A DNA stretch of 64,000 nucleotides from an uncultured Candidatus Saccharibacteria bacterium (GTDB lineage: Bacteria > Patescibacteriota > Minisyncoccia > Phycocordibacterales > CAZPGN01). Numbering within the stretch: position 1 is the first letter of the stretch; the number at the start of each line of letters is the position of its first letter. Under the pieces are notes generated by a model, which was not told the DNA's origin, did no database searches, and saw only the letters and a list, made by a program, of their open reading frames with translations. The stretch is from positions 72,932-136,931 of the forward strand of contig CAZPGN010000001.1 of NCBI GenBank assembly GCA_964586635.1. The letters are read 5' to 3'. This document shows positions 1 to 64,000 of this stretch, one piece after another. Position numbers and translations under genes: made by a program.

Positions 1-431
1 TCGACGGCTATGCCCGTTACTTCACCATCTGCATGCGTAATGACCACATTTGCCGATTTGCGCCCAACACCCGGCAATCTGGTCAATTTTCCCATCGTGA
101 GCGGGACCTCGCCGCCATATTCGGAATTGAGTATCTTAGCCGTCTCGATGATGTGTCTTGCTTTCGTGCGATAAAAATTGACCTGTCGTATCTCTTCAGC
201 AAATAGCGACGGCTTGGTGCGTGCATAGTCATCGATAGTGCGATATTTTTTAAATAGCTTCTCTGTAACCTCATTAACTTTCTTGTCGGTCGTCTGGGCA
301 GAAAGCATGACGGCAAATAACAGTTCATGGTTATTAGAGTAATGGAGCGCGCTGTCCGGCACGGGAAAGAGTTTTTTTAGTCGCCTTAAAATCGCTCCAG
401 CTTTTTTCTTTTTCTCTTCCAAGTTAGCCAT
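1..431 (-). CDS. nth: endonuclease III (HhH-GPD base-excision glycosylase), partial; C-terminus lies beyond window start
   Basis: Minus-strand reading from ATG at 431..429 gives [60 protein letters not shown]...[40 protein letters not shown]. The [14 protein letters not shown] and [12 protein letters not shown] motifs match E. coli Nth (ELLIAVLLSAQATD, LPGVGRKTANVV). It is not in the ORF track because it exits the window. Confidence 0.8.
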   Translation of the reverse strand, partial: [143 protein letters not shown]

Positions 432-514
432 ATTGAGAACGTGCGATACTGTTTATTATATCATGTTGAAGCCTTCTATAGTTCTGTTATGCTATATATA
501 CAGAGGCATATAAT

Positions 515-973
515 ATGGCACTCCACGATTCAATACAAGAAGAGGTACGGCGCGCGATGAAAGCGGGCGACAAAGTGCGTTTGTCCGTTGTGCGCGGCAT
601 CGTCAGCGCACTTACCAATGAATTGGTATCGAAAAGACGCAAACCGAACGAAACTCTTGCGGACGATGAGGTACTGGCAGTAATCTCTCGCCTCGCACGC
701 GAACGGAAAGATTCTATACAACAATTTCGTTCTGGCAACCGAGAAGACCTAGCCGCAGACGAGGAAGCCGAACTCGTCATATTAAGAGAGTACATCCCCG
801 CCGAGATGAACGAGAGCGAGATCCGCACTGCGGTTACCTCAAAAAAGGCCGAGCTTGGCATTACCGACAAAGCAAAACTTGGTATGCTCCTTGGCGCCAT
901 CATGAAGGATTTGAGAGGGAGAGCCGATGGGGCGCTAGTCAAAAAAATCGCAGAGGAATCGTTCGGACAATGA
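515..973 (+). CDS. GatB/YqeY domain-containing protein
   Basis: 152-aa ORF with SD-like AGAGG upstream. Its composition and length match the YqeY/GatB C-terminal-domain family (…LVILREYIPAEMNESEIRTAV…KLGMLLGAIMKDLRGRADGALV). Confidence 0.7.
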   Translation: MALHDSIQEEVRRAMKAGDKVRLSVVRGIVSALTNELVSKRRKPNETLADDEVLAVISRLARERKDSIQQFRSGNREDLAADEEAELVILREYIPAEMNESEIRTAVTSKKAELGITDKAKLGMLLGAIMKDLRGRADGALVKKIAEESFGQ

Positions 974-1170
974 TAGAGAAAATCAAAGGAAAATACACCG
1001 TCATGTCCGAACACACCGGACGCGTGTTCGGCCGTTATGCCACTCTCACTGAAGCGAAGAAACGATTGCGGCAGATAGAATTTTTTAAGCACCGAAAAAA
1101 ACGTCCCCTATGGGGAGCAAATGGAGCGCTCCATGGAGTCCGCCAAGATCGCCGAGGGTCGCCATCTTGA
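970..1170 (+). CDS. small hypothetical protein (66 aa), start overlaps upstream stop (ATGA)
   Basis: ATGA start/stop overlap with the GatB/YqeY ORF suggests coupling. The last 85 nt overlap the convergent ROK kinase gene, which lowers confidence. Confidence 0.3.
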   Translation: MIEKIKGKYTVMSEHTGRVFGRYATLTEAKKRLRQIEFFKHRKKRPLWGANGALHGVRQDRRGSPS

Positions 1171-1942
1171 TGACAGGCAGTTCCGGGAAAATAGTCAATC
1201 TTCCACGAAGATACTCGGTAGTTTTATCTATCGGAATACCGTGTTCGCCAACAACCATTGAGCCGCCGAGCACGACCACATCTGGAGACCAATGTACGAT
1301 TGTGTTGGCAAGACCGATGGCGAGATGTTTCGCTTCATCGTCCCAGACATGTGGATCAGTAACTTCGGTCGCGCTCTTGCCGGTTCTGCGATACAGCGCT
1401 CGGCCGCCGAGGTATGATTCAAGCTCTCCTCCACCTCCGCACGATGGACAAAGGCCCCCGCTTGCATCAATGATCTGGTGTCCGATCTCAAATCCATAGC
1501 GATTACGATCTATCTTTCCGTCAACTATCCGCGCGCCGCCGACTCCCGTCCCAACCGATACATACGCAATAATACTAAATCCCTTTCCTGCGCCGACAAG
1601 TGCCTCTCCAAGAGCGCTCATGGCAACATCATTCTCAAGCAGAACAGAAGCTCCGAGTCGATGTTCCAATTCTTTTTTGAGCGGCATTCGGATCCAACCC
1701 GGAATGTTCGGCGCATTGACGAGCATCGTCTTTCCGGGATCAAACGGGCCTGCAACGCCACCTGCGGCAGACTGGATCGGTTCGCCTCCAGATAGTTTGT
1801 GAGCGGCATCGGCCAGTATTTCCATACCAACATTGAAATCATCCACAGGTGTGGGAAAAACAAATGGCTCCGAGAAAATCCCGTCATTGTGAACTCCCGC
1901 AATTCGCATTTTCGTGCCGCCGATATCAAAGATAATATGCAT
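1085..1942 (-). CDS. ROK family glucokinase / sugar kinase
   Basis: N-terminus MHIIFDIGGTKMRIAGV (ROK ATP-binding DxGxT motif). It also has an ExGH-like region and a CPSCGGGGELE zinc motif typical of ROK kinases. Confidence 0.75.
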   Translation of the reverse strand: MHIIFDIGGTKMRIAGVHNDGIFSEPFVFPTPVDDFNVGMEILADAAHKLSGGEPIQSAAGGVAGPFDPGKTMLVNAPNIPGWIRMPLKKELEHRLGASVLLENDVAMSALGEALVGAGKGFSIIAYVSVGTGVGGARIVDGKIDRNRYGFEIGHQIIDASGGLCPSCGGGGELESYLGGRALYRRTGKSATEVTDPHVWDDEAKHLAIGLANTIVHWSPDVVVLGGSMVVGEHGIPIDKTTEYLRGRLTIFPELPVIKMATLGDLGGLHGALHLLPIGDVFFGA

Positions 1943-1947
1943 ATTCG

Positions 1948-2922
1948 TTACGCGATCATTTTCTTAAAGTCCTCAACCATAGGAACCTGCTCTGGCTCGA
2001 CACCGTACAAAAGGGCAGTCTCGAGAGCCGCCCAATCCGCGACGAGCAAGGACTTGAAGATGCGTTCATAGATCGTGTCCCCGATGATTGGCACGACTGT
2101 TACTGCGAGCTTCCGCGCTTCGTACAATTGTTTCGTGACCTCCATTCGCTTTTTTATTCGCGGATGATCTGTCGAATCGGCAAGAAGAATGAAATGGAAC
2201 TTCTCCGACAACGGCTCCGTACTCGCGGCGCGATCAAAGCCTGTCATTTCATTGTGATTCAGCTCGGGAAATACATTGTAAAAAGCTGGTATCTTTCCGG
2301 TCTCGTTGAATTTTATTTTCCAATTGTACGCAATTGCCTCATTGTCTACAGATGCGCAGATACATGGAATTTTTCCTTCCATTGCGCGAGCGATCGCTCT
2401 CCCCGTTTCTCGGGCAGATTTTTGGTCCAATGTTTCCGTAAGCGATTCAGTCCCCAGTAAAACATCGTCAAGATCGAGTAGTTTCGCCAGAGCCCGCAGA
2501 TTAAAACCGAGCGCCGACCGCGGCTGAATTCCAGTGTCAGGCAGAGCCACGAAGGGCAAATGCTTTTTCTTCGCAATATCAATAATGCGGCCGCCAACTG
2601 CTATCACGGCAGAGGGAAGCCGTGCCTCAAGCGCTTCTTCTAGCGCGTCTGTGACTTCCTCCGTGTTGCCCGAATATGAATTGGCGATACAAAACCGTCC
2701 CTCTGCGCGTGCGCGCGGACCAATGCCATACGAGCTACGAACGATCAAATCAAGATCCGGCCGCGCTTGCTTCAGAATATCCGCGGCAAGATGAGAACCG
2801 CCCATGCCGACAATTAAGAATCTGTTGACGCCATGCGGAAGAGTATCAATGTTCTCTATACATGGTTCCCAGGCGAACTGTTTTTGGAAATTCTCTAAAG
2901 CAGACTCCATGCCGCCTTTCAT
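1948..2922 (-). CDS. bifunctional phosphoglucose/phosphomannose isomerase (SIS domain, archaeal-type PGI/PMI)
   Basis: 324 aa. LIVGMGGSHLAADIL is a SIS phosphosugar-binding motif. The single-SIS architecture and size match the PGI/PMI family. Confidence 0.65.
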   Translation of the reverse strand: MKGGMESALENFQKQFAWEPCIENIDTLPHGVNRFLIVGMGGSHLAADILKQARPDLDLIVRSSYGIGPRARAEGRFCIANSYSGNTEEVTDALEEALEARLPSAVIAVGGRIIDIAKKKHLPFVALPDTGIQPRSALGFNLRALAKLLDLDDVLLGTESLTETLDQKSARETGRAIARAMEGKIPCICASVDNEAIAYNWKIKFNETGKIPAFYNVFPELNHNEMTGFDRAASTEPLSEKFHFILLADSTDHPRIKKRMEVTKQLYEARKLAVTVVPIIGDTIYERIFKSLLVADWAALETALLYGVEPEQVPMVEDFKKMIA

Positions 2923-3028
2923 AGTACATACAGTATACCTCTTCCGAAAACAAAAACCACCCGACTGTATGATCTAATGTACTTTTGCACTCCGCTAGTA
3001 ATTGTTCGTAGTGCAGCAGATATATAAA

Positions 3029-3051
3029 ATGAAGGCTCCTGACCCCTTCAC
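3029..3051 (-). repeat. REP-like hairpin repeat copy (ATGAAGGCTCCTGACCCCTTCAc); overlaps the gnd stop codon and acts as a terminator-like hairpin plus T-run on the minus strand
   Basis: Stem GAAGG/CCTTC with 9-nt loop CTCCTGACC. The minus-strand reading GAAGGGGTCAGGAGCCTTCATTTT is followed by a T run. An identical 23-mer occurs at four more sites in the window. Confidence 0.8.
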
Positions 3052-3944
3052 CCCTGGATACTGTGCCCTCCGAACATATTCCGCAAGGCCGAAATCACCC
3101 TACCAGTGAAGCTGGGTCTCTCCGCAGATCGAAGGCGGAAATTGAAAGATTCTTCGATAACGGGAACAGGGACGCCAAGCTCCCTCGCTGTCTCAACTGT
3201 CCACTGACCCTCTCCAGTGTGAGCGACGGAGCCGGAAACACCCTCAAGTTCAACTCCGAATGATCGAAATGCGTCACCAAGCCAGCCAATGAGGCGGGAT
3301 TCAACTATGCTCCCGTGGTTGTAGACGCTCGCAACAGTGTTGAGGTCTACGCTGAAGGGTGCCCTCTTCAGAACTTCCATTCCCTCGGCAATCGCTTGCA
3401 TCATCCCATATTCGATACCGTTGTGAACCATCTTCACGAAATGCCCCGCACCCGATGGCCCCATATACCCATATCCATTTGGAAGCGCGAGGTCACGGAA
3501 CAAGTTCTCATGTCGCTCGAATACCTCGTGTGCGCCTCCAATCATCATGCATGCTCCATTCCTCGCCGCCAACACGCCGCCAGAGACACCGATATCAAGA
3601 TACTCCACCCCCTTGTCCGCCGCGTCTTTCGCGCGACGCATAGAATCCTTGAAGAAGGAGTTACCGCCGTCGATGACCATATCGCCGCCCTGAAGGAGGG
3701 GTAAGAGTTCAGAAAAAACACTACCAACGGCGGCATTTGGCACCATAACCCACACAAGACGAGGAGCGGCCAAGGAAGCGACGAGGTCGACGATATTAGC
3801 CGTGCCTTTTATGCCGACTACATTCGCAACAGCTTTCACCGATTCCGTATTCTTGTCTGTTGCCACAACTTCGTATCCCTTTTCCTGCAAACGAAGCACC
3901 ATGTTGTGTCCCATTTTCCCTAGTCCGATATAGCCGATCTGCAT
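3048..3944 (-). CDS. gnd: 6-phosphogluconate dehydrogenase (decarboxylating), short NAD(P)-binding form
   Basis: N-terminus MQIGYIGLGKMGHNMVLRL is a Rossmann GxGxxG motif. 298 aa, typical of the short Gnd/YqeC-like 6PGDH family. Confidence 0.8.
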   Translation of the reverse strand: MQIGYIGLGKMGHNMVLRLQEKGYEVVATDKNTESVKAVANVVGIKGTANIVDLVASLAAPRLVWVMVPNAAVGSVFSELLPLLQGGDMVIDGGNSFFKDSMRRAKDAADKGVEYLDIGVSGGVLAARNGACMMIGGAHEVFERHENLFRDLALPNGYGYMGPSGAGHFVKMVHNGIEYGMMQAIAEGMEVLKRAPFSVDLNTVASVYNHGSIVESRLIGWLGDAFRSFGVELEGVSGSVAHTGEGQWTVETARELGVPVPVIEESFNFRLRSAERPSFTGRVISALRNMFGGHSIQG

Positions 3945-4003
3945 TGTGTTCTCCTTTCAATTATCTAATAACCTCGTCAATTCAATCATGCGTCCAAAAA
4001 AAA

Positions 4004-5446
4004 TCAAGCCGCATGGTTTTGGCACGACAACCCTTGACTGCCGACTCGATAGGACTCGAGGGGGTGCGACCGCCACGCATCCAGTATGGGTGTTATGAAT
4101 TCCCATTCGGCAAGTATTTCCTCGGTGCTGGCGAAAAGTGTTTGGTCTCCTCTTATGCAGTCATAGAGCACTCGTTCATATGCATCCGGCGGCTCCGAGA
4201 ACTTTCCTCCGTGAACATTATACGAAAACGAGAGCGTCTTCGGCTCCAACTCAAGGTCAAAGCCGGGAACCTTTGCCCAAAATCGCACGCTAATGCCTTC
4301 GTCTGGTTGGATACGGAAAGCAAGCACATTACGATGATGATGTTCTGCGCCCATTGTGTTCGGACACAAACACGATTGCGTTTCTTTGAAGTGTATCGAT
4401 ATTTCTACCTTGTCTTCCGCAAGTTTTTTTCCTGAATGGAGGTAGAATGGCACGCCTTTCCATCGCGGGGAATCAATGTGCGCCATCAAACAGAAATATG
4501 TCTCGGTTTGCGAATCGGCCGCAACATTCGCCTCGGTGCGATAACCTTCGTACTGCCCGCGGCGCATATGCATCGCGCCGCCATTGCCGCTTACTCGCCG
4601 CAGCTTCTTAAATACTGCGGCGCGCGCGAACCGGATGGCATCTGCTGTAACAGCTCCAGGGTGTTCCATCGCGACAAGCGCAAGCATCTGAAGCAAGTGG
4701 TTCTGCCCTATATCGCGGAGCGCGCCCACGCCGTCATAAAGCGCACCGCGCGCGCCAACCCCTCCAGCTTCATGGAGTGATATCTCCACGCGCTCGATAT
4801 GGTCATTATTCCACATCGGCTCAAAAAGCGAGTTCGAGAATCTGAACATGAGGACATTCTGAAGCGCTTCCTTGGCAAGATAGTGGTCAATGCGAAAGAT
4901 CTGCTCTTCGCGAAATAGCGCACCGAGCTTCGCATCAAGCGAACGCGCAGTTTCCAAATCCTTCCCGAATGGTTTTTCAACCAGCACGCGCGTCCAGACA
5001 CCCTCCCCGCCACACAAATTCGAAATGCTCGACGATGCGATATTCTCGAAAATCTTCGAGTAGTGTTCGGGTGGAACCGCGAGATAGATAAGCTTGTTCG
5101 CACACAGTCCGAGATTGGAATCAAGAGCACTCAAATGCTCCTTTAACAGTGTATAATCAGAAACTTTGTCGAAAAGACCTGACTGATATGAAACCCTCTG
5201 CAGGAATTCATCGATGAGCGCGTCCGGGTGAACCCGCGTATTCTTCTCGATCGCTGTGCGTAAAAAATCTCTGAACGCGTCGTCGGTGAAGGATCTGCGT
5301 GCAAATCCCACGACGCGAAAAACATCGGGTAAATATCCTTTGGCGAAGAGATCGAGCAGTGCAGGGATTAACTTCTTTTGCGAGAGGTCTCCCGTCGCGC
5401 CGAGAATAATTATTGTAGTTGGTATATTGAAAGATGGATGGGCCAT
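4004..5446 (-). CDS. zwf: glucose-6-phosphate 1-dehydrogenase
   Basis: IILGATGDLSQKKLIPAL is the NADP-binding GxxGDLA motif. RIDHYLAKE matches the G6PD active-site motif RIDHYLGKE. 480 aa. Confidence 0.85.
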   Translation of the reverse strand: MAHPSFNIPTTIIILGATGDLSQKKLIPALLDLFAKGYLPDVFRVVGFARRSFTDDAFRDFLRTAIEKNTRVHPDALIDEFLQRVSYQSGLFDKVSDYTLLKEHLSALDSNLGLCANKLIYLAVPPEHYSKIFENIASSSISNLCGGEGVWTRVLVEKPFGKDLETARSLDAKLGALFREEQIFRIDHYLAKEALQNVLMFRFSNSLFEPMWNNDHIERVEISLHEAGGVGARGALYDGVGALRDIGQNHLLQMLALVAMEHPGAVTADAIRFARAAVFKKLRRVSGNGGAMHMRRGQYEGYRTEANVAADSQTETYFCLMAHIDSPRWKGVPFYLHSGKKLAEDKVEISIHFKETQSCLCPNTMGAEHHHRNVLAFRIQPDEGISVRFWAKVPGFDLELEPKTLSFSYNVHGGKFSEPPDAYERVLYDCIRGDQTLFASTEEILAEWEFITPILDAWRSHPLESYRVGSQGLSCQNHAA

Positions 5447-5456
5447 GCCGCCAATT

Positions 5457-7463
5457 CTATCGACGCCGAACAGGATTGCAATCGTCGCAAATACCTATCT
5501 CTCGAATCCGATCGAGATACCCGAGCACTGTCAATACAAACTCGGCATGACTCCATGCGAGAGGGGTCGCAGACGCAGGAGACCCGTCGCCCGCATGGAC
5601 CTGCTCCGGAAAAACCCCAGACGGAAGAGCCCTATCGCAGACCCATGAGAGCAATTCCCGCACCTTTTTGAAATCGCGTTCCTTCGATGCAATGCGCGCA
5701 TAATATTGGGCAAGCCAGAGAGAAGTAATGATCCATGGATTACCTGGGACACTCCCACTGCGGCAAGCATCATCCACGCAGTAATACCGGTCGCCCGCGT
5801 ACCGCGCAATGCCCCCAACACCGCGAACACTTAGACTTCCTTCAGCATTTTGCATTGCCCGCCTCACGCGCGGGTCCTCCGGTGGCAAAACTTCAAATCG
5901 CACAATGCTTGCAATACTGCTTAGGTCAAGCGTCTGGTCTGGAATCAGGTTCCCTGCCTTATTCCACTTAACCATCTTGTAGAAATTACCTGTTTTTTCG
6001 TCATAAAGATACCGCAATAACGCTCGCCGCATCTCTTCTGCAGTATGCAGATAATTCTGTTTGCTCAATTCCTTCCCAAGCAGTGCGGCAAACTTCGCCG
6101 CGGCTATAAGCGCCCCGTAGACACAAGCGGCGGTGTAAGTATGAATGCCGAACTTCTCTTCCCAGAGGTCATAGCTTTGCTTTGGGAGACCGGTGTAGGG
6201 GTCACGATAACCCATTAGAAAATTGGCTATTTTCTTAATGAACGGATTATAGAGCCGTTCGACAAACTCGAGATCTTTTGTCAGCTCATAGTGCTTCCAC
6301 AGCGCCACAAGCACGATCGCAGTCTCATCTTCTTGTATCGGGAGAGACACCTTGCCATCCTGAAGCCACGGGTGCCATGAACTACCGAGCGATTTATCCG
6401 GACGATATTTATGCATAAAGTAACCGCCATCGGTCAAAGTTTCGGCCGCAAATTCGAAGTAGCGTCGCGCGACCGTGTTATCGCCTGCGGCATCAAGCGC
6501 CATCGCTGATATCGCCGCGTCCCGTGGCCACACATATGCATATGTGTCCTTCCCCCCTCCTTGGAACATGCTTGAGTCAGTCGATGCGATAATTCCACCA
6601 CCGTTATCGGCGTGCGCGCGAACAATGAGCATTGATTTTTTGAAAAGCGTATATACGCGATCTTCGAGCCCGTAGAGGCGGAATGGGTATCGATTAACCC
6701 ACGCTCGCCAAAAGTTGCCCGTGGTTTCCCGAAGATGTTCGGGTGTTTTTTCGAGCACATACGCATCCAATGCGCAGACATCTCTGGTGGATTTGGCTGC
6801 GATAATCCAATAATGCGCGTGCGCAGTCTTCTTCGCGGCAATGTTGAGGTGCACCGCTATTACAGAATCGGTCGGGCCATGTTCAACTAAATTGCGCGAG
6901 AGTATCCCATCCTCCGCGTCCCGAAAACTTCCTTCTTTCCCTTCTATGCCAAATACACCAGTTGTAAAATCATTGAAGCAGGCAACATCGGAAATTGCAT
7001 TCACCAGGAAAACTCGTTTGCCATTGTAATGGATGATCGCATGCACAAGCGGATCATAGTAAACTGTGTCGCCGCGATGTGATTCATATATCTCGAATTC
7101 TTGCCCAAAAAACAAGCGAACATGCCTATCCCGTCCGCTATGGTCAACGACTTCTACTGAACGCAGAAAAATATTCTCTTCATTGTAAACCGTGTCGCGG
7201 AATAGAAGAGATAGGCCGAATCCCGAATGAAATGCGCTAATGAGGCTTGCTAGAGCGTCAGGGGCGCTCTCGACGGAGATCTCCCATGACCCATCACCCA
7301 TCCACGAAAAGTTGCCTTCAACCCAAACCCCGACACGGTGAGGCAAATGACCTCCAACATGATTTTCGAGACCGACGAACGGAAAATAGAAATCTCGAAC
7401 GAGTCCTCGCGAATCGAGACCGACTGCAATATGACCATTTCCGAGAACAATGGAGCGCGGCAT
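5457..7463 (-). CDS. glycoside hydrolase family 15 (glucoamylase / glucodextranase-like)
   Basis: 668 aa. It has an N-terminal beta-sandwich region plus a C-terminal (alpha/alpha)6 barrel-like region with WPRD/WEE-type motifs (YAYVWPRDAAI, DLWEEKFGIHTYT) typical of GH15. Confidence 0.65.
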   Translation of the reverse strand: MPRSIVLGNGHIAVGLDSRGLVRDFYFPFVGLENHVGGHLPHRVGVWVEGNFSWMGDGSWEISVESAPDALASLISAFHSGFGLSLLFRDTVYNEENIFLRSVEVVDHSGRDRHVRLFFGQEFEIYESHRGDTVYYDPLVHAIIHYNGKRVFLVNAISDVACFNDFTTGVFGIEGKEGSFRDAEDGILSRNLVEHGPTDSVIAVHLNIAAKKTAHAHYWIIAAKSTRDVCALDAYVLEKTPEHLRETTGNFWRAWVNRYPFRLYGLEDRVYTLFKKSMLIVRAHADNGGGIIASTDSSMFQGGGKDTYAYVWPRDAAISAMALDAAGDNTVARRYFEFAAETLTDGGYFMHKYRPDKSLGSSWHPWLQDGKVSLPIQEDETAIVLVALWKHYELTKDLEFVERLYNPFIKKIANFLMGYRDPYTGLPKQSYDLWEEKFGIHTYTAACVYGALIAAAKFAALLGKELSKQNYLHTAEEMRRALLRYLYDEKTGNFYKMVKWNKAGNLIPDQTLDLSSIASIVRFEVLPPEDPRVRRAMQNAEGSLSVRGVGGIARYAGDRYYCVDDACRSGSVPGNPWIITSLWLAQYYARIASKERDFKKVRELLSWVCDRALPSGVFPEQVHAGDGSPASATPLAWSHAEFVLTVLGYLDRIREIGICDDCNPVRRR

Positions 7464-7493
7464 GGGATCGGCGCGGCGGTTGCGCCACTTTCG

Positions 7494-7889
7494 TTATGCG
7501 TAAGTTAGTAGTTCATCGATTATCGATACGGCATCTTCCCGGTGCATAGCGCCTGCAAGAGCAAAAGCGCCGCCGAGATCATCTAATACATCGCGCACCC
7601 AATTCGCAAAATCATTGCGACCGCTTGTATGATGCAGATACTGTTCGTCACTCATTCTCTGCATGGCATCACGCAAATCGATAAGCGTACACACCACCGG
7701 GCCGTTGTTCACCCAAAAGCAATGCACTCCGTGAGCGACTGTCCTCGCGGCATTCGGACCCGCACTTAACATCGCAGACACAGTCTCATTCTCTTTCTTT
7801 TTTTGGCGCGGTTTTGGCGGGGTGCGCAATTTTGCCGCCTTCTTCTTGACGGCAGTTTTTGTTGACGCAGACAATGTTTTTCGAACCAT
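7494..7889 (-). CDS. hypothetical protein with a lysine-rich, histone-tail-like N-terminus
   Basis: 131-aa ORF. The N-terminal 45 residues are K/A/P-rich (KKKAAKLRTPPKPRQKKK) and the C-terminal domain is globular. No family recognised. Confidence 0.4.
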   Translation of the reverse strand: MVRKTLSASTKTAVKKKAAKLRTPPKPRQKKKENETVSAMLSAGPNAARTVAHGVHCFWVNNGPVVCTLIDLRDAMQRMSDEQYLHHTSGRNDFANWVRDVLDDLGGAFALAGAMHREDAVSIIDELLTYA

Positions 7890-7925
7890 AAGTATCTCGA
7901 ACTTGATTAACTACTAATCTGACTT

Positions 7926-9176
7926 TTAGTATACCACGACAGGCGCGCTCTTGGGCACTGACATATCCCGATATTTCCCCAAGCGAATGCGCATATCATG
8001 CAGAACATTCATATATGCGATGTATGCCTCGTAGGGCGAGTCGTAGGGGTTAAAGTATTTGTGCACATCTCCATCATTCCACCACTTGGTGCACATGTAG
8101 TAGAAGTGGTCTGATGTTTGCAAGCGACGCCAGTCCGAAAGCAACCCGGCATCGCGCGATGCTCTGATGGGCGCCTCGAGTTCATACACCTGCTTCAACG
8201 CATCCTGTTGAAGTTCATTTGAACGCCATGCAGACAAGTCCCGTTCGATATCGGCCCATGATATATACTGCGGAACATCGAGCTCAGCCTCGGCCTGAAT
8301 CGTGCGCGCCACTTCCGTGGGAGTAGCGAACGAAAGACGCGGATTTCGACGCAATACTTCCGGAAGCGCGCGCATGAACTCGAAAATGCCAGTGTCTGCC
8401 CACTGATGTTCGCCAAATGTCTCGTAGTCCATAAACAGATTGATGGTCTTTGCGCCACTCGAAGCAGCCGCTCCTATCCACTCTCCGTAGCGCTCCGCTC
8501 GAAGCGGGTATTCCGACCAGTCGCGGGACGAAAATCTAAACGCAATGTCGTCAGAGAGACGATAATTCTTCAAGAGCAATGCTATCGTCTTTGCGCCGCG
8601 AGGGCGGTAAACAAAATTGGGGCTACGCCAGCCGAGGATGTGGTCAGCCCCTTCCGCAAGTATGGCGGAATACCCAAGCGATTCAGCCACATGTGCAAGT
8701 TCATTGTTGTATATCAGCTCCGTATTTCTAAATGCAGTGGGAATCACGCCAAATAATCGCCTAACCGCCTCGCGGTGCAATCGAACTTGCTCGATGAACT
8801 CTTCCCTAGAATATAGAAACGAGAGGGAATGATGATATGTCTCATCGAGTATCTCCACGCGGCCAGTACGAACTAATGCTCGAAACGACTCGAGCACTTC
8901 TTTTGAGAGTTCTTCGACTTGCTCAAGAAATACTCCCGAGAACGAAAAGCTTATCTTGAATTCCGGGTGTCGCTCGAGAAGTTCGAGGAGTACTCTGTTC
9001 GCGGGAAGGTAGCATTTCTCGGCCACCTTTTTCAAAATGCGTACATTGTTTAGATTCGTCTCCGAATCGTCGTCAAAATATGAACCGCCGCCGCCAATAT
9101 CAAACACTCGAAATCTACGGATGCGATATGGCTGGTGCACTTCGAAGTAAAAACAGATTGATGTGCTCGGCTTCAT
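7926..9176 (-). CDS. glycoside hydrolase family 57 protein (alpha-glucan branching / amylase-like)
   Basis: CFYFEVHQPYR is a GH57 N-terminal signature. The ORF is trimmed to the internal Met (MKPSTSICFYF) that abuts the stop of the upstream glycosyltransferase. Confidence 0.65.
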   Translation of the reverse strand: MKPSTSICFYFEVHQPYRIRRFRVFDIGGGGSYFDDDSETNLNNVRILKKVAEKCYLPANRVLLELLERHPEFKISFSFSGVFLEQVEELSKEVLESFRALVRTGRVEILDETYHHSLSFLYSREEFIEQVRLHREAVRRLFGVIPTAFRNTELIYNNELAHVAESLGYSAILAEGADHILGWRSPNFVYRPRGAKTIALLLKNYRLSDDIAFRFSSRDWSEYPLRAERYGEWIGAAASSGAKTINLFMDYETFGEHQWADTGIFEFMRALPEVLRRNPRLSFATPTEVARTIQAEAELDVPQYISWADIERDLSAWRSNELQQDALKQVYELEAPIRASRDAGLLSDWRRLQTSDHFYYMCTKWWNDGDVHKYFNPYDSPYEAYIAYMNVLHDMRIRLGKYRDMSVPKSAPVVVY

Positions 9177-9178
9177 TG

Positions 9179-10447
9179 TCAGATACTTATTTCTCGGATG
9201 TAATCGAGAATCGACCGATATACGGAATATACTTTCTCGGCCGCCCTCTCCCATGTATTTTTGCGAGCTTCGTTTTTGCCGCGAACTCGAAGTGTCGCGG
9301 TAAGCGCCGGGCTTCGCAGTACCCCGATGATTTTGTTGACCATTTCATCCGTATCCCAGAAATCAACCTTGAGCGCGTGACGAACCGCCTCCGAGACTCC
9401 AGATTGCTTTGAAATGAGAACCGGTGTGCCCTCCGCCATTGCTTCAAGCGGCGCAATGCCAAATGGTTCGGACACGCTCGGCATGATATAGAGGTCTGCG
9501 GCGCGATAGAGAGCTGTCCTCTCATTCCCACGCACGAAACCGGCAAAGATTACCCTATCCGATATACCCGCGCGAGCGGCCTGCAGGATCATTTGCCGCT
9601 CCATATCCCCAGAACCTGCGAGGATAAAATATACATTCGGCTCGATCGCGAGTACGCCCTGCGCCGCCTTGAGAAAATAATCCGGGCCTTTTTGGAGCGT
9701 TATGCGTCCGAGAAAGAGCACTAGTTTTGCGCCGCTTCGCTTTAGAGCAGAGAGATCGAGCGGCAATGGCTCGGATTTGGCGCTCGTCTCTACTGCGTCA
9801 AGACGCGCTGACCGGCGCTTTTGACGCGGTGGTGGTTTGCTCTCTTCGACGGTTACACCATTGTGCACCACTGCTATTTTTTCAGGCGGTATGCCGTATC
9901 GGCGCACGATCGTGTCTTTCGTATAATTACTGACAGCAATGATGCGATCAGCGCGCTCCATGCCTTCGCGTTCTATATCGTATACGGTTTGGTTCACGCC
10001 CGCGCCGCCAGTGCGGTCGAATTCAGTTGCGTGCACATGAACGACAAGCGGCTTTCCCGTTGCCTCCCTCGCCGCCATACCCGCTCCGAACGATAACCAG
10101 TCGTGCGCATGTATAATGTCGAAATGAAGCTCGCTGGCCATCTGTCCAGCCCACAGCGCATATCGGCGCACTTCCTCGAGCAAGCCAAATGCCGCACGCT
10201 CGCCATCGGGGCTTGCGTATGCCGAAGCATCAGGCCATTTCAGTCCACCCAAAGAAGCGGCATCCTCGGCAAAAACTATTTTTGCATTGGGAGAGGACGG
10301 TGCCAATGACACGCGCCGAGGAAGAACGAATGTGAAGAAAACATCCTGGTCGCGAAATCCGCGCAGAAGACCTTCGCATGCGGTACCCAAACCGCCGCTA
10401 TTGTGGGGCGGCAGTTCCCAGCCAAACATAAGTACATGCATTTTCGC
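9179..10447 (-). CDS. glycosyltransferase, glycogen/starch synthase-like (GT4/GT5 fold)
   Basis: MAKMHVLMFGWELPPHNSGGLGTACEGL is a glycogen-synthase-type N-terminus (KxGGL motif). The C-terminal region has a GT-B EX7E-like segment. Confidence 0.65.
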   Translation of the reverse strand, partial: AKMHVLMFGWELPPHNSGGLGTACEGLLRGFRDQDVFFTFVLPRRVSLAPSSPNAKIVFAEDAASLGGLKWPDASAYASPDGERAAFGLLEEVRRYALWAGQMASELHFDIIHAHDWLSFGAGMAAREATGKPLVVHVHATEFDRTGGAGVNQTVYDIEREGMERADRIIAVSNYTKDTIVRRYGIPPEKIAVVHNGVTVEESKPPPRQKRRSARLDAVETSAKSEPLPLDLSALKRSGAKLVLFLGRITLQKGPDYFLKAAQGVLAIEPNVYFILAGSGDMERQMILQAARAGISDRVIFAGFVRGNERTALYRAADLYIMPSVSEPFGIAPLEAMAEGTPVLISKQSGVSEAVRHALKVDFWDTDEMVNKIIGVLRSPALTATLRVRGKNEARKNTWERAAEKVYSVYRSILDYIREISI

Positions 10448-10562
10448 CATAACACAGCACAACAACCTCGGCGATCACACGACACGCGAGACTAGCATAC
10501 AGAGTAACAAATTTGGATGCTTAACGCTGTTCAGGCTGTGGATAGCCCAGCTTGCATTTGTA

Positions 10563-11531
10563 TTATTTTTCGGGTACCCAATGTAATTGACACAGATTCC
10601 CGTGCGTTTTGTGGAAATTGTATGCGGATGTCGCCGCGACCGCACCCATTGCCGCGCCAGTAATGTCCTGCTTGAATGACCCAAATAGGTTGACTATGTC
10701 TCCCGCGGCAAATACTCCTTCGACATTTGTACGCATCATGGAATCAGTTGCGATATATCCATGATCATCGAGGGCCACTCCGAGCGAGACCGCAAGCTCG
10801 ACATGCGGAATCGCTCCGATTTCTACAAAAATCCCGTCTACTATAAGATCGGTCGAGCCCTTGTATTTCTTCGATAGGACTATCCTTTCTAATTTTTTTT
10901 CTCCGATAAGTTCGGCTATGGTTGTATCGAAAATAACTTCAACCTTATCTCCGAGCGATTTCATTTGCTCGAGATTGATCGGTTCGGCATTCAACTCACT
11001 CTTGTTTAGTGTTATGAGATAAATCTTCTCTGCATATTCTGCCGCAAGATTGAGACCTTTTACAGATGCGTCTCCCCCGCCAACGATCGCGATGGTCTTT
11101 CCTCCATAGAGCGGACCGTCGCAAGTAATGCAGAAATGGACGCCACGGCCTGTCAGCTCGGTTTCATTAGGTAGATTGAGATGGCGGCGCTCCGTACCGA
11201 TGCCAAACATTACCGTGCCGCCGAAATAACGTTTGTCTTTTACTGTAAGCGCAAAACAACCTCCGCCCTGCGAGATGGCAGTAACTCGACCGTCAAGAAA
11301 TAATGCCCCAAGCTCTTTCGCCTGGTCGCGCATTATCTTCATAAGCTCATAACCATCGACATGTGGAGCGCCGGGATAATTATGAATAGTGCCTGCCGTT
11401 GCCGTCTCGCCGCCAAACTTTTCTCCAATAACAAGCACGCGCATTTTATATCTGCCAGCATATAGCGCCGCGGACAGCCCAGCTACCCCCGAACCAATGC
11501 AAATGAGATCGTAGCGGTCATCCATACTCAA
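10563..11531 (-). CDS. trxB: thioredoxin-disulfide reductase
   Basis: GSGVAGLSAALYAGRY is an FAD GxGxxG/A motif. The redox-active CxxC is present (HFCITCDGPLYGG). A second nucleotide-binding motif IVGGGDASV is present. 322 aa. Confidence 0.85.
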   Translation of the reverse strand: MSMDDRYDLICIGSGVAGLSAALYAGRYKMRVLVIGEKFGGETATAGTIHNYPGAPHVDGYELMKIMRDQAKELGALFLDGRVTAISQGGGCFALTVKDKRYFGGTVMFGIGTERRHLNLPNETELTGRGVHFCITCDGPLYGGKTIAIVGGGDASVKGLNLAAEYAEKIYLITLNKSELNAEPINLEQMKSLGDKVEVIFDTTIAELIGEKKLERIVLSKKYKGSTDLIVDGIFVEIGAIPHVELAVSLGVALDDHGYIATDSMMRTNVEGVFAAGDIVNLFGSFKQDITGAAMGAVAATSAYNFHKTHGNLCQLHWVPEK

Positions 11532-11534
11532 GGG

Positions 11535-11777
11535 CTATACGTTAAGGTCAAGCAGGCCGGCAAGCTTATCCTTGTCGTAGCCGATAACCACTTCATTATC
11601 GATTTCGATGACAGGCACTCCCATTTGTCCTGTTTTTTCGATCATCGAATTACGCGCGGCTTCGTCTGTTGTCACATCGTGCTCTTCATACCGCACATTG
11701 TGTTCCTGAAAAAACTCTTTGGCCATTTTGCAGTACATGCATGTCGGCGTCGTGTAAATATGCACTTTCTTTTCCAT
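11535..11777 (-). CDS. glutaredoxin-like protein (NrdH/Grx family, CxxC)
   Basis: 80 aa. VHIYTTPTCMYCKMAKEFF is a Grx/NrdH CxxC motif. GVPVIEID is a conserved Grx motif. Confidence 0.7.
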   Translation of the reverse strand: MEKKVHIYTTPTCMYCKMAKEFFQEHNVRYEEHDVTTDEAARNSMIEKTGQMGVPVIEIDNEVVIGYDKDKLAGLLDLNV

Positions 11778-11813
11778 ACGCGAAAAAACATTACTTCATA
11801 ATACAATAATCGT

Positions 11814-11823
11814 AGTATACCAC
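11814..11823 (-). promoter_or_regulatory. candidate extended -10 promoter (TGgTATACT on the minus strand) for the nrdH-like/trxB operon
   Basis: The reverse complement of 11814..11823 reads GTGGTATACT, about 37 nt upstream of the ATG at 11777. Confidence 0.3.
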
Positions 11824-11990
11824 ATCGAAAAAAGAAATCCTCGCGTTCGCCTGGATATAAATTAGCCTGCAAACTTTTGTTCGGTTAGCATGCGAATTCA
11901 CCCACAACGTAACTGCTCACAACTCTCTGCAACGTCGCTTAAGGATCGGCAAGCACCTTCGTTGCCTCCATCTGTGGGTTCGCTATACGA

Positions 11991-12803
11991 TTACAATGGG
12001 CTTTTGATCTTCTTCAATCTTGGATTGGTCACTTGTGTATATACTTGTGTGGTTCGTATGTTGCTATGCCCGAGCAACTCTTGTACATAGCGTACATCAG
12101 TGCCATTTTCTAGTAAGTGTGTAGCAAACGAATGACGCAACGAATGAAAGGTTGCCAATTTGCTAACTTTCGCACTTGTTAAACTTTTACGAAACATTTT
12201 TTGCAGAGATGTTGTCGTAAGCTTGCCACCTCGATTAGAGGCAAAAACAAAATCACTCATATTTTTGCCTGCGATTATATTTCGCAAATCGTTTTGTAAT
12301 TTTTCTGGCAACACACTAATCCTGTCTTTCTTGCCTTTTGCTCCCTTGATGTGCACAACAAGCTCATTGATGTCCAAATCTGCTACTTTTAGTTCTACAA
12401 CCTCGCTGACTCTCATGCCACAAGCATAACCAAGCGAAATCATCAGTTTATATTTTGAATTATCAGTTACTTCAATAATTTTCCCAATTTCCGCCCGCGA
12501 TAACACGACGGGCAACTTTTTGTTTCTCTTCGCAAATTTTAGGTCAATCTTCTGCGGGTCTTTTAAGACTTCAGCATATAAATATTTCACGGCATTGAGC
12601 GCCAGATTGATGGTTTGCGGGGATTGTTTTCGTTTGTGTTTGTCTAGCAGAAAGTCCTCAACCGCTTTTTGCTTATCTTTAATTCCTTTTTCTTTAGAAA
12701 AACTGATATACTCTCTTATATAGAGTAAGTATGCTTTACGAGTCTTTGTGGAGTAATTTCTAAGTTTTAAAATTCTTTCAGTTTTGTCTAAAATATTTTC
12801 CAT
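11991..12803 (-). CDS. site-specific tyrosine recombinase (phage integrase / XerC/D family)
   Basis: The C-terminal catalytic region HSLRHSFATHLLENGTDVRYVQELLGHSNIRTTQVYTQV has the R...HxxR...Y signature with the catalytic Tyr. The N-terminal SAM-like core-binding domain is present. The start is trimmed to MENILDK. Confidence 0.8.
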   Translation of the reverse strand: MENILDKTERILKLRNYSTKTRKAYLLYIREYISFSKEKGIKDKQKAVEDFLLDKHKRKQSPQTINLALNAVKYLYAEVLKDPQKIDLKFAKRNKKLPVVLSRAEIGKIIEVTDNSKYKLMISLGYACGMRVSEVVELKVADLDINELVVHIKGAKGKKDRISVLPEKLQNDLRNIIAGKNMSDFVFASNRGGKLTTTSLQKMFRKSLTSAKVSKLATFHSLRHSFATHLLENGTDVRYVQELLGHSNIRTTQVYTQVTNPRLKKIKSPL

Positions 12804-12925
12804 AATCAAATAGTAGCAAAGTTTGCATAACAAACAAGATATTGCTACAATATGATCACATAGTTCGTATAAAAACCAGTTGTACGAAATTGAAAAATTT
12901 TTTTAACTATTAATAAATTATTTTT

Positions 12926-13261
12926 ATGTCTCAAGTCACCATCAAACAAGCTCAACAAATAGTCGATGACTGGATTAAAAGTATTGGTGTCCGCTATTTT
13001 TCTGAAATGACCCAGCTGGCTCAATTAACGGAGGAAGTGGGCGAAGTCGCACGAATAGTCTCAAGAACTTATGGCGATCAAAGTTTTAAAAAGACGGATG
13101 ACAAAAATTTGTCTGATGAATTGGCGGATGTATTATTCGTGCTAATCTGTCTTGCTAATCAAACAGGCGTTGACTTAACCGAGGCATTTCAGAAAAATAT
13201 GGATAAAAAAACGAACAGAGATAAAGACCGACATAAAAATAATTTAAAATTAAAGAAGTAA
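12926..13261 (+). CDS. MazG-like nucleoside triphosphate pyrophosphohydrolase
   Basis: 111 aa. EEVGEVARIV…DELADVLFVLICLAN is the MazG/NTP-PPase EExxE…D motif. Confidence 0.65.
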   Translation: MSQVTIKQAQQIVDDWIKSIGVRYFSEMTQLAQLTEEVGEVARIVSRTYGDQSFKKTDDKNLSDELADVLFVLICLANQTGVDLTEAFQKNMDKKTNRDKDRHKNNLKLKK

Positions 13262-13461
13262 AAATTTTTCAACATCGCACAACACGGCATATCTGGTTTC
13301 GCTACGCTACACCCAAATTGCTACGCAACTTCAGATATGTCGAAACGTTATACGCCATAATAAAAAGCCTCTATTGATTTTTTATAATAATTTTGGCAAT
13401 TTATTAGGTGAGGTCGAGATAACTTCAACAATTCAACATTAATTATCTAACATAAAAAATT

Positions 13462-13938
13462 ATGCCTAAAAAACCAGAAACATTTGGAGGATTTTCTCCT
13501 GAACCAGGGAGCAAAGATGAAGAAACAAGACAAGTTGAAAGTCTTGAGGAATGGCAAAAATATTGCGAAGAAATGTCAGAGGCGCGCGGAGAACCAAAAG
13601 AAGAAGATTGGGATAGAATAATGCAAGACGAAATGGAGTCAGAAGCGAGAGACGTAGAGGTTTATATTAGAAGAGCAAGATTAGCAGGAGACACGCGTAC
13701 TATTAGAGAAATAATAGATGATAAGGATGAGTTGGAAATTAAATTAAATGCATATACGGAACAAAGAAAAAAAGATGGTACCTATACTAATCCTTGGAAT
13801 ATACTCGTAGATTTTATGAAAGAGAATGTTTCTTCGTATGCTGCTTATCTCCAAAAGAGACAAGAAGAGGACGCTGAAGCCGATCCGTGGAATATCTATC
13901 TCGAATGGAAAGTTGGAAAGGACTTGAAAGATAAATAA
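13462..13938 (+). CDS. hypothetical highly acidic protein (Glu/Asp-rich)
   Basis: 158 aa, strongly acidic (EEWQKYCEEMSEARGEPKEEDWDRIMQDEMESEARD…). No recognisable family. Confidence 0.45.
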   Translation: MPKKPETFGGFSPEPGSKDEETRQVESLEEWQKYCEEMSEARGEPKEEDWDRIMQDEMESEARDVEVYIRRARLAGDTRTIREIIDDKDELEIKLNAYTEQRKKDGTYTNPWNILVDFMKENVSSYAAYLQKRQEEDAEADPWNIYLEWKVGKDLKDK

Positions 13939-14139
13939 ATTGCCAAAATTCTTAAACGAATAAGGAAAGCGGCTTTTTATTACAGCGTATAACAATGAAT
14001 ATGCGGTTCATGAAATTGCGCTTCTTGATTTTTCATGGAGGCGCAATTTCTTTCACCCATATTTGCCTCCGCTTCGCTACAGCAAACATCGCATATTCAT
14101 GAACGTTAGGCGAAATTTCATTTTTTACATCTATCACAT

Positions 14140-14844
14140 ATGCCCGAAAATTTTGAACCTACAATAGAACAAACTAAGCCATATTGGCAAAGAATGCGAG
14201 AGTTAGAAGCTCAACTTTTTCCTGAATTTAGGGATGAGCATTTTTGTATTGATTCACCAGAGACAAACAATTTTTATTTCGCCCCGAATGTACATTTCAA
14301 AAAAGATTTGGTAACAGAAGCAGATGTCGAAAATTTTAGAAAAGATCCAAAGCGACAAATGTTAAGCGTCGGGTCTGGTCCTGCATATTTAGAAAGACTG
14401 TTGGTACATTTAGGTGTAAACAAAGACAACATCATCCTTGCAGATAAAGAGCCGAGGGATTTGCCGACCGACTTCAAAACTAAAATTTTCGACATGTTTG
14501 GAGAATGGCCTGAATTCGAAGATGATCAAAAATTTGATCTAATAATATTTCCAGAAAATCCGTCAATCAATGTTCACTATGACTACGGCGAGGAGCGAAT
14601 TCAGGCGTTCACCTCACTCTTTGCAAAAGCATTGCAGCACTTGAAGCCAGAGGGCGAAATAAAAATTACTGGTAATCCAAACAGTGAAGAGATAACGGAA
14701 AAAGTTGAGCATGAGCTAAGGAAAGCAGGTTATGATGTTACGGTTCAAAATTTTTCCAACAAAGGAAAGGAATCATTAATTGTAGTAAAAAATGAAACAT
14801 CGCCTAACAGCGTGTATGAGGTTCAAGAAAAAGTGCGTAAATAA
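14140..14844 (+). CDS. putative class I SAM-dependent methyltransferase-like protein
   Basis: Motif I-like LSVGSGPAYLERLL, post-I acidic IILADKEP and motif II-like FDLIIFPEN are arranged in Rossmann-MTase order. Confidence 0.4.
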   Translation: MPENFEPTIEQTKPYWQRMRELEAQLFPEFRDEHFCIDSPETNNFYFAPNVHFKKDLVTEADVENFRKDPKRQMLSVGSGPAYLERLLVHLGVNKDNIILADKEPRDLPTDFKTKIFDMFGEWPEFEDDQKFDLIIFPENPSINVHYDYGEERIQAFTSLFAKALQHLKPEGEIKITGNPNSEEITEKVEHELRKAGYDVTVQNFSNKGKESLIVVKNETSPNSVYEVQEKVRK

Positions 14845-15066
14845 TTTTCAAAGGTTGCATTTTTTCTTTCACCCAAATTGCGCTGACGATAATCAGAGTT
14901 TAGTGATACAATGAAAGTATTGAGATAAGCAATGTTTAATCTAAATAACACGGCGCAACTTCGCATCATGCGGAAACGTTATGCGCCATAATAAAAAGCC
15001 GCTCATAAATTTGACTTATTTTTCCTTTAGGATATAATAGAATCGTTACAATTCACTTCAAACTAT

Positions 15067-15285
15067 ATGCGCAAAATTGACTTAAAAAATGTGGTGTGGA
15101 AAGAAGGAAAATATTATGTTTCCTGGAACCTAAACACGGCGATTTCTAGTTTTGGCGACACCAAAAAAGAAGCCCTTTTGGCGCTCCAAGAAGCATTAGA
15201 ATTATATTTTGAGGACATCCCAATTTCCAAAATAAACAAAGTGGAACGACCCGACTTGGTCCCATTTGTTTTTCAGCATGCCTAG
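15067..15285 (+). CDS. hicB: HicB-family antitoxin (UPF0150-like)
   Basis: 72 aa. It is immediately upstream of, and overlaps, a HicA-like toxin. The WKEGKYYVSWNLN…GDTKKEALLALQEALELYFE pattern matches the HicB N-terminal domain. Confidence 0.55.
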   Translation: MRKIDLKNVVWKEGKYYVSWNLNTAISSFGDTKKEALLALQEALELYFEDIPISKINKVERPDLVPFVFQHA

Positions 15286-15499
15286 ACCTATTCCCCTGAA
15301 ACAGGTAATCCGAGTCCTTAGAGATAAGGGCTTCTTTTTTGTGTCGCAGAAAGGTTCACACGCAAAGTTTCGTAAACCAGGAAGTCCAACTCGTACTGTA
15401 ATTGTAAAAATGGCAAAGAAAGAAGTACCGTACGGAACCTTTCAGTCGATTTTGCTTCAATCAGAATTAAAAGAAAGTGATTTTCGAGAGGAAAAATAA
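15278..15499 (+). CDS. hicA: HicA-family mRNA interferase toxin
   Basis: MPRPIPLKQVIRVLRDKGFFFVSQKGSHAKFRKPGSPTRTVIVKMAKKEVPYGTFQSIL matches the HicA/YcfA fold (KGSHxxF…P.H). The ATG overlaps the hicB stop (ATGCCTAG). Confidence 0.7.
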   Translation: MPRPIPLKQVIRVLRDKGFFFVSQKGSHAKFRKPGSPTRTVIVKMAKKEVPYGTFQSILLQSELKESDFREEK

Positions 15500-15534
15500 G
15501 TCAAACTTCAGATATGCGGATACGTTGTGTCGGG

Positions 15535-15557
15535 TCAAAGGTGTCAGGAACCTTTGA
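15535..15557. repeat. degenerate REP-like hairpin (TCAAAGGTGTCAGGAACCTTTGA) near the right end of the island
   Basis: Stem TCAAAGG/CCTTTGA. The loop TGTCAGGAA resembles the loop GGTCAGGAG of the canonical repeat. Confidence 0.3.
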
Positions 15558-15893
15558 CCAATAATGTTTAGTTCGTAATGCAATCAATAGTATAGCACTT
15601 AAGAAAAAAGAAAGCCTCGCGGATGCGAGGCGATCGATGAATCTCGGCGCATAAAACTGAAACCAAGGAGGTGAAACTAGTCTGCAGCGATTGAAGCGCC
15701 GAGAACTAAATGAACTAATTCGAGATTTTAATGCGAGGGCAATTAGCTTTCGGAAAACTGATTCTCACTGTAAAACTCTGCCCTCGCACTAGTAGTTTAG
15801 CATGGGATATCGAGCAGTCAATTACATTGCAATGTGAACAATAATGCGTAGAATGAAATCGGTACTGAACATTCAACCACGCGAGGAGGATGT

Positions 15894-16229
15894 ATGCAGT
15901 ATGAGAGATGGCTCTTCGTGGTGATTGCGCTCGCAGGGTATGTTCTCACGACGGACCCCGCGCATGGTTTTCAGCCAATTCCGCCTTACAGGACAACGGT
16001 GCAAAGTGCTGCGCCTCCCATGATGCGCGCAATCGCCGAGACCATTCCAGAGCGGTGCCGCTCACCTCGACCCGGGCGCGGTGAGGGCTATTTCATGTTC
16101 ATCCGCGTTGCTCCACATTGTGCGTGCGGACATGAACTCACGCTTCGAAACCCATTCAGGATGCGCCTGAATGTGCACTGCTTCGTTCACAAATTCCCTG
16201 AACCAATGACGGACTGCATTCGCCATTGA
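15894..16229 (+). CDS. hypothetical protein (signal-anchor-like N-terminus)
   Basis: 111-aa ORF preceded by AGGAGGATG. Hydrophobic N-terminus MQYERWLFVVIALAGYVLT. Confidence 0.35.
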   Translation: MQYERWLFVVIALAGYVLTTDPAHGFQPIPPYRTTVQSAAPPMMRAIAETIPERCRSPRPGRGEGYFMFIRVAPHCACGHELTLRNPFRMRLNVHCFVHKFPEPMTDCIRH

Positions 16230-16276
16230 AGATATGCCCCGCCTGCGCTCCACGCACGCGGGGCATCACATTTTTG

Positions 16277-16960
16277 CTATAGCGCCTGAAAGTCCGCGTC
16301 GGTTCCAGTCAAGCCGTTCGCCTTTGACCGTTTGCGAATTACAAACTCTTCATATTTTTCTGAAGCGGCGCGAAGCTTATGAAAACTCTTCTTTAATTCT
16401 TCGAGCACGGCGCTACTGCGCAAGGCGGCGGCGGGATGATATATCGGCATTATAATTCGCTCGCCCAACCAAAATGTTCTTCCTTGATCAGTTGATATGC
16501 GCGCATTCGGGAGGAAGTAATTCATCGCGAATCTACCGAGCGGGGCTATGATTTTTGGATCGATGATATCTATTTGTCGGGAGAGGTACGGCTTATAGGC
16601 TTCGATCTCCGCAGGAAATGGGTCGCGATTCTCCGGAGGCCGCCGTTTTACAATGTTCGTAATGTAGACATCTTCCCGTTTCCAGCCAATCGTAGCTATC
16701 ATCGCATCGAGTAGTTTGCCAGCGCGACCCACAAAAGGTCTGCGCAAACGGTCTTCATTCGACCCGGGGGCCTCCCCAACGAACATCACTTTGCAGTCAG
16801 AATTACCTTCGCCAAAGACCAAGTTTGCGGATCCGCGAAGCGGGAGGAGATCGTTGCGCTCGATTTCATCACAGAGAATTTCTAGCTCAGTCTGCTTATC
16901 CATATGTCGCACATTGTACTCCACACCGTGGGTTGTGGAAAACTTTGTATTTCTAAACAA
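16277..16960 (-). CDS. uracil-DNA glycosylase, family 4 (SPO1 DNA polymerase-related type)
   Basis: FVGEAPGSNEDRLRRPFVGRAGKLLD is the family 4 UDG motif A (GEAPG…F.G.AG.LL). The true start may be the internal Met (MDKQTELE). Confidence 0.75.
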   Translation of the reverse strand: MFRNTKFSTTHGVEYNVRHMDKQTELEILCDEIERNDLLPLRGSANLVFGEGNSDCKVMFVGEAPGSNEDRLRRPFVGRAGKLLDAMIATIGWKREDVYITNIVKRRPPENRDPFPAEIEAYKPYLSRQIDIIDPKIIAPLGRFAMNYFLPNARISTDQGRTFWLGERIIMPIYHPAAALRSSAVLEELKKSFHKLRAASEKYEEFVIRKRSKANGLTGTDADFQAL

Positions 16961-17306
16961 CCATCAAAGCTATACTGTACACGGCATTGTCCAAACACAG
17001 GAGGTGGTCTTTGTACAGAAAGTATGCACGGATGCATCGCCATGTTTCGCGAGAGGAAATCGAGTGCGCGCGCGACCGCCGCGAACTCAACGAGGTGGTA
17101 CGAAATGCAGAGGCGCGTGGCTGTATCAAATGCCTACGCCAATTGCACTATGTGCACACGCATCGAGATCGCTCATCGCATTGAAGCCCGCCCACTCGTG
17201 GACGGGCTTCTGTGCATATGGGGTACCCGTTGTCAGCATACTCGCAAACCATGCGGCGGCAAACGCGATAAGCTCTTTATTCGGTCTTTGAAGCAGTATC
17301 GTGTTC

Positions 17307-17726
17307 TCAAAGCCAGAGCGCCAGAAGCCCGCCAATGAGTGGAAATGTTACGAGGTAATAGCTTGTATTGATAGCGTAGAGTTTGATTGGGCGACCCTCC
17401 CATGTAACCATACCCATGAGCACCGGCGCATTGAAACCGAGCCATACTAGAAACCCAACCCATGCGCCCGAAGCGAACATGAGAGCATCGCTCACAATCA
17501 CAAAATATGCCATTACGAACGATGTCGCGATAGCACCAACAAGTCCGGAGACATACATCTTCCACATACCCTGCTTCGTCTGTTCCGTACGCTCCTCGGT
17601 CAGTCCCGCCAATCGCATCCACGCTATTCCGAATACTTTTGGAGAATACCAGACCATGCCAACAACCATCATAACGATGGCGGTTCCAAGCACCGCCCAA
17701 AAATTAATGTCACTGAAAAGAATCAT
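17307..17726 (-). CDS. integral membrane protein (DUF1761-like, 4 TM)
   Basis: 139 aa with four hydrophobic segments (AVLGTAIVMMVVGMVWY, LVGAIATSFVMAYFVIV, GAWVGFLVWLGF, YLVTFPLIGGLLALWL). Confidence 0.45.
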   Translation of the reverse strand: MILFSDINFWAVLGTAIVMMVVGMVWYSPKVFGIAWMRLAGLTEERTEQTKQGMWKMYVSGLVGAIATSFVMAYFVIVSDALMFASGAWVGFLVWLGFNAPVLMGMVTWEGRPIKLYAINTSYYLVTFPLIGGLLALWL

Positions 17727-17821
17727 AGGTGATAATCATTAATATACACACCCTGGCTCGACAAGCCTTCTGTGAAAGTATACCCCCAAATGCGTATAAT
17801 CTGTAATTGCATTCGCGTTCG

Positions 17822-18205
17822 TCATGAACTGTTCGTGCGCGAATCAATCTCGGCATGATCAAGACCAAAATGGTGCGCAACTTCATGCCATATCGTGTCG
17901 GCGATGACTTCGCGAATTCTATCTAGATTGCCGTTGCCAGCCGCTTCGATAGGCAATCGGTACAGCGTGATAGTATCTGGAAGAGTCATGCCCACACCGT
18001 AATATTCACCTCGCGCGGTTTGCGGAATGCCCTGATAAAGACCGAGAAGCGCTTCGTCTTCCATGATGCCTTCACTCATGCGTATTGCCTCGCTTGGCTC
18101 ATCCTCGATCACGAATGCGACATTACGAATCTTTTTTCGAAATGGTTCAGGGACTGGCGATAATCCAATCTCCGCAACCATTTGCTCAAATAATTCTTTC
18201 GTCAT
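17822..18205 (-). CDS. zincin-like metallopeptidase family protein (HExxH)
   Basis: HEVAHHFGLDH is an HExxH zinc-binding motif. Size and motif match the small cytosolic zincin_1/DUF1025 family. Confidence 0.5.
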   Translation of the reverse strand: MTKELFEQMVAEIGLSPVPEPFRKKIRNVAFVIEDEPSEAIRMSEGIMEDEALLGLYQGIPQTARGEYYGVGMTLPDTITLYRLPIEAAGNGNLDRIREVIADTIWHEVAHHFGLDHAEIDSRTNSS

Positions 18206-18235
18206 TATCTGCGTGGAATATCGTACTTTTCGTAT

Positions 18236-18562
18236 TTATCCAAACACCAAAACCTTTTCCGAACTCTCAACCATTTTGAGTAAATCGGACATTGTGGAAA
18301 TGGGGCATACTTTGCTTTCGCTCTTGCCTCGCACCTTTAGACAACTTTCACATGCGTAGATTTTACCTTTTAGCTCTTTGAACATTGCCACTTTTGCCGA
18401 AATATCGAAATCCTTGCTGTCCTGGATAGAGTCGAGTTCCGACCCCTCGCTCATCAAAAATACTTCAACCGCATGAGCGGCTTTAAGAGAGGTGATTCCG
18501 AAGCGAAATGCATTCCAAACATGTTCGGGATTATTTGATTGCAAAATGATACCGATCTTCAT
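18236..18562 (-). CDS. DsrE/DsrF-like family protein
   Basis: 108 aa. MKIGIILQSNNPEHVWNAFRFG…KIYACESC matches the DsrE/DsrF-like (YchN fold) pattern with conserved Cys. Confidence 0.55.
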   Translation of the reverse strand: MKIGIILQSNNPEHVWNAFRFGITSLKAAHAVEVFLMSEGSELDSIQDSKDFDISAKVAMFKELKGKIYACESCLKVRGKSESKVCPISTMSDLLKMVESSEKVLVFG

Positions 18563-18586
18563 AAGAATACCCTAACAAATTCATTG

Positions 18587-18657
18587 CTGCCGGGCTAGGA
18601 ATCGAACCTAGATTAAGGGCTCCAAAGACCCCTGTCCTACCGTTAGACGACCCGGCA
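18587..18657 (-). tRNA. tRNA-Gln (anticodon TTG)
   Basis: Hand-folded cloverleaf on the minus strand: TGCCGGG/CCCGGCA acceptor (U1-A72 as in bacterial tRNA-Gln), D arm GTCT…GGAC, anticodon loop CTTTGGA, T arm CTAGG-TTCGATT-CCTAG, discriminator G. Confidence 0.8.
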
Positions 18658-18694
18658 ATTCATATGGGATAGTATAACAAAATCCAGATACTTG

Positions 18695-19732
18695 CTACTG
18701 CAATTGGGTTTCTGGGTGGTCAATAAGGAGAAGCTCGAGAGGAAGTTCGGGTATCGATGCGTAGGTGACGCGCTCCCGTGCCATAATGAGATCGCGCAGG
18801 AGGTCAGATGGTTTAAAAATCTTTTTTGTCGCAACGCTCGCCTCTATTATATCAAGATCGGCCCTCTCTGAATCACCCGATATCCGTGCGAATGCCGATG
18901 GAGAATACTTACGCAACATCCATGCTCGTAATGAACGCATAACTATCTCGAGAAAGGCTTGCATATCGGCATTTTGTTTTGATGCGCTGGCTACTGCCTC
19001 AATTCCCTGTTCGATGTTGCCAGTAATGAGAGCGATGAGATAACGGAGCGCGAGCTCCTTGCTCGGAGCTCCCGCAAGATGCTCGACATCCGCGAGCGAG
19101 ATATTCGAGCCATCTACCGCATGCAGAACTTTTTGCAAAGCGCCATGCGCGTCTCGGAATGACCCGCCAGCGAGTAGCGCGATCGCCGTGGACGCATCAT
19201 CAGAAATCGAATATCCCTCCGACCTTGCCGTTGCAGTAATGACTTTTACCAGAATACTTTCGGTGGGACGCGCGAAATCAATTCGCTGACAGCGAGATAC
19301 TACGGTCTCGGGCACTTTGTGGATTTCAGTTGTCGCCAATACAAATATGACATGCAGGGGAGGTTCTTCGAGCACTTTTAGGAGACCGTTAAATGCGCTC
19401 TTTGAGAACATATGCACTTCATCGAAGATGTACACTTTGTACGGCGACTTGAAGGGCGCCGTCGCGACCCACTCTTTCATCTCGCGCACATCCTCGATGC
19501 CAGTGTTCGTCGCCGCGTCGAGCTCATAAAGATCCCCTGCATTCGTTCCAAGCTCGGCGGCAAAAATCCGCGCGAGACTCGTCTTCCCTGTTCCGCGAGG
19601 ACCGACAAAAAGATATGCATGCGCGACTCCGTTCTTAAGCGCGCCTTTTAGTATGGAGATAGCCGCATCCTGCCCAACGAGTTGGTCGAACGAGGATGGG
19701 CGGTATTTGCGATACAGAGAAAACTGCTGCAT
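18695..19732 (-). CDS. dnaX: DNA polymerase III subunit gamma/tau (short, gamma-only length)
   Basis: HAYLFVGPRGTGKTSLARIFA is a Walker A motif. IFDEVHMFS is a Walker B/DExx motif. TTEIHKVPETVVSRCQRIDF is the SRC sensor motif. 345 aa. Confidence 0.8.
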   Translation of the reverse strand: MQQFSLYRKYRPSSFDQLVGQDAAISILKGALKNGVAHAYLFVGPRGTGKTSLARIFAAELGTNAGDLYELDAATNTGIEDVREMKEWVATAPFKSPYKVYIFDEVHMFSKSAFNGLLKVLEEPPLHVIFVLATTEIHKVPETVVSRCQRIDFARPTESILVKVITATARSEGYSISDDASTAIALLAGGSFRDAHGALQKVLHAVDGSNISLADVEHLAGAPSKELALRYLIALITGNIEQGIEAVASASKQNADMQAFLEIVMRSLRAWMLRKYSPSAFARISGDSERADLDIIEASVATKKIFKPSDLLRDLIMARERVTYASIPELPLELLLIDHPETQLQ

Positions 19733-19743
19733 AGAGTGGTTGG

Positions 19744-21621
19744 TTACAGAATATTGGGCGATTCAATTCCAAGCAGGTAAAGACCCCTCTCAAGGACTAT
19801 CCTTACTGCATGAGTTATGACAAGACGATGGGGCGCGGCGAGGCCGCCATCCGCAAGCACGGGATAGCGCGCGTAATTGCTCTGATAATCGCGGGCAAGC
19901 TCAAATACGAAATTACCTATGATGCCAGGGTTATCAGTCCGCTCGGCCTTCAGCACGAGGTCTGGGAACTGAAGGAGCTTTTTGACAAGAGCGCGCTCAT
20001 CATTCTCAAGCGAGAGAGTCTCGATCGAACGCGCCGTTTCGACCTTCTTGCCATACTTTCGAATGATGCCACGCGCGCGAGCAAGGGCATACATCACATA
20101 CGCTCCGCCTGATTCCTCAAACTCTCCGAGCATCGCGTTTGTATCAGGATCCAGATCTACTGCATGGACCCTGTCCTTTCTAAGGTCGTTAAATATGATA
20201 GAGCCGCGCGCGAGCATGTCCGCATTTGCCTCAATTTCTTCACGCGATAGTTGCGCCGCGGCGGCGTACGCACGCGAGGCGTATTTTTTTGCAAAATGCT
20301 CACGTGCCGCCTCAAGCAAGGAGAATACATCTCCCGCGCCGCCGCGGCTCGAAAGCTTGGCGCCTGTTGCGGCATCCACATACAATCCGAGCGCAACATG
20401 AACAAGCGAACGTTCTGTACCATCAACAATACCGATCTCTCGTGCGGCACGGAACAGTTGCCTGAAATATGCCGACTGTTCCTCGCCGACTACATATGCG
20501 ATTTTTCGCGGATTAAATGCTGAGATGCGATATTGGATCGCAGCCAAATCTCGAGTCGCATACACCGATGCGCCATCACTGCGCCTTACAACAAGATACT
20601 CATCGTCTTCGAGCGGCACGACGGCTGCGCCGTCATGGTTCACTACTGTTCCTGCCGCAAGCCCTTTTTCAACAATACTCTGCCCACGGGCTGGAAAAAA
20701 GCTCTCTCCTATCGTGTGGTCAAAGCTGATGCCAAAGCGAGCGTAAAATGAATCAAACTCTGATCTGCTCCATCCGACCATCTCTTGCCAACGCCGCACG
20801 GTTTCGGGATCTCCAGATTCAAGTGCTCGAAAACGCGCATCCGCACGCGCCTTGAATTCATCCCATGCCAAACCGCCATCTTTTTCAAGCAGACGATAAC
20901 GGAGGTATATTTGATAGAGCTCTTCATTCTTGTCCTCCAAACGAGATGGTTCGGCGTGCCATCGATCCCACCCCTCTAGAACGAAACCGAATCCTCCCCA
21001 ATCATTTATATGATTTATGCGCTGAACCGTATATCCCGCGGCTTCATATATGCGCGACAATGACTCCCCAACGATGGTTGAACGAATGTGCCCCGCGTGA
21101 AGATGTTTGGCAACATTTGGACTCGAGTATTCGCAAACAGCGGTCTGGTCCGCAAAAATATCCGCGTCTCCGTATCGTTCTATCCCGTCGGCATCCTTCG
21201 TTTCCTGTACAGTTGCAAGCGATGAAAAAAGTCCGACGTCCGTAAATGACACATTGATGTACATTCCAGACGGGGCAATGTGCCCGATATGCGGATTTTC
21301 CAGAGCGAGTTGCGCAAAAAGTACAAGGAGTTTTGGAACAACTTCTTCTGCGTACAGCGCCGCCCCCTTCACTTTCAGCAATCCTGGTAGACGGATAGAG
21401 ATGTCGGCCCCGAATTTTTCTGTATCTATGAACGAGAACAGTATCTCCTCTCCTTCATAGATAGAACCCATTAAACACTTTTTTATTTGCAACTCGATAC
21501 TGGGGAGAAAGTATGCCGCGTGCGGCACATAGCCCCTGCTGGCACGCTTCTCAATAACACGCGCTGAAACTCGCTTGATTTCGAGTTCACGGGCTCTATT
21601 AAACTCTGCTAGAGCATTCAT
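19744..21621 (-). CDS. argS: arginine--tRNA ligase
   Basis: SPNVAKHLHAGHIRSTIVGESLSRI is a class I HIGH-like motif. The C-terminal DALR anticodon-binding region is present. 625 aa. Confidence 0.85.
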   Translation of the reverse strand: MNALAEFNRARELEIKRVSARVIEKRASRGYVPHAAYFLPSIELQIKKCLMGSIYEGEEILFSFIDTEKFGADISIRLPGLLKVKGAALYAEEVVPKLLVLFAQLALENPHIGHIAPSGMYINVSFTDVGLFSSLATVQETKDADGIERYGDADIFADQTAVCEYSSPNVAKHLHAGHIRSTIVGESLSRIYEAAGYTVQRINHINDWGGFGFVLEGWDRWHAEPSRLEDKNEELYQIYLRYRLLEKDGGLAWDEFKARADARFRALESGDPETVRRWQEMVGWSRSEFDSFYARFGISFDHTIGESFFPARGQSIVEKGLAAGTVVNHDGAAVVPLEDDEYLVVRRSDGASVYATRDLAAIQYRISAFNPRKIAYVVGEEQSAYFRQLFRAAREIGIVDGTERSLVHVALGLYVDAATGAKLSSRGGAGDVFSLLEAAREHFAKKYASRAYAAAAQLSREEIEANADMLARGSIIFNDLRKDRVHAVDLDPDTNAMLGEFEESGGAYVMYALARARGIIRKYGKKVETARSIETLSLENDERALVKKLLQFPDLVLKAERTDNPGIIGNFVFELARDYQSNYARYPVLADGGLAAPHRLVITHAVRIVLERGLYLLGIESPNIL

Positions 21622-21763
21622 ATTGGGAGTATAGTTAGACCATTGTAGCGCATATTCATGAGTTATCCCAAGTCGGTGATTGCCCTACGCATTAATCCCA
21701 TGATATATACTAAACAGATGTACACTGGATGCATGAGTTAGCTCGATACGAAAAAAGGAGGAC

Positions 21764-21947
21764 TATGTGGACTGTGTTCAGAAGACGAAGGCCGCTCCAT
21801 ATCGGAACGGCGTTTAGTTACTTTAGACGGAAGCCTCGACAAGACACTCAAGGCACCATAGAACAGAAGGCGCCCCAAACAGAACAGGAACACAACGCCT
21901 CGGCACAATCGGCACAAGCTGAAGATGCACAGAAGAGAGATTCATGA
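21764..21947 (+). CDS. small hypothetical protein (61 aa; basic N-terminus, acidic C-terminus)
   Basis: Strong SD AAAAGGAGG 6 nt upstream of the ATG at 21764. Low-complexity composition, so it could be spurious. Confidence 0.25.
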
Positions 21948-21990
21948 TTTTTCTCGGTGTTCGAATAGGCCCACACGGGCCTATTTGCTA

Positions 21991-23010
21991 TCATGCGCCA
22001 TTCCCATCGTCCAAAGCAGACAAAAAATTCTCGATTACACCGAGAGCCTTTGTTCCCGTTTGCGTATCCATGAGTTCGGCGCGAAGTTTGTGAGCGCCGT
22101 CAAAACCCGCCACGTATGCTTTGAAATGCTTTTTCATAACGCTGAAACTTTTCGGCGGCCAACCCCGCTCATGCACCAACCATGATTCATGATCATACAA
22201 CAATTCATAAAGACGAATATGTTCCGCTAGCACACGGAGCTTTTCCGCAGTGTTCGGATTGCGCTCCGAGAACAACCACGGATTTCCAAAAACAGCCCGT
22301 CCGAGCATAACGCCATCGACTCCATAGACCAGGGATTTCTCGCGTGCATCATCGAGGTCTCGAACATCCCCATTGCCAATTATAAGCGTGCCAGTACCTG
22401 CCGCGAGTCGCGCCGCTTTCCCAATCTCATCCCAATGCGCCGGAACTTTCGACATCTCCCTCGCCGTTCTGCCGTGAACCGTGATAGCCGCAGGTTTAGC
22501 CTTCAGCAGTGACGAAATCCACGATTCCGTAACGATCGCATCCAGACCAATGCGGGTTTTTACGGACACTGGGAAATCCGAACGAACAGACTCCCCGCCC
22601 TGCTTTGCGGCCGCGATAATTTCAAGCGCTCGACCAGTGTCGTTTATAAGAGCGGCACATGAACCCTGTTTAAGCACGGAGCGTTCTGGACAACCCATGT
22701 TTATATCAATACCGTCGAATCCTAATTCTCCGGCAAGAACCGCCGCGCGTTCAAAATTAGTTGGATCAATACCAAAAACCTGCGCCAGAATCGGATGTTC
22801 GACTTCAGAGTATTCGAATTCTCGGAGAAGCTTTTTTTTGGCCTTGCTTTGAAGTCCCTCAACAGAAACAAACTCTGTAAAAAACACATCAGGTTTTCCA
22901 CATTTCGCTATGATGCGTCGAAAGGCCGCGTCTGTAACATCGTACATGGGCGCAAGCGCAAAAAATGGCCGCGGCAATTTATTCCAAAAGCTGGGGTTGG
23001 TAGTTTTCAT
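21991..23010 (-). CDS. tRNA-dihydrouridine synthase
   Basis: LAPMYDVTDAAFR…FDGIDINMGCP…VSVKTRIG are Dus family motifs (TIM barrel, catalytic Cys in NMGCP). Confidence 0.8.
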   Translation of the reverse strand: MKTTNPSFWNKLPRPFFALAPMYDVTDAAFRRIIAKCGKPDVFFTEFVSVEGLQSKAKKKLLREFEYSEVEHPILAQVFGIDPTNFERAAVLAGELGFDGIDINMGCPERSVLKQGSCAALINDTGRALEIIAAAKQGGESVRSDFPVSVKTRIGLDAIVTESWISSLLKAKPAAITVHGRTAREMSKVPAHWDEIGKAARLAAGTGTLIIGNGDVRDLDDAREKSLVYGVDGVMLGRAVFGNPWLFSERNPNTAEKLRVLAEHIRLYELLYDHESWLVHERGWPPKSFSVMKKHFKAYVAGFDGAHKLRAELMDTQTGTKALGVIENFLSALDDGNGA

Positions 23011-24874
23011 TCGTGCGCGTTAGCCGCGGGTTAACCCGCACTATAGTATCCTTCTTCAGCAGAACTTCGAGCGCCATTCCTGTTTTTGTTTCCTCTGAAA
23101 AATCCTGGTCGAAAATGAAATTTCCGAGCGAGTACGCGATTACGCCGCCATTATACTCTTCGATGGGCTGAATAACATGTGGGTGATGGCCGATGACGAT
23201 ACGCGCGCCCGCATCAATCGCGGCATGGGCAAGCTCTCGCTGGCGCCGAGTGGGTTCCTGCTCGTACTCATCACCAAAATGGATAGATACAACGAGAGTA
23301 TCGCTCTCGTTTGCAGCGGCCGTGATGATAGAGGAATAGTCGGGGTCGCTCGCGGTAAGCATATATGATGAATCTATGTCTTCCGAGAGCCATGCGGGAC
23401 CAAGATCGGAGAATGCAAGAAAGGCGACTCTCGTTCCGCCTCGTTCGATTATGCGCGGTCGTTTGGCCTCTAGTCGTGAAGTCCCGCCTCCCGCCGACTC
23501 AATGCCTGCCGCCTTTAGACGGACAAGAGTGTCTTCGAAGGCGCCACGACCCCAATCACCGGAATGATTGTTTGCGACGCTCACCACATCGAAGCCTGCG
23601 CCAGAGAGCGCATCCATGGCCTTTGGGTCCATTCGGAATGAGTACGCACCACCAAGATCATACCCCCTGTTGGAGAGGGGTCCTTCTAAATTAGCGAAGG
23701 CAATATCGGCACGGCCAAGATACTCGGAACTCGAAAAAATCGTTCTGTAGTCGCCTCCCGCAGAGTCGATCCGCGCGCGCACGCCGCGATCCATCATAAT
23801 GTCACCGACGAATACGAGAGAGAGCGGCGATGAATCATCGTCACCGCCCCGTCCTGAAGTTCCGTCAAGCAGAGTGCGCGCCACGCTTGAGCGTCTAGCA
23901 TATTCTCCCATAGTTACAGAATCAACAAGCGCGGCAATATCACGATTGCGTGTGCTACTTCCGAGCACGGCTACCATAATGGTGCGAGTATCTAAATTGC
24001 CAAATGGCACCGAGAAGAATGCGACACCAGTCTGTGCCGCTTCCGGAATGAAGCCGGTTTTACCGCCAACATAAAACGGGTCGGCATTTTTTATAAAGTA
24101 TCCACTGTGCATCCAACGATGATAGCGATTGCGAAGTGTGCTTGGGACGACCGAATCATTCGTATTGGTAATTTTTAGAATGTCCTGTTCCGACGCGTAT
24201 AAATACCGTCCGAACAAAAAGAGGTCGAATGCTGTCGAGCGGTTTCCGACAGAAAGTCCGCTTGGGTCCTCAAACACAGTATCATGAAGCAGGTGTGTGC
24301 GGGCGAATGTATTGAGTTGCGCGATGAAATCATCGCGCCCAGCACTCTCCGCGAGCATTTCTGCGGCGTCGTTGCTTGATTCGAGTAGGAGCGGGTAGGC
24401 AAGCTCTCGGGGAGTCAATTCCTCCCCGACAACCAAGTTGCCTGTCGTGCCATATGCCGACAAGGCTTTTTTGCTTGCGGGTATTGGGATGTCGCGAGGG
24501 AGAAGGGCCTGCGAAACAACCTGCGTGAAGAGTTTGGACACTGAAGCGATGGGCAACTGTTCCTTCTCGGCATGTGCGAGCAATATCTCGCCCGAATCCA
24601 GGTCGCCAACAATATATGCTTCGGCGGAGACTAGGGGCGTCTCGTGCGAGGCAACCACGAAGAGCGTCTTTTGGCGCCAGCGCTCTGACATTTCTATAGC
24701 AATCCTATCCCCAACAGCACTCGCCCGTTCCCAGAGCAGCTGCCTGCCCTCCGAGAACCGAACGATGCCATGTGCCGCAGCCCGCGGGACTTCTACAACA
24801 ATTACCGACACCGTAAAACCGATCACCACTACTATCGCGATCCATACGAATGTGTGTAATGCATTGCGGATCAT
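22979..24874 (-). CDS. fusion protein: N-terminal D-alanyl-D-alanine carboxypeptidase (peptidase S11, PBP5-like) plus C-terminal CapA/PGA_cap metallophosphatase domain
   Basis: TM anchor, then the S11 motifs SxxK (IASVSKLF), SxN (LLESSNDAA) and KTG (GGKTGF). The C-terminal half (VFVGDIMMDRGV…FANLEGPLS…GHHPHV) matches the CapA capsule-synthesis phosphoesterase family. Confidence 0.65.
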   Translation of the reverse strand: MIRNALHTFVWIAIVVVIGFTVSVIVVEVPRAAAHGIVRFSEGRQLLWERASAVGDRIAIEMSERWRQKTLFVVASHETPLVSAEAYIVGDLDSGEILLAHAEKEQLPIASVSKLFTQVVSQALLPRDIPIPASKKALSAYGTTGNLVVGEELTPRELAYPLLLESSNDAAEMLAESAGRDDFIAQLNTFARTHLLHDTVFEDPSGLSVGNRSTAFDLFLFGRYLYASEQDILKITNTNDSVVPSTLRNRYHRWMHSGYFIKNADPFYVGGKTGFIPEAAQTGVAFFSVPFGNLDTRTIMVAVLGSSTRNRDIAALVDSVTMGEYARRSSVARTLLDGTSGRGGDDDSSPLSLVFVGDIMMDRGVRARIDSAGGDYRTIFSSSEYLGRADIAFANLEGPLSNRGYDLGGAYSFRMDPKAMDALSGAGFDVVSVANNHSGDWGRGAFEDTLVRLKAAGIESAGGGTSRLEAKRPRIIERGGTRVAFLAFSDLGPAWLSEDIDSSYMLTASDPDYSSIITAAANESDTLVVSIHFGDEYEQEPTRRQRELAHAAIDAGARIVIGHHPHVIQPIEEYNGGVIAYSLGNFIFDQDFSEETKTGMALEVLLKKDTIVRVNPRLTRTNENYQPQLLE

Positions 24875-25659
24875 TGTCGTGGTATGAAAGTATAATATAC
24901 CTTGTCTCCGAAGCGAATATCGATGTTCGAAAGCCGCAGCGAAGGATCTTGTCGCTTCGCGATAAATTCCGGCGCGGTGATGGCAAGCGTAAGATTTTCA
25001 AGCGCTCGCGGCGCATCATCGTCAATATTCAACATTACGCTTGAACTATCGGCCAATCCGACTCGATAGTCCCCATCACCGACATTTTCAAACACGGTTA
25101 TTCCGTGTCCGAGTACTTGCGGAATGCGCGCCAGATACTCCTCTGCACGACGAAAAAGAGTATCGGCTAATACCGTCATTCCACGAGCCTCGCCCTCGAC
25201 ACCTCCTGTCCACTTGATATATGCCGCACTGCCAGAGAAATAGGGCGCGGCGCGAAAGAGATACCCCGTATCACTCATGTAAAAGCATTCGTGCGAAGCA
25301 TTATCGTGGCACCAAAGATATCTCGGCTTGCGTTCAGTTATGGCAATTTCAAGGACTTGAGACCTCGCGATAAGCGTCGCCGTCGCTATCTCGGGATACT
25401 GTTCTATCAGAAGGTTCGAGATTTGTCTGCGCGGGTACGCGAAGACATTATTGCGCGGGATGATAAACGCATAGGTTCCCGAGATCTCTCTGGAGGAGAG
25501 TTCGACAATCGCCTCGCTATCGATAGTTTCGACCCCTGTTACGATCACCGAGTCGATAGTCAACATATCGATTCTGCTAGCAAGCGCGACTAGCGAGAGC
25601 ATGGCGACAAAGACCGCAAAGATACCGCCCACCCTCCACAGTCGCCGCCTGCGACCCAT
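24871..25659 (-). CDS. FtsQ/DivIB-like cell division protein (POTRA domain)
   Basis: Basic N-terminus, one TM (IFAVFVAMLSLVALA), then a POTRA-like region (IDSVIVTGVETIDSEAIVE). It lies between a dacB-like gene and serS. The start is trimmed to an internal Met to avoid overlap with serS. Confidence 0.45.
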   Translation of the reverse strand: MGRRRRLWRVGGIFAVFVAMLSLVALASRIDMLTIDSVIVTGVETIDSEAIVELSSREISGTYAFIIPRNNVFAYPRRQISNLLIEQYPEIATATLIARSQVLEIAITERKPRYLWCHDNASHECFYMSDTGYLFRAAPYFSGSAAYIKWTGGVEGEARGMTVLADTLFRRAEEYLARIPQVLGHGITVFENVGDGDYRVGLADSSSVMLNIDDDAPRALENLTLAITAPEFIAKRQDPSLRLSNIDIRFGDKVYYTFIPRQ

Positions 25660-25711
25660 AACCCGCGAGCGCAACAACAAATCGCGCTGACTAGTTTTCC
25701 GACGGACATTG

Positions 25712-26992
25712 TTACTGGCTCGTTCCACCACGGACAATCTTGTCTTTCCCAAAATATTGCGCAAGTTTCGGAGGGATGCGGATCGACCCGTCAGGTTCCT
25801 GCAAATTTTCTACGAGTGAGACGAGAAGCCGAGGCGTTGCAAGAGCTGTGTTATTAAGCGAGTGCACGAACCGCAAACTCCCATCATCATCGCGATAGCG
25901 GATATTAAAACGGCGCGTTTGAAAGTCGTGAAAATAGGAATCTGAATGTGTCTCGCGATATGTCGCTTCTGACGGCACCCACGCCTCAACATCATACTTC
26001 TTCACCTGCCCGAGTCCAAGATCGCCGCCACAGTTGACAACAACTCGATAAGGCAACTCTAACCCCTGCATGAGTTTCTCCGCGTTCTCGAGTAATTTCT
26101 CATGCCACTCCACGCTATCTCGATGGTTCGCTTCGACGAGAACGACTTGCTCAACCTTGAAAAATTCGTGCACTCGCATCAGGCCATGTGTATCCTTGCC
26201 ATGGCTTCCCGCTTCGCGGCGGAAACAAGGAGAGAAGGCGGCGATCCTTAGTGGCAGTTTCTCTTTCAGAATTACTTCGTCCATGAAGTATCCCATAGCG
26301 CCAACCTCTCCCGTTCCCGCAAAATATGTTCCGTCTTGGGTCATGTACAGGTCGTCCTTGCCCTGCGGAAGGTAGCCAGTTCCAAGAAGAGGTTCTTTAC
26401 GGACATGGGACGGCACTAGCATCGGAGTAAATCCTTCTCCGATAAGCAGATCAAGAGCATAACGCCAGAGAGCCAAAGAGAGAAGAATGCCGTCATTTTT
26501 CAAAAAATAGCCTCTGAATCCGGCCACCTTAACGCCGCGTTCAAAATCGACCATATCGAGTTCGGTCATCAATGAAACATGGTCTTTCGCGAGGAAATCG
26601 AACTTGCGCGGTTCTCCCCATGTGTGGAGCTCTTTGTTTTCAGCATCATACTGCCCCTCGGGGACAGAAATGTCCGGGATATTTGGCACAGCGAGCATCA
26701 GCTTTTGCCACTTCTGCACTATGCCCCGAAGTGCTTCTTCTTTTTTCTGCAGTTCTTCCTTGAGCTCCTTCATAAGGGAGATGTGGTGAGCACGCTCCGA
26801 AGGATCAGCAGTACTTGCTATCTGCTGGCTCGCCTCGTTCTGTTTCGCCCGCATCTCTTCGACCTCTGTCATGAGAGCGCGCCGATTGTCATCTTCCCCG
26901 ATCAAGATATCCACATCAAACGCGATATGTTTCTTCCGCGCCGCCTCCCTCACCAAATCTTTATTCTCTCGAATGAATTTAATATCCAGCAT
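25712..26992 (-). CDS. serS: serine--tRNA ligase
   Basis: MLDIKFIRENKDLV is the SerRS N-terminal coiled-coil start. Class II motifs are present (FRREAGSHGKDTHGLMRVHEF; GDLGL…K). The start is trimmed to MLDIKF. Confidence 0.85.
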   Translation of the reverse strand: MLDIKFIRENKDLVREAARKKHIAFDVDILIGEDDNRRALMTEVEEMRAKQNEASQQIASTADPSERAHHISLMKELKEELQKKEEALRGIVQKWQKLMLAVPNIPDISVPEGQYDAENKELHTWGEPRKFDFLAKDHVSLMTELDMVDFERGVKVAGFRGYFLKNDGILLSLALWRYALDLLIGEGFTPMLVPSHVRKEPLLGTGYLPQGKDDLYMTQDGTYFAGTGEVGAMGYFMDEVILKEKLPLRIAAFSPCFRREAGSHGKDTHGLMRVHEFFKVEQVVLVEANHRDSVEWHEKLLENAEKLMQGLELPYRVVVNCGGDLGLGQVKKYDVEAWVPSEATYRETHSDSYFHDFQTRRFNIRYRDDDGSLRFVHSLNNTALATPRLLVSLVENLQEPDGSIRIPPKLAQYFGKDKIVRGGTSQ

Positions 26993-27047
26993 AGTTCGAA
27001 GTATACGACTCAATGGTATCAGAAATGTTAGAATATCTGAAATAGTT

Positions 27048-27911
27048 ATGCGAACCATAGAAAAAGAGAATATCCCTACATCACTTCAAGAAATACCAGA
27101 GCCGCCGACGCGGCTGTATATTGAAGGCGAACTTCCGAACGCCGAACATTTCATCTATCTTGCGGTCGTCGGTTCGCGCCGCTATTCGAACTATGGCAGG
27201 GAGGCATGCGAACACTTGATTGCAGGACTTTCCGGCTCGCCCATCGTCATCGTTTCGGGTCTCGCACATGGTATTGACGCTCTCGCGCACCGTGCCGCGC
27301 TTTCAGCGAAATTGCCGACTGTCGCATTCCCCGGTTCTGGCCTCGACCGTCGCTCTCTCTATCCAAGAAGCAACATCGGACTTGCGGACGAAATACTCGC
27401 GGCGGGCGGCGCCTTGGTTTCCGAATTCGAGCCCATGACTCGCGGCGCACTGCATACATTTCCGAGACGCAACCGCCTCATGGCAGGAATCTCTCGCGCT
27501 GTGCTTGTTGTTGAAGCCGGGGAACGCTCTGGAACGCTTATCACTGCGCGGCTCGCGATTGAATACAATCGGGACCTATTCACGGTTCCCGGCTCAATTT
27601 TTTCGGAACACTCCATCGGCGCGCACCGCCTTCTACGCCATGGAGCCGTACCCATAACAACAAGCGCCGATCTTTTGCTTGAGCTCGGCATCGAGAACAA
27701 GCGAAATGCCTCACCATTAGTCGACGGTCTCACCATTAATGAATGCCGGGTTCTCGAAGCGCTCCATGAACCACTCGAACGAGATGCGCTATTGCGAACT
27801 CTTCCTATGCCAATCGCGGAAGCGAATGCCTTACTCATGACAATGGAGATACGTGGTCTCATATCCGAATCTGTAGGTCGCTTCCGCAAAACGAACAACG
27901 CCATACAATGA
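27048..27911 (+). CDS. dprA: DNA processing protein DprA (Smf family)
   Basis: LAVVGSRRYSNYGREACEHLIAGL…IVSGLAHGIDALAHRAAL…GGALVSEF is the DprA Rossmann-like domain. The start is trimmed to MRTIEKEN, downstream of the serS overlap. Confidence 0.8.
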   Translation: MRTIEKENIPTSLQEIPEPPTRLYIEGELPNAEHFIYLAVVGSRRYSNYGREACEHLIAGLSGSPIVIVSGLAHGIDALAHRAALSAKLPTVAFPGSGLDRRSLYPRSNIGLADEILAAGGALVSEFEPMTRGALHTFPRRNRLMAGISRAVLVVEAGERSGTLITARLAIEYNRDLFTVPGSIFSEHSIGAHRLLRHGAVPITTSADLLLELGIENKRNASPLVDGLTINECRVLEALHEPLERDALLRTLPMPIAEANALLMTMEIRGLISESVGRFRKTNNAIQ

Positions 27912-27967
27912 AGGCGAACGCGGTAACACTTGCGCATGTCCGCAATGTGTAGTAGTAGTGTAAAGAT

Positions 27968-30142
27968 ATGTCTACGCTAGTATTGGTAGAATCGCCCGCA
28001 AAGGCAAAAACTATCTCAAAATATCTGGGGACAGGCTTTACGGTAAAGGCGACCGTGGGTCACATTCGCGACTTGCCCAAGAGCAACAAAAAAGCTATCG
28101 ATATCGAGGGCGGCTTTGTGCCTCACTACGAAATCGTTAAGGGAAAGGAAAAGATAGTGGACGAAATACGACGACTCGCCAAGAAGGCCGATTCCGTCTT
28201 GCTTGCGACTGACCCAGACCGCGAGGGAGAAGCCATTGCGTGGCATGTCGCCGAGGCGGCAGAACTCAATCACCCAAAGCGAGTAGTCTTCCACGAAATC
28301 ACCAAGACTGCCGTACAAGATGCGGTTGCGCATCCGCGAGAGGTTGACCAAAACCTTCGCAAGGCGCAGGAAGCACGGCGAGTGCTGGATCGCCTTGTTG
28401 GTTATGACCTTTCTGGACTTATCTGGAAGAAGCTACGCTACGGTCTTTCAGCAGGGCGCGTTCAATCTCCCGCGCTCCGAATAGTCGTCGAGCGCGAACG
28501 CGAAATACAGGCGTTTGTCCCAGAAGACTTCTGGGTGATAACAGGAGCCTTTGCGACCGTAAACGGCTCGAAAATGCTTCTTATCTGTTCGGAAGAACCA
28601 AGAACACAGGCGGAAACCGATCGCATTCTCGAACAAGCCCGCGCGAGCGAATGGAAAATATCGGAAGTCAAGGAGACAAAAACACAGCGCAACCCGAATC
28701 CACCATTCACTACTTCAACACTCCAGCAGAGCGCCTCCTCGCGACTTGGATACTCACCTTCCCGAACAATGAAACTCGCCCAAGGCCTTTATGAGAAGGG
28801 CCTTATCACTTATATGCGCACCGATTCGACAACACTATCGAAGGAGGCCATTGCGCACATGGGTTCGTACATAATGAAAACATTTGGCACGAGCTATGCC
28901 GATGCAAAGAATTTTCAAACCAAAAGCAAAGTCGCTCAAGAAGCGCACGAAGCTATTAGGCCAACTTCTGCAACCGTTACAAGCGGCGGCGCAAATCCCG
29001 ATGAGCAAAAATTGTATGGGCTCATCTGGCGGCGCGCGCTCGCCAGCCAAATGAAACCCGCAGATATACTTAGAACAAAAATATCCGCGTCTGTGGTAGG
29101 TAATTCAATTCCCTCATTTGCGGTTACTGGCTCTAGAACGCTCTTTGACGGATGGCTCGCGCTGGACAAAGCCGCGGCAGGAGATGATTTGGAATTGCCA
29201 GCCGTTTCTGCTGGAGACCATATCGAACTCCGCGAGATTTGGGAGGAACACAAGCAAACGGAACCTCCCAAACGGTATACGGAGGCGGGTCTCATTAAGG
29301 AGCTTGAAAAGCGCGGGATCGGCCGCCCCAGCACATATGCCGCCATAATGCATACGCTCGGCGAGCGCAAGTATGTTGAAAAGGAAGGACGCTCCCTGAA
29401 GCCAACCGAGACCGGGGAGGCGGTGAGCGCGTTCCTTGAAAATCATTTCGCGACTATCATTAGCGATTCATTCACAGCAGAGATGGAGGAAGAACTTGAT
29501 GATGTGGCGAATGGCACGCTTAGCTACGCGAATCTCCTTTCCGAATTTTATGGTCCGTTTATGAAGCAGGTAGCTTCAAAAGCAGATATTCCGAGAATTA
29601 ATGATTTCGGCGATGCGCCAAAGGAGTTCACTTGCCCCATATGCACGGGTGCAATGAAATACAAACTTGGACGGAATGGAATGTTTATGAGCTGTGCGCG
29701 ATTCCCTGACTGTAGCGGCGCGCGAACGAGAACTGGAGAGATAATGAAAGCTCCCGAGGAGACGGGTGAGGATTGCCCAGAGTGTCTAGAAGGAAAGCTT
29801 GTTCTGCGAGCGGGGCGTTTTGGCACGTTTATTGCCTGCAGTCGCTATCCAAAATGCAAATATGTAAAACAAGATGAAGCGGAGGCCGCTAAGAAGGACA
29901 CGGGAATACAGTGCCCAGTCTGCAAGGAAGGAACTATGGTAGAACGCGCGGGGCGCTTTGGCATTTTCTATAGCTGTTCCCGCTACCCAACATGCTCCAA
30001 CGCGATTAAAGCAAGGCCGACCGGGGATTTGTGTCAACTCTGCGGCTCCCTTATGATGGAGGGGACAAAAACCATCCCTACACGCTGTTCAAACAAGACA
30101 TGCGAGAACCACAACCCGCACAAGAAATTACGAGCCTCTTGA
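27968..30142 (+). CDS. topA: DNA topoisomerase I
   Basis: TLVLVESPAKAKTISKYLG is the TOPRIM N-terminus. GYDLSGLIWKKL, the active-site Tyr region (ITYMRTDST) and four C-terminal C4 zinc-ribbon repeats (CPICTG…C, CPEC…C, CPVC…C, CQLC…C) are present. Confidence 0.9.
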   Translation: MSTLVLVESPAKAKTISKYLGTGFTVKATVGHIRDLPKSNKKAIDIEGGFVPHYEIVKGKEKIVDEIRRLAKKADSVLLATDPDREGEAIAWHVAEAAELNHPKRVVFHEITKTAVQDAVAHPREVDQNLRKAQEARRVLDRLVGYDLSGLIWKKLRYGLSAGRVQSPALRIVVEREREIQAFVPEDFWVITGAFATVNGSKMLLICSEEPRTQAETDRILEQARASEWKISEVKETKTQRNPNPPFTTSTLQQSASSRLGYSPSRTMKLAQGLYEKGLITYMRTDSTTLSKEAIAHMGSYIMKTFGTSYADAKNFQTKSKVAQEAHEAIRPTSATVTSGGANPDEQKLYGLIWRRALASQMKPADILRTKISASVVGNSIPSFAVTGSRTLFDGWLALDKAAAGDDLELPAVSAGDHIELREIWEEHKQTEPPKRYTEAGLIKELEKRGIGRPSTYAAIMHTLGERKYVEKEGRSLKPTETGEAVSAFLENHFATIISDSFTAEMEEELDDVANGTLSYANLLSEFYGPFMKQVASKADIPRINDFGDAPKEFTCPICTGAMKYKLGRNGMFMSCARFPDCSGARTRTGEIMKAPEETGEDCPECLEGKLVLRAGRFGTFIACSRYPKCKYVKQDEAEAAKKDTGIQCPVCKEGTMVERAGRFGIFYSCSRYPTCSNAIKARPTGDLCQLCGSLMMEGTKTIPTRCSNKTCENHNPHKKLRAS

Positions 30143-31536
30143 AAGGCGCAACCGATGATGATAAAAGGCGCATAGTTGCGGCATATGAATTTGCTGAAGT
30201 GGCGCACGCGAATCAAAAACGGCTTTCCGGTGAACCATATATAGTTCACGCAATAGAGACCGCAAAAATCCTGGCGGAACTCGGCATGGATGCGGAGACT
30301 GTTACAGCCGGTCTTCTGCATGACTCACTCGAGGATACCAGCATTTCAAAAAAAGAGCTCGAACAAGCATTCGGGTCGAGCATTCTCTTTCTCGTGGAGA
30401 GTGTAACAAAACTCGGCACACTCAAATACAAAGGCGCTGATAGACATATCGAAAGCTTGCGAAAGCTCTTCTTGGCTATGGCTCAAGACATTCGGGTCGT
30501 TATCATAAAACTTGCCGATCGGCTCCATAATATCCGCACCCTACAGTATGTCCTCGCGGAGAAACGCCAGCGGATAGCGCTTGAGACATTGGAAATATTC
30601 GCCCCGATTGCGAATCGCCTCGGGATGGGCCGACTACAGGCCGAGCTCGAGGATTGTTCATTCCCCTATGCATACCCCAATGAATTCTCCCGAGTAAAGG
30701 AAATTCTTTCTCGCGAGAGCAATATGACCGAAAGGGGTTTGCAACTCGTGTATGAAAAACTCCGATCCGCTCTCGAAAACCATGGCATTGCGAAGGCCGC
30801 AGTCGCATACCGCGTTAAGCACACATACAGTCTGTATAAAAAATTGATGCGCAAGGATTGGGATTTAACCAAAGTGCACGACATCCGAGCTGTGCGCATT
30901 ATCGTCCCGACTCTCGAGGATTGTTATCGAGCTCTCGGCGTTGTGCACGGACTCTGGCAACCGCTCCCAGGCCGCGTTAAGGACTACATTGCGACTCCCA
31001 AACCAAATGGCTACCGCTCCATTCATACCAGCGTATTCACAGGAGACGGTGGAATCGCGGAAATACAGATACGCACGGAAGGCATGCATCAAGAAGCGGA
31101 ATATGGTATTGCATCTCATATCGCGTACGATATCGCAGATAAGCCGAGAAGCGGAGGAAGGTTAAACAAGAAATTGACCTGGGTGCAACAGCTAATCGAC
31201 TGGCAGAAGCAAATTTCAGAATCTAATGAATTTCTCGAAAATCTCAAGGTTGACTTTTTTCAGTACCGCGTGTTCACATTCACACCTAAGGGAGATGTAA
31301 TTGAACTGCCAGAAAACTCAAGTCCCATCGATTTCGCATACGCAATCCATTCCGAGATCGGAGATCACATTGCTGGAGCGAAGGTCAATGGCAAGCTCGT
31401 CTCACTTGACACCGAACTAAAGAATGGTGACATCATCGAAATAGTTACGAGTAAGAAAAGCCGCCCAAGTCAAAAGTGGCTTTCGCATGCTCGCACATCG
31501 GGAGCGCGCAAGCGGATACGCAACCTTATCGGCTAA
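30100..31536 (+). CDS. rel: bifunctional (p)ppGpp synthetase/hydrolase Rel/SpoT (HD + synthetase + TGS; no ACT region)
   Basis: HANQKRLSGEPYIVHAIETAKILAEL…LLHDSLEDT is the HD domain. RVKEILSRE…HDIRAVRIIV…YRSIHTSV is the synthetase domain. The C-terminal TGS is GDVIELPENSSPIDFAYAIHSEIG. The start may instead be the TTG at 30139 overlapping the topA stop. Confidence 0.8.
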   Translation: MREPQPAQEITSLLKGATDDDKRRIVAAYEFAEVAHANQKRLSGEPYIVHAIETAKILAELGMDAETVTAGLLHDSLEDTSISKKELEQAFGSSILFLVESVTKLGTLKYKGADRHIESLRKLFLAMAQDIRVVIIKLADRLHNIRTLQYVLAEKRQRIALETLEIFAPIANRLGMGRLQAELEDCSFPYAYPNEFSRVKEILSRESNMTERGLQLVYEKLRSALENHGIAKAAVAYRVKHTYSLYKKLMRKDWDLTKVHDIRAVRIIVPTLEDCYRALGVVHGLWQPLPGRVKDYIATPKPNGYRSIHTSVFTGDGGIAEIQIRTEGMHQEAEYGIASHIAYDIADKPRSGGRLNKKLTWVQQLIDWQKQISESNEFLENLKVDFFQYRVFTFTPKGDVIELPENSSPIDFAYAIHSEIGDHIAGAKVNGKLVSLDTELKNGDIIEIVTSKKSRPSQKWLSHARTSGARKRIRNLIG

Positions 31537-32552
31537 ATGGTAAAACTGCTCACGGAGTACATCCCATCATCTTCTTTTTCGGAGGGAGGCGCTGGCTCGG
31601 CGGGATCTTCAGCAAGCACTTCTCCAGATGTTTCCATCTCGGAGAGGACTGGAGCAGGACTCTCGCCGCTCGCGAGATCTGAGAAATCTGGCACTTCGTG
31701 GTCTATCTCGAGTTTCTTAACCATTCGCTCCAACAATTCCTGTAGATCGTGATTCGAAAAGAAATCGATATGAATTCGTCCGCCGCCTTCCTTCATATTT
31801 CGAACATCTATCTGAACCCGAGTGCCCAGGCATTCGGTGAGCTTCTCTTCCATCTCGGCAACCTCGGGTTTGATACTCGCGATACGCGAACGAACACGAT
31901 GGTATGCGATGCGCCGCGACAAATCTTCAGACTCGCGCACATTCATACCCTTCGCCATAATTTCCTTGAAGAAAGTGATTTGCTCCTGCGGCTGGTCGGA
32001 GAGCATAAGAAGCGGACGGGTATGGCCTTCCCGTATCTTGTTCTCACGAAGCGCACAAAGTATCACATCCGGAAGACCGAGAATTCGGATCGAATTTGAG
32101 ACATACTCGCGGCTCATGCCGATCTTTTTTGCTATCTCCGTATGCTTGAATCTGAACTCGTCGACGAGTCGCTTGAAGGCCAACGCGCGATCAATGGGAC
32201 TCAAATCTTCTCGTTGAAGGTTTTCGATAATTGCGAGCTCCAACTTCATCTTGTCGCTCTGGTCTCCGATTCGTATGAGCACAGGCACCTGCTTGATACC
32301 TGCGATCTTGGATGCTCGCAGGCGGCGCTCACCGGCAATAAGCTCATAGGCTACTGCAATTCCTCCGTCATCCTTTTCGCTCTCCATGCGAGTGACGACG
32401 AGCGGCTGAAGAATGCCATACTGGCGAATCGAATCGGCAAGGTCGCGCAATCGCGCTTCATCGAAGTCGCGCCGAGGCTGATAAGGATTAGGGGTTATCT
32501 TTTCAACCTCAACCCAGTAAATCGAGTTGTCGAGTGTTGCGTTCGGTTCCAT
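31533..32552 (-). CDS. parB: ParB/Spo0J-like partition protein (ParB N-terminal nuclease-like domain + HTH)
   Basis: IYWVEVEKITPNPYQPRRDFDEARLRDLADSIRQYGILQPLVVTR is the ParB box. GERRLRASKIAG is a ParB arginine patch. No parA is adjacent. Confidence 0.75.
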   Translation of the reverse strand: MEPNATLDNSIYWVEVEKITPNPYQPRRDFDEARLRDLADSIRQYGILQPLVVTRMESEKDDGGIAVAYELIAGERRLRASKIAGIKQVPVLIRIGDQSDKMKLELAIIENLQREDLSPIDRALAFKRLVDEFRFKHTEIAKKIGMSREYVSNSIRILGLPDVILCALRENKIREGHTRPLLMLSDQPQEQITFFKEIMAKGMNVRESEDLSRRIAYHRVRSRIASIKPEVAEMEEKLTECLGTRVQIDVRNMKEGGGRIHIDFFSNHDLQELLERMVKKLEIDHEVPDFSDLASGESPAPVLSEMETSGEVLAEDPAEPAPPSEKEDDGMYSVSSFTI

Positions 32553-32711
32553 TCGATTAGTATAGCACGCAACATCAGCAATGCATCCCCTTTTTCGTAG
32601 CTCACCTGTGGATACTTGACACATTTGTCAACATGGACTGTAATTGGGTTTAGTTACTGTCAAACCTTATTTTGATTTCTCTTTTCTCAATGCTATATTG
32701 CACACTGCAAA

Positions 32712-32796
<85 letters not shown>

Positions 32797-32847
32797 TTGA
32801 TAAATGATCTTGTTTTGTTATTGATACAAAGCATTTGGGGAAATATT

Positions 32848-33774
32848 ATGAAAGCCCCTACGCCAAAAATTCTTGTTATCGTCGGGCCAACTTGCTCGGG
32901 AAAAAGTGCGCTCGCGGTTGAGCTCGCTCTCCGCTTGCACGGCGAAGTGGTTTCGGTTGATTCTCGACAGGTGTATCGGGGACTCGATATTGGCACAGGA
33001 AAAGTAACTGCGGAAGAAATGCGCGGAGTCCCGCACCACCTCCTCAATGTAGCCGACCCGCACACGCGATTCACTGTCCAGAATTTTCAAATGCTTGCCT
33101 ATCGCGCGATAGACGAGATTCTTTCTCGCGGTAAATTGCCAATAGTTGCCGGCGGCGCCGGTTTTTACATCCAATCGATTACGGACGGCCTTGTCCTGCC
33201 AAGCGTACCTCCAAATCCCTTACTGCGCGGTGAACTTGAGACACAAGGTACGGAAGAATTGTGGCGAACGCTTCGGCGCGAAGATGCCGAACGGTCAGAA
33301 ACAATAGATAGGCGCAATCGCCGTCGGCTCATTCGTGCCATAGAGATCGCATATGCTATAGGAAAGGTGTCGGCACTTAAAAAGCAGCCACACTACTCCC
33401 CTATTATTATCGGACTTGAGATACCACAAAAAGAACTCTTTCTCAAAATTCACGCTCGCCTTATCGAGAGAATTAATGCGGGGATGATACATGAAGCTGA
33501 ATTGCTCCGTTCTGAAGGTCTCTCATATGAGCGCATGGATTCACTCGGATTAGAATACCGATATCTTGCAATGTTATTAAAAAAAGAAATCTCGCATGAC
33601 GAGTTTATGCAAAAACTCGAGATCGAGATCCAACAGTATGCTAAGCGCCAGATGACATGGTTTAAGAAAGATGTGCGAATTCAGTGGTTTTCCCCACACG
33701 ATGTCAATCGCATCTTTGATTATGCAAAAAATAAACTGTCGGAAAATGGGTCGGCTATTGTTAGCAGGGGCTAA
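32848..33774 (+). CDS. miaA: tRNA dimethylallyltransferase
   Basis: ILVIVGPTCSGKSALAVELA is the P-loop. VSVDSRQVYRGLDIGTGK is the MiaA signature. The 3-prime end overlaps the antisense tRNA-Trp by about 10 nt. Confidence 0.85.
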   Translation: MKAPTPKILVIVGPTCSGKSALAVELALRLHGEVVSVDSRQVYRGLDIGTGKVTAEEMRGVPHHLLNVADPHTRFTVQNFQMLAYRAIDEILSRGKLPIVAGGAGFYIQSITDGLVLPSVPPNPLLRGELETQGTEELWRTLRREDAERSETIDRRNRRRLIRAIEIAYAIGKVSALKKQPHYSPIIIGLEIPQKELFLKIHARLIERINAGMIHEAELLRSEGLSYERMDSLGLEYRYLAMLLKKEISHDEFMQKLEIEIQQYAKRQMTWFKKDVRIQWFSPHDVNRIFDYAKNKLSENGSAIVSRG

Positions 33775-33835
33775 GAGAATCGAACTCCTGACTAGGGTTT
33801 TGGAGACCCTTGTTTTACCACTAAACTAAGCCCCC
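33765..33835 (-). tRNA. tRNA-Trp (anticodon CCA)
   Basis: On the minus strand: GGGGGCT…AGCCCCT acceptor (G1-U72), D arm GTTT-AGTGGTA-AAAC, anticodon arm AGGGT-CTCCAAA-ACCCT, T arm AGGAG-TTCGATT-CTCTT, discriminator G. Resembles E. coli tRNA-Trp. Confidence 0.8.
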
Positions 33836-33838
33836 GAA

Positions 33839-33997
33839 CTACTTCTTGAGCTCTTTATGTTTTGTGCGCGCCTTGCACCATTTGCAGTATTTGATGAGCT
33901 CAATCTTGCGCTCCACGCGCTTCTTGTTCTTGCGGCTCCAATAATTGATGCGCTTGCACTTGCCGCATTGCAATTTTATCAGAAAGTCCTGTGACAT
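33839..33997 (-). CDS. rpmG: 50S ribosomal protein L33
   Basis: MSQDFLIKLQCGKCKRINYWSRKNKKRVERKIELIKYCKWCKARTKHKELKK has the L33 C4 zinc-ribbon pattern (CxxC…CxxC) and 52-aa length. Confidence 0.8.
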   Translation of the reverse strand: MSQDFLIKLQCGKCKRINYWSRKNKKRVERKIELIKYCKWCKARTKHKELKK

Positions 33998-34029
33998 ACG
34001 AAGCACTATAGAGAAACACGCCCTAAAAA

Positions 34030-34812
34030 TCAAGCCTGTGGCACGGTGGCGCTAGGGATGCTCTGCGGTTCGGAAACGGTTCGACCAATTCCATTTTTCT
34101 GCGCTAGTAATTTATAGATATACGCGCTGGCGAGCATTGTAGTCGGAATCGTTATAAAAAGTCCGACTATAAAAGCTAGGGCGCCCAGAATATTCAAAAT
34201 GGCCGCGACAATCATTAGTCTAACGAGAAGCCAGACATGCCCTTCGGTCGCATTCCATGACTTCCTAACGGCAGACAGACCCCAATCACCGGTGTCTACA
34301 AAAATATATGCGGGCATAAATCCAAGGCGGAGTTCTATATACACCCCCGCTATAACAATTGCGGCCTCAACGACAATGAACAAGGCCACATTTCCAGTAA
34401 AGAGCACGGTTAATGAAATGAGGAACGCTACGGCGACAATCAATTGCGCGGGAAGACTTGCAAGCAAAACTGTCCATAAATATTTTGGCACAAGGCGCCA
34501 ATGCCGAACAAGGTCGGATAGACGTGCGTCCGCTCCGTACGCAAACGAAACAGAAATATGAGTCAGGCCGACGCTTACGAGAAATGTAATGAAAGTTGCA
34601 ATGAGCACAAGAAGTAGAGAAATGAAATTCGTTATGATGGTTTCGGGATAATTCACAAAATACGACCCAAGTGGGACCGAAAGGAGCCGGGGCGCATAAT
34701 AAAGAAACCCTGATAGAAGCGCGACCTTCACGAAAAACCACAAATTTTTCATCGTGGTATCGTAACCAAACCTGATTGCACTTGAAACCTGTAATGATTC
34801 GTTCGTATTCAT
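34030..34812 (-). CDS. DUF975-like polytopic membrane protein
   Basis: 260 aa with about 6 TM segments. Its architecture resembles the DUF975/YciC-like family. The family assignment is tentative. Confidence 0.4.
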   Translation of the reverse strand: MNTNESLQVSSAIRFGYDTTMKNLWFFVKVALLSGFLYYAPRLLSVPLGSYFVNYPETIITNFISLLLVLIATFITFLVSVGLTHISVSFAYGADARLSDLVRHWRLVPKYLWTVLLASLPAQLIVAVAFLISLTVLFTGNVALFIVVEAAIVIAGVYIELRLGFMPAYIFVDTGDWGLSAVRKSWNATEGHVWLLVRLMIVAAILNILGALAFIVGLFITIPTTMLASAYIYKLLAQKNGIGRTVSEPQSIPSATVPQA

Positions 34813-34869
34813 ATATGCATATTATCATTTATGTGCCAATCTGCACATGCAACCGCATTGGCATAGAAA

Positions 34870-34892
34870 ATGAAGGCTCCTGACCCCTTCAT
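34870..34892 (-). repeat. REP-like hairpin repeat copy (ATGAAGGCTCCTGACCCCTTCAT)
   Basis: Identical 23-mer. The minus-strand reading GAAGGGGTCAGGAGCCTTCATTTTCT is followed by a T run and lies downstream of tRNA-Tyr on the minus strand. Confidence 0.8.
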
Positions 34893-34987
34893 CGGGATTC
34901 TCTCCTTACAGGAGCAGTACCCCGATTGGTTTTTTTTCTTCGTCTACGGACTCGAAAAAATACTCAATCGGGCTTCGAATCCCTCAC

Positions 34988-35006
34988 GGAGTGCCCCCGG
35001 CACTCC
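34988..35006. other. perfect 8-bp stem / 3-nt loop hairpin (GGAGTGCC-CCC-GGCACTCC) inside an unassigned 140-nt region between tRNA-Tyr and the REP copy
   Basis: Direct reading. The adjacent near-palindrome GGGCTTCGAATCCC (34968..34981) is T-arm-like but does not complete a cloverleaf. Confidence 0.5.
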
Positions 35007-35035
35007 TCCTACGCAAAACGCCATTCTGTCGTTTA

Positions 35036-35119
35036 TGCGTAGGGAGGGATTCGAACCCCCGAAGCCGCTAGGGCGACTGGTCTACAGCCAGTTGCGATTG
35101 ACCACTCCGCCACCTACGC
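35036..35119 (-). tRNA. tRNA-Tyr (anticodon GTA), type II long variable arm
   Basis: On the minus strand: acceptor GCGTAGG/CCTACGC, anticodon arm ACTGG-CTGTAGA-CCAGT, variable hairpin CGCCCTAGCGGC, T arm GGGGG-TTCGAAT-CCCTC, discriminator A. No CCA encoded. Confidence 0.85.
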
Positions 35120-35162
35120 ATGCAGGGAGCAGTATAACATCGATTTGCAGTTCAAATCAAAA

Positions 35163-37829
35163 TTAAGAACGGGAGGATGCCACCTGATGAGATACTGTCC
35201 GCCGCGATGATTTCGGTGATACTGCGATGGCAAGGTCATTGTCTTTTACTTCAACGAGGATATTCGCCTGTTCCGGCGCTGTTTTTGCGACGAGCATCTC
35301 GGCAAGCGGGTTCAGGATGCGACTCTGGATAAGACGACGAATCGGCCGCGCGCCGTATTGCGCCGAGTAGCCCTCGCGGGCGATCCATTCGAGGGCGGAC
35401 GGCATCACCGTGAGCGAAATTTCTTTTGTGCGCAATCGCTTCGCGACTTCCGCGATCTGTATCTCAACGATCGTCTTGATGATATCTCGGCCGAGCATAT
35501 TGAAAACGACTATCTCGTCGAGGCGGTTCAAAAATTCTGGTCGGAAATGGTTCTTCAGACTGTCGGTTATCTTTTCGCGTATCGCATCTTGCGTGTCATC
35601 ACTGCCCGAATCGAACCCGATTTTTTGCATTTTATTGAAGTGTTCGGAGCCGATGTTTGAAGTGAGTATAATGACGGCATTCTTAAAATTGACAACTCGA
35701 CCCTTTGAATCTGTCAATCGCCCGTTATCAAGCACTTGCAGAAGAATGTTGAACACTTCAGGATGCGCCTTCTCTATTTCGTCAAAAAGAATAATGGAGT
35801 AGGGGCGATGACGCACCGATTCGGTCAACGAACCACTCTCGTCGTATCCCACATAACCAGGAGGAGAACCGATGAGTTTCGAAATGGCATGCCGCTCCAT
35901 ATATTCCGACATATCTACGCGGATAATTGCTTTTTCGTCGTTGAACATGAATTCGGCGAGCGCGCGGGCAAGTTCTGTTTTGCCTACGCCAGTGGGGCCC
36001 AAGAACATAAACGAGCCGATTGGACGATCCGGATCTGAAATGCCCGCGCGTGAACGCTTCACAGCGTCCGATATCTTCTTGATAGCCTCATCTTGTCCAA
36101 CTACCCTCGAACGGAGCGTGTCCTCCATGCGCGATAGCTTTTGCGATTCTTCCTCGATCATTCGCGCGACCGGTATACGAGTCCAACGCGAAACAACCCC
36201 AGCAATGTCCTCTTCGGAAACTTCCTCACGAAGCACTTGTCGAGAGCGTTGGAGTTTACGCAGGCGATCTTGCACGCCCGTAAGCTCGCGTTCTTTTTCA
36301 GGAATCTTTCCGTAGCGGATTTCCGCGGCGCGCGAAAGGTCAGCATGCATTTCGGCATTCTCGGCATCAAGGCGCAACTCTTCAAGAGATTGTTTTAGCG
36401 CGCGCATATCGACAATGCTGTCGCGCTCATTTTTCCATTTAAGTTCCAGCTCGCGGGTTTTTTCGCGAAGTTCCGCAACCTCTTTTTCTATCGCTTTGAG
36501 GCGCGTACTAGCACGGCGCGATTTTGTTTCGTTCTTTAGGGCCTCCTTTTCTATCTCGAGACGGCGAATCTGACGATCGGTATTTTCAAGGAGCGCAGGC
36601 TTGTTCTCAAGCTGAAGCCGGAGTGCAGAGGCCGCCTCATCCACAAGATCTATCGCCTTATCTGGAAGAAAACGATCCGTAATATAGCGACTTGCGAGTG
36701 CGACCGCTGATACGATGGCGTCGTCAGTGATGCGAACACCGTGATGCAATTCGTATTTTTCTTTGAGACCTCGCAGAATGGCGACGGCATCATCTGTAGA
36801 AGGCTCGCCGATATACACCGGCTGAAATCGGCGCGTGAGCGCGGGGTCTCGCTCGATATATTTCTGATATTCCTTGAGTGTGGTCGCGCCGATAACGCGG
36901 AGTTCGCCCCGTGCGAGTGCCGGTTTCAACATATTCGATGCGTCTATAGAGCCTTCAGCGGCGCCCGCCCCAACGAGCGTGTGCGCCTCATCGATGAAAA
37001 GAATGATCGTGCCTGCCGCGCGTTCTATCTCTTTGAGTACATTTTTCAGTCGCTCTTCGAATTCTCCGCGGTATTTTGTGCCAGCAACAAGGAGGCCAAG
37101 ATCAAGCGACACGATTTCTTTGCCGCGAAGAGATTCAGGTGCATCACCCTTCGCTATGGCATTCGCCAGGCCCTCCGCTACGGCGGTCTTCCCAGTACCC
37201 GCTTCACCGATGAGTATCGGATTGTTTTTCGTGCGCCGCGAAAGTATCTGCATGATACGGCGTATCTCTTCATCTCGACCGATGACAGGATCGAGTTTGT
37301 CGGCCGCCGCAAGATGAGTCAAATTGCGACCATACTTCTCAAGCGCACGGAATTTTTTGGTTGTAGTAGTTTCAGTAATGTTGCCACTCTTTATCTCCTG
37401 CAGAACTCGGACGACATTGTCACGCGTGATACGAAAACGAGTCAAGAAATCGCGAGCAGGACTCGGCACTTCGACAAGCGCAACGAACAGGTGCTCCGTT
37501 GATACGAAATCGTCCTTGAAGGCGGCTGCAACTTTTGCGGAAGCATCGAGTACGCGAACAAGTTCTGGGGTCAAATATATCTGATATGATGGAGAAATAA
37601 TCGAACCTCCATCGGGACTCTCTACGCTCTCCGCCAAGTGATCGAGCAAGAGCGGAGTATCGATCTCAAGCTTGTCGAGTATCGACATGATGATACTCTC
37701 CTCCTGCAAAAGGAGCGCGAGTAGCAGGTGTACGGGGCTTACCTGATTCTGTCCTCGCTCAATAATGAGCTCGTGCGCCTTGCGTATCGCTTCCCGCGCT
37801 TTTGAAGTGAAGTTACTAAATGGCATCAT
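35163..37829 (-). CDS. clpB: ATP-dependent chaperone ClpB
   Basis: 888 aa. Two AAA+ modules: [15 protein letters not shown] (Walker A of NBD1) and [17 protein letters not shown] (Walker A of NBD2). A long coiled-coil M-domain lies between them. An N-terminal Clp_N repeat is present. Confidence 0.9.
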
Positions 37830-37901
37830 AGATTTTTACAACTTCATTGTCCCTTCATTGTACAAAGTCCTAGAAGCATTGTCAATACCGCCCATGCCGC
37901 G

Positions 37902-38819
37902 TCATGGCTTCTTTGAGGGTGCCTGTCGAGGACTCTCCAGGCTAGCGAGCGCCGCCGCAATGTCTTCCCGAGCGATGACACTCGACTTTCCACCAAACAT
38001 TCCAACAAGTCTTCCCGCGGTGGACACGACCGGCGCGCCAACAGAGCCTACCGATGCTGCAAAATTCGTTTTAATCACCGGCGACGACGAAGCGGCGCCT
38101 GTTTTGAGCCCGGATATAAAGCCTATTGAGACGGTCCCGAGGTCGCCATCATATCCCATCGTGATAATAGTCTGCCCGAGCGTACTGACGGATGACCCCA
38201 GAGAAACCGGGGTAAAGGTGCGTTTACTACGCGGTTCGGATGAGACGGAGAGTACAATGATTCCACGAATGGCATCGATTGCGCGAAGTTCTGCTGGAAG
38301 GGTCGTACCATCGAGAAGAGTAATCGAAATGGATTTAGATTCTCTGATAGCTCCAACATTCGCCGTCACAATGGTCCCATCCTCGCTCACAAAAAAACCG
38401 ACTCCGTCGAACGCAGCAGACGCAATCGGCCTCACAATGGTTCCGATACCAGCAAGCGAGTCCGTATTCTGTAAGGGCGATGTGGTCCCAGCTTGAGGTC
38501 CTATTGACTGTCCGCTTGTTGCAATATGGGACATTGGGGATTCGACTGCCGCATTGATGCGCACAATTGCGGGCGCGAGCGCCTGCACTGCCTCGACGAT
38601 CCGCGCCTCGGCAGGTATCTCCGTGAGAGTATTCACAACCTTTGTCTCTCCCGCAACTACTGTCTCGATCGTTCGTTCGACTACGCGATTAATCGTTTGT
38701 GTAATATCCTTCGGTGCCTGGTCGAGCAAGGCTACGGTAACGATACCCGTAGCAATTGATGTGACGAAACTACAAAAGAGCGCGAGGAGTATTAGTTGCT
38801 GTTTCGAGAGATTCTCCAT
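37902..38819 (-). CDS. membrane-anchored hypothetical protein with trypsin-like (S1) fold features, possibly catalytically degenerate
   Basis: N-terminal TM (LILLALFCSFVTSIATGIVTVALL), then a Gly/Ser/Val-rich beta-rich region. GSVGAPVV occupies the position of the GDSGGP motif, so the catalytic Ser is not clearly conserved. Confidence 0.35.
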   Translation of the reverse strand: MENLSKQQLILLALFCSFVTSIATGIVTVALLDQAPKDITQTINRVVERTIETVVAGETKVVNTLTEIPAEARIVEAVQALAPAIVRINAAVESPMSHIATSGQSIGPQAGTTSPLQNTDSLAGIGTIVRPIASAAFDGVGFFVSEDGTIVTANVGAIRESKSISITLLDGTTLPAELRAIDAIRGIIVLSVSSEPRSKRTFTPVSLGSSVSTLGQTIITMGYDGDLGTVSIGFISGLKTGAASSSPVIKTNFAASVGSVGAPVVSTAGRLVGMFGGKSSVIAREDIAAALASLESPRQAPSKKP

Positions 38820-38865
38820 GTCATAATAATATCATGATGGCATGCAAAGAGCGCAAATGACCGTG

Positions 38866-40020
38866 TTAATTATCCGATTGTGCGCGCAATTTCTCTATGA
38901 TCCGAGGCAAAATAGCAATAACCTCATCAATGTCTTGTTCTGTCGAGTGAACTCCGAGCGTAAAACGAACAGCGCTTGTGGTATATGTTTTGTCCTTACC
39001 AAGCGCTCTGACGGCATAGGAGCCGCCTTCAGCGCCACTTTCACAGGCGCCGCCGGAAGAACTAGAAATCCCCATCATATCAAGCTCTATTACAGCCTGC
39101 TCGTTCAATGTTCTTTGCAACGAGAAATTCACATTATTCGCGAGACGCTCTGTTGCCGAGCCATTTAGTTCCGCGTCTGGCACATGGTCAAGTATTCCGG
39201 CTATCAAGCGATCGCGCAATAAGGTAAGTCGCTTCCGCTCATCGTCTCGGCGTGTTTGAACAAGCTGAAGTGCATAGGCAAATCCTACGATTCCTGGCAC
39301 ATTTTCCGTACCGCTTCGCATACCTCGCTCCTGTCCCCCGCCGTAGACAAGCGGAGAAAGCAACACTCCTTTTTTCATATAGAGCGCGCCCACTCCTTTC
39401 GGCCCATATACTTTTGCGCTGTTTATCGTCATGAGATCAACTCCAAGCGCCTGTGGCATGATCGAGAGCGTCGTCGGTGATTGGCATGCATCCGTATGGA
39501 AATAGGGGTAGGCTGAATTACCGCGATGCTCCCTTATGACTCGAGATATATTCGCAAGCGGCTGTATTGTTCCGATTTCGTTATGCGAGTGTATTAGCGA
39601 CACGAGAACCGTGTCCTCCCGAAGCGCCGCGCGAACCGCATCGGGAGAAATTTCCCCCGCCTGGTTCGGAGAAAGTTTTGTTACCGCAAACCCGCGTTTT
39701 TCAAGCAACGGTAGCGTGTTCGTTATTGAGGGATGCTCAAATGCTGACACAATGATATGCCCCTGCTTGGGTAAGCCCTGCATCACAATATTATTCGCCT
39801 CCGTCGCGCTGGCAGTAAAAATAATTTCGGAGGATGTGCATCCCAGCACACGAGCGACCTCGACATGCGCGTACTCCACGCCCTCACGAGCCGCTAGTCC
39901 ATCCGAGTGTATAGAGTGCGGATTCGCGGCTCGCTCGATCCAATAGGGCGCCATAGCTTCAAGCACGCGAGGATCAACGGGCGTCGCCGCCGCATAGTCC
40001 ATATAGATTCGTTTACGCAT
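38866..40020 (-). CDS. cysteine desulfurase (class V aminotransferase, IscS/NifS family)
   Basis: MDYAAATPVDPRVLEAM; the PLP-lysine region SAKVYGPKGVGALY (SxHK-like); the C-terminal GGACESG active-site Cys loop. Confidence 0.8.
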   Translation of the reverse strand: MRKRIYMDYAAATPVDPRVLEAMAPYWIERAANPHSIHSDGLAAREGVEYAHVEVARVLGCTSSEIIFTASATEANNIVMQGLPKQGHIIVSAFEHPSITNTLPLLEKRGFAVTKLSPNQAGEISPDAVRAALREDTVLVSLIHSHNEIGTIQPLANISRVIREHRGNSAYPYFHTDACQSPTTLSIMPQALGVDLMTINSAKVYGPKGVGALYMKKGVLLSPLVYGGGQERGMRSGTENVPGIVGFAYALQLVQTRRDDERKRLTLLRDRLIAGILDHVPDAELNGSATERLANNVNFSLQRTLNEQAVIELDMMGISSSSGGACESGAEGGSYAVRALGKDKTYTTSAVRFTLGVHSTEQDIDEVIAILPRIIEKLRAQSDN

Positions 40021-40087
40021 ACAATATCGTCAGTGTACCGCGAGAATTTATTTTTGCCAAAATGATAAATTTACTGTATAGTGCTGT

Positions 40088-41590
40088 TTGCGTTTCCCTA
40101 TGAAAACCGTAAGCTCCAGAAACAGAATAGCGCGCCCACCCATTGTTGTTGTCGTCGGTCATATCGACCACGGCAAATCAAGCTTGCTTGATTATATTCG
40201 TAAAACGAATGTTGTCGCAGGAGAAACGGGCGGTATCACGCAACATATTTCGGCATACGAGGCAATGCACAATGGCAGAAAAATTACGTTCCTCGACACG
40301 CCCGGTCACGAAGCTTTTGCTGAAATGCGACTTCGTGGGGCGCACGCGGCAGATATCGCGATCCTTGTGATTGGGGCAGATGATGGCGTAGAGGTTCAGA
40401 CCACGGAGGCCCTCCGCGCGATACAGGAGGCGGGAATTCCTTATGTTGTGGCTATTAATAAGATGGACCTGCCAACCGCCGAACCCGAGCGAGTAAAACA
40501 ACAACTCGCAGAGCAAGGCGTGTTCCTCGAAGGATACGGTGGTACCATCTCAAACACCGCCATTTCTGCGAAAACAGGCGCGGGCGTCTCTGAACTCCTT
40601 GATCTTGTTCTTCTTGCAACCGACATAGAGGATTTGACAGCCGAAGCATCCACTCCCGCAGGTGGCCATGTCATAGAATCCCACATGGACCCCAAACGCG
40701 GCGCAACCGCAACACTCATAATAACGAACGGCATAATAACGAAAAAAGGTTTTGTGGTGGCGGGTGACGCGTATGCGCCGATCAGAATACTGGAGGATTT
40801 CAAGCATGCGCCGATTACTTCGGCAACTGTTTCCGCACCGATCGTGATAGCGGGATTCAACCATGTTCCACCAGTCGGTACGACCTGGAGCATCGTCACT
40901 GACAAAAAGGAAGCGGAGCGTCTGTCGAAAGTGCGCGCGGCTGTTGCGGCACATGATAAGACCCAACCGGAGACAGAGATAGTCATCCCTATTCTCGTTA
41001 AAGCGGACACGCGAGGAACACTCGAGGCGGTCCTCGGCGAACTGCGCCGCGCCGCAACCGAAAAAGCGCGCTTCGAGGTCATTGCGAGCGGAGTCGGGGC
41101 TATAACGGAAAATGATATTAACACAATCGCAGCCGGAAAGGACCCGCTTGTAGTCGGCTTTAGCGTAAAGGTCGAGCAGGGAGCTCAGGATATCTCGACT
41201 CGACTCGGGATAACGCCCGTCTCTTTCTCCCTCATTTACGAATTGACGAAATATGTCCGTTCGGAAATAGAGCGAAGGTCGCCGAAAATCTCCACAGAAA
41301 TAGTACTCGGCAAAGGACGGATATTGAAAACATTTGACCGCTCAAAGGAAAAACAGATCGTCGGAGGAACTGTGCTCTCTGGCGCGATATTGCAAAACAA
41401 AACCGTCAAAATCATCCGCAATGGCGGAGAAATCGGCGGCGGTTCAATTTCAGAACTGCAACAGTCAAGGGTTAAGGTTGATCGAGTTGAAGAAGGCAGT
41501 CAATTTGGGGCTCAAATCTCATCTCGCATAACTATCGCCGCGGGAGATATCATAGAAGCGATAGACGTTGTTGCGGCAGGGCATGAGTAG
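40088..41590 (+). CDS. infB: translation initiation factor IF-2 (short form lacking N-terminal extension)
   Basis: VVVGHIDHGKSSLLD (G1), DTPGHEAF (G3) and NKMD (G4) motifs. C-terminal beta-barrel domains. 500 aa. Confidence 0.85.
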   Translation: MRFPMKTVSSRNRIARPPIVVVVGHIDHGKSSLLDYIRKTNVVAGETGGITQHISAYEAMHNGRKITFLDTPGHEAFAEMRLRGAHAADIAILVIGADDGVEVQTTEALRAIQEAGIPYVVAINKMDLPTAEPERVKQQLAEQGVFLEGYGGTISNTAISAKTGAGVSELLDLVLLATDIEDLTAEASTPAGGHVIESHMDPKRGATATLIITNGIITKKGFVVAGDAYAPIRILEDFKHAPITSATVSAPIVIAGFNHVPPVGTTWSIVTDKKEAERLSKVRAAVAAHDKTQPETEIVIPILVKADTRGTLEAVLGELRRAATEKARFEVIASGVGAITENDINTIAAGKDPLVVGFSVKVEQGAQDISTRLGITPVSFSLIYELTKYVRSEIERRSPKISTEIVLGKGRILKTFDRSKEKQIVGGTVLSGAILQNKTVKIIRNGGEIGGGSISELQQSRVKVDRVEEGSQFGAQISSRITIAAGDIIEAIDVVAAGHE

Positions 41591-41927
41591 GCACCGGCAA
41601 CATCGTCTCGTTGAGATACTAAAGCGCACTGCGGCGGAATACATTCGCGATGTCTCATCAAGCGAATCGCTCATAACGATAACCGATGCCTTATTGAGCA
41701 AGGACGGAAAAGTGATTACCTTGCTCATAAATGTCATTCCCGAGGACAAGGAATATTCAGCGCTTGTATTTATGAATCGCAAACGACATGAGCTGTTTAA
41801 ACATCTAAAGCAACACAGTAATCTCGCGTTCATTCCAAAAATCATTTTCGAGGTCAACGAGGGAGAGAAACGCCGCAGACGCATTGATGAACTTATCGCA
41901 AGAGATAAAGGCGTGCAGAAATCATAA
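41568..41927 (+). CDS. rbfA: ribosome-binding factor A
   Basis: RQHRLVEILKRTAAEYI…SLITITDALLSKDGKVITLLINV is the RbfA KH-like pattern. It lies immediately downstream of infB, as in the canonical operon. Confidence 0.75.
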   Translation: MLRQGMSRHRQHRLVEILKRTAAEYIRDVSSSESLITITDALLSKDGKVITLLINVIPEDKEYSALVFMNRKRHELFKHLKQHSNLAFIPKIIFEVNEGEKRRRRIDELIARDKGVQKS

Positions 41928-41952
41928 AAGCTCTGGAATACTGGCCGCCGTT

Positions 41953-41961
41953 TGATATAAT
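41953..41961 (+). promoter_or_regulatory. extended -10 promoter element (TGaTATAAT) upstream of tRNA-Cys
   Basis: TTTGATATAAT at 41951..41961. tRNA-Cys begins at 41973, about 12 nt downstream. Confidence 0.35.
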
Positions 41962-41972
41962 CTGTATATATT

Positions 41973-42044
41973 GACCACGTGGCGAAGTGGTAACGCAGCG
42001 GTCTGCAAAACCGCAACGCGCGGGTTCGATTCCCGCCGTGGTCT
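41973..42044 (+). tRNA. tRNA-Cys (anticodon GCA)
   Basis: Acceptor GACCACG/CGTGGTC, discriminator U (typical Cys identity element). Anticodon arm GCGGT-CTGCAAA-ACCGC. T arm GCGGG-TTCGATT-CCCGC. Confidence 0.85.
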
Positions 42045-42338
42045 TAAGGCGGGAATCGAAGCCGACCCGAGAAAGCTAAACTGCTTTAGGTTTCTCGGGC
42101 GGCAGGCTCCGAAGGAGACTGTCTCGATGCGCCAAGAGGCGCCAGAGACAGTCGGGTGAGGAGGATTCCCGCCGTGGTCTTAAGGCGGGAATCGAAGCCG
42201 ACCCGAGAAAGCTAAACTGCTTTAGGTTTCTCGGGCGGCAGGCTCCGAAGGAGACTGTCTCGATGCGCCAAGAGGCGCCAGAGACAGTCGGGTGAGGAGG
42301 ATTCCCGCCGTGGTCTTAAGGCGGGAATCGAAGCCGAC
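42045..42338 (+). repeat. tandem direct repeat: 136-nt unit x2 plus a 22-nt third partial copy, beginning right after the tRNA-Cys discriminator; each unit ends with a 17-nt copy of the tRNA-Cys 3-prime end (GATTCCCGCCGTGGTCT)
   Basis: Units 42045..42180 and 42181..42316 are identical by eye; partial copy 42317..42338. Each unit has a 10-bp closing stem (GGCGGGAATC…GATTCCCGCC) and long internal hairpins (GCCGACCCGAGAAA…TTTCTCGGGCGGC; GACTGTCTCGATGCGCC…GGCGCCAGAGACAGTC). Confidence 0.9.
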
Positions 42339-42357
42339 TAGTGATTGTATATATTTT

Positions 42358-42439
42358 GCCCGGGTGGTGTAATTGGTAGCCACGATCGACTTAAGATCGG
42401 TTGCCGTAAGGCATGTGGGTTCGAGTCCCACCCCGGGCA
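42358..42439 (+). tRNA. tRNA-Leu (anticodon TAA), type II
   Basis: Acceptor GCCCGGG/CCCGGGC, anticodon arm ATCGA-CTTAAGA-TCGGT, variable hairpin TGCCGTAAGGCA, T arm GTGGG-TTCGAGT-CCCAC, discriminator A. Confidence 0.8.
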
Positions 42440-42450
42440 TTTTTGATGGG

Positions 42451-42473
42451 ATGAAGGGGTCAGGAGCCTTCAT
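42451..42473 (+). repeat. REP-like hairpin repeat copy (ATGAAGGGGTCAGGAGCCTTCAT) followed by TTTTG; terminator-like, after the tRNA-Leu(TAA)
   Basis: Plus-orientation copy of the 23-mer; …CCTTCATTTTGTC. Confidence 0.8.
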
Positions 42474-42628
42474 TTTGTCTGCCTATCGCGGTTGGAATAA
42501 ATGAAATAATCAGGGCACTTGTCAAGTACCTGAAGTTTGCTGATGAAAAGAAGCAGCCTTTTACGAAATACTTCGGATGCTATGAAAGTTTGAGAGACGA
42601 TGATTCGTGTGTTATTTTGTATTGACAT

Positions 42629-42701
42629 CCCCCTATAGCTCAATTGGTAGAGCAACGGACTCTTAATCCGCAGGTTGTAGGTTCGATTCCTACTGGGGGG
42701 A
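42629..42701 (+). tRNA. tRNA-Lys (anticodon CTT)
   Basis: D arm GCTC-AATTGGTA-GAGC, anticodon arm ACGGA-CTCTTAA-TCCGC (A27/C43 mismatch), T arm GTAGG-TTCGATT-CCTAC. Acceptor CCCCCTA/TGGGGGG with an unusual C1-G72. Discriminator A. Confidence 0.7.
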
Positions 42702-42716
42702 CACTTTATTAGTGGA

Positions 42717-42745
42717 TTGTCAATCTCGTCTGCGACATATATACT
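42717..42745 (+). promoter_or_regulatory. sigma70-like promoter for tRNA-Leu(TAG): -35 TTGTCA, 17-nt spacer, -10 TATACT
   Basis: TTGTCA at 42717..42722, TATACT at 42740..42745. tRNA start is at 42759. Confidence 0.4.
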
Positions 42746-42758
42746 GAAGCAAGTGTGC

Positions 42759-42843
42759 GGGCGAGTGGCGAAATTGGCAGACGCGCCAGCCTTAGGAGCT
42801 GGTGGAGAAATCCGTGGGAGTTCAACTCTCCCCTCGCCCACCA
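42759..42843 (+). tRNA. tRNA-Leu (anticodon TAG), type II, CCA encoded
   Basis: Acceptor GGGCGAG/CTCGCCC, D arm GCG…CGC, anticodon arm CCAGC-CTTAGGA-GCTGG, variable hairpin TGGAGAAATCCG, T arm GGGAG-TTCAACT-CTCCC, discriminator A, CCA. Confidence 0.85.
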
Positions 42844-42867
42844 AACCAAAGTTGGATGACTCATATC

Positions 42868-42905
42868 CAAAAAGCCCCGCCGCCGAAGGGCGCGGGGCTT
42901 TTTGG
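42868..42905. terminator. bidirectional Rho-independent terminator (GC hairpin flanked by an A-run and a T-run) between the tRNA cluster (+) and the giant surface-protein gene (-)
   Basis: CCAAAAAGCCCCGCCGCCGAAGGGCGCGGGGCTTTTTGGTTTTG: stem GCCCCGC(c)GCC / GGC GCGGGGC with loop GAAG. A and T tracts lie on both sides. Confidence 0.7.
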
Positions 42906-42919
42906 TTTTGCACAAGGCT

Positions 42920-45900
42920 CTATTGACCGAGTCTCACCTGCACCTGCTTTTGCAGATTCTCGATAAGTTTCTGGAGATCCTTCACTTGCTTCTCTAGTTC
43001 TGCCTCTGTAGATACGGACGAAGCTGTGGGTGCTCCAAGTTCTCCAAGTTTGGCGCGGGTCATGGGACCCACGAAGCCGTAGCCAGGATCGCTCGGCTTG
43101 GCTAGGTTGTATTTCTCTTGGAACTTACCGATGGCTTTCTGTGTAAGTGTTCCGAGGAACTCCGTCTCGCTGCCGGGTGATCCTGGACCAGTGTTTGCGA
43201 TCTTCGTGTCGGGATCGTTGTTCAAGAGCTGTTGGAGGCGCTTGACATCTTCGCCGCGGGTGCCGATGTCAAGCGAACGGGTGAAGGCCGCAGAGACCGA
43301 TGCCGGAGTTGCTGGTACTGCCGGGGAAACTCCGACAGAGGATACCTCCTGGAGCTTGGCGCGGGTCTTAGGACCGAGAACGCCGAAGCCAGTGGTTTCC
43401 TCGCTACCAGAAGAGATGATGCCGTGCTTCTTCTGGAATTTTTGGAGTGCTAATTTCGTGAGCAGGCCGAAGAAGTCCGTTTCGTTGTCGGGTGACCCCG
43501 GACCAGTATCCGATATTTTCGTATCGGGATCGCTGTTTAGAATCTGCTGGAGGCGCTTGACATCATCGCTTCTTGATCCCGTTTTAAGCACGCGGGTGAA
43601 GACTGGGGAAACCGATATTGCGGTAATGGAAGGGGTTGCAGGAGGGTTCGGTAGGGTTGCCGCAGATACAGATGCGCCCTGCGATGCGGATGCTGGAGCG
43701 GAAATTGCGGGAGTCTTCGACAGAACATGGTCGGAAACAGAACCGCCAAGGTATGACGGCGCCGAACCCCCGCCGCCGCCGCCCCCTCCGCCGCCAAGCA
43801 CATTGACTTTCGCGGAAACGGCACTCGAGGCCGCCGATTCTACAGAACCGCTCTCCTTTGAGGCCGACACTTTGTAGTAGTATGTGGTGCCGTTAGTTAC
43901 CGCTGTATCCGTATAGTTCGTAACATTGCCTGGGACATTCAGAAGCGGGAACGAGCCCGTATCGCTCGTATCGCGATATATGAAGTATCCGGTCGAGTCG
44001 TCAGATGAATTCCACGAGAGTGTAATGGTATTACTGCCCGGATTCCCTGCGGTCGCGGTCAAGTTCGCGGGCGCGGCGGGAGCGTCCGAGTTCGTCGCAG
44101 ACGAGAGCGCATAGAGCGAGAAGTGCGACCCTATCGAAGTAAATGCGACCGTTGAGACATTCGAAAGATTAGATGCCGGAGACGTAATGACATTTCCGCT
44201 CGAATCTTTGTAGGTCAAAACCGTCGAGAGTGATTCCCATTCTTTTTTGTCTTCGCTGTATGATACGACCTTCAATTTGTCTACTTCTGCCGAGGTATCC
44301 ACGTCGGAGAGCGCAAGTTCGGCTTTCGTATAAGTAAGCTCAATACTCGCTTTCTTGCCAGTCTGAAGATTTTTGACTTGAGAACTGCCAGAATATGCGT
44401 TAATGTCCTTCGCCTTTGAGGCCACTATGTTCACACTCACAGTGTTCGGGAAGTTGCTGGTTTCCTTGACGGTAAGATACGAGTTGCTGCCGGCCGAACC
44501 TAGTGTATTGGCATCTAGATCAACCTTGACCTTCGTTGCCGTATCGGAGATGCTTCCAGCGCTCGTGTCGGTAAATGTATTCGAGGTCATGAGGGTACTG
44601 GAAATCGAAGCCGTCGTTGTGAGCGCAACAGTTATAGACGAGGCAGAATTGGCGCCGATGGATATTGGGTTTGCCGCGGCCGCCGCTTCGACATATCCCT
44701 CCGCCGCCGCGAATACGCGCCATGTGCCTTCGCCAACGCTCAAGCGATAGGTGCCGTCAGTATCGGTCTTGGTCACAGCCTGACCGCCGCCGACGCGGAC
44801 AGCGCGCACGAAGGCATTGGCCGACAGAGAACCGCCCGCCGTTACCGTGCCGGAGATCGAGCGGGATGCGCTGGTCAGCACGAAATTTCTAGTGGTATTG
44901 CCTGAAATGGTTATCGAGGTCGGCGTGTCAATATAGCCCGGTTTAGAAACGATAACCTTGTAGGTTCCGTCGACAAGCGAGAGCCGATACGCTCCGGAGG
45001 TAGTCGCTTGCGTACCCGCGAATACGCCATTCGACTCGTTGACGAACGAAATCCATGCATCTGTAAGCTCGTTCCCTGATGTCGCTGCGGTATGATAGAC
45101 GGTGCCGGATACGACACTCAAGTTCGCACTGGCAGTATTAACCACGATTTTTATCGTTTCAGCGCCATTCACTTGCAAAACGCCGGAAAGTACCAGTGTA
45201 TTCGTACCATCATCGCTCGCCACAGAAATGTTCGACGACGGAACACCCTGAATGAAAGCTCGAATCGTAGTTGAGGCGCCATTCGCTATCTGAAGCGATG
45301 TCGAAGACGCGCTCGTTATTTCAACATGGTTCCCAAGCTGTGTACTCGTATCGAAGAGATCAATGAACGCCTTGGGAACTTCGAGCAGATTTCCGTTCGA
45401 GTCTTTTATGTTTATTGTGATAGTCCGCCTTGGCGCAACGCGGATGTTCTGCGTAGTGGAAGCTGTCAAGTCTATCGCGCCGATCGCCGCGCCGCTATTG
45501 CCAAGCGCGGCGATGCGCCCGTAACCTGGCTTGAATATGTCCGCGATCGAATATCCGGAACCAGAACGAACGCGCACCGAATATGCCCCATCGGAGCCAG
45601 AAACGGCCTCATTCGTGCCTGATGACCCGGAAACGCGAATGATGGCTCCCTCTATGCCCTCACCGGCAGTGAACGCGGCGTCGGAATTGCTGTCTTCGTA
45701 GATGTTTCCAGAAAGAATACTGAAGTTAAGCGTGGAGGCGGGTGCAAAATCAATGTTCTCCTGATTCGCCCCCGCGACAGTAACAGTCTGTTCAGTCATT
45801 TGCCCGAATCCTGGAATGAATACATTTACTTTCCATGCGCCGCTGTCAACATAAAGCGTGTATGTTCCGGCCGAAGAATCTGTGAATGAGTCTGCATGAC

Positions 45901-48900
45901 CAGGCCCATCTGTGCGGTAGGCAAACACAGGAGCGTTGCCGACCGCATTCGTGCCGTCCGTTACCCGGCCCGTAATGGTGTATCCAGGTTTTGTCATTTT
46001 AAGCACGAACGGATTTGCGCCGCTTACGCCAGTGGATGCCGAAGTTGAGCCGTCAATGAAGGCATTGCCGGACGAGTCTATGACAACGGAGACCTCACGC
46101 GACTGTCCGACTCCCGGAGCGAACGCACCGACATTGTACGAACCGGAAACAACGCGAATAGAAAATGTGCCATCGATTGCCGTTTGTCCGTGACTACCCA
46201 ACCCAAGGGAGGGCGAGTATGCGTACACGCCCGCATCGGAGACGGTGTTGCCGCTTCCGTCCTTAAGAATGCCTGTTATCGTCTTGTCCGCCACAGAAAT
46301 GGCAAATGTGTATTCTGTAACACGAGACCCGCCAACCGTTGCAATGCATGCAGTCGGACATCCCTTCACTTCGACCTCGATCGGTTTCGGCATTGACCAG
46401 GTGGTGCTAGGCGGCCCAGACATAAAGCCAGTATCGCCCTTCGGCATTGCCGGACCGAAACCGATACCCCAGAACCCGTTCACTTGCGGGAGCGGCATTG
46501 TAGTAACTTTTGTTGCGGAAAGAGCGGCTGTTCCTGGAGTAATCGTGCGCACCACGAATTCACCTGGGCCCCCCGCAAATACATCGAGCTGTTCAGTCGC
46601 TGTGAAAGTATTTAAGGCGGCTGTCATCTTGATATCTATGTTTACAGCAGATGAAGTCGCCGTAAGCGCGAAGTCTCTCGTGATAACGCTTGTCGAGGTT
46701 GCGAGCACCGGCGTCGGGTTGGGTTTGCCGAAGAAACCTGTGGTGGTGCCGGTAGGACTCACTATGGCATTAGTCGACAGCATGTATTCACCACCGCCAC
46801 CAAAGTTGTTCGACAAGAACTCGGTATTGATAGGAATATCGGTAAATTGGTACACGCCGCTCGCGTCAGTTGTACCGATTACTTGACCGATTTGAGGTGA
46901 AAACAGATTTATGTCAACACCTTGGAGGTTCGCGCCATTCCCAGATACTCTCCCACGAATGGTTGTCGTCGCTCCAGAAGAACCTATCCGTCCGTTTATA
47001 TAGATCGGGTTTGCGCTAAAGGTCTCAAGGAGTACTCCAGATGCGTTGCGTGATTTAATGTCTATCGAATAACCAGGGCTGTCGAATCCTTTCGGAATGG
47101 ATGGATTTTTTAGATCTACAACGCCGAACCGTAGGAAATCGTGCGCATCGCCCGATTCGCTGCGCGTCGCGGCATTAAGTGTGAGGGTTACGGTCTTCGC
47201 CGCAGCGTCGCGCGCGATAGCCGCGATGCCAACAGTCCCGGTGCCAGGCCCGTTGATGTCCTTATTTTGCTCATTCAGATATGGGTTGCGGGCTGATGAT
47301 GTCGCCGCACAGCAGATACCGAAATCTGCCGCGGAGGGGAAGGTGAGGACTATGGTGCCGTTTGCGGGTATTTGCCTTGAGATTGGAAGCTCGAAGATAT
47401 AGGTAGTCGAGGCGGAAACGAAATTGGACAAAGTTTGAATGTTCACCGGAGGAACGAAACCGATGCCGGAAGCGGAGAAATCTTTGTGCTCACCGAAGAC
47501 GCTTCCAGAAAAGGTGCCAGGCCCAAGAAGACCGCCACCCGAAGAAGAAAAGCCTGCGACAGTTCCAGTAAAGGTGCCCTCGGTCGTCATCGCATTACCG
47601 CTCATATCCTTGATATTGTTCGCGGTAACTGTGAAGGAAGTGCCGGCTGGAAGCTTTACGCCAGAGATTTGCGCAGTGCGCGTAGTCGAGTCATAGGTGA
47701 CAGAGTGCCCTGCCAGCGCGGAAAGCGTAATGCCTGAACCCGCAGTAACAGAGTAATTCGCAAGCGTCTTCGCATCACCCGAATTGACAGCCTCATTAAA
47801 GGAAATCGCTATGGAGAAATCGTTCGCGTTGGCAAAGAGAATTGAGGGCGGCTGTGTATCGGAATTCGTAGCTTCGACCGTCCAGTCCCGCGTTACCGTC
47901 CCCGCAAGAGGCGTCCCTGAAGTGTTCTTCAGTCCTCCCGCGCCTCCGACGAGCGTCAAACGCAACTGGGAGTTCGAAGGAAGCACATTGTTCGGAACAA
48001 AGTGGCCCTCTTGCGTAACGGGATTGTAATAGACAGTCCCTGGAATATTGGCGCCGCCAACGATGCTCATACTTACCGAGCCGGAGGTTGCCGTTGTCGG
48101 ATCTATTGTGTCATCAAAGACGAAGAGAAAATCATTCATGTTCGCCGCAATTGGTGCGCTTGCACTCGGTAGAACGGATTGCAGAATCGGCGCCGACGAA
48201 TCGGTAGAGCCCGAGGTCGTGAATTTCGAGATATATGCCGTTTGTGCGGCGACGCCGTTTGTATTCCGTACGCCGACCCCGACAGTGAGCGTATAAGTGC
48301 GATTCGCTCCGAGGGATGCAGGCATCATCGTAAGAAGATTCTTGCCGGTCGAAGTGCTCATAACGAAATTGGATAGTACCACCGCCGCGCCAAGGTCATT
48401 CACGAGCGTGATATTCGCGTTCGTGAGCGTGCTGACATTCATATTTGCCTGACTGAATTCTACTGACAACACGGAGAGATTCGTCGGCACATTCTGCGCA
48501 CTGTTGAATGGACTGGCGCCAAGCACCTGCGGGGGCACGAGATTCGTGGAGGTCTGGGTACTTCCGCCGGTCGTAAAGGTGATGGAATACGGCTGGCTTC
48601 CTGCCGTGAATCGGTTCTGGTCGAGTGGATTGCCGGAGATGTCGCGGATGGTGCTAGTGGCAATAAATGCGTAAATCGTACTGGGCGCAAGATTTGCAGA
48701 AAGGATGCATTTTGCCGATGGCTCAAATGCGCTCGGAAACGGATTATACTGTACGCTCCCGCAGAGGTTCGGGTTGGTCAGACTGCTTGCGTTGCGGAGA
48801 GTGACTGTCGTTGTTGCGGTGGCAGAGATAATAGTTCCGGTCGCGATCGTTTTGTTGAAATTGAACCCGATGTACTGCATATCGATTGGTACATTCGTGT

Positions 48901-50128
48901 TCTGGTCGGACGGGAACGACGCCGAAACCATCGGACTTTCGATGTCGAGAAAGCCGCCGCCGAAGGAGAACTCTTTTGGACTCATGCTGTTTTGCGGATA
49001 GACGCCGGCACTCGTTTGCAGAACAAAGTCGGCGCTATTGTCGCCAGTGTCGCCGCTATTGCCGCGAGTGCTTTCAAAACCTCCTTGACTCATAGAGGCG
49101 GCCGAGGCAGTCGAGGTAGATTTGCGCTCGTAACTATTGTCTACGGCGAGATCGGCGAGACGGGTACCTTCTGCGTTCCCCGCCGGCTGTGCCCCCCATG
49201 CGACTCGGTCAATAGATGTCGTCGTCGCGGACGATGTGGCAATACCAAGCGCGCCGTTTGCAATAAGCGTATTGCCGGATAGCGTCGAATACGCGGCGTC
49301 AAGAGCTGTTCCGGAAGAGGTGTAGTTGGTTTGTGAGCCTATAAGGAAAAAGCCATGCTTAGGTATTACGGTGCGGTAGTAGGTAAGAGTTTTCGAGCTC
49401 GCGATTCCGTCCGCATCATAGAGATGAGGGACCAATCCAGAACCCTGCAGATTAAACGCAAACTCGGAAGGGTTGTACAGCTCAAAGAATTCATCGCCCG
49501 CATTACCAGTCGCCCCGAGTCGAAACTCGCTTATCTTAATAGGCACGGTTTGCTCGAGAAGGATAGCGCGACTGCCAGTGAACTGCGTACCAATGGAACC
49601 TCCCGAAGTTGTAATCCAATTTGGCGATGTGGTTGCGTAAAATTGGTGGCCGTTCGTGAGACCAGCCGTAGATGTCGCGAGCGCGACTACAAAAAATTCC
49701 GTGGAGATAGACCCGACCGCGCCGTTGCCCGTGTCGACCGTAATAGTCTGCTCGGTGCTTGTTGCGGGGTCTATGACCATGTTGGCCGCGGTATTAAGAA
49801 GCGTGTCGGAATCGGGTTGGAAACCGAGATTCGCACCGGATTCTCTATAAAGCTGAAGTTTCCAGATCTCGCCATTCGTCAGTTTTGCGACATTCATCTG
49901 CGGAGTCGAAGTCGCCCGAATGGAAACTTTGACATTGGTGAGCGTGGCGCTTCCCGACGATTGAAGAAGACGAAACTGCAAGAGCGGTATGTACGCGCCG
50001 CCTCCAGCTCGCTGATTTTCAAAAAGAACATCGATGGGCGGAGCATTTTCGATAATGGCCGCTCTGGCAACACCCGGCACTGTAGATGCGACTGCGAATA
50101 AGACAAGAGCGATTGCTCGTAACCTCAT
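42920..50128 (-). CDS. giant secreted cell-surface protein (2402 aa): signal peptide, long array of beta-sandwich (Ig-like / CarboxypepD_reg-like) repeats, poly-Gly linker, two C-terminal peptidoglycan-binding (PG_binding_1-like) domains and a terminal coiled coil
   Basis: N-terminus MRLRAIALVLFAVASTVPGVARA. Recurrent SGTVT…G…TDGTYRL-type repeats. A GGGGGGGGGG run. Two copies of LKTGSRSDDVKRLQQ(I/L)LN.DPDTKI…TGPGSP…TDF(F/L)G.LT..A(L/I).KFQ.K. The C-terminus is EKQVKDLQKLIENLQKQVQ. Confidence 0.85.
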   Translation of the reverse strand: MRLRAIALVLFAVASTVPGVARAAIIENAPPIDVLFENQRAGGGAYIPLLQFRLLQSSGSATLTNVKVSIRATSTPQMNVAKLTNGEIWKLQLYRESGANLGFQPDSDTLLNTAANMVIDPATSTEQTITVDTGNGAVGSISTEFFVVALATSTAGLTNGHQFYATTSPNWITTSGGSIGTQFTGSRAILLEQTVPIKISEFRLGATGNAGDEFFELYNPSEFAFNLQGSGLVPHLYDADGIASSKTLTYYRTVIPKHGFFLIGSQTNYTSSGTALDAAYSTLSGNTLIANGALGIATSSATTTSIDRVAWGAQPAGNAEGTRLADLAVDNSYERKSTSTASAASMSQGGFESTRGNSGDTGDNSADFVLQTSAGVYPQNSMSPKEFSFGGGFLDIESPMVSASFPSDQNTNVPIDMQYIGFNFNKTIATGTIISATATTTVTLRNASSLTNPNLCGSVQYNPFPSAFEPSAKCILSANLAPSTIYAFIATSTIRDISGNPLDQNRFTAGSQPYSITFTTGGSTQTSTNLVPPQVLGASPFNSAQNVPTNLSVLSVEFSQANMNVSTLTNANITLVNDLGAAVVLSNFVMSTSTGKNLLTMMPASLGANRTYTLTVGVGVRNTNGVAAQTAYISKFTTSGSTDSSAPILQSVLPSASAPIAANMNDFLFVFDDTIDPTTATSGSVSMSIVGGANIPGTVYYNPVTQEGHFVPNNVLPSNSQLRLTLVGGAGGLKNTSGTPLAGTVTRDWTVEATNSDTQPPSILFANANDFSIAISFNEAVNSGDAKTLANYSVTAGSGITLSALAGHSVTYDSTTRTAQISGVKLPAGTSFTVTANNIKDMSGNAMTTEGTFTGTVAGFSSSGGGLLGPGTFSGSVFGEHKDFSASGIGFVPPVNIQTLSNFVSASTTYIFELPISRQIPANGTIVLTFPSAADFGICCAATSSARNPYLNEQNKDINGPGTGTVGIAAIARDAAAKTVTLTLNAATRSESGDAHDFLRFGVVDLKNPSIPKGFDSPGYSIDIKSRNASGVLLETFSANPIYINGRIGSSGATTTIRGRVSGNGANLQGVDINLFSPQIGQVIGTTDASGVYQFTDIPINTEFLSNNFGGGGEYMLSTNAIVSPTGTTTGFFGKPNPTPVLATSTSVITRDFALTATSSAVNIDIKMTAALNTFTATEQLDVFAGGPGEFVVRTITPGTAALSATKVTTMPLPQVNGFWGIGFGPAMPKGDTGFMSGPPSTTWSMPKPIEVEVKGCPTACIATVGGSRVTEYTFAISVADKTITGILKDGSGNTVSDAGVYAYSPSLGLGSHGQTAIDGTFSIRVVSGSYNVGAFAPGVGQSREVSVVIDSSGNAFIDGSTSASTGVSGANPFVLKMTKPGYTITGRVTDGTNAVGNAPVFAYRTDGPGHADSFTDSSAGTYTLYVDSGAWKVNVFIPGFGQMTEQTVTVAGANQENIDFAPASTLNFSILSGNIYEDSNSDAAFTAGEGIEGAIIRVSGSSGTNEAVSGSDGAYSVRVRSGSGYSIADIFKPGYGRIAALGNSGAAIGAIDLTASTTQNIRVAPRRTITINIKDSNGNLLEVPKAFIDLFDTSTQLGNHVEITSASSTSLQIANGASTTIRAFIQGVPSSNISVASDDGTNTLVLSGVLQVNGAETIKIVVNTASANLSVVSGTVYHTAATSGNELTDAWISFVNESNGVFAGTQATTSGAYRLSLVDGTYKVIVSKPGYIDTPTSITISGNTTRNFVLTSASRSISGTVTAGGSLSANAFVRAVRVGGGQAVTKTDTDGTYRLSVGEGTWRVFAAAEGYVEAAAAANPISIGANSASSITVALTTTASISSTLMTSNTFTDTSAGSISDTATKVKVDLDANTLGSAGSNSYLTVKETSNFPNTVSVNIVASKAKDINAYSGSSQVKNLQTGKKASIELTYTKAELALSDVDTSAEVDKLKVVSYSEDKKEWESLSTVLTYKDSSGNVITSPASNLSNVSTVAFTSIGSHFSLYALSSATNSDAPAAPANLTATAGNPGSNTITLSWNSSDDSTGYFIYRDTSDTGSFPLLNVPGNVTNYTDTAVTNGTTYYYKVSASKESGSVESAASSAVSAKVNVLGGGGGGGGGGSAPSYLGGSVSDHVLSKTPAISAPASASQGASVSAATLPNPPATPSITAISVSPVFTRVLKTGSRSDDVKRLQQILNSDPDTKISDTGPGSPDNETDFFGLLTKLALQKFQKKHGIISSGSEETTGFGVLGPKTRAKLQEVSSVGVSPAVPATPASVSAAFTRSLDIGTRGEDVKRLQQLLNNDPDTKIANTGPGSPGSETEFLGTLTQKAIGKFQEKYNLAKPSDPGYGFVGPMTRAKLGELGAPTASSVSTEAELEKQVKDLQKLIENLQKQVQVRLGQ

Positions 50129-50282
50129 GGTATGTAAATGAAAATTGATAATGTTTAATCAGAACGAAAAATGGCAAGGATTGCTGTCCTTGCCAAGTAT
50201 TATATTTTCTTTTCGCCGGAAGCAACAGAAGGTTATCCCCGTTCAAGAAAAACGTCGGCTATATATAAATAGGTTAAAATGA

Positions 50283-50324
50283 AAAAGCCTGTGAGAGCGG
50301 CAAGTGATGCCGCTCCCACAGGCT
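50283..50324 (-). terminator. Rho-independent terminator downstream of the pilin-like/SPFH operon (minus strand)
   Basis: The minus-strand reading GCCTGTGGGAGCGGCAtcactTGCCGCTCTCACAGGCTTTTTCATTTT gives a roughly 15-bp stem followed by a T run. Confidence 0.6.
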
Positions 50325-50900
50325 TCAGTTTAGAACAATTTTTATTCTTGCGACTCCAGTCCATAACTTGGGCAAGAGTCGCGTTCTCACCTCCTTTATG
50401 AAATTCCCATAATCATCTGGGTCGGGTTCGTATTTTTCCGACCCCTTATTGATTTGGGTAAGCTCTCCGCAGAGAGCGTCGTCAAGGTCGAGCATTCCCG
50501 ACTCAAACTGGTGAGGGTCGAGAATGTATCTTCCCTTCTCCTCGGTCGGCAGAAGTACGCCGACCGAGAATGTTCCCCTCCAGGCCCTCTCGCCGAAATG
50601 GTCCACGGCTCGTGAAAGACGAGCCTTGAACCCGACAGTCCTGTGCGGCGGCAGAGTGTCCTCTATGATGAGGACACTCTGCCGACGCCATACTCGAACT
50701 GGGATCTCCCCCGTTGGGGCGTCCTCCTCCGAGGGGGAGCCGTGATACCACTGCCCGCGGAGGAAGCCTCGACGCGACCACGACGCAACCGACGATTGTT
50801 CGTCGACTGCTCCGAGAAATAGATGCAGACAGAGTGTCATGGAGAACAGCACCCCCGCTCCTGTCAAGACCTTCTTCCAGACTCCTCTGAACTGCATCAC
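50325..50900 (-). CDS. hypothetical secreted/membrane-anchored protein (191 aa)
   Basis: N-terminal hydrophobic segment VLTGAGVLFSMTLCLHLFLGAV. Last gene of the operon before the terminator. No family recognised. Confidence 0.4.
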   Translation of the reverse strand: MMQFRGVWKKVLTGAGVLFSMTLCLHLFLGAVDEQSSVASWSRRGFLRGQWYHGSPSEEDAPTGEIPVRVWRRQSVLIIEDTLPPHRTVGFKARLSRAVDHFGERAWRGTFSVGVLLPTEEKGRYILDPHQFESGMLDLDDALCGELTQINKGSEKYEPDPDDYGNFIKEVRTRLLPKLWTGVARIKIVLN

Positions 50901-51976
50901 TTACTCCTTTTGTTGAGAATCTTCCCAAGAAGTTCGGCAATCGGCCCGGCATTTTCGATCGAGAATGCCGTGCGCGAAGTGTTCTTATCTCGCGAAGCCA
51001 TGACCATGTTCGCGGCCGTGGCTTTGTCGACTCCTGTCTCCAGCATTATGCGCCGTATATTGCGCGTCATGCTCTCGACATCAACATCTTGAGCCTCGGC
51101 GATCGCCCTCGCCTGACCCTGCTGTTCGAGAGCTTTCTTCGTATCCGTGGTGAAGTCAAAATCCTTCACCAGGACATCAAGGATACCGATACCTAGGCGC
51201 TCCTCGATGTCTGAATGGAGTTTATCCCTCCAATACATGAAGTGCCTCAACAGGTCGCAGTAGTATACTGCGTAGAACTCGTAGAGACCGAGTTTCTGCT
51301 GGCAATGTGCATCCCAAGCCGAAATTATTGCGAGACGATTATCATTCATCACGCCGCCAACTGCTTCTTCTGGGTAATACCCCAGAGACAAACGGCAGGC
51401 GAGACGGAGCGCCACCACTTTTGTTGACTTGAGCGCCTCCTCGACGCTCATTGTCGAGAGCATCTCGAATGCGCAAGCCTTCGCGTGGCGCTCTAGCCAA
51501 TCGACGTGCTCGTTTGTCTTTACGAGAAAATACCGACCGACATCGGTTATCTCGTAATTTATTACGACATCGGCTACGACATCTAGACGATTTCCGGCAT
51601 CCATTACTATTTCAACAGGTATTTTTTCCGTTCTTGCCCGAACATCTATTGGGCCACTGTTCCCAGATATAATCTCGTGGAAAGGCGTGGGTAGAACATT
51701 GAGTCCTGCTGTGAGCACAAATCCGGCGACAGGTTTTCCGAAGAGAAAAACCTGCGCTCCGTGGTATTCAGGCACGAACTTTATACATGCCAGACACCAC
51801 GACACGAGAAATGCCGCCAGCGTGAGAACGAAAGCGAACCATGCCACGCTTGTCCATTGTATTGGATGTATTGGACTTACAATGAACTGAATGCTCACCC
51901 TCGCCACGAACAAAGAGACGCACACCAGAACTATGGAGTAGAAACTACTCCATCGACTCCAATTCAGATTTTTCAC
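50897..51976 (-). CDS. SPFH/band 7 (stomatin/prohibitin-like) domain membrane protein
   Basis: N-terminal TM helices, then FLFGKPVAGFVLTAGLNVLPTPFHEI…IDVRARTEKIPVEIVMDAGNRLDVVADVVINYEITDVGRYF. This matches the SPFH pattern of stomatins (…PGLNFI.PF.D…D.P.Q…T.DN..V.VD.V.Y..V.D). Coiled-coil C-terminus. Confidence 0.5.
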   Translation of the reverse strand: MKNLNWSRWSSFYSIVLVCVSLFVARVSIQFIVSPIHPIQWTSVAWFAFVLTLAAFLVSWCLACIKFVPEYHGAQVFLFGKPVAGFVLTAGLNVLPTPFHEIISGNSGPIDVRARTEKIPVEIVMDAGNRLDVVADVVINYEITDVGRYFLVKTNEHVDWLERHAKACAFEMLSTMSVEEALKSTKVVALRLACRLSLGYYPEEAVGGVMNDNRLAIISAWDAHCQQKLGLYEFYAVYYCDLLRHFMYWRDKLHSDIEERLGIGILDVLVKDFDFTTDTKKALEQQGQARAIAEAQDVDVESMTRNIRRIMLETGVDKATAANMVMASRDKNTSRTAFSIENAGPIAELLGKILNKRSK

Positions 51977-52142
51977 GAAGAAACCCTCTCTTTAGTCAGT
52001 AGATTTCAAAGGTCAATTTGATGTGCTTTATATCATAATATGATTGTGTCGTCAACTAGCTAGGTGTGGTATTAGTCCAACAACGAAACAGCCCGCGAAA
52101 ACCTTTGGTTTTCGCGGGCTGATCGATTCCGAATTCGGCACA

Positions 52143-52400
52143 TCAGAAACTACGCACTGTCGATATAATGAGATTCACAATGCCAAATGCAGAAACCATG
52201 ATCGCCATGCCGAGAACTCCCCATACCATGTGCTGTTTCCCCTTTGTCAATCTACTTTCATCTCCCGCGGCGCTTACAAACTCAAACACTCCCCAAAGGA
52301 AGAATATGAGGGCTAGGCCAAACAAGAGACGGATCAGCGGATTAATAATCGCGTCATTAATCTTGCCGATTACAGGAAGGGCTTGAGCAGAGCGATACAT
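52143..52400 (-). CDS. small 2-TM pilin-like protein (paralog 5; lacks the N-terminal signal region)
   Basis: Shares the family core I.P..xLA.I.F.WG…A.GD…WGV…S..G.VN with the four upstream paralogs. Architecture resembles TrbC/VirB2-type pilins. Confidence 0.4.
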   Translation of the reverse strand: MYRSAQALPVIGKINDAIINPLIRLLFGLALIFFLWGVFEFVSAAGDESRLTKGKQHMVWGVLGMAIMVSAFGIVNLIISTVRSF

Positions 52401-52417
52401 ACCATGTGTATATATGC

Positions 52418-52891
52418 TTAACGAAAGATACCTCCTATTTGCTCAAGGATATTGCCGATATTCCCGCCTGTGCCGCCCGCACCCTGGCCAGGAGCGGCCT
52501 GAACTCCGGGAGATTGCACTGCTGGGCCTTGGAATACACCTCCTCCCGCCGTAACGCCAAACGATCTGCCGACAAGCAATACAAGGCTGTAAACTGATAC
52601 GAGCACAAAGAGGGCAACGAGGCCCCAGGTCATTATCTCGCGCCCTTCAGCTCTATTGCTAGAGTCTTTTGCCGAGCTAATGTACTCAACGAGCCCCCAC
52701 ATGAAGTAAATCACCGCGATCGTAATAACGATAGGGATGATTATATTGAGGATGCTCTGCACCTGCACAAGTATCGTCTGAACAGTGCTCTGATCACGAG
52801 TCGCAGTTTGGGCAAAAACAAGCACGGGAGCAAAATACATGCCAATTGCCGCCAAAACGCGCGCATATACGCTGGTAATATAATTATGCAT
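52418..52891 (-). CDS. small secreted 2-TM pilin-like protein (paralog 4) with Gly/Gln-rich C-terminal tail
   Basis: Signal-like N-terminus, core IIIPIVITIAVIYFMWGLVEYISSAKDSSNRAEGREIMTWGLVALFVLVSVYSLV, then a low-complexity GGGVFQGPAVQSPGVQAAPGQGAGGTGG tail. The start is trimmed to MHNYIT. Confidence 0.45.
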   Translation of the reverse strand: MHNYITSVYARVLAAIGMYFAPVLVFAQTATRDQSTVQTILVQVQSILNIIIPIVITIAVIYFMWGLVEYISSAKDSSNRAEGREIMTWGLVALFVLVSVYSLVLLVGRSFGVTAGGGVFQGPAVQSPGVQAAPGQGAGGTGGNIGNILEQIGGIFR

Positions 52892-53002
52892 AATTATATG
52901 TTGTTGACTGTGGTATGTTACTTTTTTCGACCAAAAATATAACTGGCGACATACCGCGCCATCCCGTGCGCGCCGCTTCGGCATGCACGGGATGGCGCGC
53001 TA

Positions 53003-53467
53003 CTAGAAGCCAAAAAGTCCTCGCAGGGCTTCGCCAAAAAGCTGTTGGGATGATCTGATGGGCGAAGTCTGGCTTCCTCTAGAACTGGGTTGAGTAGCGG
53101 AGAAGCTACCCGATGAACTCCCGGCAAATCGCAGTTGCGGCACATTAGGCTGGGTATTCTCAAGATCGAGTGTCCGAGCAACAACATTAACGAGACCATA
53201 GACCGATGTCATTACAAAAAGCGCTATCACTCCCCAAATCATTATTTGTCTCCCCTCCTGCTTCGCATCTCCCGCGCCCTTTATGTATTGGGCAACTCCC
53301 CACATGAAATATATAAGCGCGAGCGCGATAATGACCGGAATGATACCGTTCAGCATCGAAAGCACTTTATCAATAAGTGTCCCGAGCGTCTGACCTTGCG
53401 CAAATGCGGTCCCAGACGGCAAAAGCGCGACAGATAGAAAAGCTATGACTTTATCTATTTTTTTCAT
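53003..53467 (-). CDS. small secreted 2-TM pilin-like protein (paralog 3) with Ser-rich C-terminal tail
   Basis: Signal peptide MKKIDKVIAFLSVALLPSGTAFAQG. Core GIIPVIIALALIYFMWGVAQYIKGAGDAKQEGRQIMIWGVIALFVMTSVYGLVNVV. Confidence 0.5.
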   Translation of the reverse strand: MKKIDKVIAFLSVALLPSGTAFAQGQTLGTLIDKVLSMLNGIIPVIIALALIYFMWGVAQYIKGAGDAKQEGRQIMIWGVIALFVMTSVYGLVNVVARTLDLENTQPNVPQLRFAGSSSGSFSATQPSSRGSQTSPIRSSQQLFGEALRGLFGF

Positions 53468-53468
53468 A

Positions 53469-53882
53469 TCAATTTAGGAGTCCTATTGTACTTTGAACGA
53501 CCCCAGCAATAATGTCAGCTCCGACTAAGATACCGATTCCGATGACCGTCCACAGAAGCGTCGCCTTCGCAGTCTCAAGCTGTTTCTCGTCGCCGCGTGC
53601 TGTGACAAAAAGGAACCCCGCGTACACAATAAAGAGAATGGCGACGGGAATAGCAAGCTGAACGAGCGCGTCAAGTATTTTTGCAATTAGCTGGTTGAGT
53701 GTGCTTACCTCCCCAAGCGGATTCGTGAGACCACCTCTTGTACCGCCAGAACTTGGTTGGAACACGCCCGTTCCTTGCGCTCTTGCGACACTCACCGAGA
53801 CAAGGTGAGCGCCTAGCACAAGCATAGCGCATATCGTGCGCGCCCCGTATCTCATTTTCTTAATTGTGTGGATAAATCGCAT
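53469..53882 (-). CDS. small secreted 2-TM pilin-like protein (paralog 2)
   Basis: Signal peptide, then LAIPVAILFIVYAGFLFVTARGDEKQLETAKATLLWTVIGIGILVGADIIAGVV. Same architecture as the neighbours. Confidence 0.5.
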   Translation of the reverse strand: MRFIHTIKKMRYGARTICAMLVLGAHLVSVSVARAQGTGVFQPSSGGTRGGLTNPLGEVSTLNQLIAKILDALVQLAIPVAILFIVYAGFLFVTARGDEKQLETAKATLLWTVIGIGILVGADIIAGVVQSTIGLLN

Positions 53883-53883
53883 A

Positions 53884-54285
53884 TTAGATTTCTACGCTAC
53901 CGCCAGTAAGGGCAAATAGGATAAACCGCACGATAATGTATGCCGCGGCCGCAAGCGCGATGCCGATCACCGTGTTCTTCATTATGTCTTTTGCGTCGCT
54001 TCGCTGACTTTCGTTCCCCGCAGAAGTTATAAAGAGAACTCCAGCGACACCAAACGAAAGCGTTCCGACCACTACGGCGAATGTCACAAAGAATTGCAAC
54101 ACGCGATCTGCAAGGCCTCCCTTTCTGATAAGGTCGTTGAAGGTACAGTTGTACACGCACGGCACTATTGGCTGTTCGCTCTGTGCATACGCGACTGGCG
54201 CGAGCGCCGCGGTTCCTCCGAGAACGGAAAGAACGGCAAACGTGACGAGACACAATATAGCTATTTTTTGTCCGGCTGTGCGCAT
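53884..54285 (-). CDS. small secreted 2-TM pilin-like protein (paralog 1)
   Basis: Signal peptide MRTAGQKIAILCLVTFAVLSVLGGTAALAPVAYAQ. Two hydrophobic helices separated by a short polar loop (TSAGNESQRSDAKD), as in TrbC/VirB2 pilins. Confidence 0.5.
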   Translation of the reverse strand: MRTAGQKIAILCLVTFAVLSVLGGTAALAPVAYAQSEQPIVPCVYNCTFNDLIRKGGLADRVLQFFVTFAVVVGTLSFGVAGVLFITSAGNESQRSDAKDIMKNTVIGIALAAAAYIIVRFILFALTGGSVEI

Positions 54286-54288
54286 AAG

Positions 54289-55602
54289 TTAAAATGGTGT
54301 TTGAAATAATTGCCCGAGCTGTTCCCTGGCGCGATTTATCGCTTCTAGCTCCCGAAGCCTGCCGCCGACTACGGCATCTATCATACCCGCGAACACCTGC
54401 CGCGAAGCAATCGGGAATGGATCGAGCCACCCTCTCGCGATGAGCCCTGAACGGCTGACCACATCAAGGAATGGGTCGGTGTTGCCTTGCGCAAGGGCAT
54501 CGCGGCGTGCAGATGCCAAGCGGAGGCCGTTTGCGGCAAGTTGCGAATTATTGCCCGATGCAAGCGCGCTGATAATTGAAAAAGCGGCGGCCGGGTTTTG
54601 CGACGCCCTGGTGAGCGCCAGTGCATAGACAGCGCCAAGTGTCGTTGTGCGCCTCTCTCGAATTTGCGGAACAATTGCGGCATCAAAATTGAGGTGCGGA
54701 TTGATCGCTCGAATAAGGGACTCGGAGCTCGCATAATCGAGATACAGCGCGACCTGATTTCCGGCAAATGCTTCCATCGCAGAGGCAAATCCTCGATTCC
54801 AGGTATAGAGACGGCTGTCAATGTTGCTGAACTGGGTATAGAACCGGAGTGCCGCATCTGCAGGAAGCAAAGGACTATCGTCAGGAGACAAACCAAATGC
54901 GAGATGCACGAGCTTGGTGGCAGTTCTTGCGACAATTTGATCCCCCGATTGCACTAGCAGAAGCGCGAGAATATCTGGAGCATTGGGAATGTTGAACGCA
55001 TCACCAAGCGCGATCGCGCTCTGGGTTATGATACCGCGATCGCCGCGCTTGGTAAGGCGGGGCGTATTCGCAACAACTTCCTCCCAGTGTTGGGGCGCCT
55101 TGGCAATGCCTGCGCTTGCAAACATATCTCGATTCCAATAGAGCACAACGGGGTCTATTAACCAGGGCAAACCGAGTACTCCCTCTGGCGCAAGAAACAG
55201 TTCTCCAGCCTCCGCAAATGTGTCTCGGAACGACCGCTCCGGCAAATTTTCATATGGAATAGGGACGATCTTATCTGCATGCCTTATAATGAGCGAATTT
55301 GGAAGAATGACGATATCGGGCCCGCGGCCGCTCGCGAGCGCGGCGACAAGCTCTTGGTCGAAGGTTATTGGATTTCGCTCGGAATAGCTAACGCGGAGAC
55401 CTCGGAACGCGCGCGCCGCCTCGGCCACAGCTTCTCCAACTCCCGCCTCGGGCAATGTCCCCCAAATGACCACGGAGCCAGAAAGTTCGGAAGAACCCCC
55501 ATTGCCGCCAAGCGAAGTCGCTGAAAACAAAACGAGTGCCACGACAGAGAGGAACATAAACACCCCAAGGACAACGAGCTGGAATGTAGTTAGATTCTTC
55601 AT
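54289..55602 (-). CDS. membrane-anchored extracellular solute-binding-protein-like protein (ABC SBP family 1-like)
   Basis: N-terminal TM, then GSVVIWGTLPEAGVGEAVAEAARAF…GPDIVILPNS. This resembles the SBP_bac_1 N-lobe (…TLTVW…F…PDVV). No permease or ATPase genes are adjacent. Confidence 0.45.
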   Translation of the reverse strand: MKNLTTFQLVVLGVFMFLSVVALVLFSATSLGGNGGSSELSGSVVIWGTLPEAGVGEAVAEAARAFRGLRVSYSERNPITFDQELVAALASGRGPDIVILPNSLIIRHADKIVPIPYENLPERSFRDTFAEAGELFLAPEGVLGLPWLIDPVVLYWNRDMFASAGIAKAPQHWEEVVANTPRLTKRGDRGIITQSAIALGDAFNIPNAPDILALLLVQSGDQIVARTATKLVHLAFGLSPDDSPLLPADAALRFYTQFSNIDSRLYTWNRGFASAMEAFAGNQVALYLDYASSESLIRAINPHLNFDAAIVPQIRERRTTTLGAVYALALTRASQNPAAAFSIISALASGNNSQLAANGLRLASARRDALAQGNTDPFLDVVSRSGLIARGWLDPFPIASRQVFAGMIDAVVGGRLRELEAINRAREQLGQLFQTPF

Positions 55603-55611
55603 GTCAGCGGA

Positions 55612-56142
55612 TTACTGTTTCTTGAAAAAAACGCCCCAATGGTGCTCTCCCGCATCGAATGCGCGCTCATCAGAAAATCCCGCATCTATAAACATCCTCG
55701 CCGCTTTCTCTCGACTAACAATGTTCTCGGGGCGCGGCCCTAAACCGCCAAAAGAATCGCTCCAGTCAATGACTGCCGCGCTCCCGCCTGACCGCAGTAC
55801 GCGGTATGTTTCGCGCGCGACCGCCGCGCCGTCTTCTGCCTGGAAGAGAATATTTGATACGAGAACGAAGTCCATCGATCCATCGCCAAGACCCGAACCG
55901 TGCGGCGTGTCGAGGTCGCCCGGCAGAACTTCTATCGTTGTTAACCGCTCGGCCTTGGCCTCTGAGTATAAGCGCGACAGCAAGTCTTTCTGGACATCGA
56001 CGGCATACACGCGACCAGTATCTCCAACTCGCTTTGCCATCTCGAGCGCATACGCGCCGCTTCCCGCGCCGAGATCGGCGACCTTCATGCCTTCACGGAG
56101 TCCAAACCTGGCAACATTTCGTACTGGGTCGGCAAACGCCAT
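55612..56142 (-). CDS. class I SAM-dependent methyltransferase
   Basis: VADLGAGSGAYALEMA is motif I. RVYAVDV is the acidic post-I motif. MDFVLVSNIL is motif II. Confidence 0.65.
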   Translation of the reverse strand: MAFADPVRNVARFGLREGMKVADLGAGSGAYALEMAKRVGDTGRVYAVDVQKDLLSRLYSEAKAERLTTIEVLPGDLDTPHGSGLGDGSMDFVLVSNILFQAEDGAAVARETYRVLRSGGSAAVIDWSDSFGGLGPRPENIVSREKAARMFIDAGFSDERAFDAGEHHWGVFFKKQ

Positions 56143-56234
56143 ACATCATAAGTGTACCACGCATCGCATACTGCCTCACTCCAGTTATCTACAGTCTCCA
56201 CAAGTAGCGCAACTTCAAAACGCAAATCCAATCA

Positions 56235-58691
56235 CTAGAGGAGCGTGAGAGATGCGATGGTGTCTTTTTCACGCAATTTCATAATACGCACTCCTTGTGT
56301 TTGGCGCCCAAGAACAGGGACCTCTGCCATCCCAGTACGTATAACTTGACCATTTTTAGAGATTGCTACAAACTCCGAGACCGTGTCAGTAACAACACGA
56401 GCGACCATTATCTTACCGGTCTTTGATGTAACATTTGCCGTCTTAATGCCGCTTCCGGCTCTCTTTTGTACCTTATACTCGGGTAGCGCAGTTCGTTTGC
56501 CGTAACCGTTCTCACTCATAATCATAAATGTTGCCGCGACATAATCCGCGGTAATAACCTCCGCCCCAACAACCGAATCTCCTTTTTTTAAGGTTATTGC
56601 CCGAACGCCGCCCGCCGCACGCCCCATCTCGCGAACATCCGATTCCTTAAAGCGGATAGACTGGCCATTTGCCGTGGCAAGGATAACAGTATCGCCCTTT
56701 TCCGCAAAGAATGCCGAAAGAAGCTGGTCGCCATCATCAAGACGGATAGCCGCCAGACCGTTGCGGCGCACATCCCGAAAGTTTGCCGCCGAAACTTTTT
56801 TTATAACACCCATGCGCGTCACCATCACCAGCGAGAGGTCTTTCTGTCGCGTAACTTTTGGCATGGGGAGAACGGATGTCACTCGATCGTCACTCGTAAG
56901 CGACAGGAAATTCATTATGGATTTTCCACGGGTCGCACGCCTTCCCTCGGGCAAGTCATACATTTTTATTTGGTAGGCGCGGCCGCTATCCGTAAAGAAG
57001 AGAAGGTCGTCGTGCGTATTTGCCGTCAGGAAAATCGTTATGAAATCCTCCTCTTTAATATCAAGGTCGACCACACCTATGCCGCCTCGGCGTTGTGCTC
57101 GATATTCTGATGGGTCAGTGCGCTTCACATAACCGCCAGCCGTGAGAACGAGCACATTCTCCGCTTCAGGAACAAGATCTTCTTCGGTAATTTCCTTCAC
57201 GCCCTGTCTCACAATGCGTGTGCGGCGATCATCACCATATCGTTCCGCGATCTCCTTAAACTCTGTCTTTATAACAGCAAGAATCTTTTCGGGATGCGCA
57301 AGAAGGTCTTTCAAATACACAATGAGCTTGCGAACCTCTTCGAGTTCATCCTCTATTTTCTTGCGCTCGAGTCCCGCGAGTTTCTGCAAGCGCATATCAA
57401 GAATTGCAGTTGCCTGCCGATCCGAGAGAGCAAACTTCTTCATGAGGTTCGCATGGGCGGTCGGAGTATCACTCGACCCCTTGATGGTCTTGATGACTTC
57501 ATCGATATGGTCAAGCGCTTTCTTCAAACCAGAAAGAATGTGTTCGCGATCCTCTGCTTTCGAAAGATCATACTTCGTCCGCCGCGTAACAACTACGCGG
57601 CGGTATTTCAAAAATTCTTCCAGCACGCCACCCAGAGAGAGCGTCCGTGGAATGCCGTCAACGAGAGTTACCATGTTGTAATTAAAGGTCGTTTCGAGCG
57701 GCGAATGCTTGTAAAGGTAATTGAGCACCTTTTGAGGATTGACTCCCTGCTTCAGCTCTATCACGACGCGCGTTTCTTTCGTGGATTCGTCGCGAATATC
57801 GCGCACGCCTTCCAGCTTCTTTTCTCGAACTTGGTCAGCGATACCTGTTATCATTTCAGCCTTGTTCACCTGATACGGAAGAGAGTTGATGATGATATGA
57901 AAACTTCCTGCCTTTTCTTCGACTATCTCTGCCTCGCCCCGCACTACCACGCCCCCTCTGCCGGTCGCATACGCGTGATGAATATCAGTTCGGTTGTATG
58001 CAATGCCGCCCGTCGGAAAGTCGGGGCCTTTTACATACTTCAGCAAGTCTTCTGTCGTTGCGTCTGGATTGTCGATACGATACACAAGCGCATCAATAAG
58101 TTCGCGCAGATTGTGCGGCGGTATCTTCGATGCCATGCCGACAGCGATACCAACAGTGCCGTTTAGAAGAAGGTTCGGGACTGCGGACGGAAGCACCGTA
58201 GGCTCATTGCGGGTCGCATCATAATTCGGCGCAAAATCAACAGTACCTTTTTCAATATCGCGCAGAAGCTCGCTTGAGAGCCGCGACATACGCGCCTCCG
58301 TATACCTCATAGCGGCGGCCGAGTCGCCATCGACACTGCCAAAATTGCCCTGGCCTTCTACCAATGGGTAGCGCATATAAAAATCCTGCGCCATCTTAAC
58401 CATCGCGTCATAAACTGATGTATCGCCGTGCGGGTGGTACTTTCCGAGCACATCGCCGACAACTGCCGCAGATTTGCGGAACTTCGCCTGGTGCGTCAGA
58501 CCGAGTTCGTGCATGGAATATAAAATACGGCGATGCACGGGTTTTAACCCATCTCGGACATCAGGAAGCGCCCTCGAGACAATAACGCTCATCGCGTAAT
58601 CTAGGTATGACTCGCGCATTTCCGGAACGATATTGGTCGAAATGATGCGTTCTGTCGTTGACTTCTGTTGTTTTTTTGGGTCGTCTGCCAT
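56235..58691 (-). CDS. gyrA: DNA gyrase subunit A
   Basis: [29 protein letters not shown] is the GyrA N-terminus. The active-site Tyr region is [10 protein letters not shown]. The C-terminal beta-pinwheel repeats include a GyrA-box-like QRRGGIG. 818 aa. Confidence 0.9.
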
Positions 58692-58694
58692 AGT

Positions 58695-58913
58695 TTACGG
58701 CTTAATAAAATCCAATACGGCGCCAAGAATCATTGAAATTTGCTTGCTGATTGTCGCAGAAGGATTTGCGTCGATGGTGGAAGAAAATGGGTTAAAAATA
58801 ATCCATGAAATGGAAATCGATGCGACGATGATCAGCGAAACACCCCAAGCTATATTCCTTCTCTCTTTTTCCGGCAAGCGCCGCAAGCGCGCAATCCTAT
58901 CCACGATCGTCAT
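58695..58913 (-). CDS. small hypothetical membrane protein (72 aa)
   Basis: One TM (IAWGVSLIIVASISISWIIF). Stop-start is adjacent to gyrA. Confidence 0.3.
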   Translation of the reverse strand: MTIVDRIARLRRLPEKERRNIAWGVSLIIVASISISWIIFNPFSSTIDANPSATISKQISMILGAVLDFIKP

Positions 58914-58932
58914 AAATAATATCTATGAGTCT

Positions 58933-59562
58933 CTATTGCGGCTTAAGTACTGATATAATTCCCGTCCCGCTTCCGACATCTTTCTTTTTAATCGTCAATT
59001 TTTCAACCGTCTCGCTCTCGACAACTCCCTCCGCCTTCAGGAATTTCTTAAGGGCATCCTCGTTTCCGTCGTAGAGCGGCACTATGTATGTCGGTTCAAG
59101 CATTGTCGCGACCTTGTGCGCATCGGCGGGCGGCAGGGCGTCGGGTCCAGCGATCAGAATAAAGACAACATCGACTTGACCAATCTGCTCTCTGACGGCG
59201 GCGGTAATCTCGTCTTTCGAGCGCAGAAACCCGAGATGACAAAGCGAAATATCATCGAGACGCGCCACGAACACAGTGTTAGTCTGCGCGCCAGCGGCAT
59301 CGCCAACAACCGTGGGAATGCCTTTCACAAACACGCCGCTTACCTCGTACTCTCCCGGCCCGTCTATAACGAACGGCGCTCGATCGCCGTAGGTCGCATT
59401 TTCGACCCCATTTGCGTCAGGGTGGTCCATCGACACAAAAACGATATCAGCGCCAAACTTGCTTGGTTTTGCGTCCGAATTCCTAGAAATCGGATTAAAT
59501 GCGAGCACAAAATCTCCCTGGGCAACCTTAACTGTGGCTCGCTTATGATAGCTTAGGACCAT
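58933..59562 (-). CDS. metallo-beta-lactamase-fold hydrolase (UPF0173-like)
   Basis: DIVFVSMDHPDANGV is an HxHxDH-like metal motif region. 209 aa. Confidence 0.55.
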   Translation of the reverse strand: MVLSYHKRATVKVAQGDFVLAFNPISRNSDAKPSKFGADIVFVSMDHPDANGVENATYGDRAPFVIDGPGEYEVSGVFVKGIPTVVGDAAGAQTNTVFVARLDDISLCHLGFLRSKDEITAAVREQIGQVDVVFILIAGPDALPPADAHKVATMLEPTYIVPLYDGNEDALKKFLKAEGVVESETVEKLTIKKKDVGSGTGIISVLKPQ

Positions 59563-59660
59563 ATGTACATTATAGCATATTTCACCTACTTATGCACGGG
59601 CAACGGGGTTAGGTTGACCATCGGCCTGTTGCGCGCCATACTGCGGTTGGACAGAAAGGA

Positions 59661-60521
59661 GTGTTACAAATGCTGGATAGGATGGTTCCCATAGGCGAGC
59701 CGACAAAAAACTCCCTTATTGAAAGGAGAAGCAGGGAGGCTGAAGGATGTTCGGGGGTGGGGTGCGGACAATGCCTTGGCAGAAACGCCTTGAGCATCGG
59801 GCTTGGTTTTGTGAGCGCCGCAAGCTCTTTCGCGACGAATACCTTCGGTTTGTTTGGCGCTTCGGGTGGTTTCGCCATGACAATGACAACCTGCATCGCC
59901 GCCGTAGGCGTTGGAGCAATTGTCTTTCTCCTGATGCCGCACGGTCTTGCCCATTTCGTTGTTGCTCGGTGGCGCGCGCGCAGAACCCTTTCGGGGAAAG
60001 CTCATGTGTTCCTGGTTGAGGCGGTTGACTTCATGTCAAGCCAGTTCGATGAACGCATCGCGCGACTTACGAGTGCCGGCAACCAAAGACTGCTTCAGGT
60101 TCAACACCTGCTTAAGCAAGCCGCATTGGTCAGGAACAGAGTTTCGACTGACGAGGCGATATCGCCAGAACAATCTTCACTCACCGAAGAAGCCCTAAGA
60201 CAAGTCGAGCTTCTCGGCTTATACGAGAAAGCATGTCAATCATTCCTCAACCGGATAGCAGAGAAACAGACTGCCTTCCATAACCGCATGAAAGACATTC
60301 GCGCTCGACTTAATTGTATCGCCGCGTTTGACGAATTACCGCTCCCCATAGAGCGAGATACCGTTCAATATGTGGCATTGCTCGAATATGAAATGCACGA
60401 ATTGCTCGAGAGCGGCAACTCTGCGATTGCTGAAATTGCAGAGACGGCTCTTCCGGAGCCGCAATCCAGAATCGAGCAAAAGGAGCTAGAATCTCGTGGC
60501 CTCTTGGGGGCTGCAAAATGA
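59661..60521 (+). CDS. hypothetical membrane protein with a C-terminal coiled-coil region
   Basis: Good SD (AAAGGAG, 9 nt upstream). Two hydrophobic segments, then a helical Q/E/L-rich C-terminus. No family recognised. Confidence 0.45.
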   Translation: MLQMLDRMVPIGEPTKNSLIERRSREAEGCSGVGCGQCLGRNALSIGLGFVSAASSFATNTFGLFGASGGFAMTMTTCIAAVGVGAIVFLLMPHGLAHFVVARWRARRTLSGKAHVFLVEAVDFMSSQFDERIARLTSAGNQRLLQVQHLLKQAALVRNRVSTDEAISPEQSSLTEEALRQVELLGLYEKACQSFLNRIAEKQTAFHNRMKDIRARLNCIAAFDELPLPIERDTVQYVALLEYEMHELLESGNSAIAEIAETALPEPQSRIEQKELESRGLLGAAK

Positions 60522-60583
60522 ATCCAAACTGGTCTTTCCCGCAATCCCTGACATAACCACTTGCCAGGGATTCTTCCTTTGGG

Positions 60584-60791
60584 ATGAAGGGGTCAGGAGC
60601 CTTCATAATACCGCCTCGCGCAAAACATTTTCAAAAGCAAGATAATCAGCGTCAGTTTGGAAAATTGGTAGTCGTGCGTTAGCGCGATTGATGATATGGT
60701 AAACGACGTCTCCGACATCGGTGCGTGGTGGGCGTGGCATACTGTTCAGTGTAGCACAAAATGGATATGAAGGCTCCTGACCCCTTCATTC
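60584..60791. mobile_element. REPIN-like element: two copies of the 23-bp REP hairpin in inverted orientation (60584..60606 and 60769..60791) enclosing a truncated RAYT/IS200-like transposase remnant
   Basis: ATGAAGGGGTCAGGAGCCTTCAT at 60584 and its exact reverse complement at 60769. The 162-bp interior encodes the N-terminal 45 aa of a Y1 (HUH) transposase. Confidence 0.55.
60603..60740 (-). pseudogene. truncated REP-associated tyrosine transposase (RAYT) / IS200-IS605 TnpA-like N-terminal fragment (45 aa; HUH motif and catalytic Tyr missing)
   Basis: Hand translation of the minus strand gives MPRPPRTDVGDVVYHIINRANARLPIFQTDADYLAFENVLREAVL*. This matches the conserved N-terminus of COG1943/Y1_Tnp proteins (MPR.AR…HH...RG..R..IF.DD.DY..FL). 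The stop lies inside the flanking REP hairpin. Confidence 0.5.
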
Positions 60792-60852
60792 CTAGCTTGC
60801 ACAGATATGTCTTTTCGCGTATATTTGAGCGGCATTATCAATATAATCATTA

Positions 60853-62004
60853 TTGGTTAACGGTATGAATACAGATACCATAACCTCCACCGCCCTCGCC
60901 TCGGAAACAACTGGCACACGGCCAGATCGACAGAAAGGCGTAGAAAAAAATGAGCGGATGGAGCAAATTTTAAAAGACGCGCCGCTCCCGCCAGCGCCGG
61001 GCGATCTTGCGGTCGGCAGAGTGATAGGTCACGACAAACTTACTCTCTATATAAATCTCGAACCCTTTGGGACCGGAATCATTTTTGGACGGGAGTATCT
61101 CGGCACCCGCGATCTCATAAAGAAAATAAAAATTGGCGATGAAATAACTGCAAAAGTAATCGAGGGCGAAAATGAAAATGGCTACGTCGAACTCTCCTTA
61201 AAGGAGGCCCGTCAGGCTGTCATTTGGAAGGATGCAGAACAAGCAATCAAGGAAAAGCGCATACTCGAACTCTCTATTAAAGATGCCAACAAGGGCGGGC
61301 TCCTCATCGAGTGGCAAGGCATTCTCGGATTCTTACCCGCATCTCAACTTTCTTCAGACCATTACCCTCGTGTGGCGGACGGCGACAAGGATAAGATAAT
61401 GGAGGAACTTAAAAAACTCATCGGCAAGACAATTTCAGTATCAATTATCACCGCAGACCCAAAAGAAGAAAAAATAATTTTTTCTGAAAAGGCCGGCAAT
61501 GAACAAGACAAGCATGAGATCATCGCGAAATACAACCTGGGAGATGTTTTGAGCGGTACCGTCACGGGCGTCGTGGATTTTGGAGTTTTCTTGAAGCTTG
61601 AGGAAGGTCTCGAGGGGCTTGTCCATATCTCGGAAATCGACTGGTCGCTCGTTGATGATCCCAAGACGCGCTTTAAGGTTGGCGATTCTGTGCAGGTAAA
61701 GGTCATCGAAATTAAGGACAGCAAAATCTCTCTCTCCATTAAAGCCCTAAAGGAAAATCCTTGGAAAAAGGCGGCTGAACGATACAACAAGGGCGCGGAA
61801 GTGAGCGGCGTTGTCATCAAGTACAACAGACACGGCGCCCTCGTCTCGATCGAAGAAGGTATAGCGGGATTAGTGCATGTATCCGAATTCGCCTCTCCCG
61901 AGGAACTCCGGCAGACGCTTGAACTCGGAAAAACCTATCGCTTCACCATCAATCTGTTCGACCCAAAAGAACAGCGCATGACATTGTCATATATTACGCA
62001 ATAA
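60853..62004 (+). CDS. rpsA: 30S ribosomal protein S1 (four S1 domains)
   Basis: Repeated S1 OB-fold motifs (GDLAVGRVIG…, GGLLIEWQGILGFLPASQL, GDVLSGTVTGVVDFGVFLKLEEGLEGLVHISEI, GAEVSGVVIKYNRHGALVSIEEGIAGLVHVSEF). Confidence 0.85.
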   Translation: MVNGMNTDTITSTALASETTGTRPDRQKGVEKNERMEQILKDAPLPPAPGDLAVGRVIGHDKLTLYINLEPFGTGIIFGREYLGTRDLIKKIKIGDEITAKVIEGENENGYVELSLKEARQAVIWKDAEQAIKEKRILELSIKDANKGGLLIEWQGILGFLPASQLSSDHYPRVADGDKDKIMEELKKLIGKTISVSIITADPKEEKIIFSEKAGNEQDKHEIIAKYNLGDVLSGTVTGVVDFGVFLKLEEGLEGLVHISEIDWSLVDDPKTRFKVGDSVQVKVIEIKDSKISLSIKALKENPWKKAAERYNKGAEVSGVVIKYNRHGALVSIEEGIAGLVHVSEFASPEELRQTLELGKTYRFTINLFDPKEQRMTLSYITQ

Positions 62005-62607
62005 TTACTCGCATTTGTTGAATCGATTCATTGCCACCGATAATCCCTCCTCAATAATAGTATCGATAGCTTCGGCGGTTCGCCGCAGAATGACGGGAAG
62101 CTTGGCCGCTTCTCGCGCGGAAAATCGCCCAAGCACGAACTGCTCCACGGCATCTTTTCCGAGTGGCTTATGAGCTACTCCCTGGTCGTCGGTCGGCGCG
62201 AGACCGATGCGGATACGACAAAATGCATTCGTTGCGAGCGCGTCAATGATGGATTGCACGCCACGATGTCCTGCCGAACCTCTATCGAACGAAATTTTAA
62301 TCGAACCGAACGGCACATCGATATCATCGTGGCACACGACAAGCGCCCTGCCATCAAAGTCGCCGGACACAATGCGCCGCACAGCGTCGCCCGACAAATT
62401 CATAGAGGTTTGAGGAAGCACAAGCATAACGGACAGTCCATGCATGGCGCCTTCCGAAATTTGCGCCGCGCGACGAGGGTCAATATGCCAGTCCGAAAAC
62501 TCCGGCCGCGCGGCGCGATACGACTCGAGCGCCATGCGGCCGACATTATGGCGCGTCTTTGCATATTGCTCGTCAGGATTTCCGAGGCCGACAATGGTGT
62601 ATATCAC
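62005..62607 (-). CDS. pth: peptidyl-tRNA hydrolase
   Basis: MIYTIVGLGNPDEQYAKTRHNVGRM is the Pth N-terminal signature (GLGNPG..Y..TRHN.G). DDIDVPFGSIKISFDRGSAGHRG is also present. Confidence 0.85.
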   Translation of the reverse strand: MIYTIVGLGNPDEQYAKTRHNVGRMALESYRAARPEFSDWHIDPRRAAQISEGAMHGLSVMLVLPQTSMNLSGDAVRRIVSGDFDGRALVVCHDDIDVPFGSIKISFDRGSAGHRGVQSIIDALATNAFCRIRIGLAPTDDQGVAHKPLGKDAVEQFVLGRFSAREAAKLPVILRRTAEAIDTIIEEGLSVAMNRFNKCE

Positions 62608-62711
62608 ATATATAGCGTACAGGCAGACAACTCTGCGTGCAACAAAAACTCTATTTTGTACAAAGGCAAAGCGATGTAGTACAATTGCGTGGTGGAAACG
62701 GAAAAAAATAC

Positions 62712-63320
62712 ATGACCGAAACGCAAGATCACCATCATGACGACGATGAAAGTGGTGGTTCTTTTGTGATCGAGATCGTAAAGTTTGCTATCATTGCCTT
62801 GCTTGTGATTTACCCCGTCCGTGCCTATGTCGCCCAACCGTACATCGTACTCGGCGAATCGATGGAGCCTACCTTTCACGAACGGGAGTATCTCATCGTA
62901 GACAGACTCTCGTATCGCTTCGATGAACCAGAACGCGGAGCAGTCATCATATTCAACTTTCCCTTAAGCGAAAAGAGTCCTCCTGAACGCTTTATCAAGC
63001 GCATCATAGGGCTTCCGGGAGAAACTATCGAGTTTAAGAATGGTAAGCTGTTTATCACTACTTCGGGCGGAGGACGCTTCCAATTCGTCGAATCATACCT
63101 CGAATTCACCACCTCCGGCGATTCCATGGCACGGAAACTGGGACCGAACGAGTATTTTGTTGCGGGTGATAATCGTCCCGAAAGCTCTGACTCGCGCATC
63201 TGGGGTCCCATAACCCGCGACGATATTGTGGGGAGAGTCTACCTGCGCCTATTTCCATTCGGACGAGTAGGATATCTTCCAGGCGACCTGCGAACAAACC
63301 AAAGCAGAACTGCAAACTAA
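62712..63320 (+). CDS. lepB: signal peptidase I
   Basis: TM anchor, then VLGESMEPTF (catalytic Ser box), RIIGLPGETIEF, and GDNRPESSDSRIWGPI (box E with GDNR…S.DSR). Confidence 0.8.
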   Translation: MTETQDHHHDDDESGGSFVIEIVKFAIIALLVIYPVRAYVAQPYIVLGESMEPTFHEREYLIVDRLSYRFDEPERGAVIIFNFPLSEKSPPERFIKRIIGLPGETIEFKNGKLFITTSGGGRFQFVESYLEFTTSGDSMARKLGPNEYFVAGDNRPESSDSRIWGPITRDDIVGRVYLRLFPFGRVGYLPGDLRTNQSRTAN

Positions 63321-63360
63321 CAACAATAATCCATGTCGGAGAAAAAATCGATGAAACAAG

Positions 63361-64000
63361 ATAAGCTCCCACGCCGCCCCACGGGCACACGAGACCTTGT
63401 TGGCGAACATTACCTGCTCGTACAAGGTTTTTTTGAGAAAGCCGCAGAAATAGCTCTGTATTATGATTTTTCTCCGATCGAAACTCCAACCCTCGAGGAA
63501 TCAGCAATATTCATGACCGGACTCGGCGAAGATACCGACATAGTTAGCAAGGAAATGTATACCCTCAAGACGAAGGGCGGAAGTCAACTTGCCATGCGGC
63601 CAGAGGGCACCGCAGGCGTCATGCGCGCATATATCGAGAATGGCATGCAAAGTCTTCCCCAGCCGGTAAAGCTCTACTACGCGGGTTCTTTTTTTAGACA
63701 CGAACGCCCTCAGCGCGGCAGGTGGCGAGAGTTCAAACAGTTCGGCATTGAAGTGCTCGGTGCGCCGAAGAGCATCGCCGATGCTATGGTCGTTATGATT
63801 CTCATGAAAATTCTTGAGGAGGCAGGTTGTTCCCGTCTCTCGGTACAACTCAACTCAATCGGCGACCGCGATTGCCGCACCAATTATCGCCGCGCGCTTG
63901 TCGCATATTATCGAAAACACATAAGCGATCTATGCGAAGACTGCAAGGAGCGTCTTAAAACAAACCCTCTTCGCTTGCTCGATTGCAAGAATGAGAAGTG
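63361..64000 (+). CDS. hisS: histidine--tRNA ligase, partial (continues beyond window end)
   Basis: Frame from the ATG at 63361: MKQDKLPRRPTGTRDLVGEHY…MRPEGTAGVMRAY…YYAGSFFRHERPQRGRWREFKQFGIEVLG. Class II motifs 1 and 2 of HisRS. Confidence 0.8.

Follow-up and report, generated by a model that had tools for sequence, protein, structure and literature searches.

A dispersed hairpin repeat in a CPR genome, very probably the terminal inverted repeat of a decayed RAYT-like transposase gene

The closest described systems are the RAYT-like TIRYT genes of Di Nocera et al. (2013), which are flanked by terminal inverted repeats (TIRs), many of them carrying the motif GGGGWSAS (PMC3733652). Self-complementary sequences occur among these TIRs, as do moderately abundant families whose members are found solo, as dimers or in clusters (PMC3733652). 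Quentin et al. (2018) placed the TIRYTs in subclass 2.1 of the TnpA-Y1 transposases, which is the same as group 1 of Bertels; the proteins are 238 aa long at the median and extended at the C-terminus, they are characterised by NHVH/NH[YF]H, W[EQ]/FQ and YIELNP/Y[IV]HLNP as motifs and by a C-terminal HTH-like domain (Bac_DnaA_C, HTH_23 or HTH_28), and no REP-like structure was reported near their genes (PMC6006769). The 16-mers flanking the group 1 genes were only modestly repeated (Bertels et al. 2017; PMC5581495). Our literature search for papers linking CPR bacteria with REP, RAYT or TIRYT elements found none.

We analysed a 64-kb stretch of DNA, called the window hereafter, which contains proteins recorded as Candidatus Vogelbacteria MAG proteins (MBI1975726, MBI1975753 and MBI1975754). 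The window also carries ClpB, a gnd-like gene, rpsA, a short IF-2, eight dispersed tRNAs and a 2402-aa surface protein. The initial annotation had described a dispersed, REP-like hairpin family in it, and this was borne out: a RAYT-type gene stub lies between the copies at 60584 and 60767, and intact homologues of that gene are flanked by the same repeat, which we call type A. By far the most probable reading is that a RAYT-like Y1 (HUH) tyrosine transposase of the TIRYT/TIRtron kind, in a CPR/Patescibacteria host, has this repeat as its terminal inverted repeat or REP-type hairpin. The anatomy of the repeat, its link to the gene, the co-variation of its stem and its absence from syntenic sites in relatives are established observations, and the family is a genuine one of a known kind, in this CPR genome accompanied by a transposase gene that has decayed. 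The copies of the repeat and the flanks common to two of them are as follows.

3029..3054, minus strand: REP/TIR copy 1, type A, reading GGGGTGAAGGGGTCAGGAGCCTTCAT on the minus strand with one mismatch; TTTT follows.
34870..34893, minus strand: REP/TIR copy 2, type A, exact; TTTT follows.
34846..34869, minus strand: 3' flank of copy 2, TTTTnTnTGCCnATnGCGGTTG, common to copy 3.
42447..42473, plus strand: REP/TIR copy 3, type A, exact, reading TGGGATGAAGGGGTCAGGAGCCTTCAT; TTTT follows.
42474..42497, plus strand: 3' flank of copy 3, common to copy 2.
60580..60606, plus strand: REP/TIR copy 4, type A, exact; 3' terminal repeat of the minus-strand transposase stub, to which it supplies the TGA stop.
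60767..60792, minus strand: REP/TIR copy 5, type A, exact; upstream terminal repeat of the transposase stub.

The pattern search of the 64-kb window for ATGAAGGCTCCTGACCCCTTCAT, with up to 3 mismatches allowed, returned 5 sites, and the chance expectation for the 23-mer was 0 matches in 100 dinucleotide shuffles. Exact matches were found at 34870-34892 (+), 42451-42473 (-), 60584-60606 (-) and 60767-60789 (+), and the fifth copy, at 3029-3051 (+), differs from them by a single mismatch, a C for the final T. The family had been described as five identical copies; the family itself is real and its 19-nt core GAAGGCTCCTGACCCCTTC is unchanged in all five, but only four copies are exact, and the copy placed at 60769..60791 lies 2 nt away, at 60767-60789. 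All five copies are outside ORF bodies, copy 1 overlapping only the stop codon of gnd: the TGA of the gnd-like gene (3048-3050) lies inside the 5' stem arm, as had been noted, and a pgi-like gene follows downstream in the same direction. Copy 3 is 10 nt 3' of tRNA-Leu(taa), and a tRNA-Lys with its own promoter-like site lies 155 nt beyond. The statement that copies sit directly 3' of transcription units does not hold for copy 2, which is 142 nt 3' of tRNA-Tyr (35035-35120, minus) and 57 nt 5' of the ORF 34030-34812. Copy 4 is 62 nt beyond the ORF at 59661. Copy 5 lies approximately 65-75 nt upstream of rpsA, on the opposite strand, and copies 4 and 5 are mutually inverted with 158 nt between the arms.

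The fold of the 23-mer agreed with the geometry first proposed, a stem of 7 bp closing a conserved loop of 9 nt, with G-C pairs at three of the seven stem positions. The calculated RNA hairpin energy was -7.2 kcal/mol in the GGUCAGGAG orientation versus -5.7 kcal/mol in the opposite one, and the corresponding DNA hairpin energies were -4.5 and -4.1 kcal/mol. In the GGTCAG orientation the conserved part also takes in a G-rich 5' extension (GGGA/GGA), and the longest identical stretches between window copies, of which there are two, extend over 27 nt each. A better definition of the repeat than the 23-mer is the 26-nt unit GGGATGAAGGGGTCAGGAGCCTTCAT. In an alignment of 13 type-A copies, taken from loci of four distinct sources (the window together with the near-identical L013 strain, L010/L009, L008 and L012), a 21-nt core was invariant and similarity ended sharply on both sides. 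Downstream of the hairpin, CATTTT follows only the copies at 3029, 34870 and 42451, and the copies at 60584 and 60767 are followed by ATAATA and ATATCC, respectively. Since copies 2 and 3 have 24 nt of 3' flank in common, the copied unit must at times be longer than the hairpin.

The link between the repeat and a transposase comes from the 158 nt between copies 4 and 5, where two further features were located.

60603..60740, minus strand: RAYT/TIRYT-type Y1 transposase stub, reading MPRPPRTDVGDVVYHIINRANARLPIFQTDADYLAFENVLREAVL and then a stop, found by tblastn.
60741..60766, minus strand: leader ATCCATTTTGTGCTACACTGAACAGT, 26 nt from the upstream repeat to the ATG of the stub, aligning with a TG-n-TAnAnT (extended -10-like) segment upstream of intact homologues.

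Comparison of an intact 225-aa homologue with the window by tblastn matched positions 60609-60740 (minus) to residues 1-44 with 79.5% identity (E 5e-20), and no other match to this protein was found in the window at E below 1. The stub thus consists of 44 codons, starting 26 nt after copy 5 and entering copy 4 directly, from which it takes its stop; it has neither the HUH motif nor the catalytic tyrosine and is therefore non-functional. Because it is bounded by copies 4 and 5, both copies are the end repeats, inverted to each other, of a transposase gene that is no longer functional, and copy 4, which had been taken as the terminator of the ORF at 59661, is actually the end repeat of the stub. 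The leader also has a TG-n-T-n-CACT segment in common with copy 1.

The intact form of the gene was found in a related contig, L010, which equals L011 over this region. Here an ORF of 225 aa is preceded by two direct copies of the 26-mer, which form a 50-nt duplication upstream of the gene, and is followed by one inverted copy containing its TGA stop. The protein matched Pfam Y1_Tnp with E 1.3e-17, and among NCBIfam models the REP-associated tyrosine transposase was best with 56.4 bits, ahead of IS200 with 24 bits, although 56.4 bits does not reach the equivalog cutoff of REP_Tyr_transpos (NF047646, 80 bits). The AlphaFold model of this protein, built from 18 sequences, had a pLDDT of 87, and its top fold match in the PDB was 4ER8, the E. 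coli RAYT with a REP hairpin (E 5e-8, TMt 0.71), with the ISDra2 and IS608 TnpA proteins behind; by sequence, the PDB search returned ISDra2 TnpA only (E 2e-3), the E. coli RAYT being seen solely by fold comparison. Homologues are 224-226 aa long with a C-terminal extension of approximately 100 aa, and the motifs NHWH (HUH), YQGRYKSF and RYVERN[A/P] are conserved in 17 of them. An HTH-like C-terminal Pfam domain was absent from all 17 members even at E <= 1, and the model shows short helices in this part. The transposase family is large (6509 homologues at E <= 1e-5), and its named members are mostly from CPR bacteria, namely Paceibacterota, Vogelbacteria, Falkowbacteria or the 'Patescibacteria group'. 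Decayed forms exist elsewhere too, since L008 holds a C-terminal transposase remnant, the final 47 codons of the gene, joined to an upstream copy of the repeat. In none of the fetched loci was there an adjacent tnpB.

Homologue loci at 55-78% identity have one architecture throughout, each lineage with its own hairpin. In L010, L013, L014, L016, L018 and L019 the gene is flanked by TIRs, the 3' one overlapping the gene end, and in most homologue loci this 3' repeat provides the last codons for the conserved C-terminal GRPKKGS as well as the stop. The stems and loops of these hairpins are listed below.

L013: stem ATGAAGG, loop GGTCAGGAG.
L014 and L015: stem AATGG, loop GGTCAGCCA.
L019: stem AATGG, loop GGTCAGCCA, imperfect.
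L016 and L017: stem AAAAAGG, loop TGTCAGGAA.
L018: stem AAAAGG, loop GGTCAGGTA.

Among 17 distinct hairpins, 86.6% of the stem cells were paired versus 73% in shuffled sets, and none of 500 shuffles reached 86.6%, a percentage biased upward by the choice of some of the rows with a filter of at least 4 of 7 pairs. Four of the seven stem pairs were changed on both sides, and GG-GTCAG-...-C was invariant across the 17 hairpins. The core GGGGTCAG is present in type A and in L014, L018 and L019, and the type B repeat (window position 15535 and L016) carries GGTGTCAG, one position off GGGGWSAS. At the level of sequence comparison, the hairpin stem co-varies with the transposase lineage and the GGGGTCAG core at the stem-loop junction stays fixed.

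With these features the locus resembles the TIRYT/TIRtron systems in several respects. The gene encodes a RAYT-like Y1 HUH transposase of approximately 224 aa with a C-terminal extension, the inverted repeats stand at a fixed short distance from the gene with the 3' one overlapping its end, GGGGTCAG fits the GGGGWSAS consensus (PMC3733652), and the repeat, which is self-complementary, is dispersed as a small family in which both solo copies and doublets occur. The locus differs in that the gene of the window is reduced to a stub and in its CPR/Patescibacteria host, Parcubacteria and Patescibacteria having 0 occurrences in Quentin et al. (2018; PMC6006769). The transposase kind likely corresponds to subclass 2.1 of Quentin et al. 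(2018) and group 1 of Bertels et al. (2017), a placement that is likely rather than proven because the motifs are similar but not identical and the C-terminal part has no Pfam match. The homologues show NHWH, YQ and YVERN[A/P] where the subclass has NH[VYF]H, W[EQ]/FQ and Y[IV]xLNP, and no C-terminal HTH or DnaA-like Pfam domain was detected in them. A further difference is the hairpin itself, a clean co-varying TIR with a fixed GGGGTCAG core in a class for which Quentin et al. reported no REP-like structures. The finding means that REP/TIR-type hairpins and RAYT-like (TIRYT) transposases occur in CPR/Patescibacteria. These are usually described as bacteria with very small genomes. The hairpin gives a concrete DNA substrate with which the biochemistry of TIRYTs can begin.

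The classical REP/BIME-RAYT systems (REPtrons) of E. coli and Pseudomonas also have short extragenic palindromic hairpins, copies at gene 3' ends and a transposase gene with inverted copies on its flanks, which here is apparently single- or low-copy in the contigs seen, and the best fold match of the protein, 4ER8, is from this group. Doublets in relative L009 resemble REPINs; the dispersed copies of the window, unlike REPINs, are solo and not paired as an inverted unit. In contrast to REPs, the repeat has no GTAG or CGTC tag, the flank being GGG(A)/GGA in the 13-copy alignment, and its 9-nt loop has a conserved sequence. REPs number tens to hundreds per genome, whereas 5 copies were counted in the 64-kb window and 5 in a related 244-kb contig, each representing part of a genome. 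The protein is also longer and below the NCBIfam RAYT equivalog cutoff; membership among classical REPs thus fails on the GTAG/CGTC tag and on this cutoff. Both points, as well as the low copy number, also count against the reading as RAYT-like TIRYT end repeats. With the IS200/IS605 elements (IS608, ISDra2) the system has in common the Y1 HUH core (Pfam PF01797) and, putatively, hairpin recognition at the element ends. However, the ends of these IS are not mutual inverted repeats, their gene is present in multiple identical copies and often accompanied by tnpB, whereas here the hairpin alone disperses without tnpB, and the sequence match to ISDra2 TnpA was just E 2e-3.

The distribution of the repeat in related genomes was consistent with insertion. 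Relatives carrying the type-A unit were found by a metagenome scan for the 19-mer, and the syntenic comparison used the closest available relatives by ClpB, L020 (74%) and L021 (73%). In both, RBFA / IF-2 / aminotransferase / protease / ClpB / tRNA-Tyr follow one another as in the window, the tRNA-Cys / tRNA-Leu(taa) pair is likewise retained, and no GTCAG hairpin is present, including after tRNA-Tyr and tRNA-Leu(taa); after tRNA-Tyr, L021 has the canonical hairpin TTGCCC-tttt-GGGCAA-ttttt instead. Since the tRNA-Tyr and tRNA-Leu copies are missing at the syntenic sites of both relatives, they are lineage-specific insertions. In other relatives the 26-mer follows other tRNAs, namely tRNA-Gln in L012 and tRNA-Pro in L009, the latter as a doublet. 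Doublets occur in relatives only (L009 with a 27-nt spacer, L003, L006 and L007), the one in L003, a Planctomycetales MAG, being inverted. In a collection of reference genomes that does not include the source species the 19-mer had only 3 matches, which is near chance; L001 and L002 seemingly lie within coding sequence and look like chance matches. In viral contigs the 19-mer had no match. Rfam returned only tRNAs, both for the whole window at the gathering threshold and around copy 3 at E <= 10.

Near-identical contigs showed the transposase gene in two contexts. When exact window proteins were used to look for sequence beyond the window, only short per-run contigs or the sister MAG were returned. 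Contig 17 of the sister MAG GCA_016177055.1 (L013) is 99.94% identical to window positions 60607-64000 and has the order pth / rpsA / repeat, followed by a near-full-length transposase gene with a 47-nt deletion and frameshift, and then an inverted repeat. L028, which is contig 16 of that MAG, matches window positions 60749-48933 at 100% identity and holds the stub with copy 4. The transposase 5' segments of the two contigs are two SNPs apart, and both defective gene copies have the unusual junction GTA|TT in common, the stub entering copy 4 two bases later. The 183 nt at 60607-60789 therefore occur in two contexts, which could be either two loci of a single genome or two strains present side by side. 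Contigs assembled per run end 32 nt inside the stub and 7 nt past copy 5, and annotators should be aware that short-read contigs break at such repeats; the junction of the stub with copy 4 was confirmed in five independent contigs, and the join of the window across 60607-60789 may reflect a true variant or have been made in assembly.

Because both transposase copies in the population are defective and none is intact in the window, current mobility in this genome is doubtful. The copies may then be relics only, neutral fossils of an extinct transposase without present activity or function, and to this we give a substantial, though minority, chance. The 44-codon stub and the frameshift by the 47-nt deletion, as well as the low copy number, agree with it. 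Against it, the copies are still perfect (four exact and one with a single change), the 21-mer is invariant among genomes whose transposases differ by 20-28%, and, with the genome seen in part, an intact transposase elsewhere is possible. The relic reading is moreover a sub-case of the explanation by TIRYT end repeats and not a true alternative to it.

For the spread of the TIRYT end repeats, a mechanism may be proposed by analogy with IS608 and ISDra2 TnpA and E. coli TnpA-REP. The transposase would recognise the hairpin on single-stranded DNA via the stem and the conserved loop bases, and cutting and rejoining beside the hairpin could seed solo copies, doublets, adjacent deletions and rearrangements. 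By the same analogy, copies would persist where they are harmless, at the 3' ends of genes and tRNAs. Copies having the GGUCAGGAG orientation and a trailing U-tract may incidentally weaken read-through or protect 3' ends, as a secondary and putative effect.

Whether the repeats act at transcript ends needed closer weighing, since the initial annotation had them double as terminators. The solo copies 1-3 and the copy in L012, taken in the GGUCAGGAG sense, all point the same way as the gene or tRNA before them, and copies 1-3, each a hairpin followed by TTTT, resemble Rho-independent terminators in this. The RNA hairpin is stabler in the GGUCAGGAG sense (-7.2 vs -5.7 kcal/mol), the mismatch of copy 1 preserves a G-U pair in the RNA of that sense, and there is no other hairpin from tRNA-Leu(taa) to the promoter-like site of tRNA-Lys. 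REPs are also discussed as possible terminators in the literature (PMC3733652). These points leave a weak, secondary terminator or 3'-protective effect as a tentative possibility, somewhat doubtful on balance. Less likely again is a domestication in Vogelbacteria in which, once the transposase had decayed, selection kept the perfectly conserved copies as terminators or 3'-end protectors of tRNA and housekeeping genes in a minimal genome, acting in the GGUCAGGAG orientation with its U-tract, and in which recent rearrangements between near-identical strains are also due to these hairpins.

We consider it improbable that the family is primarily one of Rho-independent terminators or stabilisers of 3' ends, favoured by selection behind gnd and the tRNA genes and alike because one hairpin is optimal. 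The hairpin is weak, with three G-C pairs in its seven-pair stem, and is missing from the terminator-like sites of our window scan on account of its 9-nt loop, the scan taking loops of 3-8 only. A terminator does not need a fixed loop sequence, yet the loop is conserved across loci from four distinct sources. The T-tract is inconstant: it is present at three of the five copies, and absent at copies 4 and 5 and most copies in relatives; those of copies 2 and 3 lie in the common 24-nt flank, and so are not independent but were inherited with the copy. The element is missing at the syntenic tRNA sites of L020 and L021, where the tRNA-Tyr of L021 has a canonical hairpin, and the agreement in orientation rests on 4 of 4 solo copies, for which p is about 0.06-0.12. 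The link to the transposase accounts for the identity of the family without termination.

The weakest rival, that the repeats are operator sites (7-9-7 inverted repeats) of a dimeric regulator with a gnd/pgi, tRNA and rpsA regulon, is highly improbable: although the repeat is palindromic and strictly conserved, copy 5 adjoins the promoter-like TTGCAC-17-TATATT upstream of rpsA, and the upstream repeats of intact transposase genes stand roughly where a -35 element would precede a TG-n-TATAAT-like box, so that binding of the transposase could repress its own gene, three of the five copies are at gene 3' ends rather than promoters, the asymmetric loop is conserved as strongly as the arms, the stems co-vary with pairing kept, which points to recognition of a hairpin and not of duplex half-sites, and the associated gene is a transposase, with no regulator gene. 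Three other candidates were rejected. A CRISPR-like or tandem array was dismissed since the direct copies of L010 are merely the 50-nt duplication, and an uptake-sequence-like signal in view of the low density and the link to the transposase. No start codon is at a fitting distance for a Shine-Dalgarno/anti-Shine-Dalgarno reading of the loop (AGGAG/CTCCT).

In addition to the type-A copies, the window contains one hairpin that had been listed as a degenerate copy of them.

15533..15559, plus strand: type B hairpin, GGTCAAAGG TGTCAGGAA CCTTTGACC, stem 9 bp.

The segment 15535-15557 reads TCAAAGG TGTCAGGAA CCTTTGA, with a stem extendable to 9 bp (15533-15559). Its central 19 nt are those of the terminal repeats of another TIRYT lineage (L016/L017), and this identity with the L016 repeat makes it a second TIR type rather than a decayed type A. 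It sits within a low-GC integron-like island, and no second transposase was found near it, tblastn with six homologues on the window returning the stub at 60.6 kb only.

For further searches, the type-A repeat may be written as the pattern TGAAGGGGTCAGGAGCCTTCA, and the hairpin in general as NNNGG-[GT]GTCAGNNN-CCNNN. For annotators, the repeat has two consequences at the level of gene calls. All five copies, and not three as had been stated, open ORFs of 26-98 codons that start with MKAPDPF; these are by-products of the repeat, rightly called spurious from the beginning, and ORFs of this type should be treated as repeat artefacts. The repeat also supplies stop codons, those of gnd and of the transposase.

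In two contigs carrying a transposase homologue (L016 and L018), the 3' terminal repeat encoded the TGA stop codon together with the last residues of GRPKKGS, a conserved C-terminal tail that by eye resembled an AT-hook. Since the same nucleotides specify the repeat, these last residues and the stop, the C-terminus of the transposase and its DNA signal are under joint constraint.

3' terminal repeat coding for the transposase end:
L016 10655-10683; homologues in columns 218-224 of alignment A3

Related hairpins were also found at other loci. Downstream of tRNA-Gln in contig L012 (3365-3410), a type A hairpin had a second hairpin less than about 10 nt behind it; this one belongs to a different TIR type and reads AATGT GGTCAGCCA GCATT, and the two repeat families have a single landing site in common. 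The AAGGGGTCAGGAGCCTT core recurred as inverted doublets in high-GC contigs (0.62-0.68), one of which belongs to a Planctomycetales MAG, and one of the doublets sits between tRNA genes. No transposase homologue was present within the fetched flanks of these doublets. Their occurrence suggests that related transposases in other phyla use the same TIR core.

Inverted doublets with the AAGGGGTCAGGAGCCTT core:
L003 325-400
L006 1090-1135
L007 1040-1146

The transposase stub lies within a 183-nt segment, consisting of the repeat, a 26-nt leader and transposase codons 1-44, which was found at 60607-60789 of the window and at 7154-7336 of L013 and 1-143 of L028, contigs 17 and 16 of the sister MAG. 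The junction of the 47-nt deletion was shared by both gene copies, and two bases beyond it the stub runs into copy 4. Because the sister MAG holds the segment in two contexts, told apart by two SNPs, the window contig may either belong to a variant strain or have been joined across the 183-nt repeat during assembly. Independent per-run short-read contigs terminated 6-32 nt from repeat copies 1, 4, and 5; the hairpins at these copies are break points of the assembly, and the population may be heterogeneous in the sequence adjoining them.

Contig breaks near repeat copies:
L004 and L005, ends
L022 and L024, starts
L026 and L027, ends
L029-L031, starts

The type B hairpin (15533-15559) directly follows the last of several ~45-nt repeats in a low-GC island (11991-16229; GC 0.36-0.39 versus about 0.50). 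The best NCBIfam match of the island's tyrosine recombinase was the integron integrase TIGR02249, at 219.7 bits, under the cutoff of 265. Divergent from this gene are several small ORFs, among them MazG, a methyltransferase-like ORF and one that reads by eye as a putative HicA-like protein. In its layout the island resembles the cassette array of an integron, here within a CPR genome.

Features of the island:
11991-12833, minus strand, tyrosine recombinase
13327-13381, 14968-15012, 15504-15526, ~45-nt repeated segments between ORFs
13968-13993, the same repeat, inverted

Immediately adjoining copy 2, a long plus-strand hairpin (34893-34940; ATCGGG...CTCCT-tac-AGGAG...CCCGAT, then T8) resembles a terminator, although no gene on the plus strand reads into it. 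Between tRNA-Cys and tRNA-Leu(taa), the whole gap (42028-42338) was taken up by about 2.3 copies of a perfect 136-nt tandem repeat, which had no match in Rfam. Each unit contained two strong hairpins, and its first 17 nt were identical to the last 17 nt of tRNA-Cys. In relatives, the spacing between the two tRNA genes was 23 nt (L021) and 546 nt (L020).

Follow-up and report, generated by a model that had tools for sequence, protein, structure and literature searches.

A family of giant, predicted wall-anchored envelope proteins conserved in Parcubacteria and other CPR bacteria

The gene and its transcription unit

The gene at 42920..50128 of the window (the whole 64,000-nucleotide stretch of DNA analysed here; this and, apart from one antisense ORF, all features described below are on the minus strand) is complete and encodes, without a frameshift, a protein of 2402 aa that is 100% identical to the NCBI entry 'hypothetical protein HYS59_01965 [Candidatus Vogelbacteria bacterium]', from a Parcubacteria/CPR MAG. 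The protein is collinear with its full-length orthologues, and the open reading frame described in an earlier note on this DNA is intact; the mature product has a mass of ~244 kDa. A strong intrinsic-terminator-like hairpin (50284..50326, a 19-bp stem with a T-run) ends the upstream operon, which includes genes for a Band_7 and a 190-aa protein, and suggests that the giant gene stands apart as its own transcription unit. A weak terminator-like hairpin with a T-run, a consensus match only, is located 29 nt past the stop codon (42874..42891). Thus, with terminator-like hairpins on both sides, the gene appears to form a monocistronic unit. A promoter scan yields 6 matches vs 7.4 in shuffled sequences, i.e., no excess. 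Codon usage (GC3s 0.566 vs 0.513, Nc 53.5 vs 55.2), which is only a proxy for the expression level, is weakly shifted towards C-ending codons.

Signal peptide and beta-sandwich ectodomain

The N-terminus of the protein (aa 1-23, MRLRAIALVLFAVASTVPGVARA/A, the slash marking the junction; 50060..50128) is organised into the n, h and c regions typical of Sec signal peptides, and the motif AxA/AI[TI]..APPID directly past this signal-peptide-like segment is retained in the orthologues; both features support the putative signal peptide proposed in the earlier note. The adjacent N-terminal beta domain (aa 24-193; 49550..50059), which has no Pfam match, is the least conserved part of the ectodomain, with 41% identity among close and 14% among distant orthologues, and is outside the matched region in most distant-class homologues. 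This variability is one of the observations in favour of the reading put forward in the earlier note, namely, that the protein is a host-attachment fibre, a wall-anchored, extended stalk of ~80 nm, the N-terminal tip of which binds the host of a presumably episymbiotic bacterium.

The next segment (aa 194-392; 48953..49549) is a Lamin-tail-like (LTD) region that scores 27 bits with Pfam LTD (PF00932), below the cut-off of 34.3, with the homologous regions of other family members above it (76 bits for P0055 and 36 bits for P0046). It is followed by four Big_5 bacterial Ig-like domains (aa 396-858; 47555..48943; 51.2 bits vs a Pfam gathering threshold of 23.6, and AlphaFold2 [AF2] models) that encompass the conserved Cys456/Cys474 pair, and by a conserved, family-specific core without a significant Pfam match (aa 859-1280; 46289..47554), which contains vicinal Cys939-Cys940, a CxxxC motif at 1257/1261 and the signature W.[IV]G[IVM]GPAMP at ~aa 1220-1229. 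An array of CarboxypepD_reg (transthyretin/CnaB-like) beta-sandwiches with unannotated modules between them (aa 1281-1840; 44609..46288; 101.9 bits vs 32.3, AF2), an unannotated beta module that is 62% identical in close orthologues (aa 1841-2012; 44093..44608; AF2), and a fibronectin type III domain (aa 2013-2105; 43814..44092; Pfam fn3, 30.8 bits vs 25, and sequence matches to Fn3 chains in the PDB) complete the ectodomain.

Taken together, Pfam and AF2 delineate ~20 different beta-sandwich domains (LTD, four Big_5, ~6 CarboxypepD_reg, fn3 and the unannotated modules) within ~2080 residues; aa 24-2107 are beta-sandwich throughout, and the AF2 models of both halves of the protein are all-beta (mean pLDDT 81.6 and 79.9). 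A domain-by-domain comparison indicates that the modules share a common fold at identities of at most 41%, with most pairs undetectable by BLASTP, and in the DNA of the gene, a single repeat is detected, 40 nt long and 80% identical. Thus, of the repeated beta-sandwich modules of the earlier note, the fold stands but the sequence repeats do not, and given that the modules are not sequence repeats, each of them is individually constrained. The Pfam domain calls proposed there as a check identify Ig-like (Big_5) and PG_binding_1 domains above the respective cut-offs.

Compositionally, the protein is rich in hydroxylated and small residues (S+T+A+G account for 44%) and poor in Cys (0.2%) and Met (1.0%), with an acidic ectodomain (pI 4.8) and a basic C-terminal module (pI 9.0). 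All six Cys residues are retained in 41-43 of the 43 close orthologues. The conservation of disulfide-type Cys pairs, together with the pTM of 0.47-0.52 of the 1200-residue AF2 halves, which may hint at packing between domains, is consistent with a non-crystalline wall scaffold or spacer that would brace or space the thin peptidoglycan envelope, or serve as a scaffold for surface machinery, without forming an ordered S-layer and without a role in adhesion.

Fold searches match the ectodomain to the S-layer proteins SbsC, SbsB and Sap, and also to the pilins and MSCRAMM stalks TIE, PitA, BcpA, SdrD and UafA, in all cases with global TM-scores that are very low and do not exceed 0.14 on the query. 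That both classes are matched runs against an S-layer assignment in particular, and the resemblance of the tandem CnaB/Ig-like domains to Gram-positive pilins and MSCRAMM B-repeat stalks is compatible with the fibre hypothesis. Against that hypothesis, Pfam and fold searches reveal no recognisable lectin, thioester, adhesive tip or other binding domain, and there is no LPXTG sortase signal with a membrane span, the C-terminus being a hydrophilic amphipathic helix that ends with ...QVQVRLGQ.

Poly-Gly hinge and C-terminal wall-binding module

Past the fn3 domain, the protein contains a run of 10 Gly (aa 2112-2121; 43766..43795) encoded by mixed GGN codons (GGC GGC GGA GGG GGC GGC GGC GGC GGG GGT), in which no perfect run exceeds (GGC)4. 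The poly-Gly linker that the earlier note placed at 43772..43800 is therefore real, but it is not a (GGC/GCC)n tract. Poly-Gly segments of 5-15 residues, likewise with mixed GGN codons, are present at 22 homologous loci, including those from other CPR classes, within the final 20% of the ORF, and among orthologues, these tracts occupy the same position, with scrambled synonymous codons and perfect runs of no more than 4. Such retention of the residues with mixed and scrambled codons implies selection at the protein level, so that the tract is a predicted hinge rather than a slippage switch. A disordered Ser/Ala/Pro-rich linker of ~55 residues (aa 2122-2176; 43601..43765; AF2 pLDDT below 35 over aa 2113-2174) connects this hinge to a pair of PG_binding_1 domains.

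The first of these domains (aa 2177-2261; 43346..43600) and the second one (aa 2282-2366; 43031..43285) exceed the PF01471 cut-off of 23, with a score of 40.8 bits, in two stretches, for aa 2161-2402, and of 36.2 bits when the whole protein is searched. AF2 models each copy as a bundle of three main helices (aa 2188-2264 and 2293-2365; pLDDT ~88-96), and sequence matches in the PDB are to solved PG-binding domains (1LBU, 6TCI and 4C2C), with SleB and CtpB among the proteins matched. The two PG_binding_1-like domains of the earlier note are thus recovered, but they are not the near-identical products of a recent DNA-level tandem duplication: the copies are 55-56% identical in amino acid sequence and only 65% identical in DNA, too divergent for a recent event, and the sole DNA repeat is the short one mentioned above. 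The antisense ORF at 43098..43877, the repeated peptide of which had drawn attention to the duplication, is present and is a shadow of the two copies. Elsewhere in the family the situation differs: the copies are 82-99% identical to each other in P0040, P0005, P0021, P0006 and P0003, and the second copy is little or not aligned in 10 of the 43 close members, from which it follows that the copy number and sequence of the predicted anchor turn over within the family.

These features bear on the possibility that the giant gene is a phase-variable contingency gene, its anchor recently duplicated, with on/off or length variants arising through GGC slippage and through unequal recombination of the two PG-binding copies. 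The short triplet tract is indeed detected by TRF, and the nearly identical copies in some orthologues, along with the weakly aligned or missing second copy in others, are compatible with this possibility. However, the tract is imperfect and in frame, and slippage of an in-frame triplet tract cannot turn the gene off; the scrambled codons at the 22 loci and the divergence of the copies in the window argue in the same direction. Phase variation by slipped-strand mispairing is accordingly unsupported, which also weakens the case for a host-attachment fibre, and we consider a contingency gene highly improbable.

The C-terminus is an amphipathic, Gln/Leu-rich helix (aa 2375-2401; 42926..43006; residues 1173-1199 of the AF2 model) of 27 residues, or ~3.5 heptads, with hydrophobic residues at 3-4-3-4 spacing, in agreement with the terminal coiled coil predicted previously; a similar tail is found in 25 of 52 family members. 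Altogether, the C-terminal wall anchoring envisaged in the earlier note is borne out as a predicted non-covalent peptidoglycan-binding module that is joined by a flexible linker to a long beta-sandwich ectodomain, and the assignment to the class of wall-anchored surface proteins is supported by the domain content.

A CPR-restricted protein family

Approximately 45 full-length orthologues of 2300-2500 aa, with 45-60% identity, are encoded in Vogel-, Harrison-, Taylor-, Sung-, Wolfe- and Kaiserbacteria. In the orthologue alignment, the identity of individual domains is 41-71%, and the gap fraction is at most 0.05 over aa 24-2105. Between genomes in which TopA is 61%, RelA 52% and MiaA 52% identical, the giant protein is 55-56% identical, and it thus evolves at about the rate of these housekeeping proteins. 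More distant homologues, with 25-32% identity over aa ~200-2100, were identified in Peregrini-, Gracili-, Magasanik-, Falkow- and Moranbacteria and in Microgenomates; some of these lack PG_binding_1, which is indicative of modular anchor exchange. The signature motif is common to 69 loci, and every lineage with a credible name among them belongs to CPR.

The core (aa 859-1280) matches only 105 of 1.84 billion representatives; it is distinctly internal in members of more than 1500 aa and starts at ~aa 630-1540 in the ~45 listed members longer than 2000 aa (up to 2969 aa). The family is seen in tens of clusters only and may not be universal in CPR. Full-length collinearity, the signature W.[IV]G[IVM]GPAMP, the conserved Cys pairs and the poly-Gly past fn3, all of which are found in the protein encoded in the window, define an unnamed, CPR-restricted family of predicted giant LTD-Big_5-core-CarboxypepD_reg-fn3 envelope proteins of fixed length and collinear architecture. 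Full-text literature searches retrieved no paper describing this family, and what is new here, on the evidence of alignments, is the existence of ~45 collinear Parcubacteria orthologues with almost no indels along with homologues in other CPR classes. The highly expressed 'PGBD proteins' of Paceibacteria (Kuroda et al. 2024, mBio) belong to a different family, PMX_810_sub_00350 being 2079 nt long and encoding ~690 aa.

This pattern of conservation weighs against a host-attachment fibre. The near-identical tandem repeats of variable number that are typical of periscope adhesins and MSCRAMMs are missing: DNA repeats in the gene do not exceed 40 nt, the module pairs do not exceed 41% identity, and the gap fraction stays within 0.05. 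Each of the ~20 domains is conserved, with almost no indels across the orthologues, and conservation reaches the housekeeping level across lineages with presumably different hosts.

Genomic neighbourhood

ORFs located within 6 kb of the giant gene were clustered in 72 loci, and the top clusters were annotated. No conserved neighbour gene or interaction partner is found among the 72 loci, which speaks against the wall scaffold and also against the S-layer reading. The most frequent neighbours encode an fn3 protein (12 loci), a PilB-type ATPase (6 loci) and a DsbA-like protein (4 loci); the PilB-type ATPase is compatible with a role in host attachment, and the DsbA-like protein, with the wall scaffold. 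Genes for sugar-nucleotide enzymes and glycosyltransferases are scattered among the neighbours, and in three of the six annotated loci (L001-L003), glycosylation genes (Wzy_C/TPR protein, NeuB, glycosyltransferases and a flippase) adjoin the giant gene. Neither the window nor L005 or L006 contains such clusters, and no enrichment of glycosylation genes is claimed.

Predicted function

Groundwater CPR cells that are attached to hosts carry an S-layer with periodicities of 3.8 and 10 nm and lack an outer membrane, and no protein has been assigned to this layer seen by cryo-EM (bioRxiv 10.1101/2020.05.14.094862); the composition of the CPR envelope has been described as unclear (PMC5220378). In some CPR, the Absconditicoccaceae, SLH-domain proteins are S-layer candidates (PMC13059738). 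The Pfam search detects no SLH or CWB2 domain in the giant protein, the anchor of which is of the PG_binding_1 type. It nevertheless shows traits of S-layer proteins, being weakly acidic, poor in Cys and Met and rich in hydroxylated and small residues, with a signal-peptide-like N-terminus and a separate predicted wall anchor. The monocistronic look of the gene, the modular anchor exchange suggested by distant members, the glycosylation genes next to it at three of six annotated loci, and the occurrence of SbsC, SbsB and Sap among the fold matches count as further S-layer-like traits. All these observations appear to be best compatible with a constitutive structural envelope protein of the Parcubacteria (CPR/Patescibacteria) cell that is non-covalently anchored to peptidoglycan and most likely is a protomer or a major component of an S-layer-type array, a reading to which we assign a probability of roughly 0.45.

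Under this constitutive-coat model, the protein would be exported, and the PG_binding_1 pair would then bind the cell's own peptidoglycan non-covalently, with the Gly/Ser/Ala/Pro linker spanning the wall and the terminal helix possibly pairing or bundling adjacent molecules. The ectodomain would form a permanent outer coat, most likely as the protomer or major component of an S-layer-type array of groundwater CPR cells, and the protein would be neither on/off-switchable nor a host-specific adhesin. The more specific proposal that, in Parcubacteria and other CPR, the paracrystalline surface layer is built from this family, as an unusually large (~244 kDa) and unusually conserved S-layer glycoprotein with exchangeable C-terminal anchors and a poly-Gly hinge or processing site that would separate lattice from anchor, is tentative, and the odds are against it.

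The S-layer proteins SbsB and SbsC of Geobacillus stearothermophilus and Sap of Bacillus anthracis resemble the giant protein in that they are Sec-secreted (putatively so in the present case), consist of different Ig-like domains (6-9 such beta domains, strung together like beads), are acidic and Cys-poor, and carry a separate non-covalent anchor (predicted for the giant protein). They are often glycosylated, with glycosylation genes nearby, and as described above, half of the annotated giant-gene loci contain such genes. The differences are also substantial: the anchor of SbsB, SbsC and Sap is an N-terminal SLH or SCWP-binding module rather than a C-terminal PG_binding_1 pair; they are 2-3 times smaller; and lattice formation is proven for them, whereas the giant protein is known here from sequence and models. 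Typical S-layer proteins are smaller than 244 kDa and usually diverge fast, as SbsB, SbsC and Sap do, whereas the giant-protein family is conserved like housekeeping genes.

The conservation, fixed length and wall anchoring that fit a coat equally fit the non-crystalline scaffold or spacer. Computationally, the scaffold is inseparable from the S-layer reading; we regard it as rather unlikely.

As for the host-attachment fibre, CPR cells do attach to hosts, but the host contact imaged by He et al. was ascribed to pili (bioRxiv 10.1101/2020.05.14.094862). In other CPR, surface proteins of very large size are considered to be adhesion factors: the Absconditicoccaceae (Vampirococcus, Absconditicoccus and Strigamonas) encode many proteins of more than 1500 aa that are sent to the cell surface and contain fn3 and adhesion-type domains (PMC13059738). 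Those proteins, however, comprise heterogeneous, lineage-specific sets, whereas the giant protein represents one orthologous family with a fixed domain order in several CPR classes. SdrD, the TIE proteins, BcpA, PitA and UafA are covalently linked by sortase via LPXTG, carry ligand-binding A domains or thioesters, and often contain near-identical repeats of variable number; the giant protein lacks LPXTG, has no detected domain of either kind, and combines a unique sequence in every domain with a fixed length. On balance, a fibre for host attachment seems doubtful, although it is more plausible than the wall scaffold.

Thus, the gene encodes a slowly evolving envelope protein with a fixed architecture, from an ultra-small groundwater bacterium and common across the phylum, rather than a recently duplicated, phase-variable adhesin. 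Given the housekeeping-like rate and the lack of support for recent duplication and phase variation, the corrected reading averts mis-annotation as a variable adhesin. Were this merely one more large surface protein, the finding would be ordinary; as a single, monocistronic-looking and strongly conserved gene for a 244 kDa product, it offers a concrete candidate for a component of the CPR surface layer. By sequence, the three-helix module at its C-terminus is the same as that in PG_binding_1 wall enzymes, such as the Streptomyces albus Zn D-Ala-D-Ala carboxypeptidase (1LBU), SleB, CtpB and phage endolysins; in those enzymes the module directs a catalytic domain to the wall, whereas in the giant protein, which has no catalytic domain, it is predicted to anchor an ectodomain of 2100 residues.

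Domain architecture of the giant protein

The giant gene is an uninterrupted ORF of 2402 codons on the minus strand (42920..50128), and the encoded protein matches "hypothetical protein HYS59_01965" at 100% identity; the latter comes from a MAG of Candidatus Vogelbacteria, an organism in the Parcubacteria group within Patescibacteria/CPR. The genes around it (short IF-2, RbfA, ClpB, TopA, GyrA and five tandem T4SS_pilin-type genes) are consistent with a small CPR genome. A Pfam search with the whole protein and ten overlapping 320-aa pieces, together with AlphaFold2 (AF2) models of two 1200-residue halves built from a 49-sequence family alignment (mean pLDDT 81.6 and 79.9; pTM 0.47 and 0.52), recovers the gross architecture that an earlier note had read from the DNA, namely a signal peptide, a beta-sandwich ectodomain, a Gly linker, two PG-binding domains and a terminal helix, with coordinates correct to within a few bases. 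The ORF is intact, and both PG-binding and Ig-like domains are found.

The signal-peptide-like N-terminus (aa 1-23, ending in ARA, followed by A) leads into a beta domain without annotation (aa 24-193). Residues 194-392 are lamin-tail-like; LTD scores 27 bits there, under the cut-off, vs 76 and 36 bits in relatives. Four Ig-like domains of the Big_5 type (aa 396-858) and a conserved core without a Pfam match (~420 residues, aa 859-1280) follow, and after them about six CarboxypepD_reg/transthyretin-like domains that have unannotated beta modules between them (aa 1281-2012), and one fn3 domain (aa 2013-2105). Then come ten glycines (aa 2112-2121), a Ser/Ala/Pro-rich segment (aa 2113-2174) that is disordered in the AF2 model (pLDDT <35), a pair of helical bundles formed by PG_binding_1 (aa 2177-2261 and 2282-2366; pLDDT ~90), and an amphipathic Gln/Leu-rich helix of 27 residues (aa 2375-2401). 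Domain-family tests place the protein with PG_binding_1, Big_5, CarboxypepD_reg and fn3 proteins, and the family profile has hits to Fn3 domains of known structure and to the PG-binding domains of 1LBU, SleB and CtpB. A fold search identifies generic Ig/CnaB/CopC-like matches only, with very low global scores (LdtMt2 Ig domains, the S-layer proteins SbsB, SbsC and Sap, TIE, pilins, SdrD, UafA and alpha-2-macroglobulin MG domains); neither sequence nor fold reveals catalytic, lectin or thioester domains. The ectodomain modules had been described as sequence repeats, a view that domain-by-domain BLASTP does not bear out: no pair exceeds 41% identity, for most pairs no similarity is detected, and the sole DNA repeat detected within the gene spans 40 nt at 80% identity.

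The protein is predicted to be exported and has a single recognisable means of retention, the C-terminal PG_binding_1 pair, which belongs to a basic module (pI 9.0) and is joined by a flexible linker of ~65 residues to the very large acidic ectodomain (pI 4.8). The residue content is low in Cys (0.2%) and Met (1.0%), and S+T+A+G make up 44%.

A conserved family in CPR

A protein search identifies ~45 full-length homologues (2300-2500 aa, 45-60% identity), all with generic database names, from Harrison-, Taylor-, Sung-, Wolfe- and Kaiserbacteria and unnamed Parcubacteria. More distant homologues (25-32% identity over aa ~200-2100) are present in Peregrini-, Gracili-, Magasanik-, Falkow-, Moran-, Nealson-, Wildermuth- and Gribaldobacteria and in Microgenomates. 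Scanning a single genome of each species for the family motif W.[IV]G[IVM]GPAMP yields 69 loci, in which all credibly named lineages are CPR, with a few MAGs under doubtful automated names. Homologues also occur on contigs labelled Micrarchaeota or Gammaproteobacteria (the 3.2-kb locus L049, QMVG01000082.1, and several "uncultured Gammaproteobacteria/Saccharibacteria" TPA MAGs); most likely, these labels reflect mis-binning or unreliable automated naming and not occurrence outside CPR. Of 1.84 billion representative proteins, just 105 match the core, which has a clearly internal position in members >1500 aa and starts between ~aa 630 and 1540 in the ~45 listed members >2000 aa (longest 2969 aa).

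In a 52-sequence alignment, the ectodomain modules are each 41-71% identical among close members, with a gap fraction of <=0.05, and the variable parts are the linker and the anchor. Each of the ~20 ectodomain domains is individually constrained. All six cysteines (456/474, the vicinal 939/940, and 1257/1261) are each kept in 41-43 of 43 close orthologues, which suggests disulfides in an exported protein. In a comparison of the window genome with one from Taylorbacteria, identity is 55-56% for the giant protein, 61% for TopA and 52% for RelA; with another genome, the values are 56% for the giant protein and 52% for MiaA. Over distant-class comparisons, it diverges somewhat faster than housekeeping proteins (27-32% vs 34-50% identity). 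An orthologous family with this fixed architecture, a conserved poly-Gly hinge and a housekeeping-like rate appears not to have been described previously.

The poly-Gly tract and turnover of the anchor

The Gly tract had been proposed as a slipped-strand phase-variation site, which would make the giant gene a phase-variable contingency gene. A simple-sequence tract is indeed there, but such a role is implausible: the tract is in frame and imperfect (GGC GGC GGA GGG GGC GGC GGC GGC GGG GGT), with at most 4 identical units. In 22 homologous loci, other CPR classes included, the final fifth of the giant ORF again encodes poly-Gly of 5-15 residues, which lies directly after the fn3 domain in aligned orthologues. 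The Gly codons in these loci are always mixed synonymous ones with same-codon runs of <=4, which indicates selection on the peptide and not on a mutable DNA tract. The gene also fails the defining tests of simple-sequence contingency loci, and a contingency role is highly improbable. The poly-Gly is best predicted to be a hinge under peptide-level selection; alternatively, it is possibly a processing site.

The two PG_binding_1 copies, taken in the earlier note for near-identical products of a recent duplication, share 55-56% identity as proteins and 65% as DNA. Across the family, identity between copies inside one protein ranges from 43% to 99%; in the members P0040, P0005, P0021, P0006 and P0003 (e.g., locus L001, 10001-17110) it is 82-99%, vs 56% in the window. 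The second copy is little or not aligned in 10 of 43 close members. Both observations indicate that the anchor module has repeatedly been duplicated, lost or subjected to gene conversion in the family, but the copies in the window are old. C-terminal ends vary as well: among 52 members, 25 have the terminal helix, 15 stop at the PG-binding domain and four carry a Ser/Thr-rich tail. Three distant members scanned (P0055, P0058 and P0046) contain Big_5 and CarboxypepD_reg, with LTD also in P0055 and P0046, and lack PG_binding_1, so that the anchor appears exchangeable. Of the original interpretation, the wall-anchored surface protein stands; recent duplication and phase variation do not.

Predicted function

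Rapid evolution and varying repeat numbers are typical of tandem-repeat and contact-dependent adhesins. Unlike these, the family shows no repeat-number variation and evolves slowly, which favours a constitutive structural coat, a reading to which we assign a probability of roughly 0.45. The signal peptide and the peptidoglycan anchoring had earlier been taken to suggest a host-attachment fibre; the protein does not show the defining properties of sortase-anchored or tandem-repeat adhesins, and such a fibre is rather unlikely. Mechanistically, the nearest parallels are the S-layer proteins SbsB, SbsC and Sap of Bacillales, in which distinct Ig-like domains form a chain and a non-covalent anchor to the wall is a separate part; CnaB-domain stalk proteins are the other close parallel.

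In the most specific version of the coat reading, the giant protein would be the protomer of the S-layer on groundwater CPR cells. Its size is unusual for an S-layer protein and its conservation atypical of such proteins, both of which argue against this version; the classical S-layer anchors SLH and CWB2 are absent from it, and codon usage gives a slight hint only as to abundance. S-layer proteins are defined by lattice formation, a property that the giant protein may have. A non-crystalline wall scaffold would be retained by the same PG_binding_1 pair and would form no lattice; it is quite unlikely. Groundwater CPR cells imaged by cryo-EM lack an outer membrane and carry an S-layer with periodicities of 3.8 and 10 nm (bioRxiv 10.1101/2020.05.14.094862), and many orthologue MAGs carry NC_groundwater isolate names and may come from the same project. 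In the literature found, no protein basis of this groundwater-cell S-layer is identified; SLH-domain S-layer candidates exist in some other CPR, which counts against the S-layer version, and giant surface proteins are already a recognised feature of CPR genomes (PMC13059738). What is added here is the recognition of a conserved, CPR-specific family of giant envelope proteins as a testable S-layer candidate.

Genomic context

Upstream of the giant gene, a Band_7/190-aa gene pair is followed by a terminator-like hairpin with a 19-bp stem, and a weaker hairpin follows the stop codon of the giant gene; with hairpins on both sides, the gene looks monocistronic. Between the upstream terminator and the ATG lie 196 nt, which contain a perfect 9-10-bp hairpin (TGGCAAGGA...TCCTTGCCA), then TTTTTCGTTC, at 50172-50195, ~45 nt ahead of the start codon; this hairpin could be an attenuator or a stem-loop of the leader. 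The leaders of orthologues are rich in AT, have TATAAT-like boxes near the start codon and show no obvious Shine-Dalgarno sequence. Directly downstream and convergent is a plus-strand tRNA cluster (Cys-GCA, Leu-TAA, Lys-CTT and Leu-TAG; 41973-42843); the minus-strand ORF 42470-42913 is an antisense shadow of these four genes.

Clustering of all neighbours in 72 loci reveals no conserved partner gene. Glycosylation genes adjoin the giant gene in three of six annotated orthologous loci (L001, L002 and L003) and are absent next to it in the window and two further annotated loci. These clusters include glycosyltransferases, a Wzy_C+TPR protein (728 aa), NeuB, a CMP-sugar transferase (CTP_transf_3), DegT, a Polysacc_synt flippase and an initiating transferase (Bac_transf), an arrangement reminiscent of S-layer glycosylation (slg) clusters. 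In L001, the glycan-assembly cluster includes 4919-7105 and its neighbours, and a second LTD protein (>1350 aa) is encoded ~6 kb downstream.

Elsewhere in the window, a low-GC island (12000-16000; GC 0.36-0.39 vs ~0.50 elsewhere) encodes a minus-strand tyrosine recombinase (Phage_integrase, 11991-12833) and unannotated ORFs (13462-13938 and 14140-14844), and probably represents a small mobile element that has integrated. A tandem set of several small T4SS_pilin/TrbC-type membrane proteins (52418-54285; five such pilin genes in the contig gene calls) is followed by a solute-binding protein (54289-55602); T4SS_pilin-type arrays are reported among the highly expressed genes of other Paceibacteria (Kuroda et al. 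2024, mBio). A minus-strand run of carbohydrate-metabolism genes (1085-10465; ROK kinase, PGI, 6PGD, G6PD, GH15, GH57 and a GT4/starch-synthase-like transferase) makes up an oxidative pentose-phosphate plus glycogen-type module in a CPR genome.

Follow-up and report, generated by a model that had tools for sequence, protein, structure and literature searches.

A sugar-binding protein gene leads an array of VirB2-like pilin genes in the window (the whole stretch of DNA that was analysed, 64,000 nucleotides), and this pairing is kept in dozens of related species. VirB2-like pilin arrays in ultrasmall Patescibacteria are already known; the pairing is new here and provides a testable clue to the role of the unexplained Patescibacteria pilins. 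The unit composed of a methyltransferase, the binding protein and the pilins is best explained as a core-genome surface module of the class Paceibacteria (Patescibacteria). We propose two units at the locus, a co-transcribed binding-protein/pilin surface module that would serve a type IV secretion system (T4SS) encoded elsewhere and an independent SPFH unit, a reading that we consider about evenly poised between right and wrong.

Gene layout and terminators

The eight open reading frames (ORFs) that a sequence-only reading had described as a single operon are all found where it placed them, on the minus strand, as are all features given below. Pfam supports a family for seven of the eight (the binding protein, five pilins and the SPFH protein), in agreement with the earlier solute-binding, pilin-like and SPFH calls and with an envelope- or appendage-type locus. 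The neighbouring 2402-aa protein, which had been taken as wall-anchored, carries two C-terminal PG_binding_1 domains and is accordingly a giant wall-binding protein. The eight do not form a single tight operon. The spacing of 0–20 bp claimed throughout breaks down at two junctions. The gap between pil5 and the SPFH gene is 166 bp and contains a terminator, a promoter-like site and a ribosome-binding site. The gap between pil3 and pil4 is 18 bp only with the longest pil4 ORF, which reaches 52984; from the MHNY start (52891), chosen because the protein then has a normal signal peptide, the gap widens to about 110 bp and includes a hairpin of −52 kcal/mol.

A ninth gene, absent from the sequence-only reading, encodes a 176-aa class I SAM methyltransferase (55612..56142; Pfam Methyltransf_25/11/31). 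Its NCBIfam matches are to generic methyltransferases, none at the curated cut-off. The methyltransferase stop lies 9 bp before the binding-protein start, and in 58 of 63 related loci a methyltransferase gene directly precedes that of the binding protein, with a median gap of 5 bp; it is probably the first gene of the array unit.

The pilin array ends at an intrinsic terminator (52089..52121; −35.2 kcal/mol, z −5.3) with a 15-bp stem, 10 GC pairs and a U-rich tail UUUCGUUGUU. A promoter-like TTGACG-17 nt-TATAAA (52027..52055), found by direct reading of the sequence, is positioned upstream of the SPFH gene; the promoter scanner missed it because it accepts only −10 hexamers with T as the sixth base. 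The strong Rho-independent terminator proposed for the end of the block is confirmed (50284..50326; −37.7 kcal/mol, z −9.3), with a 19-bp stem and a U-tract tail UUUUUCAUUUU. A further, very stable hairpin lies within the array directly after pil3 (52951..53003; −52.1 kcal/mol, z −7.8), with no U-tract beside the stem. A strong hairpin is present at the pil3/pil4 junction in 18 of 68 related arrays, compared with 1–6 at other junctions. The pil3 hairpin is a candidate attenuator or mRNA processing/stability element.

The SPFH/Band 7 membrane protein (359 aa; 50897..51976; PF01145, 8.5e-10) has two N-terminal hydrophobic segments. Its gene shares a TGATG overlap with the ORF of a 191-aa orphan protein (50325..50900; 190 aa from the ATG at 50897), indicating translational coupling. 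The orphan has one N-terminal membrane/signal segment, belongs to no family in Pfam, NCBIfam, PADLOC or PHROG, and in libraries of 5.8 billion and 1.84 billion proteins matches only itself (its own GenBank entry). Judged from the sequence, the two genes are best read as a separate transcription unit behind the array terminator and a recurrent neighbour of the array.

Binding protein and pilins

The 437-aa binding protein (54289..55602) is a membrane-anchored, MalE-type, two-lobe solute-binding protein that matches Pfam SBP_bac_1 and SBP_bac_8 (E-values 2.6e-14 and 3.1e-13). Its AlphaFold model (pLDDT 91.8) begins with a helix spanning residues 6–31, followed by a Gly/Ser linker. The best Foldseek matches are oligosaccharide-binding proteins (5ci5, 4r9g and 2zyo; E about 1e-22; TM up to 0.72–0.80), at only 16–20% identity to any solved protein, and more than 540 homologues share about 36–43% identity. 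The solute-binding assignment and the membrane anchor of the sequence-only reading were right, but its restriction to an N-lobe was wrong, as both lobes are present in the model and in the Foldseek matches. An oligosaccharide-type ligand is suggested. The conserved polar and aromatic residues are those of a working MalE-type protein. By a rough alignment to MalE, the window protein appears to depart from the family consensus at two strongly conserved positions, S103 (D/E in 29 of 33) and P209 (K in 32 of 33), so ligand binding by the window's own protein could be altered.

All five small genes match PF18895 (T4SS_pilin), four of them above the gathering score, and by these profile matches they are VirB2/TrbC-like T4SS pilins of the PF18895 family. 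The five had been taken as paralogs, and the paralogy is real (pairwise BLASTP E 6e-24 to 1e-3). Type A comprises pil1 and pil2. Pil1 (133 aa; 53884..54285; PF18895 9.6e-8, 32.4 bits) has a signal peptide ending AYA|Q and two hydrophobic helices, and in 46 of 67 loci the pilin that it matches best is the one at position 1. Pil2 (137 aa, or 128 aa from the GenBank start; 53469..53882) scores above gathering for both PF18895 (4.1e-12) and PF04956 TrbC (1.9e-7); its AlphaFold model consists of a signal helix and a helical hairpin (pLDDT 81), and in 44 of 68 loci it matches the position-2 pilin best. On best-match position, pil1 and pil2 are conserved position-specific orthologues.

Type B comprises the other three. 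Pil3 (154 aa; 53003..53467; PF18895 7.4e-6) scores 26.4 bits, just under the 26.6 gathering cut-off, and has a Ser/Gln-rich C-terminal tail of 54 aa; its best matches are scattered across positions 3–5 of related arrays. Pil4 (157 aa from the MHNY start; 52418..52891; PF18895 3.3e-8) has a signal peptide ending VFA|Q and a Gly/Gln/Pro-rich C-terminal tail of 46 aa. Pil5 (85 aa; 52143..52400; PF18895 5.5e-7) is a pilin core with no signal peptide, its alignment beginning at the mature N-terminus, and other array members of 80–92 aa likewise have none.

Conservation and competing explanations

A co-directional pilin array directly follows the binding protein in 60 of 61 species-level Paceibacteria loci, counted by an automated rule that took in loci whose sequence continues for more than 3 kb beyond the binding protein; in the sole automated miss (L042) the array is present on inspection. 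Arrays usually hold 3–7 pilins, 4–6 being commonest and 5 the mode, and two of the 60 hold only 1–2. Synteny of the block in related genomes is thus borne out for the binding-protein/pilin linkage, which is strongly co-conserved.

In our proposal, unit 1 (about 56142 to 52089) contains the methyltransferase, the binding protein and the five VirB2-like pilins. A single helix would tether the binding protein to the outer side of the cytoplasmic membrane. The protein would be co-transcribed and translationally coupled with the pilins, which it may also contact. Positions 1 and 2 would be ancient conserved subunits, and positions from 3 onward would be more fluid, some with low-complexity C-terminal tails. 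The pilins would be inserted via Sec (SPase-I type AxA|Q sites), then used by a chromosomal Patescibacteria T4SS encoded elsewhere to build a pilus or an envelope-spanning conduit at host-cell contact. The binding protein would recognise an oligosaccharide that comes from the host or lies on its surface, serving either in attachment and sensing or in the capture of sugar released at contact, and the pil3 hairpin may lower or separate distal-pilin expression. Unit 2 (52055 to 50284) would be an independently transcribed membrane-scaffold pair, SPFH and its coupled small membrane protein.

The block adjoins gyrA within a conserved housekeeping backbone, HisRS–gyrA–IF2–ClpB, which is syntenic across the fetched Paceibacteria loci and the window. 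With gene order from HisRS through ClpB kept so widely, conserved adjacency says less about function than in a fluid genome. The binding protein may be an ordinary substrate-binding subunit of an ABC sugar importer with permease and ATPase elsewhere, next to the array because gene order rarely changes. The fold and conserved residues of a working MalE type fit such a subunit, and an alpha-glucan/glucose catabolic set in the window (GH15, GH57, glucokinase, PGI and G6PD) could be fed by the importer. However, the zone just 3′ of the array is highly variable among relatives, indicating that the region is not uniformly frozen, and the binding-protein/pilin pair is intact where insertions separate gyrA from the binding protein (L014 and L031). 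The gap between the binding protein and pil1 has a median of only 7 bp in related loci, suggesting translational coupling. Further, a motif scan found no importer ATPase in the 83 fetched loci (up to 10 kb on each side of the binding protein); Walker-A and LSGGQ motifs occur together in only one ORF, of 627 aa, which in L014 lies some 8 kb upstream of the binding-protein gene. In the window itself, the larger ORFs were scanned with Pfam and gave no ABC component, in accordance with the earlier remark that transporter partners are lacking nearby. We consider the importer-subunit explanation rather unlikely.

The original picture of one eight-gene appendage module, with an SPFH microdomain for pilin and binding-protein assembly and the 191-aa protein as a secreted component, draws on a recurrent neighbourhood. 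Of 49 loci, 28 have an SPFH gene no more than 4.5 kb beyond the array, and in 25 of the 49, as in the window, this gene is coupled to one for a small membrane protein; of 29 SPFH-like proteins gathered, counting that of the window, 22 match Band_7, and the window SPFH matches a profile of those beside related arrays at 2.3e-9. The SPFH gene is, however, missing from the array neighbourhood in 21 of 49 loci, and in all 28 relatives that have it the SPFH pair is convergent to the array, on the opposite strand, so that co-transcription is not the conserved state; the pair is inverted and co-directional in the window, where the terminator and promoter-like site intervene. The slot of the 191-aa protein, itself devoid of homologues, is occupied by hypervariable membrane proteins in the 25 relatives, mostly singletons. 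In many bacteria, SPFH pairs act more generally as membrane scaffolds or in quality control, which counts against this picture, and we regard it as quite improbable. A third explanation is that the two-helix proteins are not pilus subunits but form a membrane channel or receptor platform fed by the binding protein, as an uptake or signalling device that is not of the ABC type and needs no T4SS. In its favour, the block has no linked T4SS gene, either in the window or in the 83 fetched loci; the two different conserved subunits, at positions 1 and 2, suit a hetero-oligomer, and signal peptides are lacking in pil5 and its like. VirB2-type pili have yet to be observed in Patescibacteria, for which a review states only a 'potential to elaborate conjugative pili' (PMC12857230). 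Against it, all five proteins match T4SS_pilin, pil2 passes the TrbC/VirB2 threshold, Saccharibacteria members of the family lie inside an essential T4SS locus (PMC10633639), and such a transporter has neither a precedent nor an energising component in the block. This explanation appears very unlikely. Our own proposal assumes T4SS dependence from family membership, not gene neighbourhood, since VirB4, VirB6 and the coupling protein are absent from the 64-kb window and the surroundings of the array in relatives contain no recurrent large protein.

Comparison with known systems

The sequence-only reading could match the module to no described system, but arrays of such VirB2-like T4SS pilins have been published for Patescibacteria (PMC12102498, PMC10633639, PMC12857230). 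The link to a T4SS, which that reading had named as something that would refute it, holds for the protein family but not for the genes nearby. The arrays are widespread in the group (PMC12102498), they are essential and within the T4SS locus in the Saccharibacterium S. epibionticum (PMC10633639, PMC12857230), and in cultured Paceibacteria T4SS pilins rank with the most strongly expressed of the secreted proteins (PMC10936435). Like those arrays (S. epibionticum ML1 SEML1_0006-0019; PMC12102498), the window array has tandem divergent PF18895/PF04956 pilins in a monoderm ultrasmall bacterium, with comparably low paralog identity and a comparable size (5 here, 6 in ML1 and 2–11 in the survey, which counted arrays near virB4; PMC12102498, Fig. 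S9 legend). Unlike them, it is not beside virB4 or other T4SS genes, has genes for a methyltransferase and a MalE-type binding protein at its head, and sits beside gyrA in a housekeeping backbone in the class Paceibacteria. Neither PMC12102498 nor PMC10633639 mentions the binding protein or SPFH.

The putative pilins share with Agrobacterium VirB2 and RP4 TrbC (PF04956) a cleavable signal peptide, small size and two hydrophobic helices with a short charged loop between. They differ in comprising five paralogs of two types, with no virB operon and in a monoderm envelope, one without a signal peptide and two with long C-terminal tails. The Mbov_0395 family (NCBIfam NF045849, a Mycoplasma ICE pilin-like conjugal transfer protein) is likewise VirB2-like and from a wall-poor monoderm lineage. 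All five pilins match NF045849 weakly across its whole 80-residue model (E 4e-7 to 8e-4; 19–29.5 bits, all below the curated 40-bit cut-off), but the window array has no ICE context.

SPFH genes are paired with NfeD genes in B. subtilis (yuaF-floT and yqeZ-yqfA) and E. coli (qmcA-ybbJ). The window pair resembles these in the translational coupling of its SPFH gene to a small-membrane-protein gene, but neither the 191-aa protein nor its 25 counterparts match NfeD or another Pfam family, and these partners are hypervariable. The binding protein shares its two-lobe fold and Pfam families with MalE/CUT1 proteins (CpMnBP1 4R9F/4R9G, Tlet_1705 5CI5 and cyclo/maltodextrin-binding 2ZYO); unlike them, it is anchored by a TM helix and apparently co-operonic with pilins, and the fetched loci have neither a permease nor an ATPase gene close to it. 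In the Sulfolobus bindosome, sugar-binding proteins that themselves carry type IV pilin signal peptides are assembled by a pilus-type system, and in Agrobacterium the sugar-binding protein ChvE signals to the T4SS through the sensor kinase VirA. The window's binding protein has no type IV pilin signal peptide and no sensor kinase is present here. Both systems are functional analogies only, in which a sugar-binding protein works with pilus-type assembly or a T4SS and not only with an ABC permease.

Gene content and likely transcription units of the locus

The locus is composed of nine consecutive genes on the minus strand, from 56142 to 50284. A 176-aa SAM methyltransferase (55612..56142), which has only generic methyltransferase matches and none at a curated cut-off, is followed by a 437-aa solute-binding protein (SBP; 54289..55602; Pfam SBP_bac_1 and SBP_bac_8) and by five small pilin-like genes. 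Pil1 (53884..54285), pil4 (52418..52891; longest ORF to 52984), and pil5 (52143..52400) match PF18895 (T4SS_pilin), pil2 (53469..53882) matches both PF18895 and PF04956 (TrbC/VirB2), and pil3 (53003..53467) lies 0.2 bits under the gathering score of PF18895. A 359-aa SPFH protein (50897..51976; Pfam Band_7) and a 191-aa protein with no Pfam family (50325..50900) come last. The sequence-only reading of this locus, which proposed one operon of eight genes, had the families and genes right but overlooked the methyltransferase.

The spacing of 0–20 bp described in that reading does not hold throughout. The methyltransferase stop codon is 9 bp ahead of the SBP start, the gaps from SBP through pil1 and pil2 to pil3 are 3, 1, and 1 bp, pil4 and pil5 are separated by 17 bp, and the SPFH and 191-aa genes overlap as TGATG. 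However, 166 bp separate pil5 from the SPFH gene, and the start from which pil4 would have a normal signal peptide (MHNY...VFA|Q) is ~110 bp 3' of pil3. A hairpin without an adjacent U-tract is positioned right after pil3 (52951..53003, minus strand; −52.1 kcal/mol, z −7.8). The gap between pil5 and the SPFH gene contains a hairpin with a 15-bp stem and a U-rich tail (52089..52121; −35.2 kcal/mol, z −5.3), as well as a TTGACG-17-TATAAA promoter-like site and a ribosome-binding site. The terminator noticed earlier at the end of the locus is confirmed at 50284..50326, with a 19-bp stem, a U-tract, and a z of −9.3. Taken together, the spacing, the hairpins and terminators, and the promoter-like site indicate three likely units instead of one: the methyltransferase, SBP, and pil1–3; then, past the hairpin, pil4 and pil5 up to a terminator; and the promoter-like site, the SPFH gene, the 191-aa gene, and the final terminator. 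Another promoter-like sequence, GTAACA-17-TATAAT, ends 1 nt from the pil4 ATG and is therefore probably not the pil4 promoter.

Outside the locus, the window carries housekeeping genes (GyrA, S1, Pth, LepB, IF2, RbfA, ClpB, TopA, DprA, RelA, tRNA synthetases, and sugar catabolism). Two GenBank proteins, HYS59_01935 and HYS59_01960, are matched exactly, which assigns the window to a Candidatus Vogelbacteria MAG of the class Paceibacteria. Downstream of the locus, a 2402-aa surface protein (42920..50128, minus strand) has its own upstream region and carries LTD, Big_5, and several CarboxypepD_reg domains, with two PG_binding_1 domains at the C-terminus. Four tRNA genes (Cys, Leu-TAA, Lys-CTT, and Leu-TAG; 41973..42843, plus strand) lie between this gene and rbfA. 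Elsewhere in the window, a low-GC island (11991..16000; 0.36–0.39 versus ~0.50) starts with a tyrosine integrase (11991..12833), continues with ORFs of no family, and is probably an integrated mobile element. At the locus itself, no PADLOC or PHROG match is found except for the generic methyltransferase domain, and readings as a defence or phage system were dropped on that ground.

Conservation of the block in Paceibacteria

Paceibacteria is the largest class of Patescibacteria. We annotated 83 loci encoding the SBP family (3 obtained by exact look-up and 80 species representatives) with profiles made from the window proteins. In the automated annotation, a co-directional pilin array directly follows SBP in 60 of the 61 loci whose downstream sequence exceeds 3 kb, and inspection of the lone miss (L042) reveals an array there too. 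The median gap between SBP and the first pilin is 7 bp. Arrays of five (22 loci), six (17), and four genes (14) are followed in frequency by those of seven (3), three (2), two (1), and one (1). The methyltransferase is immediately upstream of SBP in 58/63 loci with a median gap of 5 bp, which suggests that the unit probably begins with this gene; gyrA is upstream in 55/63.

The block is embedded in a long backbone that runs HisRS, LepB, Pth, S1, a metallo-beta-lactamase-fold protein, a small protein, GyrA, methyltransferase, SBP, and pilins, and continues past a variable zone with RbfA, IF2, cysteine desulfurase, a trypsin-like protease, and ClpB. The same backbone is present in the window (35163..63320) and in L018, L022, L030, L057, and others. 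Its sole strongly variable zone is directly after the pilin array, and the gene of the 2402-aa surface protein sits in this zone, outside the conserved block.

The SPFH protein (39.4 bits to Band_7 versus a cut-off of 23.6) has hydrophobic segments at residues 9–36 and 39–69 that form an N-terminal membrane anchor. When the ~400-aa proteins that follow related arrays are combined into a profile, it matches the window's SPFH protein at 2.3e-9; in the collection of 29 SPFH-like proteins, which includes the one from the window, 22 match Band_7. Among the 49 loci with enough sequence, 28 have an SPFH gene no more than 4.5 kb past the array, on the opposite strand in every case. In 25/28 it is followed by a gene for a protein of 150–470 aa, often with a 4-bp overlap, positioned between the SPFH gene and the array; the window carries the same cassette in inverted orientation. 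The SPFH gene, frequent but not constant and on the opposite strand in its relatives, is a neighbor with a probable transcript of its own and does not belong to a conserved operon with the pilins. Within the eight-gene block of the sequence-only reading, the linkage of SBP and pilins is kept, but the presence and orientation of the SPFH gene are not.

SPFH operons frequently, although not obligatorily, include a partner of the NfeD family. The 191-aa protein and its 25 positional counterparts match neither NfeD nor any other Pfam family at E up to 0.05. The partners are each predicted to have between one and three membrane helices, with two or three in 24/25, and they are extremely divergent and mostly singletons among the 83 loci. 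For the 191-aa protein, a word-indexed search, an exhaustive phmmer search of 1.84 billion representatives, and a jackhmmer search against the related loci retrieve only the protein itself. The partner slot is a fast-evolving one beside a conserved scaffold gene.

Pilin types and the binding protein

Four pilins exceed the PF18895 cut-off of 26.6 bits (pil1, 32.4; pil2, 46.4; pil4, 33.9; pil5, 30.0) and pil3 is borderline (26.4), and pil2 scores 31.6 bits to PF04956 (cut-off, 27.9). Hydrophobic segments, alignment, and a model of pil2 agree on a layout of a Sec-type signal peptide and two hydrophobic helices (53–85 and 90–127 in the pil2 AlphaFold model) joined by a short polar loop. Pil1–4 have AxA|Q cleavage-type sites. 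Pil5 (85 aa) lacks a signal peptide and begins where the mature forms of the other pilins do; comparably short pilins of 80–92 aa recur at later array positions in relatives. We rejected type IV pilus (PilA-type) pilins because the signal peptides, as read from the sequence, are ordinary hydrophobic ones ending in AxA|Q and not of class III (G|F/M-TLIE), the type processed by a prepilin peptidase; no pilin here matches a type IV pilus Pfam family. NCBIfam NF045849, the family of the Mbov_0395 pilin-like conjugal transfer protein from integrative conjugative elements of Mycoplasma, matches all five weakly and below its threshold, a hint of VirB2-like proteins in monoderm-type T4SS outside Patescibacteria.

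Pil1 best matches the first pilin in 46/67 loci and pil2 the second in 44/68, and pil3–5 match positions 3–6 interchangeably. The best matches thus reveal position-specific orthology and two old pilin types: type A at positions 1 and 2, TrbC-like and with an NPL motif preceding helix 1, and type B at positions 3 and beyond, with a MWG..EY motif. Long Gly/Ser/Pro/Thr-rich C-terminal tails, found in about one third of arrays, concentrate at positions 3 and 4. In the window, the low-complexity tails are 54 aa in pil3 (53003..53165) and 46 aa in pil4 (52418..52560; both minus strand), and they finish in alike short hydrophobic motifs (…EALRGLFGF and …EQIGGIFR). Of all junctions in the arrays, that behind the third pilin is widened most frequently; a strong hairpin occurs there in 18/68 arrays, versus 1–6 at other junctions. 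The hairpin in the window is therefore part of a recurrent design, which suggests a conserved sub-operon break. The array pattern fits a hetero-oligomer of fixed core subunits and variable, surface-decorated ones, and fits interchangeable antigenic variants less well.

SBP matches SBP_bac_1 and SBP_bac_8 with 54.4 and 50.6 bits (cut-offs, 26 and 27). Its AlphaFold model, built on 33 homologues (pLDDT 91.8, pTM 0.86), and a structure search bear out the binding-protein assignment and show a complete two-lobe, sugar-binding fold, where the sequence-only reading had recognized an N-lobe. A single N-terminal hydrophobic helix (residues 3–34 or 6–31) is followed by a short Gly/Ser linker, and SBP is predicted to be exported and tethered to the outer side of the membrane. 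In structure and profile searches, it comes closest to oligosaccharide-binding proteins that serve ABC importers, namely Tlet_1705 (5CI5), the mannooligosaccharide-binding CpMnBP1 (4R9F/G), and MalE, as well as cyclo/maltodextrin-binding and beta-1,2-glucooligosaccharide-binding proteins; its matches to solved sugar-binding proteins span the full length. More than 540 full-length homologues (~36–43% identity) all come from Parcubacteria/Paceibacteria-type genomes. Aromatic and polar side chains predominate among the family-invariant residues (W47, Y73, D96, D150, N157, W173, N204, Q218, Y266, W268, N269, and R367). We take D150 to correspond to the MalE ligand residue E111, as a hint only, from a loose alignment of ~17% identity with a MalE sequence that lacked four residues. 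These residues are suggestive of a retained, putative sugar pocket but do not prove it. The window also contains an alpha-glucan/glucose cluster (1085..10465, minus strand) of ROK glucokinase, PGI, 6-phosphogluconate dehydrogenase, G6PD, GH15 glucoamylase-like, GH57, and GT4/GT5 glycogen-synthase-like genes; a malto- or other gluco-oligosaccharide as the putative ligand would fit this cluster.

Possible function and comparison with described pilin arrays

The nature of the components and the block's conservation are observed. Beyond these, we infer a most likely mechanism, with about an even chance of being correct, in which the pilins serve a remote chromosomal T4SS and SBP recognizes an oligosaccharide. 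Sec would insert the pilins, a T4SS encoded elsewhere on the chromosome would draw on them, and they would form a pilus or conduit at the contact with the host. The co-expressed, membrane-tethered SBP may recognize an oligosaccharide that is derived from the host or lies on its surface, and so serve attachment, sensing, or capture, and the hairpin may set the ratio of proximal to distal pilins.

Alternatively, the synteny is frozen and SBP serves a remote ABC importer, which we consider unlikely, at roughly one chance in four. The long conserved backbone from HisRS to ClpB speaks for this alternative and makes adjacency weaker as proof of function. Against it, the SBP–pilin pair is intact where genes have been inserted after gyrA (L014 and L031), and the zone right after the array is highly variable. 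The absence of transporter partners noted earlier is upheld: no ABC transporter, and no cognate permease or ATPase, is found among the window ORFs scanned, and no importer ATPase around SBP in the fetched stretches of the 83 loci, where the sole Walker-A/LSGGQ ORF is exporter-like.

A single appendage module organized by the SPFH protein, as first proposed, is improbable; a terminator and a promoter-like site separate the SPFH gene from the pilins, and the two are on opposite strands in all 28 relatives. Overall, the original observation stands in part and its interpretation receives partial support. Least probable of all is a membrane complex formed by the two-helix proteins and SBP independently of a T4SS. 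No VirB4, VirB6, or coupling protein is encoded in the 64-kb window, and no recurring large protein or ATPase that could be a VirB4 candidate appears in the fetched stretches of the 83 loci. A bolder and doubtful possibility is that the block forms a self-contained organelle encoded in the core genome of Paceibacteria, in which the MalE-type SBP would partner a VirB2-like filament or channel instead of an ABC permease, in recognition of host glycans and uptake of host-derived oligosaccharides.

If true, this would be a new kind of SBP-dependent apparatus for attachment and uptake, and the first functional handle on why Patescibacteria retain T4SS pilins. T4SS and pilin arrays are essential in the one species tested, yet their role has been described as "completely unknown" in a perspective on the field (PMC11665869). 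SBP is a concrete, soluble, expressible partner for tests of ligand, localization, and pilin interaction, and the conserved (positions 1 and 2) and variable pilins (3 and beyond) are a defined set for structural work.

Southlakia epibionticum has six divergent VirB2-like pilins within an essential T4SS locus (PMC10633639; reviewed in PMC12857230), and T4SS pilins rank in the top five secreted proteins by expression in cultured Paceibacteria (PMC10936435). A survey of 3,035 genomes found 441 pilin arrays of 2–11 genes and placed the T4SS of Paceibacteria usually near dnaA; its figure mapping arrays onto the VirB4 tree covers those near virB4 (PMC12102498). The detached array of Paceibacteria is a caution that surveys limited to virB4 neighborhoods overlook a large share of pilin arrays. 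The survey does not mention SBP or SPFH (PMC12102498), the Southlakia paper makes no link to either (PMC10633639), and our full-text literature searches did not find a pilin array combined with SBP or SPFH. We could not find the present arrangement described in the literature searched. The array, part of a module earlier matched to no described system, is of a published kind, the VirB2-like pilin array of Patescibacteria. Unlike the published arrays, it is detached from virB4 and the secretion machinery, is headed by a methyltransferase and, almost always, a MalE-type SBP, and occupies a fixed place in the core genome of Paceibacteria.
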